Below, piece by piece: positions 1 to 64,000 of a stretch of DNA of 64,000 bases (position 1 is its first letter; the number at the start of each line of letters is the position of its first letter). The notes under the pieces are model-generated. The model was not told the origin of the DNA. It made no database searches and saw nothing but the letters and a program-made list of their open reading frames with translations. The stretch is from contig OZ316892.1 of the NCBI GenBank assembly GCA_973895155.1, positions 25,877,233 to 25,941,232 on the forward strand, in the 5' to 3' direction. This stretch comes from Marsupella aquatica. Lineage: Eukaryota; Plantae; Marchantiophyta. Both the position numbers and the translations under genes were made by a program.

Positions 1-3000
1 CTCGTCGTGCATTTAAATGAGACACAGTAATCGAATGGACCAGCCCTAGCCTCACCTATTGAAGCCGGGAATGACCTGAAGCTTGATATGCGCATCGACA
101 GACACATAAAAGACACCACCTCACAGTACTCACCAACTAGAAACGATCGCACAGGTACGTATCAGACCTTTCCAAGTGGTCCTATGATGATGAAAATCAT
201 TTCTGATAGATCCTACCTGGCACAGTACGAGGATGGTATTCTATCTAATAATTATTTAAGCTTCGTGGATGTTTATCCTGGAGCTGAAAGTGTTAGCGAC
301 CTTGAAGACACCCCGGACGTCATTTAGTCATGCACTTACGCCAAGGGAAGCACTTGACCTCATATCTCCTCTCCTTCACGATGTGGTCGGATGCCTTCTC
401 GTCTTGGAGGTATTTGACTCACCATTGTTTTTGTCATTCGATAAATCAGGTTCAAGACTGGACCTCTAGCTGTTTGATGCGCATCTTTCTCGTCTCGTAA
501 GCGCTTCTTCTGCTGCCAATTGACTGTATGTGAACTCGGAATTGAATTTCATGTGGCAAATAATCGCAATACTTCGGTTGCATCTTGGACGTAGCCGGGG
601 ACGTAGCACCTGAGGTTCCTACCATTTGAACCAATTTGTTCCTTTGTTCTTCTGTCAAATCGCCTTCGACCCTCAAGATGAATTAAATGAACTCCGTCTA
701 TACTGGTCAGCTGTACTCAAAGGAGACCAGACAGACGCGTCGGGTCATGTCGGCCCTCATCCGCTTTCTCAGCCCTGTCAAGAGCAAGTCGCTATCCGAG
801 GAGTGGACGTTCAATGTTCGGGAGGGAGGGGCGAGCAGCGGGTGACGCGAGGGCGGAAGGGCGCGGCCGCGCGGGCCTGCAGTCAGCCCAGTCCACGAAA
901 TTCCCCGATCAAATCGGAAGGCGAGACAGGGCAAGGGAAGGGTTCTTTCCTTTGCAATCTGCAATTGCAATCTTCTCCAATAGTGCAGACTACATTCGTG
1001 AATCGATTTTCATCGCCATATTTTTCTAAATAGAATTTATGATGATTATTTCTACAATTGCACGTACAGAGATTAGTTTTAGGCTTGTCGCTAACAAAGT
1101 TGTCCTGGTCACTCTCTCTGCAATAGTAAACTTGTGACTTTCTGTCTTGATGGCCTAACCTGCTGAACGTGATCTTCCGACAGATAGAGTGTACAGTCTT
1201 CACTCGAAACGATCCACGGGCGACACATTCAATTCCGCAGGTAATCTTTTGTCTGCGCCTCGAATTTTAATCTACAGATGGTGTCACTGAAGTACAAATG
1301 AATGCTCCTCTCTCCCTAGATAAATGCAAATTGAAAACTCTCCCATATGTGTCGAGAGTTCACTAGAATCCTTACAGATGGGAGATTAAAACGTCGCATT
1401 TTTCTCTTCCAGTTCTAGTGTAAAAGTTGAAGACGACACTCTGGACTTCGTGGTAAGATTTCGATCCATGAGGCGCAATAGGTCTCGCTGTGAGTTCTAG
1501 GGCATGTCAATCGCAAATCCATAGGTTTACCCTTTGGAATCCTGACCGATCTTGAAGAATTCTGTCAGTACATATTCTCTATTAGAAGTTCGATTTCGAT
1601 GAGGTCTCCGATCATATGCCAGCGAGCAATATTAGTTTACGTAGACTAAATCCGGCCCATCGGTCAATGCAATGCGTTCTTTCCGTGTAACTATATCCAA
1701 GCTGTCCATGGCACCACTGTAATCGCACATAAAAGTACAACATTAATCACAGAATACATATCCGAAATCGCACAATGGATGTAGAAACACAGAATTGATT
1801 TCTTCCGCCCCTCCTTCTACGTGCACTTACCGGAACTCAAGGCTTTTCCATGTTCTGATCAGTGGATTAGACTGTACTCTTAGAAAAGTCGTTTCATTAG
1901 GTAACAATCAAAGAGTCACATTCTTTCTGAGCAATTTTCGACACAAACTTCTACACCATCACACCTCAAAATTTATCGACACGGCAAGAGGATCCTGGTC
2001 AGTGAGAATGTCCTTTTGGTACAAGTGCCAACCACTTCATCCCTCGCTATCCTCGGTCAGATTGATGTGACGACCTATTATTTCTGTTCTTTCACTGATT
2101 TAATGTAATTATTTGGAGTGACTCGTCTTCTTAGTCAGATATTATTCCAATATCAGATTCGTGATGAGACTCGCGCTTTCTGTCCGATAGATGTGTAGTA
2201 GAAAACTATAGCTGTTTTTCTTCTCATGCCGAGATTCCGCTTTGATTGGACACGTTTAACCTTAGCAGGGTTTATACATTGATCCGAAAGAGATCTTTCT
2301 ATGGAGCGTATAAATTATAACCAATTATCCCTTCATTCCGCATCCTTGCAAGAAACTTTGTACACTTCTTACGAGACATTCTTAGTAACTGATCGTTGCG
2401 GCTGTTTGACGAAACATCTAACTGCAGGGTTACAATGTTATTAAAATCCAAACCATGGACTCTGGCGAGCACATTGTTCCTTTTCCTTTCCATCGACGGA
2501 GCCGAGTATTTCTGACGTGAACAAAATATTTTTTCATAATTTCTTATGGACATATTTCAATCCTATCTTAACCTAGGCGTAAGCTATTTGCACGCCAGGA
2601 TTAGTCGGATTTTAATGGCAACTGCAATCTTCTTTCAACTTCTCTCGAATCTTATAGCCATATTCTCTTGCATGGCCACCAAACTATATGAGTGAATGGA
2701 CTGAATAACATACAGTGGACTTCGACTGACGGTACTACCATGCTTTGGACATTAAGATTTTCAAATTCTGCTACCAGACCTTTTCTGAACATTCCGTTCT
2801 GTTGATTTAGGTGTGCGAAGGGGCAGATTGACTCTCCAGGTGCACCGCTGTGCAAAAGGAGTAATTATGCAGACACTACGTTTATTAGGTGCATTGTCAA
2901 GGTGCGAGTCGGGACGGTCTTCAGACGCGTAGGAGGCTGGCATGTACCTCCCAACATCTTCCAACTTACGAACGTAGTCTGAAATCAAATCCCGACATCA

Positions 3001-3047
3001 AGTAACGTACTGTGTCGGGTGAAAATGATCACAAAGGTTGTACGCTG

Positions 3048-3182
3048 AAGCCGATTTCCTCATCCTTCAACGTAATTGGACAATTCAGGAAGATAACAAG
3101 ATTCCGCTATGCAGACGTGTGCTCTCAAGCCGATTTCCTCATCCTGTAACGTAATTGGACAACTCAGGAAGATAACAAGATT
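3048..3182. repeat. Two ~56-bp direct repeats (period 79 bp)
   Basis: aagccgatttcctcatcct..aacgtaattggacaa(t/c)tcaggaagataacaagatt at 3048-3103 and 3127-3182. Confidence 0.85.
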
Positions 3183-4020
3183 ACTCCATGAAGAGAAGGC
3201 GTTTCACGGTAGGTTAGTTGATATCGAGATTTGGGGTTCAAACAGATTCTTGGGACAACTTAATTTGCTTGTCTGCTGTCCAACGCTGAAGGTCGCGGTG
3301 ATAACACATGTGCAGAGTTGAAGGTGCCTGGAGCATTGTTACCAGTCGATGGTACTAGTTCTGTGGCAGCTAGGAAATGCAATCATCCAGGATGTGTTTC
3401 AGATAGCTGGCGCCATCTTCCGAGCTCTGTATTTGCTAATCGGTATAACTTTAGGATTTTGTACTGTTTAGGTTGTTCAGTGATTCTTCTTGTCTTTTGG
3501 TTAGCGGGTGCCATCATCCGGGCTCTGTGGTGCATAGCAGTTGCAACCTTTAGAACATTATTGTGGCTAGGTTTTGCCTTCATTCGGACAGTATTTGGGC
3601 TAGTTTCTGTTATAATTCGCGCACTTGCATCGACTAACAGATAGGGTTTTAACGTCCAGCCACTCGGAGCCCACTCCGTTCGTCAATCACCTTCACGATA
3701 AGATAACCTGAAGTATCCATCAACAAGACTTCGCCTTCACTTGCTTGAGGAGAACCAACTTGGGCTATGCAGTTTAGATTCGGGCCGCCGCCAAACAATA
3801 GCCGGAGCTTGAAGGCCCAGGATCAAGAGCAAGCAGGGATTTTAGCGAATGAAAGAGAACAGGCATCGCTAACCTTCAGGTGCAGATATAAGTTCTTGAT
3901 GATGGACGTGATTGAAGCACATTCTGAAGCTTCCTAAGGGCTAAATGCCGGTCTGGCGTCCAGGGCCGCATTGCCTTGAGTTTGCTCGTTGAACTCACGT
4001 CAAAGCTCACCAGGTACTAC

Positions 4021-4554
4021 ATGGAAGCTATCACGAAAGCTGGTTCTATGGTACACGGAAGGAGAAACAAGAGGAAGATGCAAAAGATGGACGAGAGCGT
4101 GTGGAGTGGGCTCCCAGAGCAGCTGTTCATACCTATCCTGGCACAGCTACCGCTCAGCAGTCTCTTCGAACTCCGATCCGTCTGTAAGCGCTGGAACGCC
4201 ATTTTATCCGATCCGCGTTTCCTGCAGACATGTGTCCGCGCGGCAGCGGAACAATCTGCGTCCAAATCGAGAGCCACGGCGGCGGCGGCCACCATCCACT
4301 CCGGTTCCACCTCCTCGTCCGGATCGTTGTCCTCGGTGTCGTCTCCAGGAGAGAACGTGCTCATGGACATCTCTTCGCTAGACCGAGCCCATCGCGAGGC
4401 GCGCCGACGCCAGCATTACTATTGCATGAAGTTCGCGCAGACTTCTACTGCGGCTTCTTCCTACCGCCTGTACATGTCGCTCGCGAAGGAGTACTACCGG
4501 CGCTGCTTGAGAGACTGGACCGCCAGGCTCAAGCTCATGCTTTCCCAACATTAA
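4021..4554 (+). CDS. Small intronless F-box domain protein
   Basis: ORF from ATG 4021 contains a canonical F-box: VWSGLPEQLFIPILAQLPLSSLFELRSVCKRWNAILSDPRF. No recognisable C-terminal substrate-binding repeat. Confidence 0.8.
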   Translation: MEAITKAGSMVHGRRNKRKMQKMDESVWSGLPEQLFIPILAQLPLSSLFELRSVCKRWNAILSDPRFLQTCVRAAAEQSASKSRATAAAATIHSGSTSSSGSLSSVSSPGENVLMDISSLDRAHREARRRQHYYCMKFAQTSTAASSYRLYMSLAKEYYRRCLRDWTARLKLMLSQH

Positions 4555-5829
4555 TCATATGCTGATTAATAACAGCATATCAGGAACGAATCCAGCACCC
4601 AGCTTTGGGGTTGCTTCTCCTCACCTTACTGGTGAGATGCTTGCTAGCCACGCTTATGCGTTGAAAACCGGTCTTTCACATTGCGGTCGACTTCAAGAAC
4701 GGAGAATTCGCTTGCACAGCAATCATAAGGCAACGCCGCAAACTCATATTCAATGGCGACCATTGCTTGTTCGACACCACTGAACTGGTATCCCATTGTT
4801 GCCGATGAAAAAGCCGGAGACTACTACTAACGCGAAGGCAGAGAATAAAATCAACAGACCTGACGCAACAGGCAGGTATAATCAAGCCAGCTAAGAGGTT
4901 GCTTGTGATTGCCCGCAATTTATTTTAATTCAAGAAGTCAGTGTGATGCCCCTGTGTCACACTGCTCAGACACCGTTTCATACGACCGCTTGTCCGTATT
5001 GGGCTTCCAGTTGAACGCTACCACAATCATGCAAAACTTTCACCCTCCAGCCGATTAGAGTTCGCCTCCTCTAATTCCTCAGTGTGACAAAGCAGTCAGA
5101 AAAACTCAGACTGCGCATCGAGACGTGTTACACTTTTCACAGCCACGATCCACACGGAAGGCATTCAACGAGCGGCAACTGTCTGTTCTCTTCTAGCTTG
5201 AACAAGAGAAAGAGGATGAGGGTAATTGAATCTCTTTCATGGAATTCTACATACAGAAGCAGAGCAAGCCGTTTCCCGTGTTCGACACACTGAGCTTGCA
5301 CTGGAAGCGGGTGCTAGTAAGCGGATTTCTAAGAGGATGAATGACCTTGAAACAAGATCTCGAGAGAGCGAAGCTTTGACTCTGCAGCGGTGCCCAACAC
5401 ATCGGACTTCAAACTTCTCGCTCGGTGTGAACAGGGTAACTATTGATGAGCCTGCCCTTGGATTGACGTCTATTCCCATGTATATGTCTTTGCAGCGTTG
5501 TGGATGGTGCTCAGCTTTTACAGACCAGAGGCTTAACTGATCGCCATGCTACGCTGGTAATACTAAGCTCACGGCTCATTGCGAAGCTCATCCTTTGACA
5601 AAGCTCCTCGTATATTTGATAGTCTTCAACAAGTTGTAACTCGTGATTTCATCATCGGAGAATTTCATCCAAAAGTTCTTTTCATCCGTATGACAGGATG
5701 CGAGTGTCGAAAGCCTTCGGAACGTTTACGACTGACTTTTCATTCATGTCCTGTATAACAGTCGTACCTGCTAGAAGTGAACAATACTCATGACCTACTA
5801 TGATATCCAAGTACTTGCAAACACAATAT

Positions 5830-5966
5830 GCAGTATCGAAGAGTCAATTGGACTCTATTCTTCATGTTTGAGTGCAAATTCGCAATGTCAGGGATTGACA
5901 ATCTGCAGTATCAATGAATCAGGTGGACTCAATTCTTCATGTTTACGAGTAAATTCGCAATGTCAG
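5830..5966. repeat. Two ~62-bp imperfect direct repeats
   Basis: gcagtatc..ga.tca..tggactc.attcttcatgttt....aaattcgcaatgtcag occurs twice with a ~75-bp period. Confidence 0.7.
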
Positions 5967-7288
5967 CGAGTCAATCGAATCCCAATTCTTCATGATAGTA
6001 AACGACTCAATTCGACTTTATGCTCTATGAATAGTTGCATCAGTCCTGGAAGTGCGTTGTCACTCGTCCCTGAGCACTCTCTGCACAAAAGATATGTCCC
6101 TCCTTTGAGGTGTTTGCATTTCCAGCTATTTCTCCTTCACTACTGTAGGCATTTGACTGCACAGGCCCAAATTTTCAAATATATGGTATAGTCTTATCTA
6201 TGTAAGACATGTACATCATGTGTTGAGATATTTCATGCAGGAACCGTGGATGATCCCTGTTCGTCACCACAATGTTCTCACATCTCTCTCTTGTTTCTTT
6301 TAACGTCCATGGGGATTTAAAAGTGATTGCGATATCCTATGGTCGTTTCATTACAAGATTTTGCTGCACAGGAAAAAGAGCAACTCAAATCTGTCATCAT
6401 AGGGTCGTTTTATTAAAAAGTCAAATACCTACTTCCCTGAGAACAGATCACAACCTCGGGAATTGTCCAAGCACGCTCGTTGGTTCGCAACCCGGCGACA
6501 GTGGCATAGTTTTCTCATTTCCGATCAGTTGAAATTTGTGTTGTAAGCAGAGCCTCAACTGTAAGCAGAGCCTCAACGCATCTCCCGTGGAAAATCTGTC
6601 GAGCAATTCATGAAATGTCATCAGCAGATTGACTCCAGTAATTTCTGTTCTTGCTGATGGTACAATGGGATAGTTTGAGTGGGTATACAAAAGTCGAGTT
6701 TAATGCATGTCAGTCAACATAGACAGTAAAGCCAATGAAACACCCAGACATATGATTATAGACGTACTTCGTCAATATCTGCTCATTTTCGCTAAAGAGC
6801 CTAGACAAGATCAGAACGTCTGGTAGAAGATGATTTCGTTTACTTACCGCAAGGATCTCATTACCAAGCATTTCGCCAGTTGGCACTGAATGAGTCCTTC
6901 TCAGTTCTATGATAAAAAAAGGCGAAAGGCACCCAGCCAAGAAGGTATGACTGTAATCAACAGATCGACACTTCACATTGGGATGAGATGTCGAGCTGGC
7001 TGAGTACGGGATACCTCATACCACCATATGATTCTTCTTTCCATCGATGTGAGAGAACAATTCCTACAAGCCTCATCCTGCCATCAAATTACCAGTACTG
7101 TTTAGCTTCCTGTCGACTGATATAGGTCCTCAAACGTGAAGCACATCAACGGAACTGAAAGCGAAAACCATTCAATCCCAAGAAATCTCTACCATGAAAC
7201 AAACGACCATAGAATAGGGGGAAAAATCAATCAAATCAAACAGCTGTCCATCAAAATCTGGCATTTGACTGTCCTTCAGGCACTAAAC

Positions 7289-9170
7289 TCAACAAAAACC
7301 GATCCTTTCAATACCTTGACAAGAAATTCGGGTACTTCCATTACCGGGCTTCAAAAAGGGCGACGAATTTTGTTGATCCTTTTCCTTTCTCGTATTGGGC
7401 TCGCTGGGAAAATCGGCCCCCTTCTGACCAACCAACATTGTCGGCTGCCCATACTTCTCTTGAATAACTGGCGTCCAATCATTCTCCTCCAGCCAGTCCC
7501 CATAGATCGTAGATATTCCAATCGTTGGTCCCTTCCAAACTGCTGAAGACTTTGAGCCCATCCCAGAGTTGGGCCTGGGCGTTTGCTGCAGAAGATGACC
7601 ACTAGTCTGCCGCATCGTTCCAGCTTGAGGATAAGTGTCAGGATAGGATGGTATACCCTCGTCTCCATCACCAAAGTTGTTCCCAGATGAGTTTACTCCA
7701 AATCTTGAGTCCATTTGTGATGGAGCACCACCTTCCAAACTGGAAGGATCAATTGGACCACCTCCATACCTTTGCAACTCTGCACGAACGAAAACAAAGA
7801 CAAAAACGATTCAAATCTAAAGGAAAAAACATATTTGGACATCAATGTGTAATTGACCCACATCAGAAAAAAAATTGGATAATCTCGTGAACAAGACACA
7901 GAAAGGTATGAACTTCACCTGCAGTGCCATGGGCAAAATGACATTTTTCTCCAAATGGACAATTCCCGGTAGTCTCCCACTTGTTGCATAATCGGGTCTT
8001 CCAATTAGGTGGTCGTTGGTTCAGTGTACCTCCTGCCCCTGCTACACCTCCTACTGATGGTGCAGGAGCAGGCCCACTTCCTGAGCCGCCGACGTTGGCA
8101 ACGACGGTAACAACGACGCTTTCTCGACCAGACTTGGATGCCACCTGTGGATTCGGCTCGTCATGGAGGAAATTGCACCGATCTCCATATGGGCAACCCA
8201 TCTCGCTAAAGTATTTCTTGCACGGGCGGGTCTTGTGAAATCTTTGTAAATCGAGGAGAGCTTGACTGGTGCCCTGACTGGGACCTTGATTAGGACCTTG
8301 ACTGGGACCTTGATTGGAACCTTGACTGGGACCTTGACTGGGACCTTGATTGGGGCCTTGAGTAGGACCGGGTGTGTTACTCTGAGCCACACTAGCGTTA
8401 GGACCTCCAGGTGATACTCCGTTCCCTCCTCGATTTCCTACACTGGCACTTCCACCACCATTTCCTCCCCCTGCACCTCCTCCCCCAACACCAACACCAA
8501 CACCAACACCGCCCTCTACAGCACCTGCAGCATCCTCCCATCCTGGGGGGGGTCTACGAAGCTCTTCCATGCCGTGGGCGAAATTGCAATTCGTGTTATA
8601 TGGACAATTCCCGCTACGGAATCTGCTGCACAGCTTGGTTTTGTAGAAGATACTCCCCATTCCTCTTCCTCTCGGTATTCCTTGTCCCTGTGAAGACTGG
8701 TCTCCAGTTGGTGTTCCTGGAGGAAGAGGGGGAGGAGGAGGGCCTGGTGGAAACCCCGAATTTGGGCCCCCGGGTGGAAATTTGTTCTTCACATTAGAGC
8801 TTCCTCCCTGACCACCAGCAGGGCCAAATCCACTCCTGGGCTCAGAAGCACCTGGAGTGAACCCTCCCATTGCTGATTCGCTGTTGAAATTGCCGGAACC
8901 GGAGCCATATCCATCTCCGCTGCCTCCTCCTCCTCCTCCTCCTCCTCCATTTATGTTTCGCATCCGTTTAGGAGGAGGTTCTACATTTGAAGCAGCGGAA
9001 CCGGAAGCCCGGTTTTGACCTCCTCCTCCTCCCCCCCATCCCTGCTGTTGCTGCTGCTGCTGCTGTTTCTCTGCTGACCATTCTTCTGCCTCCCCTGCAC
9101 CCCCGCCTGAATCCCATAACCCCGCTCCATCAACCGCTCCTCCCAACTCCGCTGCTGCGGTTGTGTCCAT
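7289..9170 (-). CDS. Triple CCCH zinc-finger protein (TTP/Tis11-like KTxLC fingers), 2 exons
   Basis: Exon 1 9170-7919 has three C-x8-C-x5-C-x3-H fingers ([25 protein letters not shown]; [25 protein letters not shown]; [26 protein letters not shown]). The GT..AG intron 7918-7780 joins in frame ([10 protein letters not shown]) to exon 2 7779-7289, which contains [17 protein letters not shown]. Confidence 0.92.
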
Positions 9171-10172
9171 CTCTCACTCCTTCTTTGACGACCGTCTTCC
9201 GTTGCTTCCCTCTGAGAATGTGCTCCTCCCCAAGTGCTTTCTCTTTCTGAAGGACTCCACCAATCGACCTTGCACTACTACGTCCACGCACTCTTGAAAC
9301 TTTTCATCAAGATTAGGTCTTATAAAATGCAGTCAATCCATATTTCAGTCACTCTTCAACCTCTCAGGGTTTTCTATCATCTAGTAACATCACGAGAGAC
9401 ACCACACAGCGAACATTCCTTAGCCTGGTCAGTTCTGTCACCGGCAGTGCCCTCTCATCAAGACCATCAGCTCCGCATTCGCACATACCAACGAACACAA
9501 CAGGACAGAAACAGCAGAATTCTCCCCTCCACCTCTGTGCACCAGGAACGGCATGAACTCTATGAGTCTTTCATCCTCGAATTCGTCACTTCATCTATTC
9601 ATCGGGTGCAAGGATTCATCGTCTAGCCCATTGATAGCAATCCTCCCACCATGCGTGATATAAACTCGACGTAATCATTCCTCCCGACTCCAGAGGTGTC
9701 GAGCGTTATCGAGATGTCGTCGAGGAGAGTTTTGTTGTCATCCCTTGCAATGTTTGACTGCTGTAGTTGCTTTCGTCGACATTTTCTCCACTTCCGTTCC
9801 ATAATAACTAAGGAACCACAATGATGAGATTAGGGGTCTCAAATGTCAAAATCTTGATGTACCTTGGTGATATATTAGGGCTCGAACTTTAAAATTTGAT
9901 GTACCTTAACTCCCTAGTTATGGACATAAAAAGTCACGGATTACAATAGTCATGGTCCAAAATTATTGTCATGGACCTTAACTTCCTAGTTATGGACATA
10001 AAAAGTCACTTACTACAATATTCATGGTCATAAGGATTGGTTTTAAGCCATTACCATTAGTCATTGTAGAGGCTGGTGAAAGAAAAAAAATGAAAAAAAC
10101 TTGTACATAATCTTGTGAACAAAGTTATAATCATTTCTTTAGGACCAAATGCAACAAATTAGTTTGTGTACC

Positions 10173-11312
10173 CCTTTTATGCCAACACTCAAATATGCAA
10201 ATTTAGAGAAAACAACCCACATACCGTGCCATCAACAAGATCAGTGCCCGAGATAAACAGCCTCCCTCTATTTACCCCTTCAATCTGTGATCACCAAAGT
10301 GATGCATCAACTCAACATAAGACAAGAATAAGTCCAGGGTAACTTCACAACCGACCACATCAGATTAAAGGCCGCAAGAATAGATTTAATCTAAACCTGA
10401 GGTGTGCCACGAGATGACCATCTCCTCCCAGTCCTTCGGTACATGACGACTAATATCCCAAAAACAACCACAAATATTTCTATATAGGCAGTTCTAAAAG
10501 AACAACTGACAACCCTTTGCAACAGTGAGTCCAATTGGCAGTGGACGATGGGGTGTACGAGTGGCCAGCACCCCCACTTTCTTGCTGTCTAGCCTTAGTA
10601 CGTGTACCTAAAGGCCATTCTAACCCAAAATTAGTGTAAAGCTCCTACCAATCTGGAAGAAAAATAATAATAATATTAATACAAAGAAATCTCTTACGTT
10701 AACAATTAAAAACCTTCTTAGCGTTATCATACCGTCACACGTCACTCATAAGTCGGAGCTCATCTACATCAGGAACAACATCAATCAAGCTCGAAAAAGG
10801 TCGTTATACAGTTGAATTTTACTATCTACTTTGATGATTGAGAATTACACACCTTTGCTTTGAAATCACTGTGAGCAAGATTTTTCCACAACCTTGGCAA
10901 GTCGGTGTTGGCGTTATACACATAGAGCAGCCAGCAGTGAGAGTACTCCATTAAGCCCTCAAAAGCTTCTGCAGGCACTCCTCCTGGAGTCAGCTCTAAG
11001 CATGCCCTAGCCTGGGTCACAAGCAAAAGGCTGTCTTGGAGTTCCATTTCTGAAGGGTGTCCAAGATTTCACAGGAGAAAGTACCCAGATTAGATGCATG
11101 ACAGTTTCGTGTGAACGAGAGATTGACGTTCTAAATTATTGTCAATTATTTCGATAGAGTGCAGCAATGCTAGATAATATATCTTACCTTGTAGAAAAAC
11201 ATGAGCGAACCGTGCCGATTGGGGTCACGGGATATGCTGTCACACTTGCATTCTCACAGTTGTCGCCCACCAGTGCATCCCTCAACTCCTGCATTCAGCA
11301 TCACCCACTGTC
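10173..11312 (-). pseudogene. 1.14-kb duplicated fragment of the neighbouring TrmO-like gene (exons 2-5 with introns)
   Basis: Near-identical, same-orientation copy of 19140-20283. Extra A at ~11025 (gcaaaagg vs gcaaagg) shifts the frame, the exon-4 donor is changed GT>GG (aaccctttgc vs aaacctttgc), and there is no start or stop exon. Confidence 0.9.
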
Positions 11313-11387
11313 AAATGTACTACCTTTGGGTGGGTGAGGAGAGGGGGGATTGGTTTCCTACATAAATGATGAAGGGCATATGGGATA

Positions 11388-11675
11388 CTCGAGGGGTTAA
11401 CTAAGTGTATATTTTGGGGTACCACGTGTAATCCTAACCTAATATAAATAGACCTATTTTATAAAAAAAATATTCCAAAAATATTCTCTATTTTTAATGT
11501 TAATAATTTATTGCTATTTTATAAAAGGTATATATTAAAGAATATTCTATAAGCATGAGTTTATAATACCTTCTTTTGTCTCCTATGCTTTTTAAAAATT
11601 TAGTTAATTTTTACCAAAAATATTTATTTTGGATCGCACGTGGTTCCTAAAAATTTTGATAGTCAACCCCCCGAG
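11388..11675. mobile_element. MITE (~290 bp) with ~38-bp imperfect TIRs and probable 8-bp TSD
   Basis: Left ctcgaggggttaacta..ttttggggtaccacgtg matches the reverse complement of the right end (ctcggggggttgactatc..tttttaggaaccacgtg). Flanks are atgggata / atgggatc; interior is AT-rich. Confidence 0.75.
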
Positions 11676-12557
11676 ATGGGATCTCCAATGAAGTATAAAG
11701 GTCCCACCCCTTATTGATTGAATGAAGTGCACTAAATAGTAGTGGTGAGATCCCAAAACATGCTCCTATGTCCTATGGGTAAGGTAATGAAGAATAACAC
11801 AACCAAATTCCCAAGTATATATATAAGGATGTATGGAAATTTTCAAATTGTTAGTGGCAAGATGTGAGTGATGAGAAACTGCAATCCGCTAGCAAATTAC
11901 CTTAAAGTTCACCACATTATGTGATTCGTCAGACTGAACAAACAAATGAACAATCAAACAAAAGTAGGACAAAAGTAGGGTTTCTTTTTGCTCACTTCTT
12001 TTGCGTTTGGTTTTGTCCACTTGGGACCTCTCTTGTTTATTCTTTTGTACTCTATTTGGCCTTTTTCTATATAAAGTATGTGTATATTCTCACACTAAAC
12101 CTCACATTATATGTGTCACTTGTATGAAATCCATTCCATTAAACCCTAACACTTGAACTGATGGCAAGTACCTTGAGCACTATTTGTTTTTCTATGGCCT
12201 AGAATTATTTAGTTTGTGGGATTTTTTGTGACACTTGGCCAAAACCCATGCACTCACCAACCCTCCCCTATGGCCCACACCCACACACAGGGACTTGAGA
12301 CAGAAGCCAGTTGGCTCCTAGTCCCAATCTCCCAGCCACCTGAGCTAGATCAGTGGGTAGATTTGGGTCCAGGTAAGTGCACATCAAAATATGATATACA
12401 TGGTGTACAACATCCTTGCATACCATGATAAATTTCATTATGTTCTATAAATCAATGTGCGATATCATTCCATACCATGATGAACCTCACTATTGTTTTT
12501 TTAATCAATGAGTGCACACCATATATTACCACAATTTGATGGGTGATTAGAGGGTAG

Positions 12558-12638
12558 ATTTTTGCAATTAGTCTACACAACAGAGGAGACCTGTGTGATT
12601 TTTGCGATTAGTCTACACAACAGAGGAGACCTGTGTGT
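12558..12638. repeat. Tandem duplication, 2 x ~40 bp
   Basis: tttttgc(a/g)attagtctacacaacagaggagacctgtgtg repeated. Confidence 0.85.
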
Positions 12639-12860
12639 GATTACCGACAGGGGTATATTTTTGTGGTCTCTACAGGTGCAAGTCTTTAAGAAATGTATTA
12701 TAAACTCATTGATTCTTTGATGGGGAATCCTCGTTGTCGCCTGCAACTGCTGTTACTGTAGGAGATTTAAACCCTTACATTCTTTTGGATGAATCTCCAC
12801 AAGTGGTTGTAGTGATTTTGATTCTAAACATGCACTATCCTGGATGGTTTCTTTGTGCAG

Positions 12861-14464
12861 ATATTGAAATGTATCAAAGAACTTTGAACGGACCCCTTCA
12901 CGTTAGAGTACTTGCAACGAGCTGATGCAATGAAGCATCTTGTTCCGTTTCTGGACAAACGGGAGGGCCTTACGTTTCACAGATACATAATCAGGTGTGA
13001 GGTTCCCAAAATGTGACCCTAGTTTATACGTCTTAAAGATAGTTGCGTACTTAGATTAGGGGCAGATGAAGCTATGACTCATCCTCGAGATTTTTTTGTG
13101 AAATCCAGATTAGATCTAATGAGAATATGACAATTCAGTTACTACGACAAGTATCGGTTCTTTATATTGCTCTCAACTTGACAAACACGTCCAGTCGATG
13201 TGGATGGTTGTCAACGTCCAGGAATATTGTTGACGCTAACGAGGTTGTTTGTGGTATTCTCGCAGGTGCTAAATGCTTTACACAATCTATGCAAAATCAA
13301 CAAACGGCGGCAAGAACAGGCAGCTGAAAGTGGCATCATTCCTCACTTGATGCATTTCATCAAGGAGAATTCTCCTCTAAAGCAATTTGCGTTGCCTTTG
13401 TTGTGTGATATGGCTCACGCCTCACGTTATACGAGAGAGCAATTAAGAGCACACAAGGGCCTAGAGGTCTATTTGAGTCTTCTCAATGATGAGTACTGGG
13501 CAGTCACTGCTCTGGACTCTCTTGCAGTCTGTCTTGCCCATGATAATGAACAGCGAAAGGTGGAACAAGCCTTAGTCAAGAAGGATGCTTTGCAAAAGCT
13601 GGTGGCATTTTTCCAGTCCTGTTCGGGACCTCTTTTGGAGCCGTTTCTTAACATCATCACGTAAGTGCTTCTATTTGTTGTTTGAGAGACCAGTTATTGA
13701 CTTCATCGCACTTCAGACGTATAATGCCAAAACGTTTTTGGTTGCATGGTCCTTGGTATTGGATTCGTTACCACTGATCATTAACATAAAGGTAGCCGTT
13801 TCTGTTTTGTGCCTGCAACCGCAGCCCCTAACGATGCACTGGGTCAAGTCCTACGGACATGGAAACCTGTTTCTGCAATGTATTGTTTGGTGAACTCACC
13901 GTTGCATTGATGCGGGGAAAGACGATTTCAATTATCCGTCGCTTGAAACGTTTTGCAGGAAATCTGTCCGCTTGAATACAGAACTAGCTGTGTCTGGTTT
14001 GACGCCACTTCTGGTGGGAAGGCTGGATCACCAAGATGCCATTGCTCGCTTAAATCTTTTGAAACTCATCAAGGTGAGGATTGCATGTTCTCATCATAGT
14101 ACTCTTCGTCGTCTGTTATTTTGATGGTATCCTGAGTTTGAACCACAACTCTTGTCCGCAGTTACTTAACGTCTGTTGTAGCAGATTTATTACAAGACAG
14201 GTGGGTCTTGATGATGACGGGAATTAAGCTTCGAGTCATTGTAATTTGTTCTTTAATTCACATGCTTTATAAACTGGGGTTTTACCTGCAGGCCGTCTAT
14301 GAGCACCACCCCCGACAAAGCAGCTGATTGTGGAGCACGATTTACCCCAGAAACTTCGTGAATTGATTGAAGATCGGAACGGTGAACGCTCTGGCGGTCA
14401 AGTCCTCGTGAAACACATGGCCACAGCTCTACTCAAGGCTCTTCACATCAACACTGTTCTTTAG
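12861..14464 (+). pseudogene. 5'-truncated MAP3K-epsilon (Cdc15/Cdc7-like) kinase pseudogene; ARM-repeat C-terminus only
   Basis: Exons ~12861-12994, 13266-13660, 13959-14073 and 14292-14464 spell VLNALHNLCKINKRRQEQAAESGIIPHLM..PLKQFALPLLCDMAHASR..DHQDAIARLNLLKLIKAVYEHHP..SGGQVLVKHMATALLKALHINTVL*, the conserved MAP3K-epsilon C-terminus. TGA at 12885, 1-nt deletions at ~12969 and ~14316, and no kinase exons upstream. Confidence 0.85.
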
Positions 14465-14488
14465 TCAGAGTTGTCCCTTTACCAGAAC

Positions 14489-14536
14489 AAAAAGTTACTC
14501 CCTAAAGAGTGCAAAAAGTTACTCCCTAAAGAGTGC
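14489..14536. repeat. Tandem duplication, 2 x 24 bp
   Basis: aaaaagttactccctaaagagtgc x2. Confidence 0.85.
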
Positions 14537-17500
14537 AGCACTGGCTTGAGCCCCAGCCACCCTTGACAATGTCCCCCATGGTACACATTCCATGGCCTTT
14601 CGAGGGTTGGAAATCTTGAATGTGTCTTTGAACCATTTAAGATTGCATGCGACCTTTCTAAAGGTTGTACTAATTATTTGCGAGATCTTGCCATTATTTT
14701 GAGTAAATTTGTCAATATATTTGAGCTTTCTCATTCCTGACTTGCAATTCACAGAGCAATTACAAGCACCACAAGACAAGTACTGGGCCAGCTTGCCTGT
14801 CTATGGCTGCAAGGTTTTTAACAAGTGCCTTCCGATTAGCACAGCAGCGTCTGTTGATGCTGTAACAACAGTACCACAACATATTAATCAGATAGATCTT
14901 CGCAGGTTCATTCACACCGTTATGGAATAGAGAGAACAAGTACACCTGATTCAACTCTCGTTACATAGCAGTTGCCAGCAGAATGTCTGCTGCGTTGACT
15001 TTCTGTGTGGACCTGGTAAGCTGCTGCAGTGAGTAGTATTATATATCTTGGGGAATTCAAGTCGCATTTGTGGTTTATTTGCATGATCTTTGCTTAACAC
15101 CTGACTAGTCTATAGGAACACTACTTGTGGGAGTACATGCAGTGTGTAGGCGAGATTTCCTCTTGTGCTGTGACATGTCCTTTCCCTGGTGTTAGTTCTG
15201 TCGATCGAGAGTCAAAGTCTTTGGATTGAAGCCTATGACATGCTGCAAATTTGGGACTTGGCTCTCTTTGGGAGTATTTCTACCTGCTAACCCGTCTATT
15301 GCCGACTATGCTCATGGCTTCCCAACTCTTGGATACTAGCCTGAAGTTCATTGACAGGTGAGGCTCCTTTCTATTGAATATGAAGAGCAGCGAGTTTGGG
15401 AAAGAGGATGGTGGATGTTGGATGGCATTCATGGTTAGAACAAATATTTGGCAACAGCCAAGCTTCCTGGGCGTATCTGGTGGCCTTTGTGGAAGGTGCA
15501 GGAGGATAGGGTGCAAAATATATTGCACCTGCAATGCACTTGAGGTGGACTGGAGGAACTTGGTAAAGCAGTCTGTAGCAGATGTGCTGGAGGAGCTTAG
15601 AACAGAAGCTGCAGAACTGATCGGATAACGTTATTTCTGGTAAATTTTGATGCTGTAAAGATATTATAGAGATATATATTAGGTTACATCAGGTCATCTT
15701 GATTTGGAGTATATATGTCTAGTTATTGTTACAATTATGTTGAAGTGATCTACAAACCATGTTGCGTCACAATTGGTGACAAGATTATCCATTGACCAAC
15801 TTCGGATCCTGCTTTTACGAGTTCAGCTTGAGATCTGTTTGATGGTACTCGCAGTTCCGTTTGTTGTCTCCTTTGTATTATTTGTGCGTTGTTCACAGCC
15901 TCCTGGGGTAAATGCAAGGTCTTGTTACCTACTGTGACTCGTCATGGACGATCGAGGCAGGCATACCTCGAGACCTTGTGACCCTGGCTGAGCGCAAATA
16001 GAGGACCGAACTGGATCATGGCATTGCTAGTCTGCATTCGTCGCATCGGAGATTTCTGCAGGAATCGAGGAAGACAGTCAATAGTCAACCAGTTTGAGGG
16101 ATAGGAGAGCACTAGGTCAGCATGCTAAGACTTCAGTAAGGAACGGGAAAATGTTTGCTCTTTTATGTGCCATTCATGGCGCTACCGTCGAAGGAGTTCG
16201 AGCCACGACAAAGGGAGCACAAAACCAGAGTGGAATTTTCCGAAAAGTTGGGGTCCGAAGGGCTCAAGGACTAACTCAAGACAGAGGACATTGAGTCTTC
16301 TGGGTATGTTCAGCCCGGATTTCTGGAAATGTTGGAGTCTGGGCTAATCGATCACAGCACTAAGGATGCCGTCGATGCATTAATTGGGAGACAACTGGGC
16401 GATTGAGGTCAACCAAGATGGCTAAGCATTGTGAGATGCAAGCGAATGCATTCCGCATTGGATTGGTACTTCGAGGAACAGTTAATCCCATTTGGGCAGT
16501 AGGGGATTGAGGTGAGCCAAGTGTTGCTTCAAAGCATTTGTTCCGTGATCTCAAGCACTCGGTGGGGTAGTGGAATTTTTTGTTAAGAATGTAGGACTTG
16601 GGTGCTCTTGCGCCAGAGACAATCTTATGTCGATTAATTCTTGTTTGACACGAAGCTCTGATGAAACTAGCCACTTTTGGTACTCAAGGGAATCCTTCCT
16701 CCCCGATCAACATGCAATGAGCTACGGTCTTATGGTTCGTCTTGTCCCTAGTTTTGCTCGATATATGGCTTCTAAAGTACGGCAAGGAGCGCATTTTGGT
16801 TTCTGCCCGACGAAGGATTTCTCAGTGTGTTAGCTATAGTCTTGATTTTGGAATGCAGAATCAAAGCCATCCACAATCATGCACCCAGCATGTATGTTCA
16901 GTATTTCCATTTTGAATTCAAGTGGCCGCATTTTGGATGTTCCACTGCGGTGAAATGTGTGGATGTCGTGAGACACATGACTGATCAGCTGTTGAAATTG
17001 ACCGGGAGAAATTACTCTTGCCCATCGTACTTTTGAATCCGGACACCTTATTGCAAGAGAGTCCTATTATGGATGTACCAATAGGTTATAAATTCAAGGA
17101 AATGTTAGCATTCACACCAGCCAGAGAAAACTCGTTAGTTGGGATAAAGCAGGCGTGGTCATTGACAAAATTTTATTTTTGCTAAATTTCTGGAAATTGT
17201 ATAAGGGAGGGGATGAACGGGGTATGAGCTGTATGTCTTGGGCTTCGCTTCGGGAAAGTTTGCATCTGAATAACGGAGATTGATACAATTGTAGGCAACA
17301 GTATTTCTTCCATTAGAACCTTACAGAATGAAGGCAATATTCAGCATCACTACCATCTACTATGACCCGTGCATCATTTGCTAAGGCTCTCTACTTTTGA
17401 TAATTTGACTATCGAGTCTTTTGACGTTTGGGGAGGTATCCACACTCAGCAGGTAACTCTACAACAGCCGTGTTGGAAAAAACTAGGAAAATATGGATTT

Positions 17501-18068
17501 TGATCCTTTCATTCTCCAGCCTATCTTTGCGGCGAACGAGGAAATTTCGAAATCTGGCCGTTTAAGAACACTTCCTTGCTTTCAAATGCGTATAGGATGT
17601 ATAGCTTGTAAGGCGTCAGTTCTGGACCTCATGCTTGAGATTCGCGAGCTGGTTAGTGAGAAATCACGTTTCCAACTTGTACTGTGATGTCCCGATGCGG
17701 CTCGGTTTGAGAGATAAATTGCAATGTTTCCTTTATGATCAGCTCTTCCAACTCGTGTAATGATTAAGTGAAGTCCCTCGTGTGACAAAAATATGGCAAT
17801 GTTTCCTATAAGTATTCAAACTTGTAGTGCGATCGCCCCACCTGACTCGTTTAGAATTGACTCTACCTATTCGTAGTGAATCGTTTGGAATTGACTCTTC
17901 CTATTCGTAGCTAGTAACTTGAGTAGGAAATGCATGTCCATAGTTTGACCACTTGATTTCGCATATCTGGACAAGAAAAGATATGCTGCGGCAAACCATC
18001 TGGAAAGTGTCCAAGAAACTGTACTGCTGAGGTAAATAGAAACCGAATTCCAGAAAGTATGGATGAAA

Positions 18069-20827
18069 TTAGGATGAAAAGTACTTCCACCAACTTTTGG
18101 TATCGGACGTGTTCTTCAGCGGTTGTAGTACAGTTGCAGCTTTCACAACCACCCGGCCCTTGCTGTCCTGTGTGTAACCTACATTGATTCCCTCAACAAG
18201 AACATGATACAGTACTTCGACTTCTTCAGCTGCAATTTGGGCATCGTCAGAGTCTGTGGGGATGTTCTCTTTAACGGTAGCGGGCAAGATGGTGCTCAGC
18301 AGCTCAGGATCAGTCACCTCACTAACACTCGTGCCACGAATAATATCGGCAAGAACACTTAGCTTGGCTGGGTGGGGTTTGTGTCTTTGATTCAGTGAGC
18401 GAATATCTCTTGACAGAACCTGGTTAAGGAGACCCTGCAATTCCTCAGGGCTTGAATACAAAGAATATTTACCCTGCAATTGCATCCGAAGAAAGTGGGT
18501 TGTCAGTTCAGACATACGACAGGTTACATCTTTAAAAAACCAATGCAGCGCACCACATGAAATTCTTCCCCCAACAGGTGCCATATCAGCGCATTCTAAA
18601 AACTTGGTCGTCAATTAGGAAGATATTGCACTCGGTATATGATGTATACCATACCATTGTTGTCCAACACTCTACTAGATCACTCTTAAATGTGTCCGTT
18701 AACTCCACCGAATGCACAGCAATGATATCATCAGCATCTCCTGCCTATAACACAAAAAAGTTGCAGTTTCAGCGCTGACCGCTACTAAACAGAACAATGA
18801 CAAAGTCGATTGAGGGAGGCAAGAATCACGATAGCAAAAATTCAGCTTAGCTACCAAGAATACAGATTAATCTACATCAACTGACAAACACTGAGTGAGA
18901 ATTAATTAACCTGGACAAAGCTGGGAGCCTTGGCCTCAGTAACAGCATCACAATATGGCAGATATGGTTTCACATCAAGCACTGGCTGCAAACAAACAGT
19001 TAGTTTTTTACTACGTTTATCAGAGAGTCAATTTACACCCACAAGCCATGTGATATGGCAGATTTTGCGATTGCCGAAGGAATAGCTCTGCCATAAAATT
19101 ATCTCCATTTTGGCGGGGGGATGTGACAACACAGCAACACCTTTTATGCCAACATTCGAATATGCAAATTTAGAGAAACAACCCACATACCGTGCCATCA
19201 ACAAGATCAGCGCCCGAGATAAACAGCCTCCCTCTATGTACCCCTTCAATCTGTGGTCACCAAAGTGAATGATGCATCAACTCAACATAAGACAAGAATA
19301 AGTCCAGGGTAACTTCACAACCGACCACATCAGATTAAAGGCCGCAAGAATAGATTTACTCTAAACCTGAGGTGTGCCACGAGATGACCATCTCCTCCCA
19401 GTCCTTCGTTACATGACGACTAACATCCCAAAAACAACCACAAATATTTCTATATAGGCAGTTCTAAAAGGACAACTGACAAACCTTTGCAACAGTGAGT
19501 CCAATTGGCAGTGGACGATGGGGTGTACGAGTGGCCAGCACCCCCACTTTCTTGCCGTCTAGCCTTGGAACGTGTACCTAAAGGCCATTCTAACCCAAAA
19601 TTAGTGTAAAGCTCCTACCAATCTGGAAGAAAAATAAAATAATAATAATAATACAAAGAAATCTCTTACGTTAACAATTAAAAACCTTCTTAGCGTTATC
19701 ATACCGTCACACTTCACTCATAAGTCGGAGCTCATCTACACCAGGAACAACATCAATCAAGCTCGAAAAAGGTCGTTATACATTGAATTTTACTATCTAC
19801 TTTGATGATTGAGAATTACACACCTTTGCTTTGAAATCACTGTGAGCAGGATTTTTCCACAACCTTGGCAAGTCGGTGTTGGCGTGAAACACATAGAGCA
19901 GCCAGCAGTGAGAGTACTCCATTAAGCCCTCAAAAGCTTCTGCAGGCACTCCTCCTGGAGTCAGCTCTAAGCATGCCCTAGCCTGGGTCACGAGCAAAGG
20001 CTGTCTTGGAGTTCCATTTCTGAAGGGTGTCCAAGATTTCACAGGAGAAAGTACCCAGATTAGATGCATAACAGTTTCGTTTGAACAAGAGATTGACGTT
20101 CTAAATTATTGTCAATTATTTTCGACAGAGTGCAGCAATGCTAGATAATATATCTTACCTTGTAGAAAAGCATGAGCGAACCGTGCCGATCGGGGTCATG
20201 GGATATGCTGTCACACTTGCATTCTCACAGTTGTCGCCCACCAGTGCATCCCTCAACTCCTGCATTCAGCATCACCCACTGTCGTGATGTGTTTTATAGC
20301 CAGTCATACCCAATCTGCAGCAGATTACAGGTTGTTGGGTAGTGAGGGGACACCCATTTTGAGACTGCAGTGTGGCTTCTAATCAATCCTCGAGTACTAA
20401 TTTCGTCGATTCAGGGCACGGGGTCTTCAGCCGTCGATGACAGGCCTTTCGTGTGAGGATTATTTAAGGTCTGCAGAGTTGTTGAATCCAGGTAACTGAT
20501 GTTGACAAGACTTAAAGAATATGGAGGCGTATTATACACCCTTCGTGCGATGAGACTAAGAATGAACACAAGTGCTTACAAAGTAGTCGCATAAAACAGA
20601 GAAGCTATCGAGCTAAATCAGAGGTGCTGCATAAAAAGTTTTACCTGTTGGGCACGAATCCGGCCAGTTCGCTCTGCAGCACGCTCTCTCTGTGTGGCCT
20701 TCAGCTCCTTCTCAGAGTCCTTCAATGCAGCTTTCAACTCTTCTACCTTGCGTTCCAGAAGTCCAGAAGAATTCTTCGCTACCACTTTCTGCACTGCAAG
20801 TCTCCACCACGATGTGAATGTCTCCAT
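18069..20827 (-). CDS. TrmO/TsaA-like tRNA (adenine(37)-N6)-methyltransferase, 8 exons
   Basis: Exons 20827-20645, 20259-20159, 20019-19824, 19577-19485, 19250-19191, 18985-18911, 18744-18655 and 18473-18069 with GT-AG introns. Motifs MTPIGTVRSCFSTRNGTPRQP, YSHCWLLYVFHAN, VPRLDGKKVGVLATRTPHRPLPIGLTV and GADLVDGTPVLDVKPYLPYCD are diagnostic of the TsaA/TrmO family. The start codon is less certain. Confidence 0.9.
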
Positions 20828-22055
20828 ATTCTTTAAGTCTGGTCAACATCAGTGAAAGAGAAAATGTCTCTCTCGCTCTCGCTCTGTCTGCCCCCCACTC
20901 TCTCTCGCTGACTGCGGAGCAAGCTCGTCGTTACGTCCGCACTGGGCGTCGTCGTCGTCGTCGTAGTATAGCAGCCAGCACAGATCATTCTACTGAGCAC
21001 TGCTTCGAATGTATGACAGAAGATTTGTTCCGCCTTACTCTTTTCCTTGCGCCGCCTACGTGCAGGCGATAGGGCTCCGATTTGATGCGACCGGCCGTTC
21101 AATTCGGAAGGCGTTCGTGCTCAGGAGTGTTTCCAATCTCTAATAATTGGTCCGTCCCTCCAGTTCGTTCTCTGGGCGGAGTAGTCTCGAACGGAGTGGT
21201 GTGGTGTGGAGCGGGTTGCGGTGCTGTAACATTACTCGCTTACATTGGACTTCCTAGGTTGCTTTCTTTGTTGCTCTCTTATGATCGAGCTCATGCCGAC
21301 GGGATGCTGCTGCTTGTGAAGGAGATAAGCTGTTGCACGGTTTGGGTTTTGCTTCACCGTGTTTCGAGTCTGGTACTGCGGAAGAGAAGTGAAGGATGAA
21401 CAGCCGCTTTCTGTCTGCACTACTGGAAAGCATGTTGGGTCCGTAGTTCGCACTATCTGGATTGGGTATTAGCATGATGAAAGGAGGAAGTAACGGAGTC
21501 GACAAGGGTAGAATGCAGAAATCCTTTGAGGTTATGGGTGGCGAGATTAGGAATGTAACAAACCGCAACAGTTCTAACAAACTGATGCAGTCTATTGAGG
21601 GCTTTGAGGGCTTTGAGTGCTTTCTACCAGGGCTGTAACAGAGCCCTACTTTTAGTGGTACGGTACGACTCTAGACCAATCCAAGACAGGAATCGTAGGA
21701 GAAAGCGGGCTGCCCATTTTCGCACCTCCGGAGGTCCGATAGTCTAGCGCCCGGATGAGAGTCCCGAGCCGGCTGGCCTGAGCTAATCCATACCAGAATG
21801 CAGGTTTGGTTGTTCCCACAGCTCAACTTGTCGTGCCAGTCTTCTAAAGCTCCGGGCAGGCTGAAACAATGGTCGTGATTGATTCTATCCTGAAAAAAGA
21901 TGGACTAAATTGTCGCGCCCATCTTGTAAAGTGGCCCTTAGGTGAAGAATTGGAAGGCACTCCGAGCTGCTTGGAGTGCAACATGTGCGGAGATGTAGGC
22001 TTTCAAGACCACCTACTGCACTGTTCTATAATGTTTGACCTCGAAGTATAACAGA

Positions 22056-22170
22056 ATACCACGTGCAATTCTAGCCTAGTATAAATAGATCTATTTTATT
22101 AATATGTTATTTTATAAAAAATATATATTAAAAAATATTCTATAAGCATAAGTTTATAATATATTCTTTT
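22056..22170 (+). mobile_element. Partial copy of the 11388-11675 MITE family
   Basis: taccacgtg.aat.cta.ccta.tataaataga.ctatttt...tattttataaaa..atatattaaa.aatattctataagcat.agtttataata aligns with 11420-11570. Confidence 0.6.
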
Positions 22171-22831
22171 AGACTCTAAAAAATAGTTCTTTTAGACCCT
22201 AAAAAATAGTCTCTACAGGGTGCAAGTCTTTACTCAGAGTTTCCTACACCATTTGGAGTGGCGAGAGTAGACTTGCAACTATTTACTGAAAGGCTTGACA
22301 GTCTTGCACCCCCAACATTTCTTCGTAATTTGGAGCAGTCCACAATATAAATGTTGGTTGATTTGACTGGTCATGACTAGTGGACCCTCCACTCCGCTGA
22401 AGCTCTAGTGATGTAGTCTTCCATCAAATATAGCCTCTTTAATAGTAGACACATCTACAGATCGTTCTATCGGTTCTCCATATCTGAAGGCTCTATTGTG
22501 TGCCAGTGTGCATTACTGCATCAGATTAAAGTCAGGATATCTTGGTCCAACTTGTGGGTGTGGCCATGGTTCTAGAATGTCCTCCAAGAAGAAATCTACA
22601 TTACTTTCCGTGGCAGGTAATATTTCTGGGCCATAAATTACAATGATAACCTTTAGTGTATACCTACTCCATTGGGAAGCGAGACCTTGAGCGCACCCTT
22701 GGAAGTAACTAGTGCCGTTTTGTCAAAAGTTGCGACGCCACCTGATTTAAACCAAGGGTTAGGTGATTTGATGATTGTTGTAGGAGAAATCCGAAGTGCA
22801 GCCTGTTTGCTCAAAGTTTGAAAGATCATCT

Positions 22832-24433
22832 TGTAGGAAACCGTCAGCTCAGACTAGGCAGCAATGCGGATCTTGATCTTGATCTACAAATCGCAAGGTA
22901 CTCATCACTGATCAATGCCAACACTGAACTCGCAAATCGCAAGGTACTCATCAGTCAACTTATCTCCCACAGTGGTCACCTCGTGCACAATCTCATCAAA
23001 GAGACTTAGGTGATCACGCATGTTCCCACCATCCTTCAGCTTCAACCTGAACAGCCGCTCCAACTGGTAAATACGAGTAGTCAATGAAGTACTCTGGTAT
23101 AGCTAAGTAAGCGTATCCCAGATCTTCTTGGCGTTCCGATCCATCCCCAATACATTCTTGAGAATGTTGTTGGCCAAGAACAACTTGATTGTACTACACG
23201 CCTGCACCAACATGTCTTCCCACTCCTCACCTATCAGATTAGAGGGCTTCACTCTAGTGATGGTCTTCTCAAGACCCTGCTGGATCAACACGTTGGTCAC
23301 CTTACGAGTCCAAAGGCTAAAGCTGACCTTCCCGTCAAACTTCTCCACCTCAAACTTTGGCGCTGCAAGCTTTCGTGAAGCCATGGATGATTCCACAAAC
23401 ACATAGGGTACCGAACTACCTCCACTCAAAAATTTACCAATTAACCTTTATGAATGCATAAAAAACTGACTTGAATAAGAAAGTTAATGGCAAAAATATT
23501 TTTGGGTCGCTCTTAGTTCGACCCTACTTCAGGTCGCCCTTGGAGCGAGGCTCCCCTTGGTGACTCCGGGTCGCCCTTGGAGCGAGGCTCCTTCGGGTCG
23601 CCCTTAGGGCGAGGCTCCGTTGGGTTACTATCAGAAACCCTATTACCTTAGTTTGTTGTTAACATGTGAGGGGCCCACCTGTTGGCCTTATCACAATAAC
23701 ACGTGCCGCTATGAGCACGATTGAGGTAGATTCTCAATCCCCAATCTTATCACTTGAAAATCCGTGCTCAGTTCTTGACCAGCCAAATCAATTCAATCTA
23801 CACGATTGATTACCAAGATCCAACAATCCACTGCAACATTCAAATGGAAAGATACACAAGAATTGTGGCACCGGTCGGAGAAAATCCTGTCACAAACTTA
23901 GCTATCTGCAAATCAGTTTGGTCGAAACAACGCCAGCACCCTGACGACAAGGTGCTCAACCATGTAATTCGACCACAAGCTCTAACAAGAACCCCGATAT
24001 CATGCAGAAAATGCAAGTTGTGACGCTGCGCCCAACTCTCCGTCGCGGAACTGCAACAAACGTCGGAAAAAACTGCAATCTTAAGCTCCGTAGAAGCCAA
24101 ATTTTGGCTCAAAATGTCCAGAACTCCACAGGTTATCAGTTAAGCAACTTCTTCCCCAGATTCAGTAGTTGATTCAGACATCACATTGTAAACAAGCTCC
24201 CGGCCGCCACAACCGAGCAACCACGACAAAGAAAATTGTCACCTCTTCCGAACAGAAAACTCCAGCGCAAAGCGCCCAGTGAAACGATCATGCAATCACC
24301 GATAGTGATTCAATCTTTCACACGATCCAGCACATCAAACATTCTCCCCATTGCCCAGTCAACCGAACGTTGAACATGAAGCTCTGATACCACTTGTAGG
24401 AAACCGTCAACTCAGACTAGGCAGCAATGCGGA
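22832..24433 (-). mobile_element. Internally deleted Ty1/Copia LTR retrotransposon (gag remnant)
   Basis: A 39-bp LTR terminus tgtaggaaaccgtca(g/a)ctcagactaggcagcaatgcgga occurs at 22832 and 24395. The tRNA-iMet PBS TGGTATCAGAGC (minus strand, 24392-24381) abuts it. Gag reads KFEVEKFDGKVSFSLW..IQQGL..AKKIWDTL*LYQ with a premature stop at 23103. No pol. The far end of the 5' LTR is not resolved. Confidence 0.85.
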
Positions 24434-27400
24434 ACATAGAGAATGCACACAATCTCAACCTACTCCTACAAGACACCAATGATGGAGAAACTCTTGAAGG
24501 ATCCATAGCTCATGAGAAAGTAACATGTGAAGAATGAGGGAGAGAATGCTCTCCCTCCAACCTATACCCCCCAAGGGGGACCTTCCACTTTCAAAAGAGG
24601 AACAATCTTCTCCATAACCTTTGAACTTAATTGCTTTGCGGGATTGGCACATGCAGTAGAGCCTTGCATCCCGCCTTGCATACACAGAAGAGTTTAAAAA
24701 AATTATTTGCATCAAAGGAGCTCAGATTTAAAGGAAATATGAGACACCATATTATGCAAGTCATGATATGAATGTCACCATTGCCCTATTTCAAACTACC
24801 CCCGTCGTATCGCTATTTGGTCTCCTGGAGGACAACAGAATGTTGTCTTTGTTCAACAATAATATGATTTGACTGTTTTTCTCTGCATCTCCATAACCAA
24901 TGTTTGTGTTTATTAGGGTTTTACTTCCCAATGTTGTTCTCTTTTCTTTGTTTTTCTTCCCCTCTATCCCCACTTCTCTCACTAATATTTTATTTTCTTG
25001 TCTTTTTATTCTTCTATCCATGGAAAAAACATGTAACATAAAATAAATTCTAATTTTTATTTTAGATATCTTCCTCAAATTCATCGTTATTGGTAGTAAT
25101 ATATAATTTAAAATTTTATATAACTAGAAAAAAAATTCAGCTTGTGATGTAATTAAAATCATTTCTAGATGGTCTTGAAAGCCACCACCAGCTTGGTGTC
25201 CAAATGTAGTCCACCACCAGCTTGGATACATTAACAAACCACTCAGTTTGCTCAAAACAAAGATTAAGATGAACTTGCATTTGGATTGAATTGATTATTT
25301 ATTAGGGTGAAAAGACTATCAATGGTAAACGATGTATCTTTCATCTTTGAAGACAAGTGACTTTTAACCTATATGTATTGTAGGCCAAGACATAATTAGC
25401 AGGAGGTTCTAATTTGCAGGAGGATGACATTAGCAGGAGGTTCTAATCAACGAGGTAAAGGAAACTGCCTTTTATATATAAAAAAATTAATCAAGAGGCA
25501 TATTGATAGTTCTTTGCGGTATCAGATTTTCTCAAAGTGTATGAGTTAGAACTGCATACTTCCTTATGTATCATCTTAAGAAAACATTGTTGATTGCATG
25601 TAGATTGAATCCAATAGATTAATAACAACAGATGAGTTTAATAAATTATTTTTAACTCATGTAACATGGTGAACTGCCATTAATCTGTTTGTGTGTCTGG
25701 CTTGTTTACTTGTAAGTATTTAGGGCTTTCAGAACAACAACAAAAGATTGAATCATAAATGTCATCAATTCAAAAACCGTGCCATTTGACATGAAACTCT
25801 AAACACACAATGTGTCATGCACATACATTTCAAAAGTCTTTCCCATGCAATTTGAGCAGATCATTTTGAACCTGGTTTGATCAGCTTGTATACATGGAAA
25901 ATATATCAATGCAGACCATTACGTACACAAAGTTTATTCATACCAGGATTCATGCAATCCCATACCGGCTTTTCTACTCATTGTTGCAGATTGTATATGT
26001 TTGGTCTTACTGTGGATTGCTGAAAGCTTCAAAGGTCTATTTAGAAACAGATCATGCAAAGAACTTATATTCTTGTCATTGTAGCAAAATAAATTATTGT
26101 TTTATGAGCATGTAAAATAACTATCTCGCATTGCATTGGTGTCATTAACATCCTGGGATTAGAAAATAATTTGTGTAGGAACAAAGTGATAGTTTTTATT
26201 TCATGAAAGGTTGCCTTTGTGGGAAACCAAGCAAAACCCTAAATCTAGACCACTGCTCTTTTGAATTGTGATAAATGGAGGCCTAAGAGGAAGTGCCACA
26301 ATTCTTCATTGTTATCAACATCTTGAATACCTCACTTGATTGTGAACTTTTACCCAAAAAATTGACCAGCTCATGGAAACAAAACTTTGAGAATACTTCA
26401 AAAATTAAAAACAATAGCAGTATTACATATATAGGATGAAGGATACATATAAAGAGCTTGGTATGGTTTTTTGAGTGGTGTGTCTTTTTGTGTTGAGGTT
26501 CTTGCCAGTAACGGTTGAATCAAAAGGATCTTACAACAATCTAAAATTCCCCTAAGTATTGATATTAGATTCATCTTTTCACTGTTTGGTCCCTTCTATA
26601 GCCATACTTGGATGGATTTCCTTTAGGTAACTAACTAAGGATCTAATTTAGATTTCCCAATCAATGTCTCCCCAAGTGACATCACAACATTATTCTTCAG
26701 ATCACGAGGTTAAATAATCCAATGACATCCTTTTAATTCCTCTAGAATCAACCACATGCATCACATTGGGAAAGATGGAGAAATCTCAAAACAGATTGGC
26801 AGTCCATCAGACAAACAAGACCGGTTTACTAGAAGAATATTCGTCCTCAAGGTAATGAGGATATCGGGGAGAATATATGCATGCTCAATTGTTGATCCAT
26901 CACTTTCTGTTCTACATCAATACCAAATCATATACATAAGATTAGATCAATTGTGTTGCTTTGCCTGGGCTTTCCATCTTTTGCATTGTAATGTATACAT
27001 TAACATGAGACCGTTCTCAAATTATGCATCTTCAATGGCCAATTCAATTCTTAGACAATGATTGTAATATCTGTTGTGCATAGTAATAAACAAAACAATG
27101 TCTACAAATTTATTGTTATGGATGCCCTCATAGTTGTAACCTTTTCTTCGTCAACCATGAAAATAATTGACTAAATATATGTATTCTCATTTGATTCAAA
27201 GTTTTGTTTGGTGAGAAAACCAATGCAAAGTGAAAGGATTTTGTCAACTACATATTGAAACTGGTGTGGAACTCATAGCAATCCAGGCAATGATCTTCTA
27301 CTCGTCAAGTGAGAATCAGCTGTCTAGTTTGCATGGCTTGTTGACTTGGGCAGGTTTCCCTGCATTTTTGCAAACTAAAAGTGTTGAGTTGTTACTTGCT

Positions 27401-28379
27401 CAGAGAAAAGTTTTGTCGAGACAAATCTTAAAGTATCATACAATAATAGTTGTATGTTCTCAGACTCCATAAGTGTTCAATCTTTAGGTTGTTCACCTTC
27501 TGGTCTTGTTGTTGCTTTCTCTTTTACCAAGAGGTACATTTGATTTTCTGCCTTTGTAAACTTTTTGTTGGCTCCGCTTGTTCACTTTAATAGGGTGTTT
27601 TAGTTTTGAAGTACTCTAAGAATTGAATACTTAGGGAGATTCTTTTTAATCAAATTTTGACAATCTAGTTTTAATTTTATGAAGATAGTTCTAGCCAAAC
27701 AGATAGATTGTAGTTTTCAGCTTCCTTGACTTGTTTTGTTCTTTTGAAATAACATCTACCTTCTTTTTTCCATGTTTCAAGACATGCCATTTCATTTAAA
27801 TGTCAAAGACATGCCATTTCATTTAAATGTCATGCCATTTTTTAAGTTAAGTGAAGAGTTGAATTTTACGACCTAGCTATTTTTTAGATATAAGAACAAA
27901 CTAGTTTTAGAACACTGTGTTGCTAGGCTCAACAACTCCTCGGAGTTGCATTAATTTTTTACCCCTAGTAGATAATATATGCCATGACTTTTCTAAAGAT
28001 TTCTCTATTTTGTTTTTGTGTTTTGCACATGAACCCTTGCTAAAATCTCTCTTGCTATGTGCTTTTGAAACATATATCTTGTCTGTGTGCATTGTTAATT
28101 TCAAGCAGAATCCATGTGCAATTTATTGAGAACAATGTAGTCTATCTGCAATAACCAGTTTGTGAGTTGCCTTAAAACCAATGACATGCATGATAGAATG
28201 CTAAACAAATAATAGATTCCCCTCCCTAAACCAAAACTCCACAAAAGGAAGATACAAGGAATCTCTTGTGTTGATCAATTCTTCACTTTGTTGTGAAACT
28301 ATGCAGCAAACTGAAGTTAGATTTCAGAGCAACACAAACAATTAAAGAAAAGTTAGAAAGTCTACAACAGTGAAACAAA

Positions 28380-28853
28380 ATGTCCATTAAGAGGAGGCAA
28401 AGGCTTGCAATGATAACCAAAAGGAGGAGATTACAACAAAAAAGAAAAGGAAAACAAAAAGTGTTGTCAGACTCTGAAGAAGAAGAACAAGAAGAAGAAG
28501 AAGAAGAGGAAGAGGAAGAAGAAGACCATGCACCTATTGTCACGTTTGTTGAAGCAATTGTTGATGATCCAGGGGAGGAAGGGGGAATATCAGCTACAAT
28601 TGCACGCCCAGGACCAAAGTTGGAACGAGTGCAATTCCATCTTGATGATGGAAGGGTGAATGTTCCAGAGGTGCTTGACCACTTGAACACCAGTGGGTTG
28701 CAGTTTGAGTCCAAGCCAGGAATTTGGCATGATCTCAGGTGCATGAGAACTGGGAAAAGTGCCAAAAAGTTTAAGCACATGCAAGAGGTTCACATAAGGA
28801 AGACAGGTCTTAGCAGTTGGTGGAATTCAAAAAGTAAGACCATTTACAATTGA
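28380..28853 (+). CDS. Hypothetical ORF with basic patch and poly-Glu tract (possible TE or pseudogene remnant)
   Basis: 157-aa ORF with KRRRLQQKRKGK then [16 protein letters not shown]; no family recognised. Confidence 0.3.
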   Translation: MSIKRRQRLAMITKRRRLQQKRKGKQKVLSDSEEEEQEEEEEEEEEEEDHAPIVTFVEAIVDDPGEEGGISATIARPGPKLERVQFHLDDGRVNVPEVLDHLNTSGLQFESKPGIWHDLRCMRTGKSAKKFKHMQEVHIRKTGLSSWWNSKSKTIYN

Positions 28854-29006
28854 ATCTGATCATATTGCTAGCAATTTCCCTAAACCCTAAACCCTGCTAG
28901 CATCCCAAATATTTTTACAATCATAATGTTTAGGGTTTAGGGACAAGTGCATTAAACGTATTTTAGGGAAAGTATCTCCCTAATCTCCCTAATTTACCCT
29001 AAAATA

Positions 29007-29425
29007 CTAGACAGAGAGTAGTTATATGGAACAAGAGCAAAAGGAGAGAAAGGGAGGTGCTGGGAGGGAAAAAGGAAAAAAAAACAGAGAAGTGACAAAA
29101 GGAAAAACTTCCTCTCGCCATGTGGCACAGTGCGACCATGCTTGTGTTAGTTGACTCTATTTCTTAGATATAGTTTGTTTGATCTTACTGGGGTTAGTTA
29201 ACCCTTGCTTACTTAGAGATAAGATTCACATAGCCTACACATCTTAGTCCCCTTGAAGGGGTATAAGGGGTTCAATAAGATGGAGAAAGATCATTCTATT
29301 CCTCCATTTTCACATGTACTCTGTCAAGCTTGAAACCTTCAGGAGGACCTCTATCATGGTGTAAGTATGGTTTAGGGTGAGATTTGAGTGCACTCTCATG
29401 TTCCATATCACTACTCTCTGTCTAG
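29007..29425. mobile_element. Tc1/mariner (Stowaway-like) MITE with ~27-bp TIR and TA TSD
   Basis: ta|ctagacagagagtagttatatggaaca ... tgttccatatcactactctctgtctag|ta; one mismatch in the TIR. Confidence 0.8.
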
Positions 29426-29874
29426 TATTTTCCGTCCAATTTCTTGCAGCTAGGAGCTAGCAATTTCTTTTCCTCACTATTTCTGCTTCACCTGCATTTG
29501 TTTGCCTTGCCTACATTTCCTTGCCTCACCTCACCTCACTTCAACATCTTTGCCTTGCCTTGACATCTTTTTGTGTAACACACGGGCATCAAGCTAAAAC
29601 AAAATAGATAGTTTTCACAACAATTGTCAATTGCAATGCATAAGTATCATAAGTGCCAACTGTAACTTGTTGACTTAGCTATGTGAAGACATATTGCACA
29701 AATACTTGTTTACAGTTGCTTCATTGTATTGCCACTGACTCCTAGCTCACTAATGACTATCATATAGGTCTGACACATAGTAAATGCTATGATGTTGTTG
29801 AAGACTCTGAAAAAAATCCATTCTAATGAAACATTGTTGGTATGAACTGGATAAGGTGATCTTCAGGTCCTTGG

Positions 29875-30567
29875 GTGGATGAATGGCTCGTGGAAGGGGA
29901 TACTCGAAAGATTTATTGTGCAAGAGTGAGTCGATTAAGTTGCAGAAATGGTGGTGAGGTGGTAGGCACTACAATTCGCTTTGAGAACCCTTATGGACTA
30001 TTGCTAACTGCCCATCATTGCTGCACATTTGCAGATCCTAACAATGGCAAACTTCTTACTAGAAATGACCTTGTTGCCTTTAACACATCAGTGGAAGTTG
30101 TCCACTTGTCTGAAAAGTATGATCTTGCCTTCCTTCTCCTCAAATCAGGCCCTTATGTGGGAGGGTTTAGACTCTCCACAAGGGCTGAGGAGAAGAGGGG
30201 TCGTGAAGTCCGTATGCTTTCATTTCCCTGGCATGTGGATCGTGCTTTTGGATTTGACCATGAAAATGTAGGCCCGACTGAGGTGCATGGGCATATTGCA
30301 AACCTTGGCCCTAAAGAACGCAAGTTGCCTATATTTGTGGATGCTTTGGCTACTTACATGGGTGGTTTTGCAGCAAGCCCTGGTGGTGCAGTCACAATCA
30401 ATTCCAAAGTTTTGGTTGGAATGCACATAAGGTACAGATATGAAATTATATTTTACCTAACTCTTATCCTAAGAAAATCCTTTGTCTTTGCAGAAACAAT
30501 GACCCTAAAATCTTCCCATCAAAGGATTTTTTCTTTGGACCATGCTGTCATGCTAGTTTTGCACTAA
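29875..30567 (+). CDS. Trypsin-like (Trypsin_2-type) serine protease domain; exon boundaries uncertain
   Basis: His motif LLLTAHHC, Asp motif KYDLAFLLL, nucleophile region GGFAASPGGAV..VLVGMH. Probable acceptor ~29866 and donor ~30432. Confidence 0.6.
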   Translation: MDEWLVEGDTRKIYCARVSRLSCRNGGEVVGTTIRFENPYGLLLTAHHCCTFADPNNGKLLTRNDLVAFNTSVEVVHLSEKYDLAFLLLKSGPYVGGFRLSTRAEEKRGREVRMLSFPWHVDRAFGFDHENVGPTEVHGHIANLGPKERKLPIFVDALATYMGGFAASPGGAVTINSKVLVGMHIRYRYEIIFYLTLILRKSFVFAETMTLKSSHQRIFSLDHAVMLVLH

Positions 30568-32717
30568 TTTTAGACACGGCAAAGCTCCAGCTTCCTGGCT
30601 TGTGATTCCTTGGTGCTCCAGTTCTTGGTTTGGCCCTTGTCCCTTTTCTCGATTGCTTGGGGGTCTCACTATATGGATGCCTCCCCATCACCTGCGATGT
30701 TTTTAGGGCCTCGGCCCCCTAAAATGTAAGAATTTAAAAACAAATCAACCCTATAAAGTTGGTTTGGAATATTCCAAAATTTGGTTAGAAAGACCCTAAT
30801 GCTCTTATATATAAGTCTCAAAATTGGATTTAAAAGTCTCTATTGTTTTTCTGAGAAAATTCTTAAGTTTTCCCTTCGAGCCAAAACAACCTTATCCTGT
30901 CGCACGTGATATGCCATTTTTGTGAAGTGAAACCCCCGAGCTTGGTTGCCTGTCTTATAGGAGTGTTTACTGACAGCCACTTGACCACTCCTCATTTTGG
31001 TTAGGAATTCAACTCTATAATAGTCTCCTCACTCATGTTGACTAATGCCATTTCCAACAGGGAAAAATATATTGGTTGGCAGCTAGTAGAAGTAGAAGTC
31101 TTAACAATTTGTTCATATAAATTAACCAGATGTTAGTGCAGGGCAATTTGGCATCAAAAGGGTGAGACTATTCTACCTTTCAGAGAACAGAGAAAGAGAT
31201 CTCAGCGAGGTGGGCGTCAAGACTGTTCTGCAAGAGAGGCAAGTAACTTCCATTTAGATGTAAATTCAAGACCATAACAAATATATTGAGTCATAAGATT
31301 GTCTCTAATAAAGAAAAGCAACAATCTAGGGAAAGTAAACTCTTCATGGGATAAATATTATGCACCAAGAACCATTCTGTTTTTTAGTTTTGTGTTTTTT
31401 TAATCCACCCACCTGGCCAAACTTAAAATATAGTTAGTTTACATTGTGTAGGATTTTGCTGAAACCTCAACACACAGAAAATCACTTAAGAAAAAGAAAA
31501 GAAAAATGCCAGCTCAATACAACAAAAGAAACTATTTTCAAGGAAGTTTGTCCCATGCCGAGACGTCCAAATCCAAACGACTTGATAAAGAAAATATTCA
31601 AGAAGAGCAAGTCGGGCGAGATGGTGCTGCAAAGTGTACTATGTATCATGGCTACTTGTCAACATATTTATCAGCAAGTCGCATTCAAGAAGAATATGAT
31701 GAGTTCGTTAGCTATTGGCGGGTGGGGGGCTTTAGTAAGAAGGCCGCCAGTAGGGAGGCTGATCAGTTTCAATATGTTACTGAAGAGGAAAATCATCCAA
31801 AAATAAAGAGAATAAAGAGAAGGTGGTAGAATGTTTTCAGTCATCTAGTTTTGAGCTCAATGGAGAGTAACTTTGGTACATTTCTAGACAGTCTTGGTCT
31901 CAATGAATTGAGTGTTGCGATGTTGCCTAGGGTTGCTTGTGCTAGCAATGGTTGTGATGAGTTGTTTCTTGACAAAATCTTGGTTTTTGAAGTTCATTGA
32001 GGAAGTTCTAAGGGACACATGGTATCACAATGTTAAAATTACCAAAGATGTAAACAGACTTAGGAAGGACCATGACATTTGAGAAATGCTTGGATACCTA
32101 TATGAGTTTGGGGAAATGTTTGAATTACCAAGGTAGCACAAACTACATGCATAAAACTCACCTGTAAGCTGAGGGGTTAAAAGGGGACCCCATTATGGAG
32201 ATGCTGCCGAACTCAGGCTTCTGGGTTAGGTTTAGAATGGACATGGAGGAAATGTGACAAAGACCAAGACCTTGGCCCGCAGGCCTCTTCCAAAGGGGTT
32301 TTCAGTGTGCCAATTCCATACTTCTTATATTCACCCGGGGTTTCAAATTGTGGAATGATGGCCCCCCTTACAACAATTACTGAGTGTTACGGTCCATAGT
32401 GCGTCAATCCACTTCCGCATATTGGCCCACTTTGGGACATTTCATTAGAGTTGAAAGGAGTCACAATTCATGTCTGCCACAAACAGGCCATCTCAGAGCA
32501 GGACAGGACTTATACCATCTGAAACACAATATTATTGTGCCACCCTTGCACAAGCCAGCAATATATGACCATAAGAATGCCTTAGACCACATATGAAGGC
32601 TTCTGAGATGCATACTCATGATGTGGCAGATTTTGATTTGCCCAAATGCTTGTGAAATCTACACCTGCCCTGCAAGTATTTGTCTCCCCTGTCTCAGGCC
32701 CTCTCAATTATCATGAC

Positions 32718-33112
32718 AACTCCCCTCACTTCCTGCCATCACCCTCCTGACGGCTTGGTAGCAGCTCCCATAAAAACTTGGGCAGCTTTTGTTCAGCCAG
32801 GGGCTTTCGACGTACTTAGTGTCCCCTATCTCAGACCCTCTCAAATATCATCACAAGTCCCGGCCAACTCCCCTCACTTGTTGCCATCACAGTCCTGACG
32901 GCCTGGTAGCAGTTCCCATAAAAACTCGGGCATCCTACTCCCATCACCTAAAGCAGAATAAGATGTATTGTGGTCCCCAGTTCCAAATACACCCCCTCAA
33001 TTGTTGCCATCACAGTGCTGACGGCCTGGTAGCAGTTCCCATAAAAACTTGGGCATCCTACTCCCACACCTAAAGCAGAATAAGATGTATTGTGGTCCCC
33101 AGTCCAAATACA
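32718..33112. repeat. Tandem repeat, ~3 units of ~125-150 bp
   Basis: cccctca.tt..tgccatcac..t.ctgacggc.tggtagcag.tcccataaaaact.gggca recurs at ~32720, ~32870 and ~32992; units 2 and 3 share the tail taaagcagaataagatgtattgtggtccccag. Confidence 0.85.
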
Positions 33113-34180
33113 CTACCTCCCACTACTAATCGAACAGTCTACCAGTGAGCTAGCTTGACCTATAGGCAAATTTGTTTTGGTGTGGGGCGAAGTCACGTGG
33201 GGTGGCAAGCCATGTAGAACTCTGAGAGGTGTGGTACTGATAGTGACCTCACTTATGTCATCCAAATGGTAAAAAATTCCTAGACTTGAAGAGCTCGGCG
33301 ATACAGACTTGAACGCCAATGGTGAAGGTCGAAGTTTATGACACTGCTGAAGCTCCAAGCAAAGGATAGTCCAGCTCCTATTGCTGATTCGAACAGCCCA
33401 ACAAATGGCTGTTACATCTGGTTGACCTTCTCAACCCTGTCTGTAAGTTTACAACGTTCTGCTGAAGTTGAGAGACTACATATTAGGAATGGGGACGTGG
33501 CGCATTGAAAACCAAATGGAACTCGATCTTGACTGTTACACATGCCAATGGATCAGTATCCCACACTAACGACAATAGGAGACGCCCAACCACTCCGTGA
33601 GTCCGAATGTCTCGCAATATTCAACTTAAATGCGTATTTACTGAATAGGGCTCCTCACATTCCGGTAGCAAAACTTTCGAGGAACTAAGGCCCACTTTTC
33701 AAAACATAGACCTAGCCCAGTCCTACAAAGAAAGGACATATTACGCCAGGTCGCTCTGATTTGTCCTTCCATGTTTTATCTTCTTATCGCCACTTCACAA
33801 ATCATGTGGAGCAGCAATTTGATTGTAAGTGCAGAAGAATCTCTCCTTCAAACAACTCAATGGCCGACAGATATTTCCTCGGAAGACAGGTATATTTGCT
33901 ACAAACTGTGGCTCACCAACTAAGGATCAAAGCTGCAAAAGAGCAAACTGAATCCTGGCAGTAGTTTAGTACGCCATACTGACCACAATTGTCGTTCCTG
34001 GCTTCAAGCCTAGACTAACGCTCTATTTACAGCCCAACTAATTAGCATCTATGGGCTTATTTAAATCTATGTCTTCGGCAAAATTGTTGTTCAGACCTTT
34101 TGAGTCATGAGCAATTGTGTGTCTACTACCACATGCAGCACTCCTCGCTGGTTCTCTTCCGTGTCTGATGCAGGGCCCAG

Positions 34181-37100
34181 TTACTTGATATATAGAAAGA
34201 GAGCCCGGTCAAATCCCAGGCTGCTGTTGGGTACCGCTTGGCTAATTTCTTCAACTGACTTGAATCCAATCTGCGAATCAACGCCACATTTCAGGGACAA
34301 ACAACATAATTGTCAGCAATAATACCTGGACCCATCCCTTGCCTTCTAGAACACCTAATAGCTTCCTGTTCATACAATTGCAAAACTGGTCAAGCTTACT
34401 GCAAACTCCTCCATGGAGATCACTCGAAAGCCAGAAGCTTGAAGCTAACATCTAAGACCGTACATGGCAACGACGCGCCCATTAGAAAATAATCTAACTA
34501 GCCAACCTAAATCATGGCTGCTATTGCACACCTTATCCAGAAGAACTTCCTTGAAATGTGCCGGGGTTATTCGAATATTTTTGAAACACTGCCGTGTGAC
34601 CTGCAAAAAATGATTGCAGGGCTTGAATTGGCCACTGAAAGGCTCCCTCATTTATAATTGTCCCTAAGTCTGCCTTTCTCAACTGTCACAGATTCTCGGC
34701 ATTCTAGGCCAACTTACAAAGACTACAGTTCCATAATATTTACTTACCATACAATAATTGCTCTGTCCTCGTGAAAAGAACATGTGACCATTCAGACGAG
34801 GACGCTTATAACCCACAAAGGCCCAAACAGAATGATATTGACGAGGAACCTCCATTCTAAAACTGAGACTGCCAAACCTATACAAAGTAAATATGCCCGT
34901 TGCTCATAATATTGACAAGAAAAATTTCACTACATACCTCTGAGACGTAAAACTTTTTCTGGTAAGATTTCCAAGGTTGTGGCTCCAGAATGAAAATGCC
35001 GCCCTAGATAAGAAATGAGCTAACATGTCAATTAGAGTTGCTTATGACATTAGTGGCTAGGCTGAGGTATCCTTAAAAATAACAAAACTGGACTGGCATG
35101 TTTATCTCAGCACACTAAAATTTCAAAGAATCCTCCAATAAAACGTACGTAGGTGGAAACCAACTATGATTGATCTGCAATGTACGGTAGAGCACAGTAA
35201 TCTTTGGGCTTGAAACCCCGGAAGACATGACAATTTGAGGAGATCCTTGTAGGCGGCAATAGTTTAAGTTCACTGTAATTTGAGAAACACGTACCGGACG
35301 AAGGATTCGATAGATCTTGGCAAACAAGCGAATCAACCCAGTATCGCCCCAATTCAAGTGTATCCATTTGGTCACACTCAAACTGCATATCAGCCAAGTC
35401 ATATTCACAAACCCCTGCGTTATATGCTAATTGGAACCAAAATGACTACCTCAAAAGAACCATAACATATAGAAATAATTGTACCGATGCTATTATTCCC
35501 AGTTGGGTACCGGCTTCTCAAGTCGCGATGAAAGGTCACTACGGTGCTCTTTCCATTCACCCCCTAGTCACCCCCTACCCTCGTTGTAGCAAACCGGGGT
35601 GACACAAAGGAAGTGTACAAAGCAAGTGTATAGTAGCGGTACATTTCTTTGTTGGCGCCCCCCTCTGCCAGAACAGGGATAGAGGTGGGCGAATGGAAAG
35701 AGAGCTTACAATTCCCAGATCTCACTCTTATCGTCAGCGAAATGTAATGAAAAAATGTTCGGCAGAGAGCCGTGGTCTAAATTTACCAGAGTACTGTATC
35801 GAACATGCCGTCCTTCTTGTAGTCGCCATGAGGAAAATCCGTGATAAACTGCTCCTCCCTAAATTTCACCCTCTGCAAGAGACTCTCAGAACCTGTACAT
35901 GGCCTATTGTCGTCCAACTCTGCGGCAGATCCGTTCCCTGATCTCTCGTTACATCTAACTCCTCTGTTATCGCAAACTCTTGAAACCACGTCTTCCTCCA
36001 ACGGTGCATCGTTCGGAGCTTCCGGTGCAGCTGCCTCTTTAAGATTGCTGATAGCTTTTCGAATCAAGACTGGTCGTAAGACAATGAACAAATAACGATG
36101 CTTAGTCCCAGAATATTTTCTAGACCAGCCTCATCCTGGCATCTACAACAATCTTAGTATTCATATGCACAGATTACAATAGCCAGAATTTTCTTCTTTT
36201 AAGTCTATCTAGCATAGTCGGGAATTGAAGCATTAATACTGTAGTCAACCTACTTCATCAATCCTTTGTCCCTACAATGGCGAGGTACAAGGGAGAAGGC
36301 CCCCAGATGAACTCCACAGCAGCTCGATAATTCCATAGACAATCCACATAATCACACGAACGGATAGCCATACATACTCTTGTCTATGTCCACGCCCAGT
36401 ATACTCCGGCACTTGTATTTCTGTGCTGAAAGCAGAATCCAATGGTTTGTAAATGTCAAAACCTGCTCAAATTTCTCAAGAGAGCCCTTGCTTAAATCTT
36501 CTATAGGGTTGAATTGAAAGGCATGACAGAGATCCACCTTCATCAGAGCTTTCGAGTCCTATCACTGCTGTCTCCGTTGCAAATATAGCCAAGAATGAAA
36601 CCGTTTATAAGTAAGAAAGAAAATTTGCCCATAGAAATAGCATTCCCTTATAAGAGATAAATTGGGAAAGTAATAATACCTATGGAGATGGTGACGAAGC
36701 CCTCATTACAGCCAACATCCAGGCAATCTTTTCCCTCGAACCATTCCCTTCTGAAGCACTTCAACCTCGGATCTTCATCCATCGTCTTTCCCAACTATGC
36801 ATCGTCACAGAATCTCAAAATTTAGAGACATTTCAACTTTGAAAACGTAGAAGATAAAAACGAACAAATCGCGTTCACAGATACACAACTAGAGGTCAAC
36901 CTTTTATAAATTGTTCACGGGTCTATCCGTTGCGTTTCTCATTTTGAACTGCATCTACGTCGACATTCTATTCGAATTCGCATCACTGCCTATGCAAAAA
37001 GAGGTCAGAATGCCAGATACTCCAATGCAGCTAAAGCCTTTCGACTCTCACGTACTGGCCACTCTTCAGCTTTGACTATACTACTGAAACCAACAAACTT

Positions 37101-37850
37101 AAAACCCATATGACACCCCAAATCCTAAAACCCTAAACCCTAGGTTTTAAACGATTTCACATATTCGTTCGGTTTCTTTTCGTCTGAGTGGATTTCTCTC
37201 CGTCCAGTGGGACATCTTGTGCACGGGAAGGAAAAGCAACACACCCGGTACCCGTAGTAGTGATGATAGTTCCCAAATTGGAAAACATACTCTTTCTTCT
37301 TCTTCTTCCCGCCGTCCTGCACCTGCACCTGCTGTCGCATTTGTTGTTTTTGTTGTAGCCCCTTCTCCGGTTGAGCACTGTCACCCTTGGGCCCCTTCCA
37401 CTTCTTGCTCACATGCTCCTCCTCTTCTCTCGGAGCGCCGTTCAACGCATTTGAATCTCTACCCCTCTTGCCGGGAATGCCATCAGAAAGTGCAGTCCCC
37501 GCCGGCACTTCCGAATTGGAATCCATTTTGCCATTGTGCTGGAATCCTTCATCCTCCTCCAGCTGCTGCTGCCCCTCTTCCGTCGGAGAGCAGCAAATCC
37601 CACCGTTCACATCTCTCCCCCACTCAACTGGCAGGCTATGAGAAAGTGGCGCCTCCATTGCCACTTCCGAATTGGTATCCAGCTTCACAGTGTTGTTCTG
37701 CGCTACAAGCTCCATATCACAGTCCATGTTGGAGTCAGCCTGGGACGCCTCTCCCTCCCGCTGCTGAAGCTCCTGCGGCTCCTGTTGTTTAGCATCATCC
37801 TCACTCTTCTTTGTCCCCGCCTCCTCGGCTTCAACAAATTCGATCGACAT
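34181..37850 (-). CDS. Bin3/MePCE-like (7SK methylphosphate capping enzyme family) RNA methyltransferase, 8 exons
   Basis: Exon 1 37850-37245 ends [14 protein letters not shown]. Later exons give [25 protein letters not shown] (36794-36680), [57 protein letters not shown] and [18 protein letters not shown] (TAA 34183-34181). These are diagnostic Bin3 motifs. Confidence 0.92.
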
Positions 37851-39208
37851 GAGTGCGCCACCAAAAGCCTTTGCTGGAGCCCTCGAAAGCAAATGAATCA
37901 CTCACAGGATCCCAGGCGTGTCAAAAGCACTACAGTCGGCCCGTCAGGTCTCGATGGCCAGGACCGGGTGACAGGGTCGGGCCGGGAGGGTGTCGGGGGG
38001 CGCCGGGGGGCTACGGTCGGGGCGGCGGGTGGGGGGTCGTGGGGCGGCCGGGCCGGGAAGCGGTGGCCGGGCCTGGAAAGGAAGGGAAGGCCGGGGCGGG
38101 AAGGCCAGGCCGGGGCGGGGAGGACAGTCCGGGGTGTGGAGGGGAGTCCGGGTCGGGAAGGGGTGGCCAGGCCGGGGGAGTCCGGGCCGGGGAGGGAAGG
38201 CCAGGCCGGGGAGGAGGGAGTTCGGGCCGGGAAGGGGTGGCCGGGCCGGGGAGGGAAGTCCGGGCCGGGAAGAGGCAGTCAGGCCGGGGAGAGGCGGTCG
38301 GGCCAGGGAGAGGTGGTCGGGCATAAAGTGCGGCGGGCCGGGTGGGGTGGCGGCCATTAGGGTTTGGGCCCTATTAGGGTTCAGGCTGGGAAGGGTCGAG
38401 GCCGGCGGGAGGCGCGAGCTTGGGTCGGGGAGGAGGTGTTAAAAGGTGGAGAGGCCGGGCCTTTCCCCTCATTCTTCTTTGTGTTTTTTGCAGGAAAGGA
38501 GGAAAGGAGGAAAGGAGGAGGAGAGGAGGAGAGGAGGAGAGGTAAGTTTTTGCCTTTTGCCTCGTGTGTTTTGGTTTATTTTGGTTTGTGTTTTGTAAAA
38601 TGTTGTGTTTTTGCAACTTTTGTTTGCATTTTATAATTTCTTTTTTAGATAAATGGAGGGATATAAAGAGATTCTTGTGCGCGCATGCTTAGAGCTTCGG
38701 CTCGGCATGGGATATTTTGTCCAGGAGTCTTTTAATATCACCTTAACAATTTACGATCATTTATAAATTGAGTGAAACATTACGGAGATAGAGAAACTCA
38801 TGTACGCAAACTTGGAGCTTCGGTTCGGTCTGTGATACTTTGCATGGGTGTCACAATTCGCCGAAAATGTTTTCACTCTATCGACAAATGGTTGTTAAAT
38901 TATAGATATCACATAGATCCAAGTATGAATGTCGTAACTTTGAAAGAAAATAAGATTTTTGTGCACAAGCTTGGAGCTTTGGCTCGGCATAGGATAATTC
39001 ACAAATGTGTTCTCCCTTCTTTTATTGTTGTGACATTCAAAACATTAATAAAAATGAATTGCAATAAAAGTATAAAACGGGAGAGAGAGTGCATAACAAT
39101 TCACGTCGATCCGTGATTTTTAGGTTTTTTGTGGGCAGTTTATTGGAAGGAATTATTTTTGAGTGATAAGCTTTTACTTCTCTCACGTATCATTTTGGTG
39201 AAGCCACA

Positions 39209-40860
39209 ATGGACACTCCTCCTAGTGTAGAATATAGGCTATTGTTGGAAGCGATCACAAAAGTTTTGGATGAGGGGGGTGAACCGGATAGGATGGCTCT
39301 CGACGCACTCAGGAATGCACGAAATACTCTTGAGTATGCACAAACTATTGGCAAAGTGACTAGGAAGAGGAAACAAAGAGGGGGGAATGTTGAGGTCAAA
39401 CATGTTCGATTTAATGTGGTAGTGGCGATATGGAAAGAAGTACTATATCGCTACACTCAACCAAAGCAATATGAGGCAAATGCATTTGAGATGGACTTTA
39501 CCATGCACGGTTTGAAAGGATATAAGAAATTTGTGAACGAGATGACCCGTTGTATTCGTCAAAGTGTAAAGAATGAAGATAATTTCACACGAGAGCAGAT
39601 GGAGACATTTCGAGTTGAATCTGAGAAACCAAGAGGATTTATTGACAATTTGGCAATGAACTTGGAGATGAATATTTGGGATTTGTTGGTGACCAAATTG
39701 AGCTTGGATGATACTACATTGCTTGGAAATCCGGGGATGTATAAGCACAAGAGGGAGTTGTTAGTAACTTGGAGTAAAGAGTTGGCAATGGCAAAAGCCG
39801 AAAGCAACGTCAAATATATCAATAGGGTAATGCAGTTTGAGGATGTCAGTATCAAAAGTGATCCAAAAGGAACTCGTCCATCACGTGTAGTTCCAGAGGT
39901 TAGGAGTATTCATTTCCTTAAGCCTGAGCAGGTGCAAAATGCAAATTCCATCGGGAAAGGTGTCCAAGGAGAGGTATATACTTGTCACATATTAGATTAT
40001 CCACTTATTGTGATGAATGTCACACTAGTCGTAAAACGATTCAAAAAAGGAGATAAGCAAAAGATAAGAACAGATGCATTACAAGAAATATTTATGGGAG
40101 GATTGAATCACAAGAGAATTGTTGGGGCTTTGGCAATGACTATTGATGATCTATCGAGACTTGTCTATGATCACTACAATGGAGGTGATTTGGGAAGCTT
40201 CATATATAGATGCGGATTCTGGTCAAAGAGCAAAGGGAAATTACAAGGTACCTCCAACATTGATTTCAAGTTTGTTTATGAAAAGAAACGTTTTTTGGAG
40301 AACCGTTTGGGAATTGCCTTGGCATTGCTTGAGACACTACAATATTTGCATGAACAAGGTCGATCCCATTGTGATTTTCACTTTGAAAATATTATTCTTT
40401 ATTTTGACTATCAAAGTGATGTATCCATCAAAGTATATATTGGATTATGTGATTTTAGTTTGTCCAAACATAAATCACAAAACAAATTACTAGAGAATCG
40501 AATGTGGCCTACAGCTGCAAATAAAGTTGTGGCCTATCAAAAACAATATCCACAATTGGCTCTAGAGCTTGTTTCGCCCACTCCAGTAAAGTATAGCCAA
40601 GCAACTTATATATATGCTTTGGGCAACATTTTTGAGAGTCTATTTTTAGAGAATTGAAATGGTGCGTCTTTGAAAACACGATGATTGGGTAGAGATTGGA
40701 ATGCCTTGGAGCATGGTCCTAAATTGGAAGCAATGGTTCGTGATATGATGGTCATAGAGGTGAAGAAAATACAGGATTGTGCCTTTTGGAGTTTAAAGAT
40801 GGTTTAGATATTTCAGGATTGTAGACTATTTGCGCAAAATAGTCCTTATCTTAGAGATTA
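39209..40860 (+). pseudogene. Intronless protein kinase ORF (cargo of the hAT element), C-lobe end interrupted by stops
   Basis: 482-aa ORF with IGKGVQGEVY, VVKRF, ALQE, LQYLHEQGRSHCDFHFENII, CDFSLSK and LALE. The frame continues past TGA 40655 with further stops. Confidence 0.75.
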
Positions 40861-41025
40861 GAGATTAGAAACTCGGCCCTCCAATTACCACATGAAGTCA
40901 TGAACACTTACATGGTCAATATGAAGTGATATGTATTACTTATTTGTTCATATTGTTGTGACCTACCTTTGGTGAATATTTCAATTTATTCTAAATTTAT
41001 TTTGACATTTGTAGATCTTGCAAAC

Positions 41026-42700
41026 ATGGCACGATGGGATTTGAAATCTGATGATGATGAAAGGATTCAAAAGTGAAATATGATTAGACCTATTATCATG
41101 CAAGATGGTTAAGGATCTTACTTTGATCAGTACAACCATGATGTTGATATCTTATCACAAGATCCAATAACTGGGTTGGAATATGAGTCTAAACCCAAGG
41201 TTTATAGTGATATTGGTACGGACAACAGTAACCCGTTGCAAAATATATCAAACTTGGAGGATGAAAGTATTGATCTGGAATGGAATATCACAACAAAAAA
41301 TGTCAAACCTCCTCATGATGAATGGCCCATCAACCCAAATGAATTGGAGATTTTGATACCCAAAGCAGAGTTTGGGAAATTTGCAAAAATATTTTTTGAT
41401 GATGCAGATATGTGGGCAACAAAATCTTGGTCATAGGAAAAATTTACCATGTCAATGGTAACACATCTAGCTGTTTCCACGTATTGGCAACAAAGATTTT
41501 GAGAGTTTGCTCTAAACAAGGCAAACGGGAAAATTGGTTTTGTTTATCCTTCTTTTCTCTAATGTCTGATTGCAGAGTTCATTCTAAATTGGAAAGTGGA
41601 TTACCATTGGGAAAACAATAATGACAAGGTGACTCATTTGGTGCATAAATTAGTGTTTGCAATTGCAGCAAATAGAAGTAAAAGTACAAGGAAAGATAAT
41701 TATTCAATTGCTTCTTCCAACAAGGGGTGCAAAAGAAAGTTGAATGATGCGCAAAAGGTCAATATGCAACAAAAGGAAAAAGCAATTATAATTTCACAAT
41801 TCTTTGTAAAGCCTGAGCTAGCAACCACACCAAACAATGTGGAGTCTCCCAATAGCAAAAGACCAAACCTTTCAGATGTTGGGAGTAGAACTTCACATGT
41901 AATCAACATCGATGCTTTCAATCCGAACAAGGAGAGGTTGAGCATGCAACATGTATGCAAGAGCTTGGGAGCAGAGGTTGGTGATTTCATTGAGAAGAAT
42001 CTTTGCACAAAGTATGCAGTTGATCTTTGTGAACCTGGCAGCATTAAAAGGTACAAGATAAAACTACAAGAAGTTGATTTGCAGATAAAATCTTAGAAAA
42101 AAAGGCACATGGAATCGGCGACCAATTTTGAGGTGAAGGAGTACAAGGTTCAATTATTTGACAAGATGGAAAAAATCAAGAAGCTAATCAATTCAATGAC
42201 TTGCCCAAAGAGAAGGTCAATCTAATCAAGTGGCAAAATTAGAGAAGAAAAACAAAGTCATCAATGATCTTTAGAATGAAATGCATCTCAACAGGTCATG
42301 ATCATTAAAAAATTGCACGAGGAGATAGACAATTTCAACAATGGTGATTTGGGATGTGGGTCAAACAAAGGGACATCAGAGGATTTTGTTCAATGCAGAT
42401 CATTGATCCTACAGGACACAATAACATTTTTCCAAATGTGGATTCTAGTGCAGAAGGTATTGAGAAATATTTTGATAAGTGGAAAAATGATGAAAACTAT
42501 GGCAACATTTTTTCCTAAAAATGATGGAACATGTACTTGGTGCTTATATCCATTGGACCCCGAATCTTTTTCCATGTTGGGAACTTGCGATCATATATGG
42601 TATCATGCTTGCTTATTTAGATGGTTGAAGAAAATCCAAAAATGTTGATGTCGCACACCATTTCATCAACGCGAATATGAGCAACGAAAAATTGTTGAAC
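41026..42700 (+). pseudogene. Decayed ORF ending in a RING-H2-like finger
   Basis: ORF pieces 41176-41436, 41596-42096 and 42298-42648. The last reads CTWCLYPLDPESFSMLGTCDHIWYHACLFRWLKKIQKC*CRTPF (C-x2-C..C-x-H-x2-H-x2-C..W..C..C). Confidence 0.6.
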
Positions 42701-44779
42701 CAAAGAGATATTTACAAATGACATGAAACAACAAACAGTAATAGGAAATAGAAACTGGTAACAAAAAAATGGGCAGAATTTTTTTGAATTTTTTTGAATA
42801 TTTCTTTTTGAGAAATAAAGTTTTTTTTATTGACAACTTTTTTTTGCTAGCGCCCAAAACTAGCTAAAAATGTTGTATTCTTAATGTTTTTTGAAAATAA
42901 AACTTTTCTTGATGACAGTAACTTTTTGTTGGTAAGAGCATGATCCAAACAAGAAACAAATTTTTGTTTACCTGTTTCTTGTCTCCGTCGCTATACCCAA
43001 ACCAAATGTCAACAATGGAGACATAACAAGACATTGAATAAATGACACAAGAGAGTCTAGCAATGACGCAAATAGCGTCATTCACTCCCATTGAAGAATT
43101 TACAATCAATGAGTATAATTTGTCAAATGACAAATTTGACAGGTTGATCCTCAGTGGTCGATTCAATGAATGAAAAGAATATGTTGCAGCCAACCAGCCA
43201 ATAATAGACAAGCAAAATATGCAACGATCTATTTATCGTCATCAACAACGTCAAATAGCAGGCGAAAGTAAAAGCAAAAGCCGTTGACATCAATGACAAA
43301 AAAACTAAAACCAGTAGTTGGTAGATTTTGATGTAGTTTTGATCCAATTAGTATTAGAGACTTTTTCTTATACCAACACCTGCAAACATCTTGGACAATT
43401 ATTTTTAAGTTATAATTGGTAAAGAAATGTTGCAATGGCATCATATTTCATTTCCCATTCAGTTACCTCATCTGTCATCGAGGCTAGGATATCGCATTTT
43501 GGCTCAGCTCGTGTGGTGTGTTTATGTATGTGTGTGAGATTATCTTTTTAAGATACACTGCTACTCTTATGATGTAGTTGAGTAGAATAACGTTGTACCT
43601 ACAAAGGACAAACCCACACACATTCAGACAATTCAAAGGCTAGACAAAAAATGTCTAACTCACAACTCTTACAATACTCATCATTTACTCCAAGAGGTTA
43701 GGGCGGTATTACAAATTAAGCCTTTATGGTTGTATCCAATGATAACGTACGGTCCTGTGCCTTAATGATGTTAACTTTCTCGTTTTTCTCATTCCTATCC
43801 GTGATGATTGATAAACGACCATCAACGGGCATAATGAGAAGAATTTAAGAGAGGCAACATCATTAAGGTGGAAAACCCTACTTTGTTGTGAAATTTGTCG
43901 TTTGGTGGGTGCATGGAATACTGATTTCAATGGGAGTGCAAGGGTGTGGATTGACGGCCTTTGAATCGTTTATGTTTAATGATTCATTTTGCTTGCATAA
44001 GACTAATAATTAATGCAGGTTTGGGTCTCTATCTATTTTGAGAATGTAAATAAAGATTAATTATTCATATGAAATACAACAATAAAGAAATTGACACTAA
44101 AAAAACACCATTGTTATGAAACTCAATAACTGAAATTCATAAAAAAATGATACATTGCTATTGTCATTAAGGACAATACAATGGTAACAAAGCATGTTAA
44201 TATCATAATAAAACAACATCTCAAGGCTTTGAAAGGAAATTCCTAGTGTTGTTGCAATTTTGCTAAAAAGTTTGATTCTACTCTTCTTTTGCAGCCCATG
44301 CGACTAAATCACGATTATGTGTATCTACATTCCTTTGAGCTTGTTGAAATGATGACGTTCTTTAAAATCCACCACCAATAGGTCTGTTCAATATATATGC
44401 ATTCATCACACTAGGCCCTCCATACTCATTGAAGATTGCAACAGCTTGTTGCCATGGTGCATGTGTGTTGTCCAAAGATTGACCTTGTACATCATTGTGT
44501 TGTTGAAAAATAGTCGATCTGCTTCCCTCCAAATGATGCCCTTGTATGCTACTGCGTTATTGAACAAAGTATGATCTACTTGGGTCGACATTATTGTGGA
44601 CGTTCAATGATGGATAAGCCCAAGATGAGTTTGGCTGGGAAGGCATTACAAAGTTTGAATACAATGATGCATGATCCTCATCTTCAAATTGAGACTCGTC
44701 AATTTTACGATACATCTCAAAATCCATTCTATTCTCCCATTCACCTGCATCACTTACGTCTTTATCCGGTGGAACGTAC

Positions 44780-47141
44780 GCATGAAAAAGTTATTCTCTT
44801 TATCTAATGATAATCCTTATAGTGCTTATTGACATCATCAATTGTATCAAAATCTTTAACATCTTCTTGTCCAAGAGCTGCACGTGTTGCATCATACCCT
44901 TCATTGTCGAAGCACTCCATGGATAATGGCCTAACACCATTATTTGTTGCTATTATTTCTTCTCGATCATAACTTTTATAAGCCTTTTTTTCACTCTCAT
45001 GTTTGTGAATACAAACACTAAATTCTTTGCTTGATCATTTGTCAATCTATTTGCAGAATATATAAATCCATATGAACTTCACTTTTGTTCACACGCGGAT
45101 GTGCATATTTTTTGGTGACAGATTTTTCCAACCATAACTCTTAAATCTTTATAATCAGCACCATATGAATGCCATTGATCACTCTCCTAGATTGACATGA
45201 CTTGTACTTGATTGGGCTCCTCTCATGGTTATTGTTGTGTTTGGCAATTTTTTTTGCGCCTCAATTGCTTGCATTTGGATGACATAAATGAGTGCATTGA
45301 CCTTGCAATCGTGGTTGATTCACTCCTTCACCTAGCTTGTGTTTTGCATATCTGGCAATATATTCATTGAAATTAACCTTTACACAGTTCTCCATCTCTT
45401 GCAACATCTTGGTTCTCATAAAAAAACATATGAGGATTGATACATGTTGCAACTAGCACAAAATCAATAGTAAGAGATTCTTTTTGATCCATGTATACTT
45501 TTAGTATCATTGGCTTCAAGTACTCTATTACCAATGAACACTCCTTCATGCTTGCCTTGAGATAAGTAATCCCCATTTTCAAACTCCAATACAACCACAC
45601 AGACTGGGGTGAATTACCATCAAATTTGTGTAGCATCTTCACCAACAGAAGAAAAGAAGTTAACTATAGCCTTTACTTGAGCCCAAAATGCATCTTGTTG
45701 TATCCATGCTTTAAGTTTCTTTGCCTTTCCCCTTATCATATGCCCATCTGACTTTGGTCGCACTAGAAGTCTATTATGATAAGATTCTCATTTATCATCA
45801 ATGACCATTTGTTATAGAGGTCCTCTTAGCTCCAATGCTCTTTGCGCCATTAGAAAATTGGTTGCAAATCTCATTGCATTTGGATTCAATAGTTTTTTAT
45901 AAGCAGATTTTCTCACAAATATTGCAAAAAGCTTTTGCGATGATAAAACTTCTTTTACTATTCACCTCAAGCATTTAAAATTCAGTTTGAATGGATTCTG
46001 TTCGCTCTCATCTACCATAATTTTCTTATGACCACACATGTCGTCTAGCAAAAAATTAAATACATGGGCAACACACCAACTCCAAGTGACATGTGGATAT
46101 TTTTCATTACTATGTCACAACCTATTATGCAATTTACAGGTGCACCATCAGTTACAAATTTGTATGCTGTGATCCAGACCAATTTTCTTGATATATTTCA
46201 GCCACATTTCTCCAAAATGCTTTCTAGCTTTTCAATCAGCTTGCGCTGCATTCCAACTATCCAAGAAAAAATCTCATTTAGAAGTCAACAACATGACATT
46301 CATCAACAGTTCTCTACGGATGTTTTTCCATCCATCTGATGAAAGAGAATATCCAAAATAATTTGCTTCCTTCATGGTTTTGGTGATGTCTTTTGTGAGA
46401 TCTTCCTTTGCCTCCTCCAACAACTTCACTCGCAAATTTTGCACAATGGGAAGAGAATACCCATTTACAATTCCTTTTGAAGTCTCATGTGTTGCTTCTC
46501 AAAAATAAGGATTCCGTGAACCATTGATTGCAATACCACTTGTGTAGAATGCTTTTGCCCAAAGCTTGTCCCAATATGTTATATTTGGAATTTGATAGAC
46601 ATCCATAATTGGGTTGGAAAGACTTTTTGCCCTAGCCCTAGCAGTCATATTTGACTCCTCCTCCATTTGAAGATGGTTGTACTCTTGTGTGGATGCTTCT
46701 AAATTGGAAGCTCTAATATCTAGCATGCAACCTCTTGCATCCCGCAAGATATGGGTTCCATCCCGCAAGATATGGGTTCCATCCCTTTGTTTGTAATTGA
46801 CAGCACGTGGAACTTTGATGACATTGTATATCTTGTTGATTTCATCCAAGTCAACATGACCATACAGTCCTAGGCATGGTGACGCATTCCTTTTCATGAT
46901 GTTTCCCATCAAATGTGCCTTTGCTCGTATTGCATAAAAAAATATTATATGTTTTGTAGAACTTGCATTTTTGATACATACAGTTGACATCATTACATGT
47001 TGGTGGTGTTTCACATAGTTCAAAATATTTCCTCACTACAAAAAATTTTGCACTACGGTCCCGAGAATGATTTAGACCATGCCTAGGGGTAGTGGAATGA
47101 TATCCAGATTCACCGGACTCTTCCTCATCGGAAGACAACAT
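44780..47141 (-). pseudogene. Degenerate hAT transposase (BED-like finger, DUF659, hATC dimerisation region)
   Basis: Minus-strand fragments: RKYFELC..CMYQKC (BED-like), DKLWAKAFYTSGIAINGSRNPYF, W..CVAHVFNFLLDD (~46085), NAMRFATNFLMAQRALELR (~45880-45825) and TSACEQK* (~45100). Many frameshifts and stops. Confidence 0.8.
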
Positions 47142-50100
47142 TGAGAAGAAAGAAGACTCTATTGTCTAAAGAATGAGAGCGTCATATCCTATCCAACGCA
47201 CACTGAATTTAAATAAATTTAACATTGCAAAATAAGTATTTGCTCGATGTGTAGCTATCCATGTCAAAAGAATATATAACACATGATACTATGCAAGCAA
47301 AACAACAAATAAATTAAACAACCACATTTCACAACATTTTTTTGTCCCTGAAATACATGACTATTATTTTCCTTTTTTAAATTTTTGGTTGTAAGAAATA
47401 TAAAAGAGTATGATACTTTGCTGAATTATCCCAGCCTGAGCCAAAACTCCAAGATTGCACAAACAAAGTTTCCCGATCTCTCATACTTGCCTACATTCCT
47501 ACTTTGTCCTAAGTTATAGAATATGTATAACTTAACAACCATTTATCTGTCAAGTGAAAGTATTTTAAAGGAATCGTGACACACATGTGAAATATCACAT
47601 ACCGAGCCAAGACTCCAAGTATATGCATATGAGTTTCTCTATCCTCAAAAATATTTTGCTTCTAAGTAAAAAAATGACTTTGTCAAGTTGTTAAGGCAAT
47701 ATAATAAACTCTTGTACAAAATATCCCAAGCTGAGACCGGGGCTGAGCCAAGGCACCAAGCCTACGTGTGCAAGACTTCTTACATATCCCTCCATTTTAG
47801 AATAGACATAATGGGAATTATAAAACCATCACAAAAAAGGAAGCATAAGCAACACTAAAACAAATCTAAACTTTAATTTGAACCAAAACATACCTTTCTA
47901 CTTTTTCTCCCCATTAGCCAAGCTGCATGAGAGTTGTAGTGTTGCAGAATGATAAAAAAACATCAAGAGTGTCCCCTTTTATCCCCTTGCCAAAGCCCCT
48001 CGGACCCAACCCTTTGAACCCTAACACTCATCGCCACCCAACCCCTAACCCTAATCCCGGCCGCCCGACCCTGCCAAACCCCGACCCTTATCCTCGGCCC
48101 CGACCACTCCCCGGCCCAGTCCTGTCCCAACTCCCTCCCGGCCCGGAGCCCTCCTCGGTCCTGACCCATCCCTAAACCCAACCACTATTCCCTGGCCGGG
48201 TGGAGGGTCGGGCCCTGGTTGGGAAAAAGGGATTCGGGAGAGTTTGGGACTGGGCCGGGAGGGTTCGGGACAAATCGGGACCCAGTCAGGGAATATACAA
48301 GAATATCCGATAACTTCCTCATTTTTGACCCGACAAATGACAAGTTGTCGTGTCCGACAAACGACAACGTGTTCGACAGCTCACCTCGGGCGTAGTTCTG
48401 TCAGTGAAAGCCCCATCAAAGAACAATCCGTCCCCATTTCCGGTGAATGTTATGAAGATAAGTACTAGCCCCCAAAATATATTATTTATTCACATTTTTG
48501 AAGATTAATAAAATAATTTAAAAATCATCATATTATCATTTTAATAATCATATATAACATACCATACTCTTTTTTACACAAATCACTCTTTCTATGCACA
48601 CATATTATAAGAAGGCCATAGAATTCATTTTCTGATATAAATAGAAATTATGACAAAAAATTATTCTCATTTGACATACATCATAATCATGATTTTTCTT
48701 ATCCACATGATGAGCCATGGAGTTAGGCTTCACTCTAGAAACCTACCCAACTCTAGCTTGTAGTTGACGAGCCTCTACTATGATTAGATTGCTTGACCCT
48801 CTTATGTAGCTCACACTGGAACTCTATGATGCTCTTCAGTTTGCCAATCTGTAGGCTTTGGGTTTTTGGTTTTTGGGTTTGCAAAATTCTTTTGTTTCAT
48901 TGCTTCTTGGCCTTTCTTGGCCTTGTGGTTGTCCCCCCTTGATTGGGTCTTTTGCTTGAGGGATCATGTCTCCTGGTTGGGCGCCCTTTGTTTTTGGCAG
49001 TTAAAATATAATATATATCTTTAAACGCAAATTCACTCACCTTTCAAAGGGGCAAAGAATTGGTTGATTCCTAGACAGATGTGAAGCTATTGCTCAAACA
49101 AAGCAGTGCGACTATCTGCTTGATTCCAATCAATTATGGTAAAGCTATGGCTCAACAAGCACCATGGGTATCTAACTGTCCTTCGTTGTCGATTTAAAGG
49201 TTTAGGGGTTGGCACTCCCATCGACGGGACCAGCTTACGGGGCATGTTTTCTATGCCCGTCCCAATGCCCATCATATTTTACTCAAAATCAGCTTTGACA
49301 CACCTTCTAACTTAATCCACAGATGACTACTAGTGGCTCCCATACTTAAAAGCACAAAAAGGGCCAATCCTGGAGAAGGCAGGACAAAGGCTCCACACCT
49401 GGAGACAAGAACATTAAGGTAGAAGACACCCAATAGGGCGTCTCAAAACTAGTTCAGAAGTAACCCCCACCAGAAAAGTAGGTAGAAATATATGTACTAC
49501 CTAAACTGGCAGTTGATAAGTGTTTATGGATGTACTTTAACATCTTCCTATGGGGGCAGACTGTGATAGCCATACTTGACTTTTGAGATGCCCGACTAGA
49601 GGAAAGAAAACAATGAGAAAACCAAAGAGCCAAAATAACCAGTGAGTCCCAGACTGGCAACGGAACTAAAAGCCTACTCAACATTGAATTGAAAAACCCT
49701 GGTAAACCTGAGGAGTAAACCACATGGGAGGGTCACCAAGAAGAATATCACTAGAAGCCATAAAACCAATGACCTCAGCCCTCTGAAGGATAGTGAATGT
49801 CTGATCCCTTATAGTGGAACAGACATGATATCCTATGAATTTGTTATGAACTTGATTAAAATGCCTATAAACTCTGTTTTAGATGAACATTAATCTTTGT
49901 AATTTGTACAAGCTAATCTGACCACAAGTGAAACTCTTCACCTGATCTCCTGCCCCCAACCATGGAACCCCAACCCATCTCCTCCCGACCCTGTGCAACT
50001 CATGCTTTCTACTTTGACTCTCCTCCCTACTCACCATCTATCTGAGACCCTGATCCCCAAAACAGTCATCTTCCATGCTGACCAGCATTTCCCTTGCTGT

Positions 50101-50457
50101 CAAACTTACTTGTCTCCCCTCCTTAAACTGCCACTAGCCAAGACAAAAATGTGGTTACACAGATTTCATCATTTTTTGAATATTTTCCAAAATTGGGGAG
50201 CAAAGTCTCATGGTAGAGGAGAAGAATGTGAAAAAGTGATAAATTTTGGACACTCCCCATTTTATATGGCCAGTGGTGGTTTAAGTGTGCCACTCCTGCC
50301 TTCTCTTTCAACTCCCTGTCCATGCAACTTCCACCTGTCCTATTGTGATGCCTAGCCAGGAATCACTCGGCTAGTTGAAGTGGAAATGGGAAGTGTACCC
50401 TAGAAACACCTTAGTATAGTTACAGAAATAAGAAAATATAAACAATTAAGGGTGACT

Positions 50458-53400
50458 ATGGAACCCGAGCCAAGGCCGGAAGTAAGGACGCCAGGGGAGA
50501 GAACACGATTAGGGTTAGGGCACAATAAATGCCGGCGGCTAGGGGTCACCAACGGGAGAGAAACGCTGAGGAGGAGAGGGGTAAGGACCGCTCGCAAAGA
50601 GTTGTGGCTCATTTGCAGGCACGAACTGGGCAGACGACTACGGGCGGCCAACTACTATCAGCTGCTTAAGCAAGCACTCGGGGGGGGAGCAGATACTGAC
50701 TATCAACTCGATAAGGGTATGAGCAACGTCAATCAAGCGGCACATTTTTGGGGATGCCTGTTCGAACGGGCAACTGAGTACATTGGGACTTACGAGGACG
50801 AAGAATCGGAGAGAGCAGCTTGAGAACAGCAGGAACTTGCTTGATTGTGGGAGCTGCAAAAAGCTGCCTTCTTAGGAGGAGAACTCATCAAGGTCGAATT
50901 CTTGTGAACTCCTACTACCAATCAACTCGACGACCTTCTGTTTTGCGAAGATAGAGTCATCGGCATCCGCGAAGCCATCAAACGCTGCAACGACCTACAC
51001 TGGGAGTTGAAGGGTAGCACAGAGGGGTGGACAAAGGCAACCGTGCTCGAAGAGACATCCACGGCAGCCGAGATGAAGAGGAAGAGAATTAACAACGACG
51101 AGGCCACCCCGGAAAAAAGAATGAGGTCGGCGGCACTAAAGAAACCAGCCAAACAGCAGAGCAGGAGGCAGAGAGAAGCCGAGGAGGAGGAGGTCGACCC
51201 CATCAATGCCATTCCAACGAGAGATGACACCTGGAAAGGCTGGGCGGCGATCCTCCCCGAGGAGGTCCAATTACACTTTGCAAGAGAAGAGGATGCATGC
51301 TTTACGGCTATGCAGACTCGGAAATATCAGGGCTTCATGGCCGGATCCGACTTGGAAGCCTTCGTAAGGTTACCGTGGCTGAAGCCGGAGGTGCCGAATT
51401 CAGACTTACTTGAATTCGTGGGATCATGGGAGTCCAAGACCAATTCCACAAGGGGGTATGGGAAGGAATTCTATCTTACTCCCCAGGTGATTGCCGAAGT
51501 ATTTGGCTTGCCGATGGGCAATAAGACCAACGTAGATACCAGGAAGACCTTGCCAGACACGGAGTTCAGGTCGTTTCCAGGGCCTTCAACAAAGAATGGT
51601 TTTTTCCGTAACACTTGCACCAACCCGCATATAGGAGAGATGATCGATTTCTTGCGGGTGACCATGCATTGCAACTGGCCAAGAGCAGAGATCGGCAAGG
51701 CACAGGTCTATCTGGCAGAGAGGCCAGACCCAAGCCGGGACTACAACGGTTACCTCCTCACTCAACTAAAGAAGATCTTGAAGGAGGAACAGCTGGTGAT
51801 CGGCAAGGGAAGCGTGTTCCGGCTGGGCTATCACATGCCGCTATTGTGCCGGTATGCCCGAAGTAAGACCTTTGCCCCGGTACTTCCCCTACAGGCAAGG
51901 GCACTAGAGGAGGTTCCGGAACAGAGGCCGGCAACGGAGAAACCTAAACCGCCCGGCAGTCCTACAATCGAGCAGGTGTTTAGGCCAAGGACGGAGGACT
52001 TGCCGATGCAGCAACCAGGCATGCAGAATCTGTTGAAACTGCTGGAGAAAGAAAAGAGAACGGCTACGGCATCGGCAACAACCAAAACAACAGCAACAAT
52101 ACAGGACACTGCTCCAGAGGTAGGCCTAAACCGGCTTATAAGGGAAAACCCCTTTACTGGAGTCAAGGAGAGAAGGAGGCCGGAACACGAGCCGGGAGTC
52201 CGGATGTATGTAGGAGCCTCTAGTCCCGAAGCCGAAGAGAAGCAGGCCGTAGCTCCCGGCCCCGACAAGGAGAACAAGAGCTCAACACGGAAGCCGGAGG
52301 AGGAACCAAGACCGGCAAGAGGTGAAGCCGTGTTCACAACAAAATCAGGAGAACAGCGGAAGAAGCTGGTAGTCCAAGCCAAGGAGGAGGCGGTGGAGGA
52401 CTACAGCAATGATAACTCTGGCTACGGGTCGGATCATCATGTTCCAGGAGTAAGGACATGTGGCCGGTTTATCCCCACACTCCCAAGAGTAGTCCGAGGG
52501 GACCCGAGCCAGCAGAGCAGCCCCGAGTCTCCCCCGCCAGATGTCGCTCCCCCAAGCTTTGACGGCATAAAACAGACGGCGCAGGAATTTCAGGAGCGAA
52601 TGAGGGAGGAAGAGGAGGCAGCCCTGGCTAGGGAGAAGGATTTACCAGGAGGAGAATGGCTAGAGAACATCAGGCGGCTTGCAGAAAAACGAAGCAGCCT
52701 CCGGCCACGATAGAGGAGATCCGCAAGGCGGCTTGGGAACAAAGGCCGCGGTGGATGATGCCGATGACTTCTACTTCCTCCACCTATGCTAAAAATAGAG
52801 CCATGGAGTACGGGGAGATGTGTGGAGAACTAGCGCTCAGCATCTTTGGGGAGGAGTTGGAGCAGGGACCCTTTTTCCAAAGGGAGATGTTGGAGAAGCG
52901 CCATTTAGAAGAAGCGGTGGCCTTGGAAAGAAGCAAGAAGGACGAGGTCATCCGTCGGCTTAGGGAAAGGGAAGTCGAAATCAAGGACCTAAGGGCGGCC
53001 AAGAAAGCCCAAGATGAGCTGCGGATTAAGCGGCATGAGCTAAATATCATGCAGGGCCAGTTGGATACCGCACAGTATGATAATCGGATGATCGGGAATC
53101 TACTGACGCGGACCCAAGGAGAGTTGGCCGATGCGATCAAGGAGCGGGAGAAGTGGAAGCAAGAGCTAAGGAATGCAGAGGAGGCCCACATAACAGCCAA
53201 CAACCGGGCCATGGCGGAGACCCAGAGAAGGGAAAGGGCGTTGAAGGGGGAGCTCGAGGTTATCCGCGGAGCCCTTAAGCAGAAGGAGGCTGAGTTAGGG
53301 AAATCCTATCAAGGGATTATTGCACTGCAGCAGGAACTTGCGTCCCTGACGGCCAGCTTCAAGGCCGACCTACGGGAGAAGGATGACCAGCTCGACCAGA

Positions 53401-54026
53401 CTTATGCCAAGATGAATAAAATGGAGTCTGAGGTCATAACGGAGCTCGACAAAGAGCTAAGAGCAACCCAGGAGGAGAGGGCTACCTTGAAGAAGGAATT
53501 GGAGGAAGCCCACAGGGAGCTGGAGGAAGCCCAGAAAGAACTGGAGGAGGCGCGCAAGGACCTGGACGAAGTGCAGGAGGAGTTGGAGGAAAGCACGTGG
53601 AAGCTGGAGAACTTACAACGGCGAGCCGACAACCAAACGGAGCGGCTGAAGAAACAAGCCACAGTAATTAAAGGCTTGGCTCCATCAGGCCCAACTCCAA
53701 TTGGGGCAACCAAGTTACCAGGAGTGGTACTGGCCGAAGAACAAGCCGCGCCACTTGCACCAGTGCCGGAAGTAAGTGGGAAGGGGAAGGGACCAGCTGC
53801 CGAACCAGAAAAGAAGAAGAAGCGGAAACCTTCAGGGTCAAGGAGTAATACGGCTCCACAGGCCGTGGTGACCCAGGAGGCAGACCCAGCACCGACCCCA
53901 GGCAGGGTCACGACAGAGGATCCAACTACCCTAGAAGTAGGGGATGACGAAGTCAAGGCTCAGGCCGAAGCCGTGGCTGATGCCAAAGCCGGTGCCGAGG
54001 CCGAAGCCGAAGGTGGGCCCAGTTAG
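50458..54026 (+). pseudogene. Decayed ~1,190-codon TE-type ORF (plant transposon-protein-like segment plus long coiled coil)
   Basis: ORFs 50452-50823 and 51007-52713 share one frame interrupted only by TGA at 50821, 50842 and 50905. A 1-nt loss in the A-run at ~52686-52690 links to 52656-54026. Segment LLEFVGSW..GKEFYLTPQVIAEVFGLPMG resembles retrotransposon accessory ORFs, and there is a heptad E/K/L coiled coil. No introns. Confidence 0.55.
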
Positions 54027-55897
54027 GCCAATGGAGAGTTGACTAAGTCCAGGGCAGGTAATCTGTCAGAGAACGAACCTACGGCAGTGGCTGAGGAGGA
54101 AGCGTTGGGGGCGTCCACTGAGGAACAGACACCGCTGCCATGACGGTGGTGGAGGGCCGCTCCTTTCAAGGAGGGCAGACGTGGAGGGAGGAGGCGTGAG
54201 TGGGCAGGGCGGGCTCGGATCTCTAAGTTTAGGATTAAGATCAGGACCAGGAGGCGGCCCTGACACTTGGCTTAGTGGGATTGCGGTTCCACTGGTAAGA
54301 GCAACACTTGTACTCCTGCCTCGTTGTAGTTAGGTAGATTCAGTTAGGTAGATTTGGCTTACGCTGCAAGGAATTAGGCGGATCTGCGTCCAAGATAAGT
54401 ACCTGGGCAGCGGGGAGCTCAGGGCCTCTTCTTTAGCAAGTTTTTAGTTGCACCAGCCGGGCTGGGATCAAGTAGTAAGAGAAGCTCTCGGTTAGTCATA
54501 CAGTGACCCTTGTGTATATTCATGTTTCCTCATGCCTAAGAGCTGAATAGAGTTGGCCTCACAGCTTAGTTCGCAGAGCTTGTGTATGAGATGTACCGTT
54601 TGTATGGCAAGTGCATGGTATGACTCAGTCAGAAGGAGTCATTTTGCTAATTGTGTGTCGCATTAACTTGTGTGAAGAGTGCCCACATCAACTAATAGAT
54701 GAAGGAAAGTAAGCAAAGGAGTGAGAGTTGGATGTGTCGAGCTGAGAGGGGTCTTAGCGGCTTAACCAAGCCTATTGGGGATCATTCCGGCGGCGGAATC
54801 CAAATATACCCAACCAGAAGGAGAGGAAGAGAATGGAAGGCCCAGATTAGGCCGGCTACATATCTCATGACCCGATGAAGGATCTATCCAGTATATGTGT
54901 GTAAAATGTTAATAGTAGTAGTAGAAGGAGGTTAGCAGCGTCCCATGCCGCTAAGCCGCGAAAACAGCCTCGTCGAGGACGAAACCCACGGGAATCGGCT
55001 TGTGCGGGGGGGTTTCTTGGGTTTGGGGAGCCATGGGGCGCACCACACCTACCTAAAGGTGACTGCTGCTTTTTTTACTCTCCTCCCTATTTGGGGCTCC
55101 TACCTTCTATTTGGAATTCTAGTCCATGCAACTTTTGTATCTCTTCCCCTACCCACAACTCATGACTTCTTTGTTGACTATCCTGTTTGCACAAATCTTT
55201 AGACTCTATTATCTTTCACATTGATAACATATGTACAATGACCATACTTTGTAGAATGCACCAGAATGAACTACTCTACTAACCTGTACCCCTAAACCGA
55301 TCCAAATTGTAATTTGTCACCTAATTAAACTATTTTAGTTGCCAGCTTGACCCCCATTTCATGTATGGGGTTAACTAAACTGTAGTCAAACCCAAAGTCC
55401 CCAATGAATGGTCTGATAGGGGTTAAACCCTAAACCCACTAAATCACAGTATTCATTAAAACTGGAAATTTAAAAGTCCAGATTGTGATCCTCAAATTTA
55501 CATTCTTGTCTCTAAAAAGTCCATTAATTTTGCTCCAAATCAACAATTTTTCAAGACTAAATATACACTCTTTTTGGTTTAAAATTACACTTTTGCACTC
55601 CAAATTTGATTTTAATCAATTAATCATAATACAGAAATTATTAATATTAATTGTATTTGAAATTAAATAGATAAGTGACAAACATGTATCATTTGGTCAA
55701 AAACTCATGATTAAATTCAAAGTGAGATTAATCATCTCATTTATCATAACATATATTCAAGGTTGGCTAGCCATAATGTCGATCCTACTCCAATGGTCAA
55801 GCTAGTGTAAAGTCCAAAGTAGTTCTATGACCTATGAAATAGAAAAATGATTGCATGACTCCAATCTTGTGTCCTACAATGTACAGAAACATAATGA

Positions 55898-56970
55898 TTA
55901 ATCATCTAAAATTTCAAATTCTATGCCTCCATGAATATGTCTACATGACTGATTTGAACAAGTGAGTCGCTCTCCATTTGGGTCATATAGTCTGTCACGA
56001 GTACAAGTGTCTTTGGGATAACGGTTTTTAAACTTAGAGGTGAGATCCCTAGTCTTTAGAACTTCCCAGACAAATCGGCGAGGATTTTCTCTGAAGGGAC
56101 CTGCATAAGACTCGCCCAAACAGTTGTTGACCACATCTTTCATATCATCTTTGGTCAGGTTCTCAAATGTAGGGTAGGATTGTACCATATCCCTCACTTC
56201 CCAACATATCTCATCTCCAGTGACATCCAAGATGGTATACTCAATCTTGGAACGCCAAATCTTACTTCCCCACTTATGGGAAAGTAAATCATAGATTGCA
56301 GCATTACTTTCACGGTCATCATTTATATTAACAAATGACCAAAGTGGATTGTTGACAGATATATATTGTCGGATGTCATAAGCCTTCCACAATTTTCTAA
56401 GGAATGGCCAAAGTATCTCTGGTAGAAAAGTGTCACTCTCGGCAATGTGTGAGAAGGGAGTTGGGAACAAACCACTATACTGTGGATTTGCAAAAGCCTT
56501 CACTGGAGAGTCATCAATAAGTAGAGTGTTTGTATCATCATACTTGTCTCCAAAACGACTCCACACCACACGCAAATCCTTCAACATAATATTTGCTTTC
56601 CCATCTGCTACGTCCGGTCTTTTTATGCCAGAATCAAAAGCATCTTCTTGTGTGAAAACAAATTTAAATTGCCTCTGCTCCTCTTCTTTGAAAATCAAAT
56701 TCATCATTTCATTAGTTCTTGGCCTCCCCGCACAAGTCCACAATGCGACATCAAAACCTTTGAAAGCCACCTCCAAAAATTGGTGCAACCCTGGCCTTTC
56801 CACGTACATGAAATTGAATCCACCCCGTCTCCCCCAATGCACACCCTGCACAGTTGTTGTAGATCTTAACGGTCCCGAGCTTTTTGTTTTGACGCAATCC
56901 CAACAAATTTTGTTCAGGTCCAAAATCAAGAGTTTTCTTCTTATATCAGAGTGCAATTTAGGAGTGAAAT
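55898..56970 (-). CDS. FCP1/NIF-like HAD phosphatase domain exon with possible terminal CCCH finger
   Basis: KLLILDLN, ERPGLHQFLEVAFKGFDVALWT, KFVFTQED and LKDLRVVWSRFGDKYDDTNTLLIDDSPVKAFANP are NIF-family motifs. The C-terminus has C-x14-C-x4-C-x3-H. Confidence 0.85.
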
Positions 56971-59900
56971 CTGCAAAGATCCAAATGAATCAAAATTATA
57001 TCTAAAAGATATAAAAGAAGAACTTAGGGTCAAACCTGGATCGACCCGACCTAATGGGGAAAACAAACATATCATTTTTGAATGTCAAAGCATTTTGATA
57101 TATCAATGTAGAAGTACCTTGCTCAAATGCTTTGTCTTGGACCAGGGTACCGCTTGCTGAAGGTAGACCAATAATATCCTTCGATGGAAGAGATGCTATG
57201 ACAAAACTTTGGTCTGTCCATATATGATTTCCAAACATAATATTTTAGATTATTGTGAAAAATAGAATAACGAAACCATAATATTAACCTCCACTACTAA
57301 ATGACCCATATTCATCTATCATTTTATCACCTAGATCACTTTGGATATCAGAATTGACGCCAACAGGAAGCTGCTCCACCAACGTTGGCGGCGCAAACAC
57401 TGGACTCAATCTCAATTTGTCTATTATGTAATCAGGTTTGACCATTAACTTAGGCGCATCCTCCAACGTTTCTTTCAATCCAACTTTAGGTCCATTTCTC
57501 CAAATGAAATGAGTTGCATGACGGACTGTCTTCATATATCCTGTTCTACCTATCTCAGATCCAGACTTTTGAGACAAGCGTAATATTATGGGGCTTCCGC
57601 TTGACATCCTTGTGAAGACCAATTTATTCCCTGACGAACAAAATTGAGGAGACTCGGAACAAGTTGAAGCACCTGCCTCTTCAGCTTCAACATTTGTTGT
57701 CTCTCCAAGTGGAAGGTTGTCTTCAATAGCTTCTGCAATACCAACTTGTAGGTCCGTGGTGGGTGTAGTGGCCCCAATATTCTGCCAACCTGCATCCAAT
57801 GTGCACGATACCTGCGGTCTCTCGGGATGCAATTTTGATACTTCAGGGTTGAGAGGATTTGAGGGAGGGTCGCTCTCAAGGCGACCCGACATCACTATGT
57901 CGAGTTGAGGTAGCCCTTCAACACCGTAGGTAGTAATGCCAACCATTTTTGTTGCTCGAGCGTCCCAATTTCCGCCAAAATCCTCCTCTACCATAGGACT
58001 TGAACCTCCATCATCATGCTGCAACTCACCATCCTCAAGGTCAACTCGCTGAGGGCCCGGTTGGGGGTTGTCCATAGGCCCGCAAAGAACACTTAGATGA
58101 GCTCTCCTAGGACCATGTACTCCCATCCGCTCTTTCATAAGGGAGGGAATCCTGTTGCACAAAACCCTTGCATATGCTTGGGTGAAATGGTGTTCTTGCA
58201 AAGTGTCTGAATAGACAAAACAATCTCGGTATGCCAACAAGGCCACCTTCAAAACCTGCCCTCATGAAAAAAAATCGAGGACAGTCTCCCCCTCACCGGA
58301 AAAACATTCAATAATATTTTTGAGCATGTGTCGGGGCTTGGCATGCGGATTGACAAATCCTCCTCAACTTCCGACCATCTCAAACATTGGAGCTTGCCGC
58401 AATAAATCTGCCATATCAAATGCGGGAGACTGCTCCTCTGTCTCATTCTCTTTTCCCTTGCTTTTCTCTTGCTTGTCAGCCTTCACTTCAATATTGAAAT
58501 CACAGTCAACATCGGGGTGAAAACTAAATTTTGAATTGAACTTTGGCTTAAACAATTGATTCCAATCAAAATTGTCTTCACCTGTAATTCCAACAAAAAT
58601 GACCTGCTCAATCGCTCCTGTAAAAATTAAGCCCTGCGGATTTGGGCGATCTTCCCGATCATAACTCCCGTATTCAACATGGATGGCCAAATGCTTTTCA
58701 TGTCCTAATTTCCTTAGGGCACTTAAGATGTTGGCTGGAAGTGGCCCTGGATGAGTAGTCATGACAACTACAATGGTTGTATTCCTTGGCAACTCCACAA
58801 TATATTGGAGCAATACAAAAATTTCTGAATCTGTCCATTCATGTTGTCGTGCCCTACTAAAATCAACAATTGCAAGTGGACACATTGGCGTCGCCTCTTC
58901 CAATAACTCTGGCGTGGTTGTCTTCATTAGATTCTCACTGAAGAACGTCAAGAAAGGCTCTGTTCGTGTGCGCCCAACTCCACCAAATTGTTTGCAGTAC
59001 AACCCGTCTAATCTCACCATTAGACTTTGAGGGAAAGCCTCCTTCACAATGTTCTTCCTTAATAAACTGCTAAGGTAGACCTCCCCAGCTGCTCTTCGCA
59101 ATTTTGTCAGCTCAAGTTGAGATCCCAAGGCTGGCATGATGTTGACCACCGAAGCCCATGATGTCCCCCCGGGAAACTTCTCCTTGTGCTTCTCAACAAA
59201 GTACTCAACAATGACTTGCTTCAATTTAGTCATTACCTTGATGGTATGAGCCATATCTGGCATTGACACCAGATCCATCTTGTTGGAGGCATCTTTCTTG
59301 AGAAGTGCTTTCTTCTCATAAACCGCGGTCAATATATCAATGATATCCTTAGAACTGATCTCCCCTTCAAAACATCTAAAAAGAGTTGGCGTGACCAGCT
59401 TTAGTGGCCGCGGCCCACCATACTCTCCTGCCCCGCCAGGGAGCTTCCCTGCCAACCAATCCCAACAAACAGTTTGCCATAAATGGAAAAGCTTATCCTC
59501 AGCAAAGAGCAACCAAAAAATGGCTTTCAAGCTCGACTTTCCCATTGTTATCTTTGCGAGGGCAAACCAATCCTGCATTTACATTCATCCACCAAAAAAC
59601 ATGTTAGATGTTTAAACTTAGAAACTTCAACTTCTCTGCCTCGCCCCTAGAGCGAGGCGAAGAAAATGACAAAGCCATATGAAAATGGTTGGGGCAATCA
59701 TTGTATTCATCATTCAATTTCATTTGGGTCGCTCTAAGAGCGAGGCAAAATTAAACTATAGTTCCAACTAATGAAAATGTTTACCTGGTATTTTTGGTTG
59801 TCTGTACTTTGGTTTGTTCCAATTCTTGGACACGGTGGTTTCCCACATTCATCAAATTGCCTTCTCGCATGAACAACTGTCTCTAGAAAACAAGACTTAA

Positions 59901-61408
59901 ACTGCATGGTCTGATTTACTGCATTTGAAAGGCTCGAGTGCTCGACCAAAATTGCCCTTGGAGTGAGGTCTGATAAGATCCTCGCTTTCCGATATTGGAG
60001 TTTGCTAGCAAGACCAGTTAGCTTGGCATCCTTGTCTGCCCACCCTTGAATCCATTGTGCAGCCTTTGCGGAATGTTGCCCACTGATTGCAAGAAATTGT
60101 ATCTCTTGCTTCTTAACACCAAACAAAAATTGCTTCCGATCGCGTGCGGTATTGTCAAAATGTAACAACTGCTTAGTGCGCTCTAGAAATGGAATCAAAT
60201 CTGCAACATGTGGTTCCTGGCCAGGGTTTTTCATCATTGATTTTGCTATCTCTAAGGCATGAGCCTGGTTGAACATCCGATACACAAAAACTGCAGTAGG
60301 CGGAAGAATACTTTTAACCGGGATTTCAAAAACCTCCCTGATTCCAAAAGTGTAGTATTGCTCGATGTTCCGCAAAGCTTTCTGCCCCTCCAATATATCT
60401 CGTTCCTCTGGTGCATCTGTTGGGCATGTATCATCCTCCGGATCCAAGACCAACCTTGCTTTTGACGCTGACACGGGCTTTGATTTTCCAATCTTGGCCT
60501 TCTTCTTGGGCTTCTTGTCGGAGTCCTTATCTTTCTTCTTCAACGCCGCCTTTTTTCCTCTAGTACTTCCTTCACTCCTTGGCTCTCTTTGTTTTCTCTT
60601 CTTCTGTGTTTAAGCCGACGTCATTTCTTTGGCCTTCATCTTCATCTTCCCCTTACCTCGATGCTTTTCTTCCTTCTTCTTTTGAGTTGAAATCCACTTC
60701 ATGCAAGCATCTTTGTCAAACTCATCAGAGAAAATAAAACTCTTATCAATTGCTTGCTCATATGAAAAGCGTGTTGTTTCAATCATCCTCTGGACAACCC
60801 ATGTGTTAGGAAGATCTATAAGGTTCGGATGATCATGCATGTACCACTTCACAGAGAGGAATCCAAAGACAACATCAACCCCACTCAATTTGAATCTTCC
60901 ATGCCTCTCAAGAACATCCTCTGCAGTGAACCCATCTGGAAGAAATCCCATTGAACAAATACTAGCCTCCGAGCGTGCTATCCACTCCACGTTGATAATT
61001 GACGAGTACATCTTGATTGGCAAGTAAAGTCTCATCCACTGAGATCTTTCTCTGGATTCAATAATGATTGTAACATTGCGGTTATCACTGCAATTTACAA
61101 GGACCACAGGGCCCAACGCAACTATCTTCTTGTCGTTCATTGTCTCAGCAGTGATTGCCTTGATACAAATCATCGACAAGTCATTCTCCATGATCCCTAC
61201 TTCAAGTGCCCACGAAAATCCTGCCTTATCTTGTCCAGGGAAGATAAAGTCCTTGACATCCTCGGCCATAATATTTAACTCTGGGGATCCAAGTTGTTCT
61301 CCTGGAAAAACAAATTGAAACAACAAACATTAAAGCAAGAGATCTTCTTTGTTGCCTCGCCCCTAGAGCGAGCTGGAGACAAGGTCTGCATCAACAAACA
61401 TGTGGGTT

Positions 61409-61759
61409 GGGTCGCTCCTGGAGCGACCCTAGGAAAACTTAAATCAAGGTCCAACCAACAACAAATTTGGGTCACTCCTGGAGCAACCCTAGGAAAACTT
61501 AAATCAAGGTCCAACCGACAACAAAGTTGGGTCGCTCCTGGAGCGACCCTTGGAAAACTTAAATCAAGGTCCAACCAACAACAAATTTGGGTCGCTCCTG
61601 GAGCGACCCTAGGAAAACTTAAATCAAGGTCCAACCAACAACAAAGTTGGGTCGCTCCTGGAGCGACCCTAGGAAAACTTAAATCAACATCCAACCAACA
61701 ACAAAGTTGGGTTGCTCCTGGAGCGACCCTAGGAAAACTTAAATCAACGTCCAACCAAT
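61409..61759. repeat. Tandem array of six 60-bp units, each with a 21-bp hairpin palindrome
   Basis: gggtcgctcctggagcgaccctaggaaaacttaaatcaaggtccaaccaacaacaaa(t/g)tt starts at 61409, 61469, 61529, 61589, 61649 and 61709. Confidence 0.95.
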
Positions 61760-63057
61760 AACAACGACAAATCTTAGGCAAGATAGGGTCGCTCTAAGAG
61801 CGACCCTTCAAAGACTAACTTGCATCAATTGTTGAATCATACTTACATGGAACTGTGATATGAAATCCCCTTGAGGCGGCCAAAGTGGATTCCACCGACA
61901 TCTTTAGTAAAGTGTCTTGAGAATCATACTCAAAGATTTTACTAGAATCAAAGTTCAGGGACTGCCCATAACTAGAAGTGCTAGTAGAATCATCAGAACT
62001 AGAGGAAGTGGCCATTGAAAAATGCCTCACAAACGTTTAGATGACACGTGGCAGCCTAGTATACAAGAACGCCTAGAGCTAGACCACACCACGGAGCGAG
62101 GCTACAGAGCAAGGAAAAAAATCTACTATGAGCAAGGCAAAATCAACAGAGCGAGGCAAGAAAATCTACTATGAGCGAGGCAAGAGGGAGGAGGGAAACC
62201 AGGGCAACTGGGCAAGAAGACAATGAAGGAGGAGATGGATGCAAGAAGACAATGAGGCAAATGAGGTAATGTCTTTGCCTTTTGCCTTCCTATACCCTCA
62301 CTGCCACGGCCGATCCTACGCCATGGCCAATCGTACGCGACCTTACGCAACCCAGCCACTTGCTCCCTTCCACGCGCCTGTGAACTCGCAACCCTCATAA
62401 TGACCTAGCTGTACGGGTATCCATAGATTTTGAAAAATGATGCACGGTCGTACGGGTGTCCACAGAATGCCGATCAGAGTAATCAGACTTTCGGCCTCTC
62501 GATGTTGTGAACCCCTTCAGGACAAACTTGGCTAAAGCTTGCTCACAAATGGTATAAAGTTCTACAGTTCCAATCATTTCTCTCTTTTGTATGGCGTGTG
62601 CGTTTCTGGTCATTGCTCACTCTCGGTCTCGCCCTTCGGCCCTTATCTATCTTGCTTCTGTTCGGTGACTGATTCGACTGACTTGGACATTTATGGTTAC
62701 AAGAGTTCGTGCAAGGAAAGTCCTGTTTCAAGTATATTGCATTAGTTTTGGTGTCCTTGGTTGGCGACACGTCTTCTATAGTCCTTAAGAGAGGTATTAC
62801 TTCATCTACCATTCTCTTAATTTCTTCTCTATGATATCCACCAAATATTTGGCCCTAGCTTTATCTTAATATATGGACCTAACTAAGCCCTAGATAATGT
62901 AGGGTTCCTAACGACACACTCGTCTACCCACACGTCTACACACTTCAATGGTCTAATTCAGCTTAATCATTCCCCTGATTTATTCATTTCCATATTTTCT
63001 CTTTTCCTTCACAATTCTTGCTTCTCCAGGATTGTGCTCGTCTTTTCTTGCTCTCCC

Positions 63058-63462
63058 CTTGCCTCGCTCCAAGAGCGTCATACACTTACCTTTCATCAGG
63101 AGCATCCTACCCTTTCTTTTCTCCAAGGGCATCCGCTCTCCATTGCCTCGCCATCAGAGCGTCCCTCAACCGCCTTGCCCCTAGAGCAACCCTCCATCGC
63201 CTAGCCGCTAGAGTGACCCTCATTCACCTTGCCCCTAGAGCGTCTCTCCATCGCCTCGCCCCTAGAGCGACCCTCATTCACCTCGCCCCTAGAGCGACCC
63301 TCCATCGCCTCGCCTCTAGAGCGACCCTCCATCGCCTCGCCCCTAGAGCAACCCTCCATCGCCTCACCCCTAGAGCGACCCTCCATCGCCTCGCCCCTAG
63401 AGCGTCCCTCAATCGCCTCGCCCCTAGAGCGTCGCAACCTTGCCTCGCTCCAAGAGCGTCCC
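63058..63462. repeat. Tandem array of ~10+ 27-bp units built on the same palindromic core
   Basis: cgcctcgcccctagagcgaccctccat repeated at a 27-bp period from ~63171 to 63440, with degenerate copies at both ends. Confidence 0.9.
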
Positions 63463-63522
63463 TGACCTTAGAATCCAGTTGTGTAAAGCCAATACACATA
63501 AACTCCCAAATATGTTTTTCCT

Positions 63523-63996
63523 TTAAATAGAATTCAAATGTTTAGATCTAATATTGTAATATCTAGAGTAGTGCTTATCAGTATGCACATCAGCTGAACA
63601 ATTTTTAAATGTTTTTGGATGCAGAGATCCTTTTGCTACCATGAGTAAATTTATGCGAGGGGATGAAGTTTCATTGATAATTGATGGTTTTGAAGTGGCA
63701 ATTGGGACCATCCAAAAGGTTGATCCCAAAGACACTATACACAATATTTGTCTTGGGAAAAATCGAATTGGGGTCCTTATCGAGAGGTGTCTTGAAACAT
63801 CTTGTCCACTACCATTTCCATCCAAAACATCATCGAGCCTAGGTGATGCAGTTGACTCATGTATGATCTGGGATTCTTCCTTGGCATATTTGAGGTCTTC
63901 AACATTGCCGAAAAGAACCGCTGTGGATGGTGTTCCTACTCCAGTGGACGGGGATGAAGGATGTTCCGAAATGGATGTTGGTGGTAAAGGAGGCAA
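63523..63996 (-). CDS. 3' end of an unidentified ORF running in from beyond the window
   Basis: Open frame from the window edge to TAA at 63525-63523; no motif recognised. Confidence 0.35.
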   Translation of the reverse strand: MPPLPPTSISEHPSSPSTGVGTPSTAVLFGNVEDLKYAKEESQIIHESTASPRLDDVLDGNGSGQDVSRHLSIRTPIRFFPRQILCIVSLGSTFWMVPIATSKPSIINETSSPRINLLMVAKGSLHPKTFKNCSADVHTDKHYSRYYNIRSKHLNSI

Positions 63997-64000
63997 CCTT

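Follow-up and report, generated by a model that had tools for sequence, protein, structure and literature searches.

Gene structure and host element

Does a liverwort genome encode a single protein that joins a ParB-like domain, a DNA methyltransferase fold and a phosphatase-like domain, and if so, what carries such a gene and what would it do? The question is raised by a locus in the window analysed here, a stretch of 64,000 nucleotides from Marsupella aquatica. We found no account of this three-domain architecture in the literature searched, in keeping with the initial annotation, which did not recognise it as described.

From the window sequence, we derived a minus-strand gene at 62015-55898 with five exons, four phase-matched GT-AG introns and 1,712 codons (Table 1). 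It had been proposed that five open reading frames (60610-61329, 59734-60609, 58364-59578, 57284-58261 and 55898-56989) form one spliced frame linked by single stops and introns. The frames lie as claimed, the peptide in the gap between two of them (58363-58253) reads exactly as given, and the phases agree at the GT-AG junctions YQ/DW (59785/59572), G/AC (57289/57213) and G/AT (57118/56970). The single frame thus stands, as do the linking stops and the introns up to the phosphatase exon, but the predicted size of about 1,600 amino acids does not, and both the mini-exon preceding the phosphatase exon and a fourth stop, whose codon straddles the junction of exons 1 and 2, had been missed. The YQ/DW junction is spanned by two Calypogeia gene models (P0004 and P0013), and ORF P0161 is intron-less there. 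No splice-like joint was seen among the 15 joints listed of 26, nor in a second contig comparison, the contigs coming from runs of unrecorded kind. A coding role for the 60-bp array of intron 1 was rejected because the exon-1 frame meets two stops before reaching it.

Table 1. Positions of the gene, its palindromic repeats and the host element in the window.
Feature	Position	Strand	Description
Exon 1	61847..62015	-	ATG at 62015; Ser-rich N-terminus; junction-spanning premature stop at 61847 in window copy
Intron 1	61302..61846	-	545 bp, phase 1; six-copy 60-bp tandem palindrome array at 61406-61764
Exon 2	59785..61301	-	Conserved N-terminal domain (no assigned family), Lys-rich linker, ParB/Srx-like domain (~60400-59800) with SGQHS motif; window-copy stop at 60612
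Intron 2	59573..59784	-	212 bp, phase 0; palindrome present twice
Exon 3	57289..59572	-	Post-ParB helical region, beta-class methyltransferase fold (~58990-58133) lacking catalytic motif IV, acidic linker, conserved small domain with EYGSF at its end; window-copy stops at 58366 and 58264
Exon 4	57118..57213	-	96-bp mini-exon flanked by intron 3 (75 bp) and intron 4 (147 bp), each of phase 1
Exon 5	55898..56970	-	NIF/HAD phosphatase-like domain, then conserved helical stretch, Cys/His tail
Transposon terminus, starts CACTA	55437..55480	+	~44-58 bp common to other element ends; putative terminal inverted repeat
CACTA-type multi-copy element, visible part	55437..64000		Continues past 64000
Dispersed palindrome TCGC-N7-GCGA	57870..63459		Up to 21 bp with flanks; 24 degenerate copies
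27-bp tandem array	63138..63463		12 copies of the TCGC-N7-GCGA palindrome, upstream of gene
Divergent open frame	63572..64000	+	Cut by window end

The gene lies in a young, multi-copy and dispersed DNA transposon of the CACTA type, which bears out the earlier suggestion that a mobile element carries it. An X1 contig has its first base at 55437 and departs from the window sequence beyond 55494, so that the CACTA coincides with a contig branch point and a depth step (1015 in the bin 55428-55503 versus 314 inside the element and 17.7 outside), and loose contig ends lie behind 55480 in X2, X5 and X6. Most of 55465-64000 is covered by X1 contigs of depth 256-314, the last of which runs beyond the window end, while the flank contig has a depth of 17.7; in four runs, the ratio of element to flank depth was 11-46, which is not a measured copy number. 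EnSpm termini are given as 5'-CAC(TA) in the accessible part of PMC12730594. No inverted second copy of the terminus occurs within the 64-kb window, the other end lying beyond 64000, and neither a transposase (TnpD) nor a 3-bp target site duplication was seen in the window, which covers one end of the element only. The divergent frame gave no usable Pfam or PHROG match; it may resemble the TnpA/Tnp1 domain of CACTA elements. It faces away from the gene, with the 27-bp palindrome array between them.

All four premature stops of the window copy (61847, 60612, 58366 and 58264) are missing from other copies in four public runs, and the window copy is therefore a slightly decayed copy of a multi-copy element. 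At 61847, the four runs have a different base, and at 58366 the non-stop base makes up just 11% (X3) and 40% (X4) of the summed depth. The window copy is about 0.7% diverged from X1 contigs (51 differences in 7,621 bases), and 22 of its 24 private C-to-T-type changes are in CG/CHG context, versus a background of 24%. Methylation and decay of this very copy speak against the anti-silencing reading given below. Assembly errors as the source of the stops were rejected, given this CG/CHG bias and a remainder of depth 16.6 at 61847 that agrees with the flank depth, and so was RNA editing, since other DNA-like contigs simply lack the stops. Comparison with an X6 contig of a sub-family about 96% identical points to frame-preserving selection on the gene in that sub-family: among the indels listed, 8 of 8 fall in the 23% non-coding part, with none in exon 4, and 11 of the 22 coding changes listed are synonymous (P 0.026).

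The ParB/Srx-like domain and the palindrome

Among the three Pfam families expected for this protein, NIF was matched clearly (PF03031, E 1.7e-16, 60.8 bits against a cut-off of 21.8) and N6_N4_Mtase below the curated cut-off (E 5.6e-4), while ParBc gave no match to the window exon or to its homologues, whether the search was of Pfam, PHROGs or PDB sequences. The ParB-like region was judged by structure, using a model of homologue P0013 (56% identical). When this model was compared with 48,161 chains, all eight chains at Z ≥ 5 were of the ParB/Srx type, the best being VIA (Z 7.7, rmsd 3.6 over 98); SerK, SbnI and Atu1540, also among the eight, are presumably members of the ParB/Srx superfamily. 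The top rows of a Foldseek search were Noc, ParB and Srx (best E 7.6e-3). The proposed ParB/Srx N-domain fold of exon 2 is thus upheld with moderate confidence by modelling. The domain and the helices that follow it align along the full length of Noc, KorB and Spo0J, and the helical region aligns with ParB_N+HTH clusters (TM 0.46-0.52). A profile search with P0013 also gave a weak DndB match (E 0.031).

The claimed GxHR-like motif was not recovered: the motif is SGQHS in 9 of 11 aligned rows, and an Arg after the His is absent from all 11. It takes the place of GxxRxxA, the canonical Arg patch of ParB CTPases. Thus the region shares with the ParB/Noc CTPase clamps an N-domain followed by a helical region, but differs in this motif. 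Its nearest Atlas clusters are fungal DUF3723 proteins (feature score 0.96, structure TM 0.56), although hmmscan gave no DUF3723 (PF12520) match to the region; with these as the closest look-alikes, a direct prophage origin is unsupported.

The element is rich in the palindrome TCGC-N7-GCGA. There are 16 exact matches in the window, where 0.13 were expected, and 12 of these lie inside the element; degenerate copies number 24 in 55437-64000 versus four in 1-55436. The former are spread over exons 2 and 3, introns 1 and 2 and the upstream array, and no copy occurs in 55437-55897, the 461 bp adjoining the terminus. ParB/Noc dimers recognise palindromic sites, and the protein likely binds the palindrome of its own element, to judge from sequence. 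Alternatively, the palindrome might be a site for the product of the divergent TnpA-like frame or for the transposase. Its placement in introns and upstream, with none near the terminus, matches that of the targets of VANC proteins, described in the accessible part of PMC10398659 as a short motif in tandem repeats of the element's non-coding regions, and we counted this in favour of a VANC-like reading.

Our leading reading, held tentatively and somewhat short of probable, is that the locus is an accessory gene of a young CACTA-type transposon, whose protein of pseudo-enzyme domains likely binds the element's own palindrome and would help the element to stay active in the face of 5mC silencing; we infer binding and anti-silencing from co-occurrence only. 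It is less likely, though still credible, that the protein is a transposition helper and not an anti-silencer, in which a ParB/DUF3723-like clamp would assemble or time the transpososome, with the palindromes as its own sites or those of the TnpA-like protein. DUF3723 is a conserved cargo beside the captains of fungal Starships (giant DNA transposons), with a suggested parallel to DNA-transfer functions, and this favours a helper, as does the orientation of the TnpA-like frame. However, the sites of Spm TnpA adjoin the element terminus, which is where the palindrome is absent here.

The phosphatase-like domain

The NIF domain of exon 5 is 30-31% identical to the NIF domains of three Riccia gene models that also fuse a methyltransferase-like domain to NIF. 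Whereas the canonical FCP1/SCP catalytic motif is DxDx(T/V), motif I reads DLNKI (DxN) in the window and DVEGL (DxE) in Riccia P0128 and P0054. The only solved structure among the matches listed was UBLCP1 (E 5.6e-8), FCP1/SCP chains not being among them. Because of these motifs and this sole match, the assignment to a Pol II CTD phosphatase is unsupported, even though the NIF domain itself holds. FCP1/SCP and UBLCP1 share with our protein a Pfam NIF match above the cut-off, and differ in the motif and in that nothing here indicates CTD specificity.

Is this domain part of the same protein? It likely is, to judge from homologues, though perhaps not in every copy. That the phosphatase exon yields a separate or optional product, and that the whole gene is passenger cargo without a role for the element, appears quite unlikely to us. 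Retention of intron 3 leads the frame into a stop at 57286, and exon 4 could be entered in frame from an ATG at 57238, giving a separate NIF product; 14 relatives, among them the gene models P0004 and P0009 of Calypogeia, stop at EYGSF without NIF, and a weak search for longer proteins found no relative of 1335-3810 aa (0 of 3,871 candidates). Yet a phosphatase exon that is always a separate gene is at odds with the three Riccia fusions, a fourth Riccia model (P0054) that reaches the start of NIF, and the first in-frame ATG within exon 5, which lies 40 codons past motif I. Passenger cargo, in turn, sits poorly with the selection indicated in the X6 sub-family and with retention of the family from liverworts to a fern.

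The methyltransferase-like domain

The predicted fold of the exon 3 domain is that of a beta-class amino-methyltransferase, a permuted Rossmann fold with the motif order IV-X-I. The model (pLDDT 88.8) matched CcrM (E 3e-9, Z 17.0, rmsd 3.6 over 212), PvuII (Z 15.1) and N4CMT (Z 14.1), which confirms the N4/N6-methyltransferase fold proposed earlier. The catalytic PP(Y/F) after the motif IV Asp is absent from all 35 aligned rows, with no conserved aromatic residue, and (D/N/S)PP(Y/F/W) from all 167 related proteins. Compared with M.RsrI, motif I has lost one residue. The motif II acid is not conserved either, and the strand after motif I lacks the terminal acid in 43 of 43 rows, with an Asp one place later in just 14. 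In the known plant and rotifer 4mC writers, DN4MT1 has TSPPY and N4CMT has SPPY, the Pro backbone positioning the target amine. Because the canonical (D/N/S)PP(Y/F) is absent from the whole family, the suggested kinship in function with these 4mC/6mA writers is unsupported, and the domain is best read as a catalytically degenerate pseudo-enzyme. Against this, the AdoMet-binding block and the motif IV Asp are well conserved, as would also be expected of an active enzyme.

It is improbable that the protein is a working N4C/N6A DNA methyltransferase whose active site is unusual and which, guided by the ParB-like domain, deposits 4mC/6mA on its element or on the genome. The complete fold, the existence of plant and rotifer writers, and conservation of the motif X Lys (46 of 48), the motif I glycines (42 and 43 of 47) and the motif IV Asp (31 of 35) would fit it, but the losses listed above and the intact motifs of DN4MT1 and N4CMT argue against it. 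Compared with CcrM, M.RsrI, M.PvuII, DN4MT1 and N4CMT, the domain has the same fold and motif order, and differs by the family-wide absence of DPPY/SPPY, the short motif I and its place within a multi-domain transposon protein.

Distribution of relatives

At E ≤ 1e-3, we found 221 relatives. Calypogeia, Riccia and Ceratopteris have relatives, so that two classes of liverworts and one fern are represented; those of Riccia sorocarpa lie on contigs of seven different lengths. Fusions among 177 proteins comprised ParB with methyltransferase in seven, methyltransferase with NIF in three and all three domains in none, the last of which counts against our leading reading. The EYGSF domain had no usable Atlas match. 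In the tree we built, the window groups with Calypogeia (SH-aLRT 94, unstarred); this tree, made by a quick method from 39 of 57 rows without a prokaryotic outgroup or DN4MT1, tells neither donor nor direction of transfer.

Phage tblastn gave no match to the ParB exon or P0161, and with P0008 it gave 71 records with short matches to the AdoMet block (best listed E 6e-3, about 70 residues). Viral contigs yielded 0 of 158 in one scan and two weak matches among 101 in another, a GTDB scan two weak matches among 98, and JGI metagenomes three matches among 192, one of which, on a contig of 1.8 kb, is a genuine relative. Bacterial-type folds and the weak phage matches notwithstanding, an endogenous virus or prophage relic, or a domesticated single-copy host gene, is highly improbable given four spliceosomal introns, the CACTA end, near-identical multiple copies, and viral and prokaryotic matches of only 28-47% over the AdoMet block.

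A candidate counter-silencing protein

Under the accessory-gene reading, a dimer would read TCGC-N7-GCGA via the helices that follow the ParB domain, by analogy with ParB/Noc. The methyltransferase fold may serve to grip DNA, to dimerise or to sense bases and not as a writer, much as METTL14 has such a fold that acts other than as a writer, and the NIF domain could be a docking module or weak phosphatase. The net effect would be sequence-specific self-activation of the element, as by the VANC proteins of Arabidopsis VANDAL elements. As far as the available text on VANC goes, these Mutator-like elements likewise pair a transposon accessory gene with a short motif in non-coding tandem repeats; they belong to another transposon superfamily and, as far as tested, have other domains, and binding and demethylation are demonstrated for VANC but predicted here.

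A more elaborate version, which we consider unlikely, is a parABS-like device of liverwort and fern CACTA transposons. A DUF3723-related clamp of the ParB type would load at intronic parS-like palindromes, spread, and bring along a phosphatase-fold module and a methyltransferase-fold module that senses or blocks (less likely writes) cytosine or adenine marks, thereby shielding the element from 5mC silencing. DUF3723 proteins are likewise transposon cargo, but our gene has no PF12520 match, a plant CACTA-type host element, and a fusion to methyltransferase-like and NIF domains.

Linkage of ParB to methyltransferases is described in phages and algae, where, in the accessible part of PMC4738411, the algal ParB-HTH fusions are to group-2 Dam methyltransferases and not to the beta class as here. 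Mobile elements with a DNA-modification fold are likewise represented by the TET/JBP genes of fungal EnSpm, Plavaka and KDZ elements, for which escape from silencing is proposed (PMC12730594), and by the likely inactive DIRS1 methyltransferase. In the portions of these sources available, they involve another enzyme family and another host kingdom or element class, with no ParB or NIF partner described.

Very few systems are known in which transposons counter their silencing in a sequence-specific way, and this family adds a candidate whose folds are those of bacterial partition proteins and methyltransferases. It is old, spanning two liverwort classes and a fern, yet young and mostly intact in the genome studied here; with mostly intact copies and a defined candidate target site, the reading is directly testable. 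N6_N4_Mtase matches in bryophyte genomes need not mean 4mC writers. The findings also link DUF3723, the unexplained Starship cargo family, with both plant transposons and the ParB fold, and the parABS-like reading, if true, would provide the first mechanism for DUF3723.

Gene model, copy state and selection

The five open frames of the initial annotation are all present on the minus strand, and the peptide it quoted for the gap between two of them matches the sequence. The splice-context model (see table) comprises 1,712 codons and four GT-AG introns: one of 545 bp in phase 1, one of 212 bp in phase 0, and two of 75 bp and 147 bp, both in phase 1. Four premature stops interrupt it. Those at 60612, 58366 and 58264 had been seen before; the fourth, at 61847, forms where exon 1 is joined to exon 2.

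Coordinates of the predicted gene and other features in the window
Feature	Position	Strand	Basis
Exon 1	62015-61847	-	splice-context model
Exon 2	61301-59785	-	splice-context model
Exon 3	59572-57289	-	splice-context model
Exon 4	57213-57118	-	splice-context model
Exon 5	56970-55898	-	splice-context model
F-box, CCCH zinc-finger and trypsin-like protease genes or gene fragments of ordinary host type	3928-4554, 7863-9173, 29860-30567		Pfam
Two long GC-rich ORFs, 601 and 464 aa, coiled-coil	50908-55335	+	no convincing Pfam match

The stops are private to the window's decayed copy of a multi-copy element. In four public sequencing-run contig sets from two studies (X1-X4), aligned to 54000-64000, a different, non-stop base is present at all four sites in every run. 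In X1 and X2 it accounts for 94-100% of the depth; in X3 and X4 it accounts for 100% at three sites, whereas its share of summed depth at 58366 is 11% in X3 and 40% in X4. The window differs from the X1 contigs (depth 256-314) at 51 of 7,621 bases (0.67%), and the X1 flank contig identical to the window has a depth of 17.7. Depth ratios of element to flank contigs are 11-46 across the four runs, depth not being a measured copy number. Of 38 differences taken from the 40 listed of 471, 30 lie in coding sequence: 10 are synonymous, 16 are non-synonymous and 4 create stops. Among these listed differences the mix fits neutral decay, save that stops are slightly over-represented (P 0.024). Changes of C-to-T type lie in CG or CHG in 22 of 24 cases, against a background of 24%, and the window copy was therefore likely 5mC-silenced in the past.

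Within the family, the gene's frame is under selection. A sub-family contig in a further run, X6, spans 55730-57450 and carries 68 substitutions relative to the window, plus 29 gap letters. The eight X6 indels listed account for 28 of those letters, and each lies in intron 4 or the 3' UTR; these two regions together with intron 3 occupy 23% of the covered stretch (P about 7e-6). Of the coding changes listed, 11 of 22 are synonymous, where 28% would be expected (P 0.026; 26 rows used of 40 listed, out of 108). Related sub-families exist, because remoter contigs of high depth match only in conserved NIF motifs.

Domain composition

The beta-class N4/N6-methyltransferase fold recognised in the initial annotation is borne out by an AlphaFold model of 58990-58133 (57 alignment rows, pLDDT 88.8), which matches beta-class enzymes along its length. 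Structure searches gave E 3e-9, Z 17.0 and rmsd 3.6 over 212 for CcrM, with Z 15.1 for PvuII, 14.1 for bdelloid N4CMT, 9-11 for METTL3/14 and at most 5.3 for unrelated folds. The Pfam N6_N4_Mtase match is confined to the AdoMet block and lies below cut-off (E 5.6e-4); all eight relatives compared match it, one above cut-off, and the family profile finds M.RsrI at 6.5e-6. The motif-IV strand ends in DFSR, DLTH, DLAR or DATT, with Asp in 31 of 35 rows. The catalytic PP(Y/F) follows it in none of the 35 aligned rows, and (D/N/S)PP(Y/F/W) occurs nowhere in 167 proteins. The family differs from DN4MT1, which carries TSPPY (bioRxiv 2021.02.12.428880), and from N4CMT and CcrM, whose S/D-P pair positions the target amine (PMC10406627). 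The family's motif I, DFFSGG, lacks one residue relative to M.RsrI, and the terminal acid of the following strand is not conserved. Given these three features, the modelled domain is most plausibly a pseudo-methyltransferase retained for its fold, and the 4mC/6mA writer implied earlier is not supported.

The ParB-like region had no profile match in Pfam, PHROGs or PDB sequences. With the model of a homologue, P0013 (56% identical to the window, pLDDT 89.4), the top Foldseek rows were Noc, ParB and sulfiredoxin (best E 7.6e-3, none below 1e-3). Only 8 of 48,161 chains reached Z of at least 5, all of ParB/Srx type as initially proposed; the best, Z 7.7, would by itself count as inconclusive on the tool's own scale, and the eight-chain set is consistent. 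In the Atlas, a protein-cluster resource, comparison of features retrieved fungal DUF3723 clusters (0.96), and comparison of structures retrieved ParB_N/HTH clusters (TM 0.46-0.59). DUF3723 is described as a functionally uncharacterised family conserved among Starship cargo (bioRxiv 2021.12.13.472469). At the Arg-patch position, 9 of 11 rows carry SGQHS, which makes a putative CTPase activity uncertain.

Exon 5 matches Pfam NIF (E 1.7e-16) and, among solved structures, UBLCP1 alone by sequence (E 5.6e-8). The canonical CTD-phosphatase motif is DxDx(T/V), and motif I reads DLNKI in the window and DVEGL in Riccia; CTD-phosphatase activity is therefore not supported, and the NIF domain of the initial annotation stands. 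The exon end (55930-56010) encodes a Cys/His tail, C-x14-C-x4-C-x3-H, possibly a zinc finger, with no Pfam match. Two further conserved domains also lack Pfam matches, one N-terminal in exon 2 (60690-61300) and the small EYGSF domain closing exon 3 (57290-57650); an Atlas search with the latter gave no usable match.

Relatives and domain fusions

Searches with exon 3 and the ParB-like part returned 8 relatives among 7,995 scored candidates and 4 among 366, respectively. A profile search against 1.84 billion representatives gave 221 at E<=1e-3, of which 150 are listed. The thirty relatives looked up comprise 19 from Riccia sorocarpa, on at least seven different contigs, two from Calypogeia fissa, one from Ceratopteris richardii and eight without organism; the exon-3 and ParB-part searches add three further Calypogeia proteins. 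All relatives with a name are from liverworts or a fern, which makes a liverwort the likely host. In 40 of the 150 listed relatives, Pfam found N6_N4_Mtase in 17 and NIF in 3. The ParB-methyltransferase fusion is well supported, being found in 7 of 177 proteins, in P0161 as a single uninterrupted ORF. Gene predictions support the NIF fusion pairwise: the methyltransferase-like and NIF domains are joined in 3 of 177 proteins, all Riccia gene models, and the window's NIF is 30-31% identical to those of Riccia in an alignment extending past the Pfam domain. All three domains together occur in 0 of 177 proteins, and a weak search for relatives among proteins of 1335-3810 aa found none.

Element terminus and palindromes

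Position 55437, with CACTA on the plus strand, is also the first base of a contig of the public runs; contig depth peaks in 55428-55503, and loose contig ends lie behind 55480 in three runs. This pattern fits an end repeat, some 44-58 bp long, that other element ends share. Elements of EnSpm type are defined by 5'-CAC termini with 3-bp TSDs (PMC12730594); the other end, TSD and transposase fall outside the window. Telomere-like CCCTAAA lies directly outside the CACTA end (55427-55436). A plus-strand frame at 63572-64000 resembles a TnpA/Tnp1 domain, and searches of it against Pfam and PHROGs gave no usable match.

The palindrome TCGC-N7-GCGA occurs 16 times exactly in the window against 0.13 expected and, with up to one mismatch per half, 24 times in 55437-64000 against four in the other 55 kb. 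Its copies lie in a 60-bp array in intron 1, in intron 2, in two exons and in a 27-bp upstream array, with none in the 461 bp adjoining the terminus. Three of the four off-element copies cluster at 23.5 kb (23491-23618), possibly a remnant of a related element.

Other features

The remaining plant-type genes include a CCCH finger, an F-box and a kinase (Pfam). The kinase ORF (39170-40657) is flanked by inverted repeats of about 250 bp, 71-82% alike (38651-38909, 47521-47797), and could belong to a gene-carrying TIR element. Direct repeats of more than 1 kb (10210-11577; 19176-20283, 22105) are about 97% similar, at a spacing of 8,970 bases, and represent an LTR pair or a duplication, with an ARM-repeat fragment between them at 13182. 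Downstream of the 601- and 464-aa ORFs, beside the CACTA end, lies an abundant repeat (contig depth 10^4-10^5).

Biological interpretation

The transposon cargo is very probably a degenerate beta-class methyltransferase fold fused to a ParB-like fold. What it does is less certain. It might be a transposition helper, with the palindromes serving the helper or TnpA, which we consider rather unlikely. An optional NIF product with passenger cargo is a good deal less probable. Read-through of intron 3 meets a stop at 57286, a candidate ATG lies at 57238, and the first ATG inside exon 5 is codon 54, past motif I at codon 14, so the gene may also give a truncated product that terminates within intron 3; 14 of 177 proteins likewise close at the EYGSF domain without NIF. 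The joined Riccia gene models speak against this. An active 4mC/6mA writer, a putative methyltransferase with an unusual active site, is improbable to much the same degree, if anything slightly more so, in view of the missing PP(Y/F), and a viral relic or host gene is very improbable.

Transposon-borne DNA-modification folds have parallels in the TET/JBP genes carried by fungal EnSpm and other transposons (PMC12730594) and in an inactive DIRS1 methyltransferase, reported alongside algal ParB-HTH-Dam fusions (PMC4738411). Searches of an open-access library turned up no paper on this family or on a DUF3723-ParB link, and the supplements of PMC4738411, Repbase and subscription papers may list it. 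VANC proteins are described as binding short motifs that recur in tandem within the non-coding sequence of the elements encoding them, and as removing silent marks (PMC10398659); the palindrome arrays here also lie in non-coding parts. We tentatively favour an accessory role for the protein within a CACTA-type element: as a ParB-like dimer it would probably bind the element's own palindromes, and its pseudo-enzyme domains would keep the element open in the face of 5mC silencing. The observation is real, and the protein would represent a variant among transposon accessory or counter-silencing proteins.
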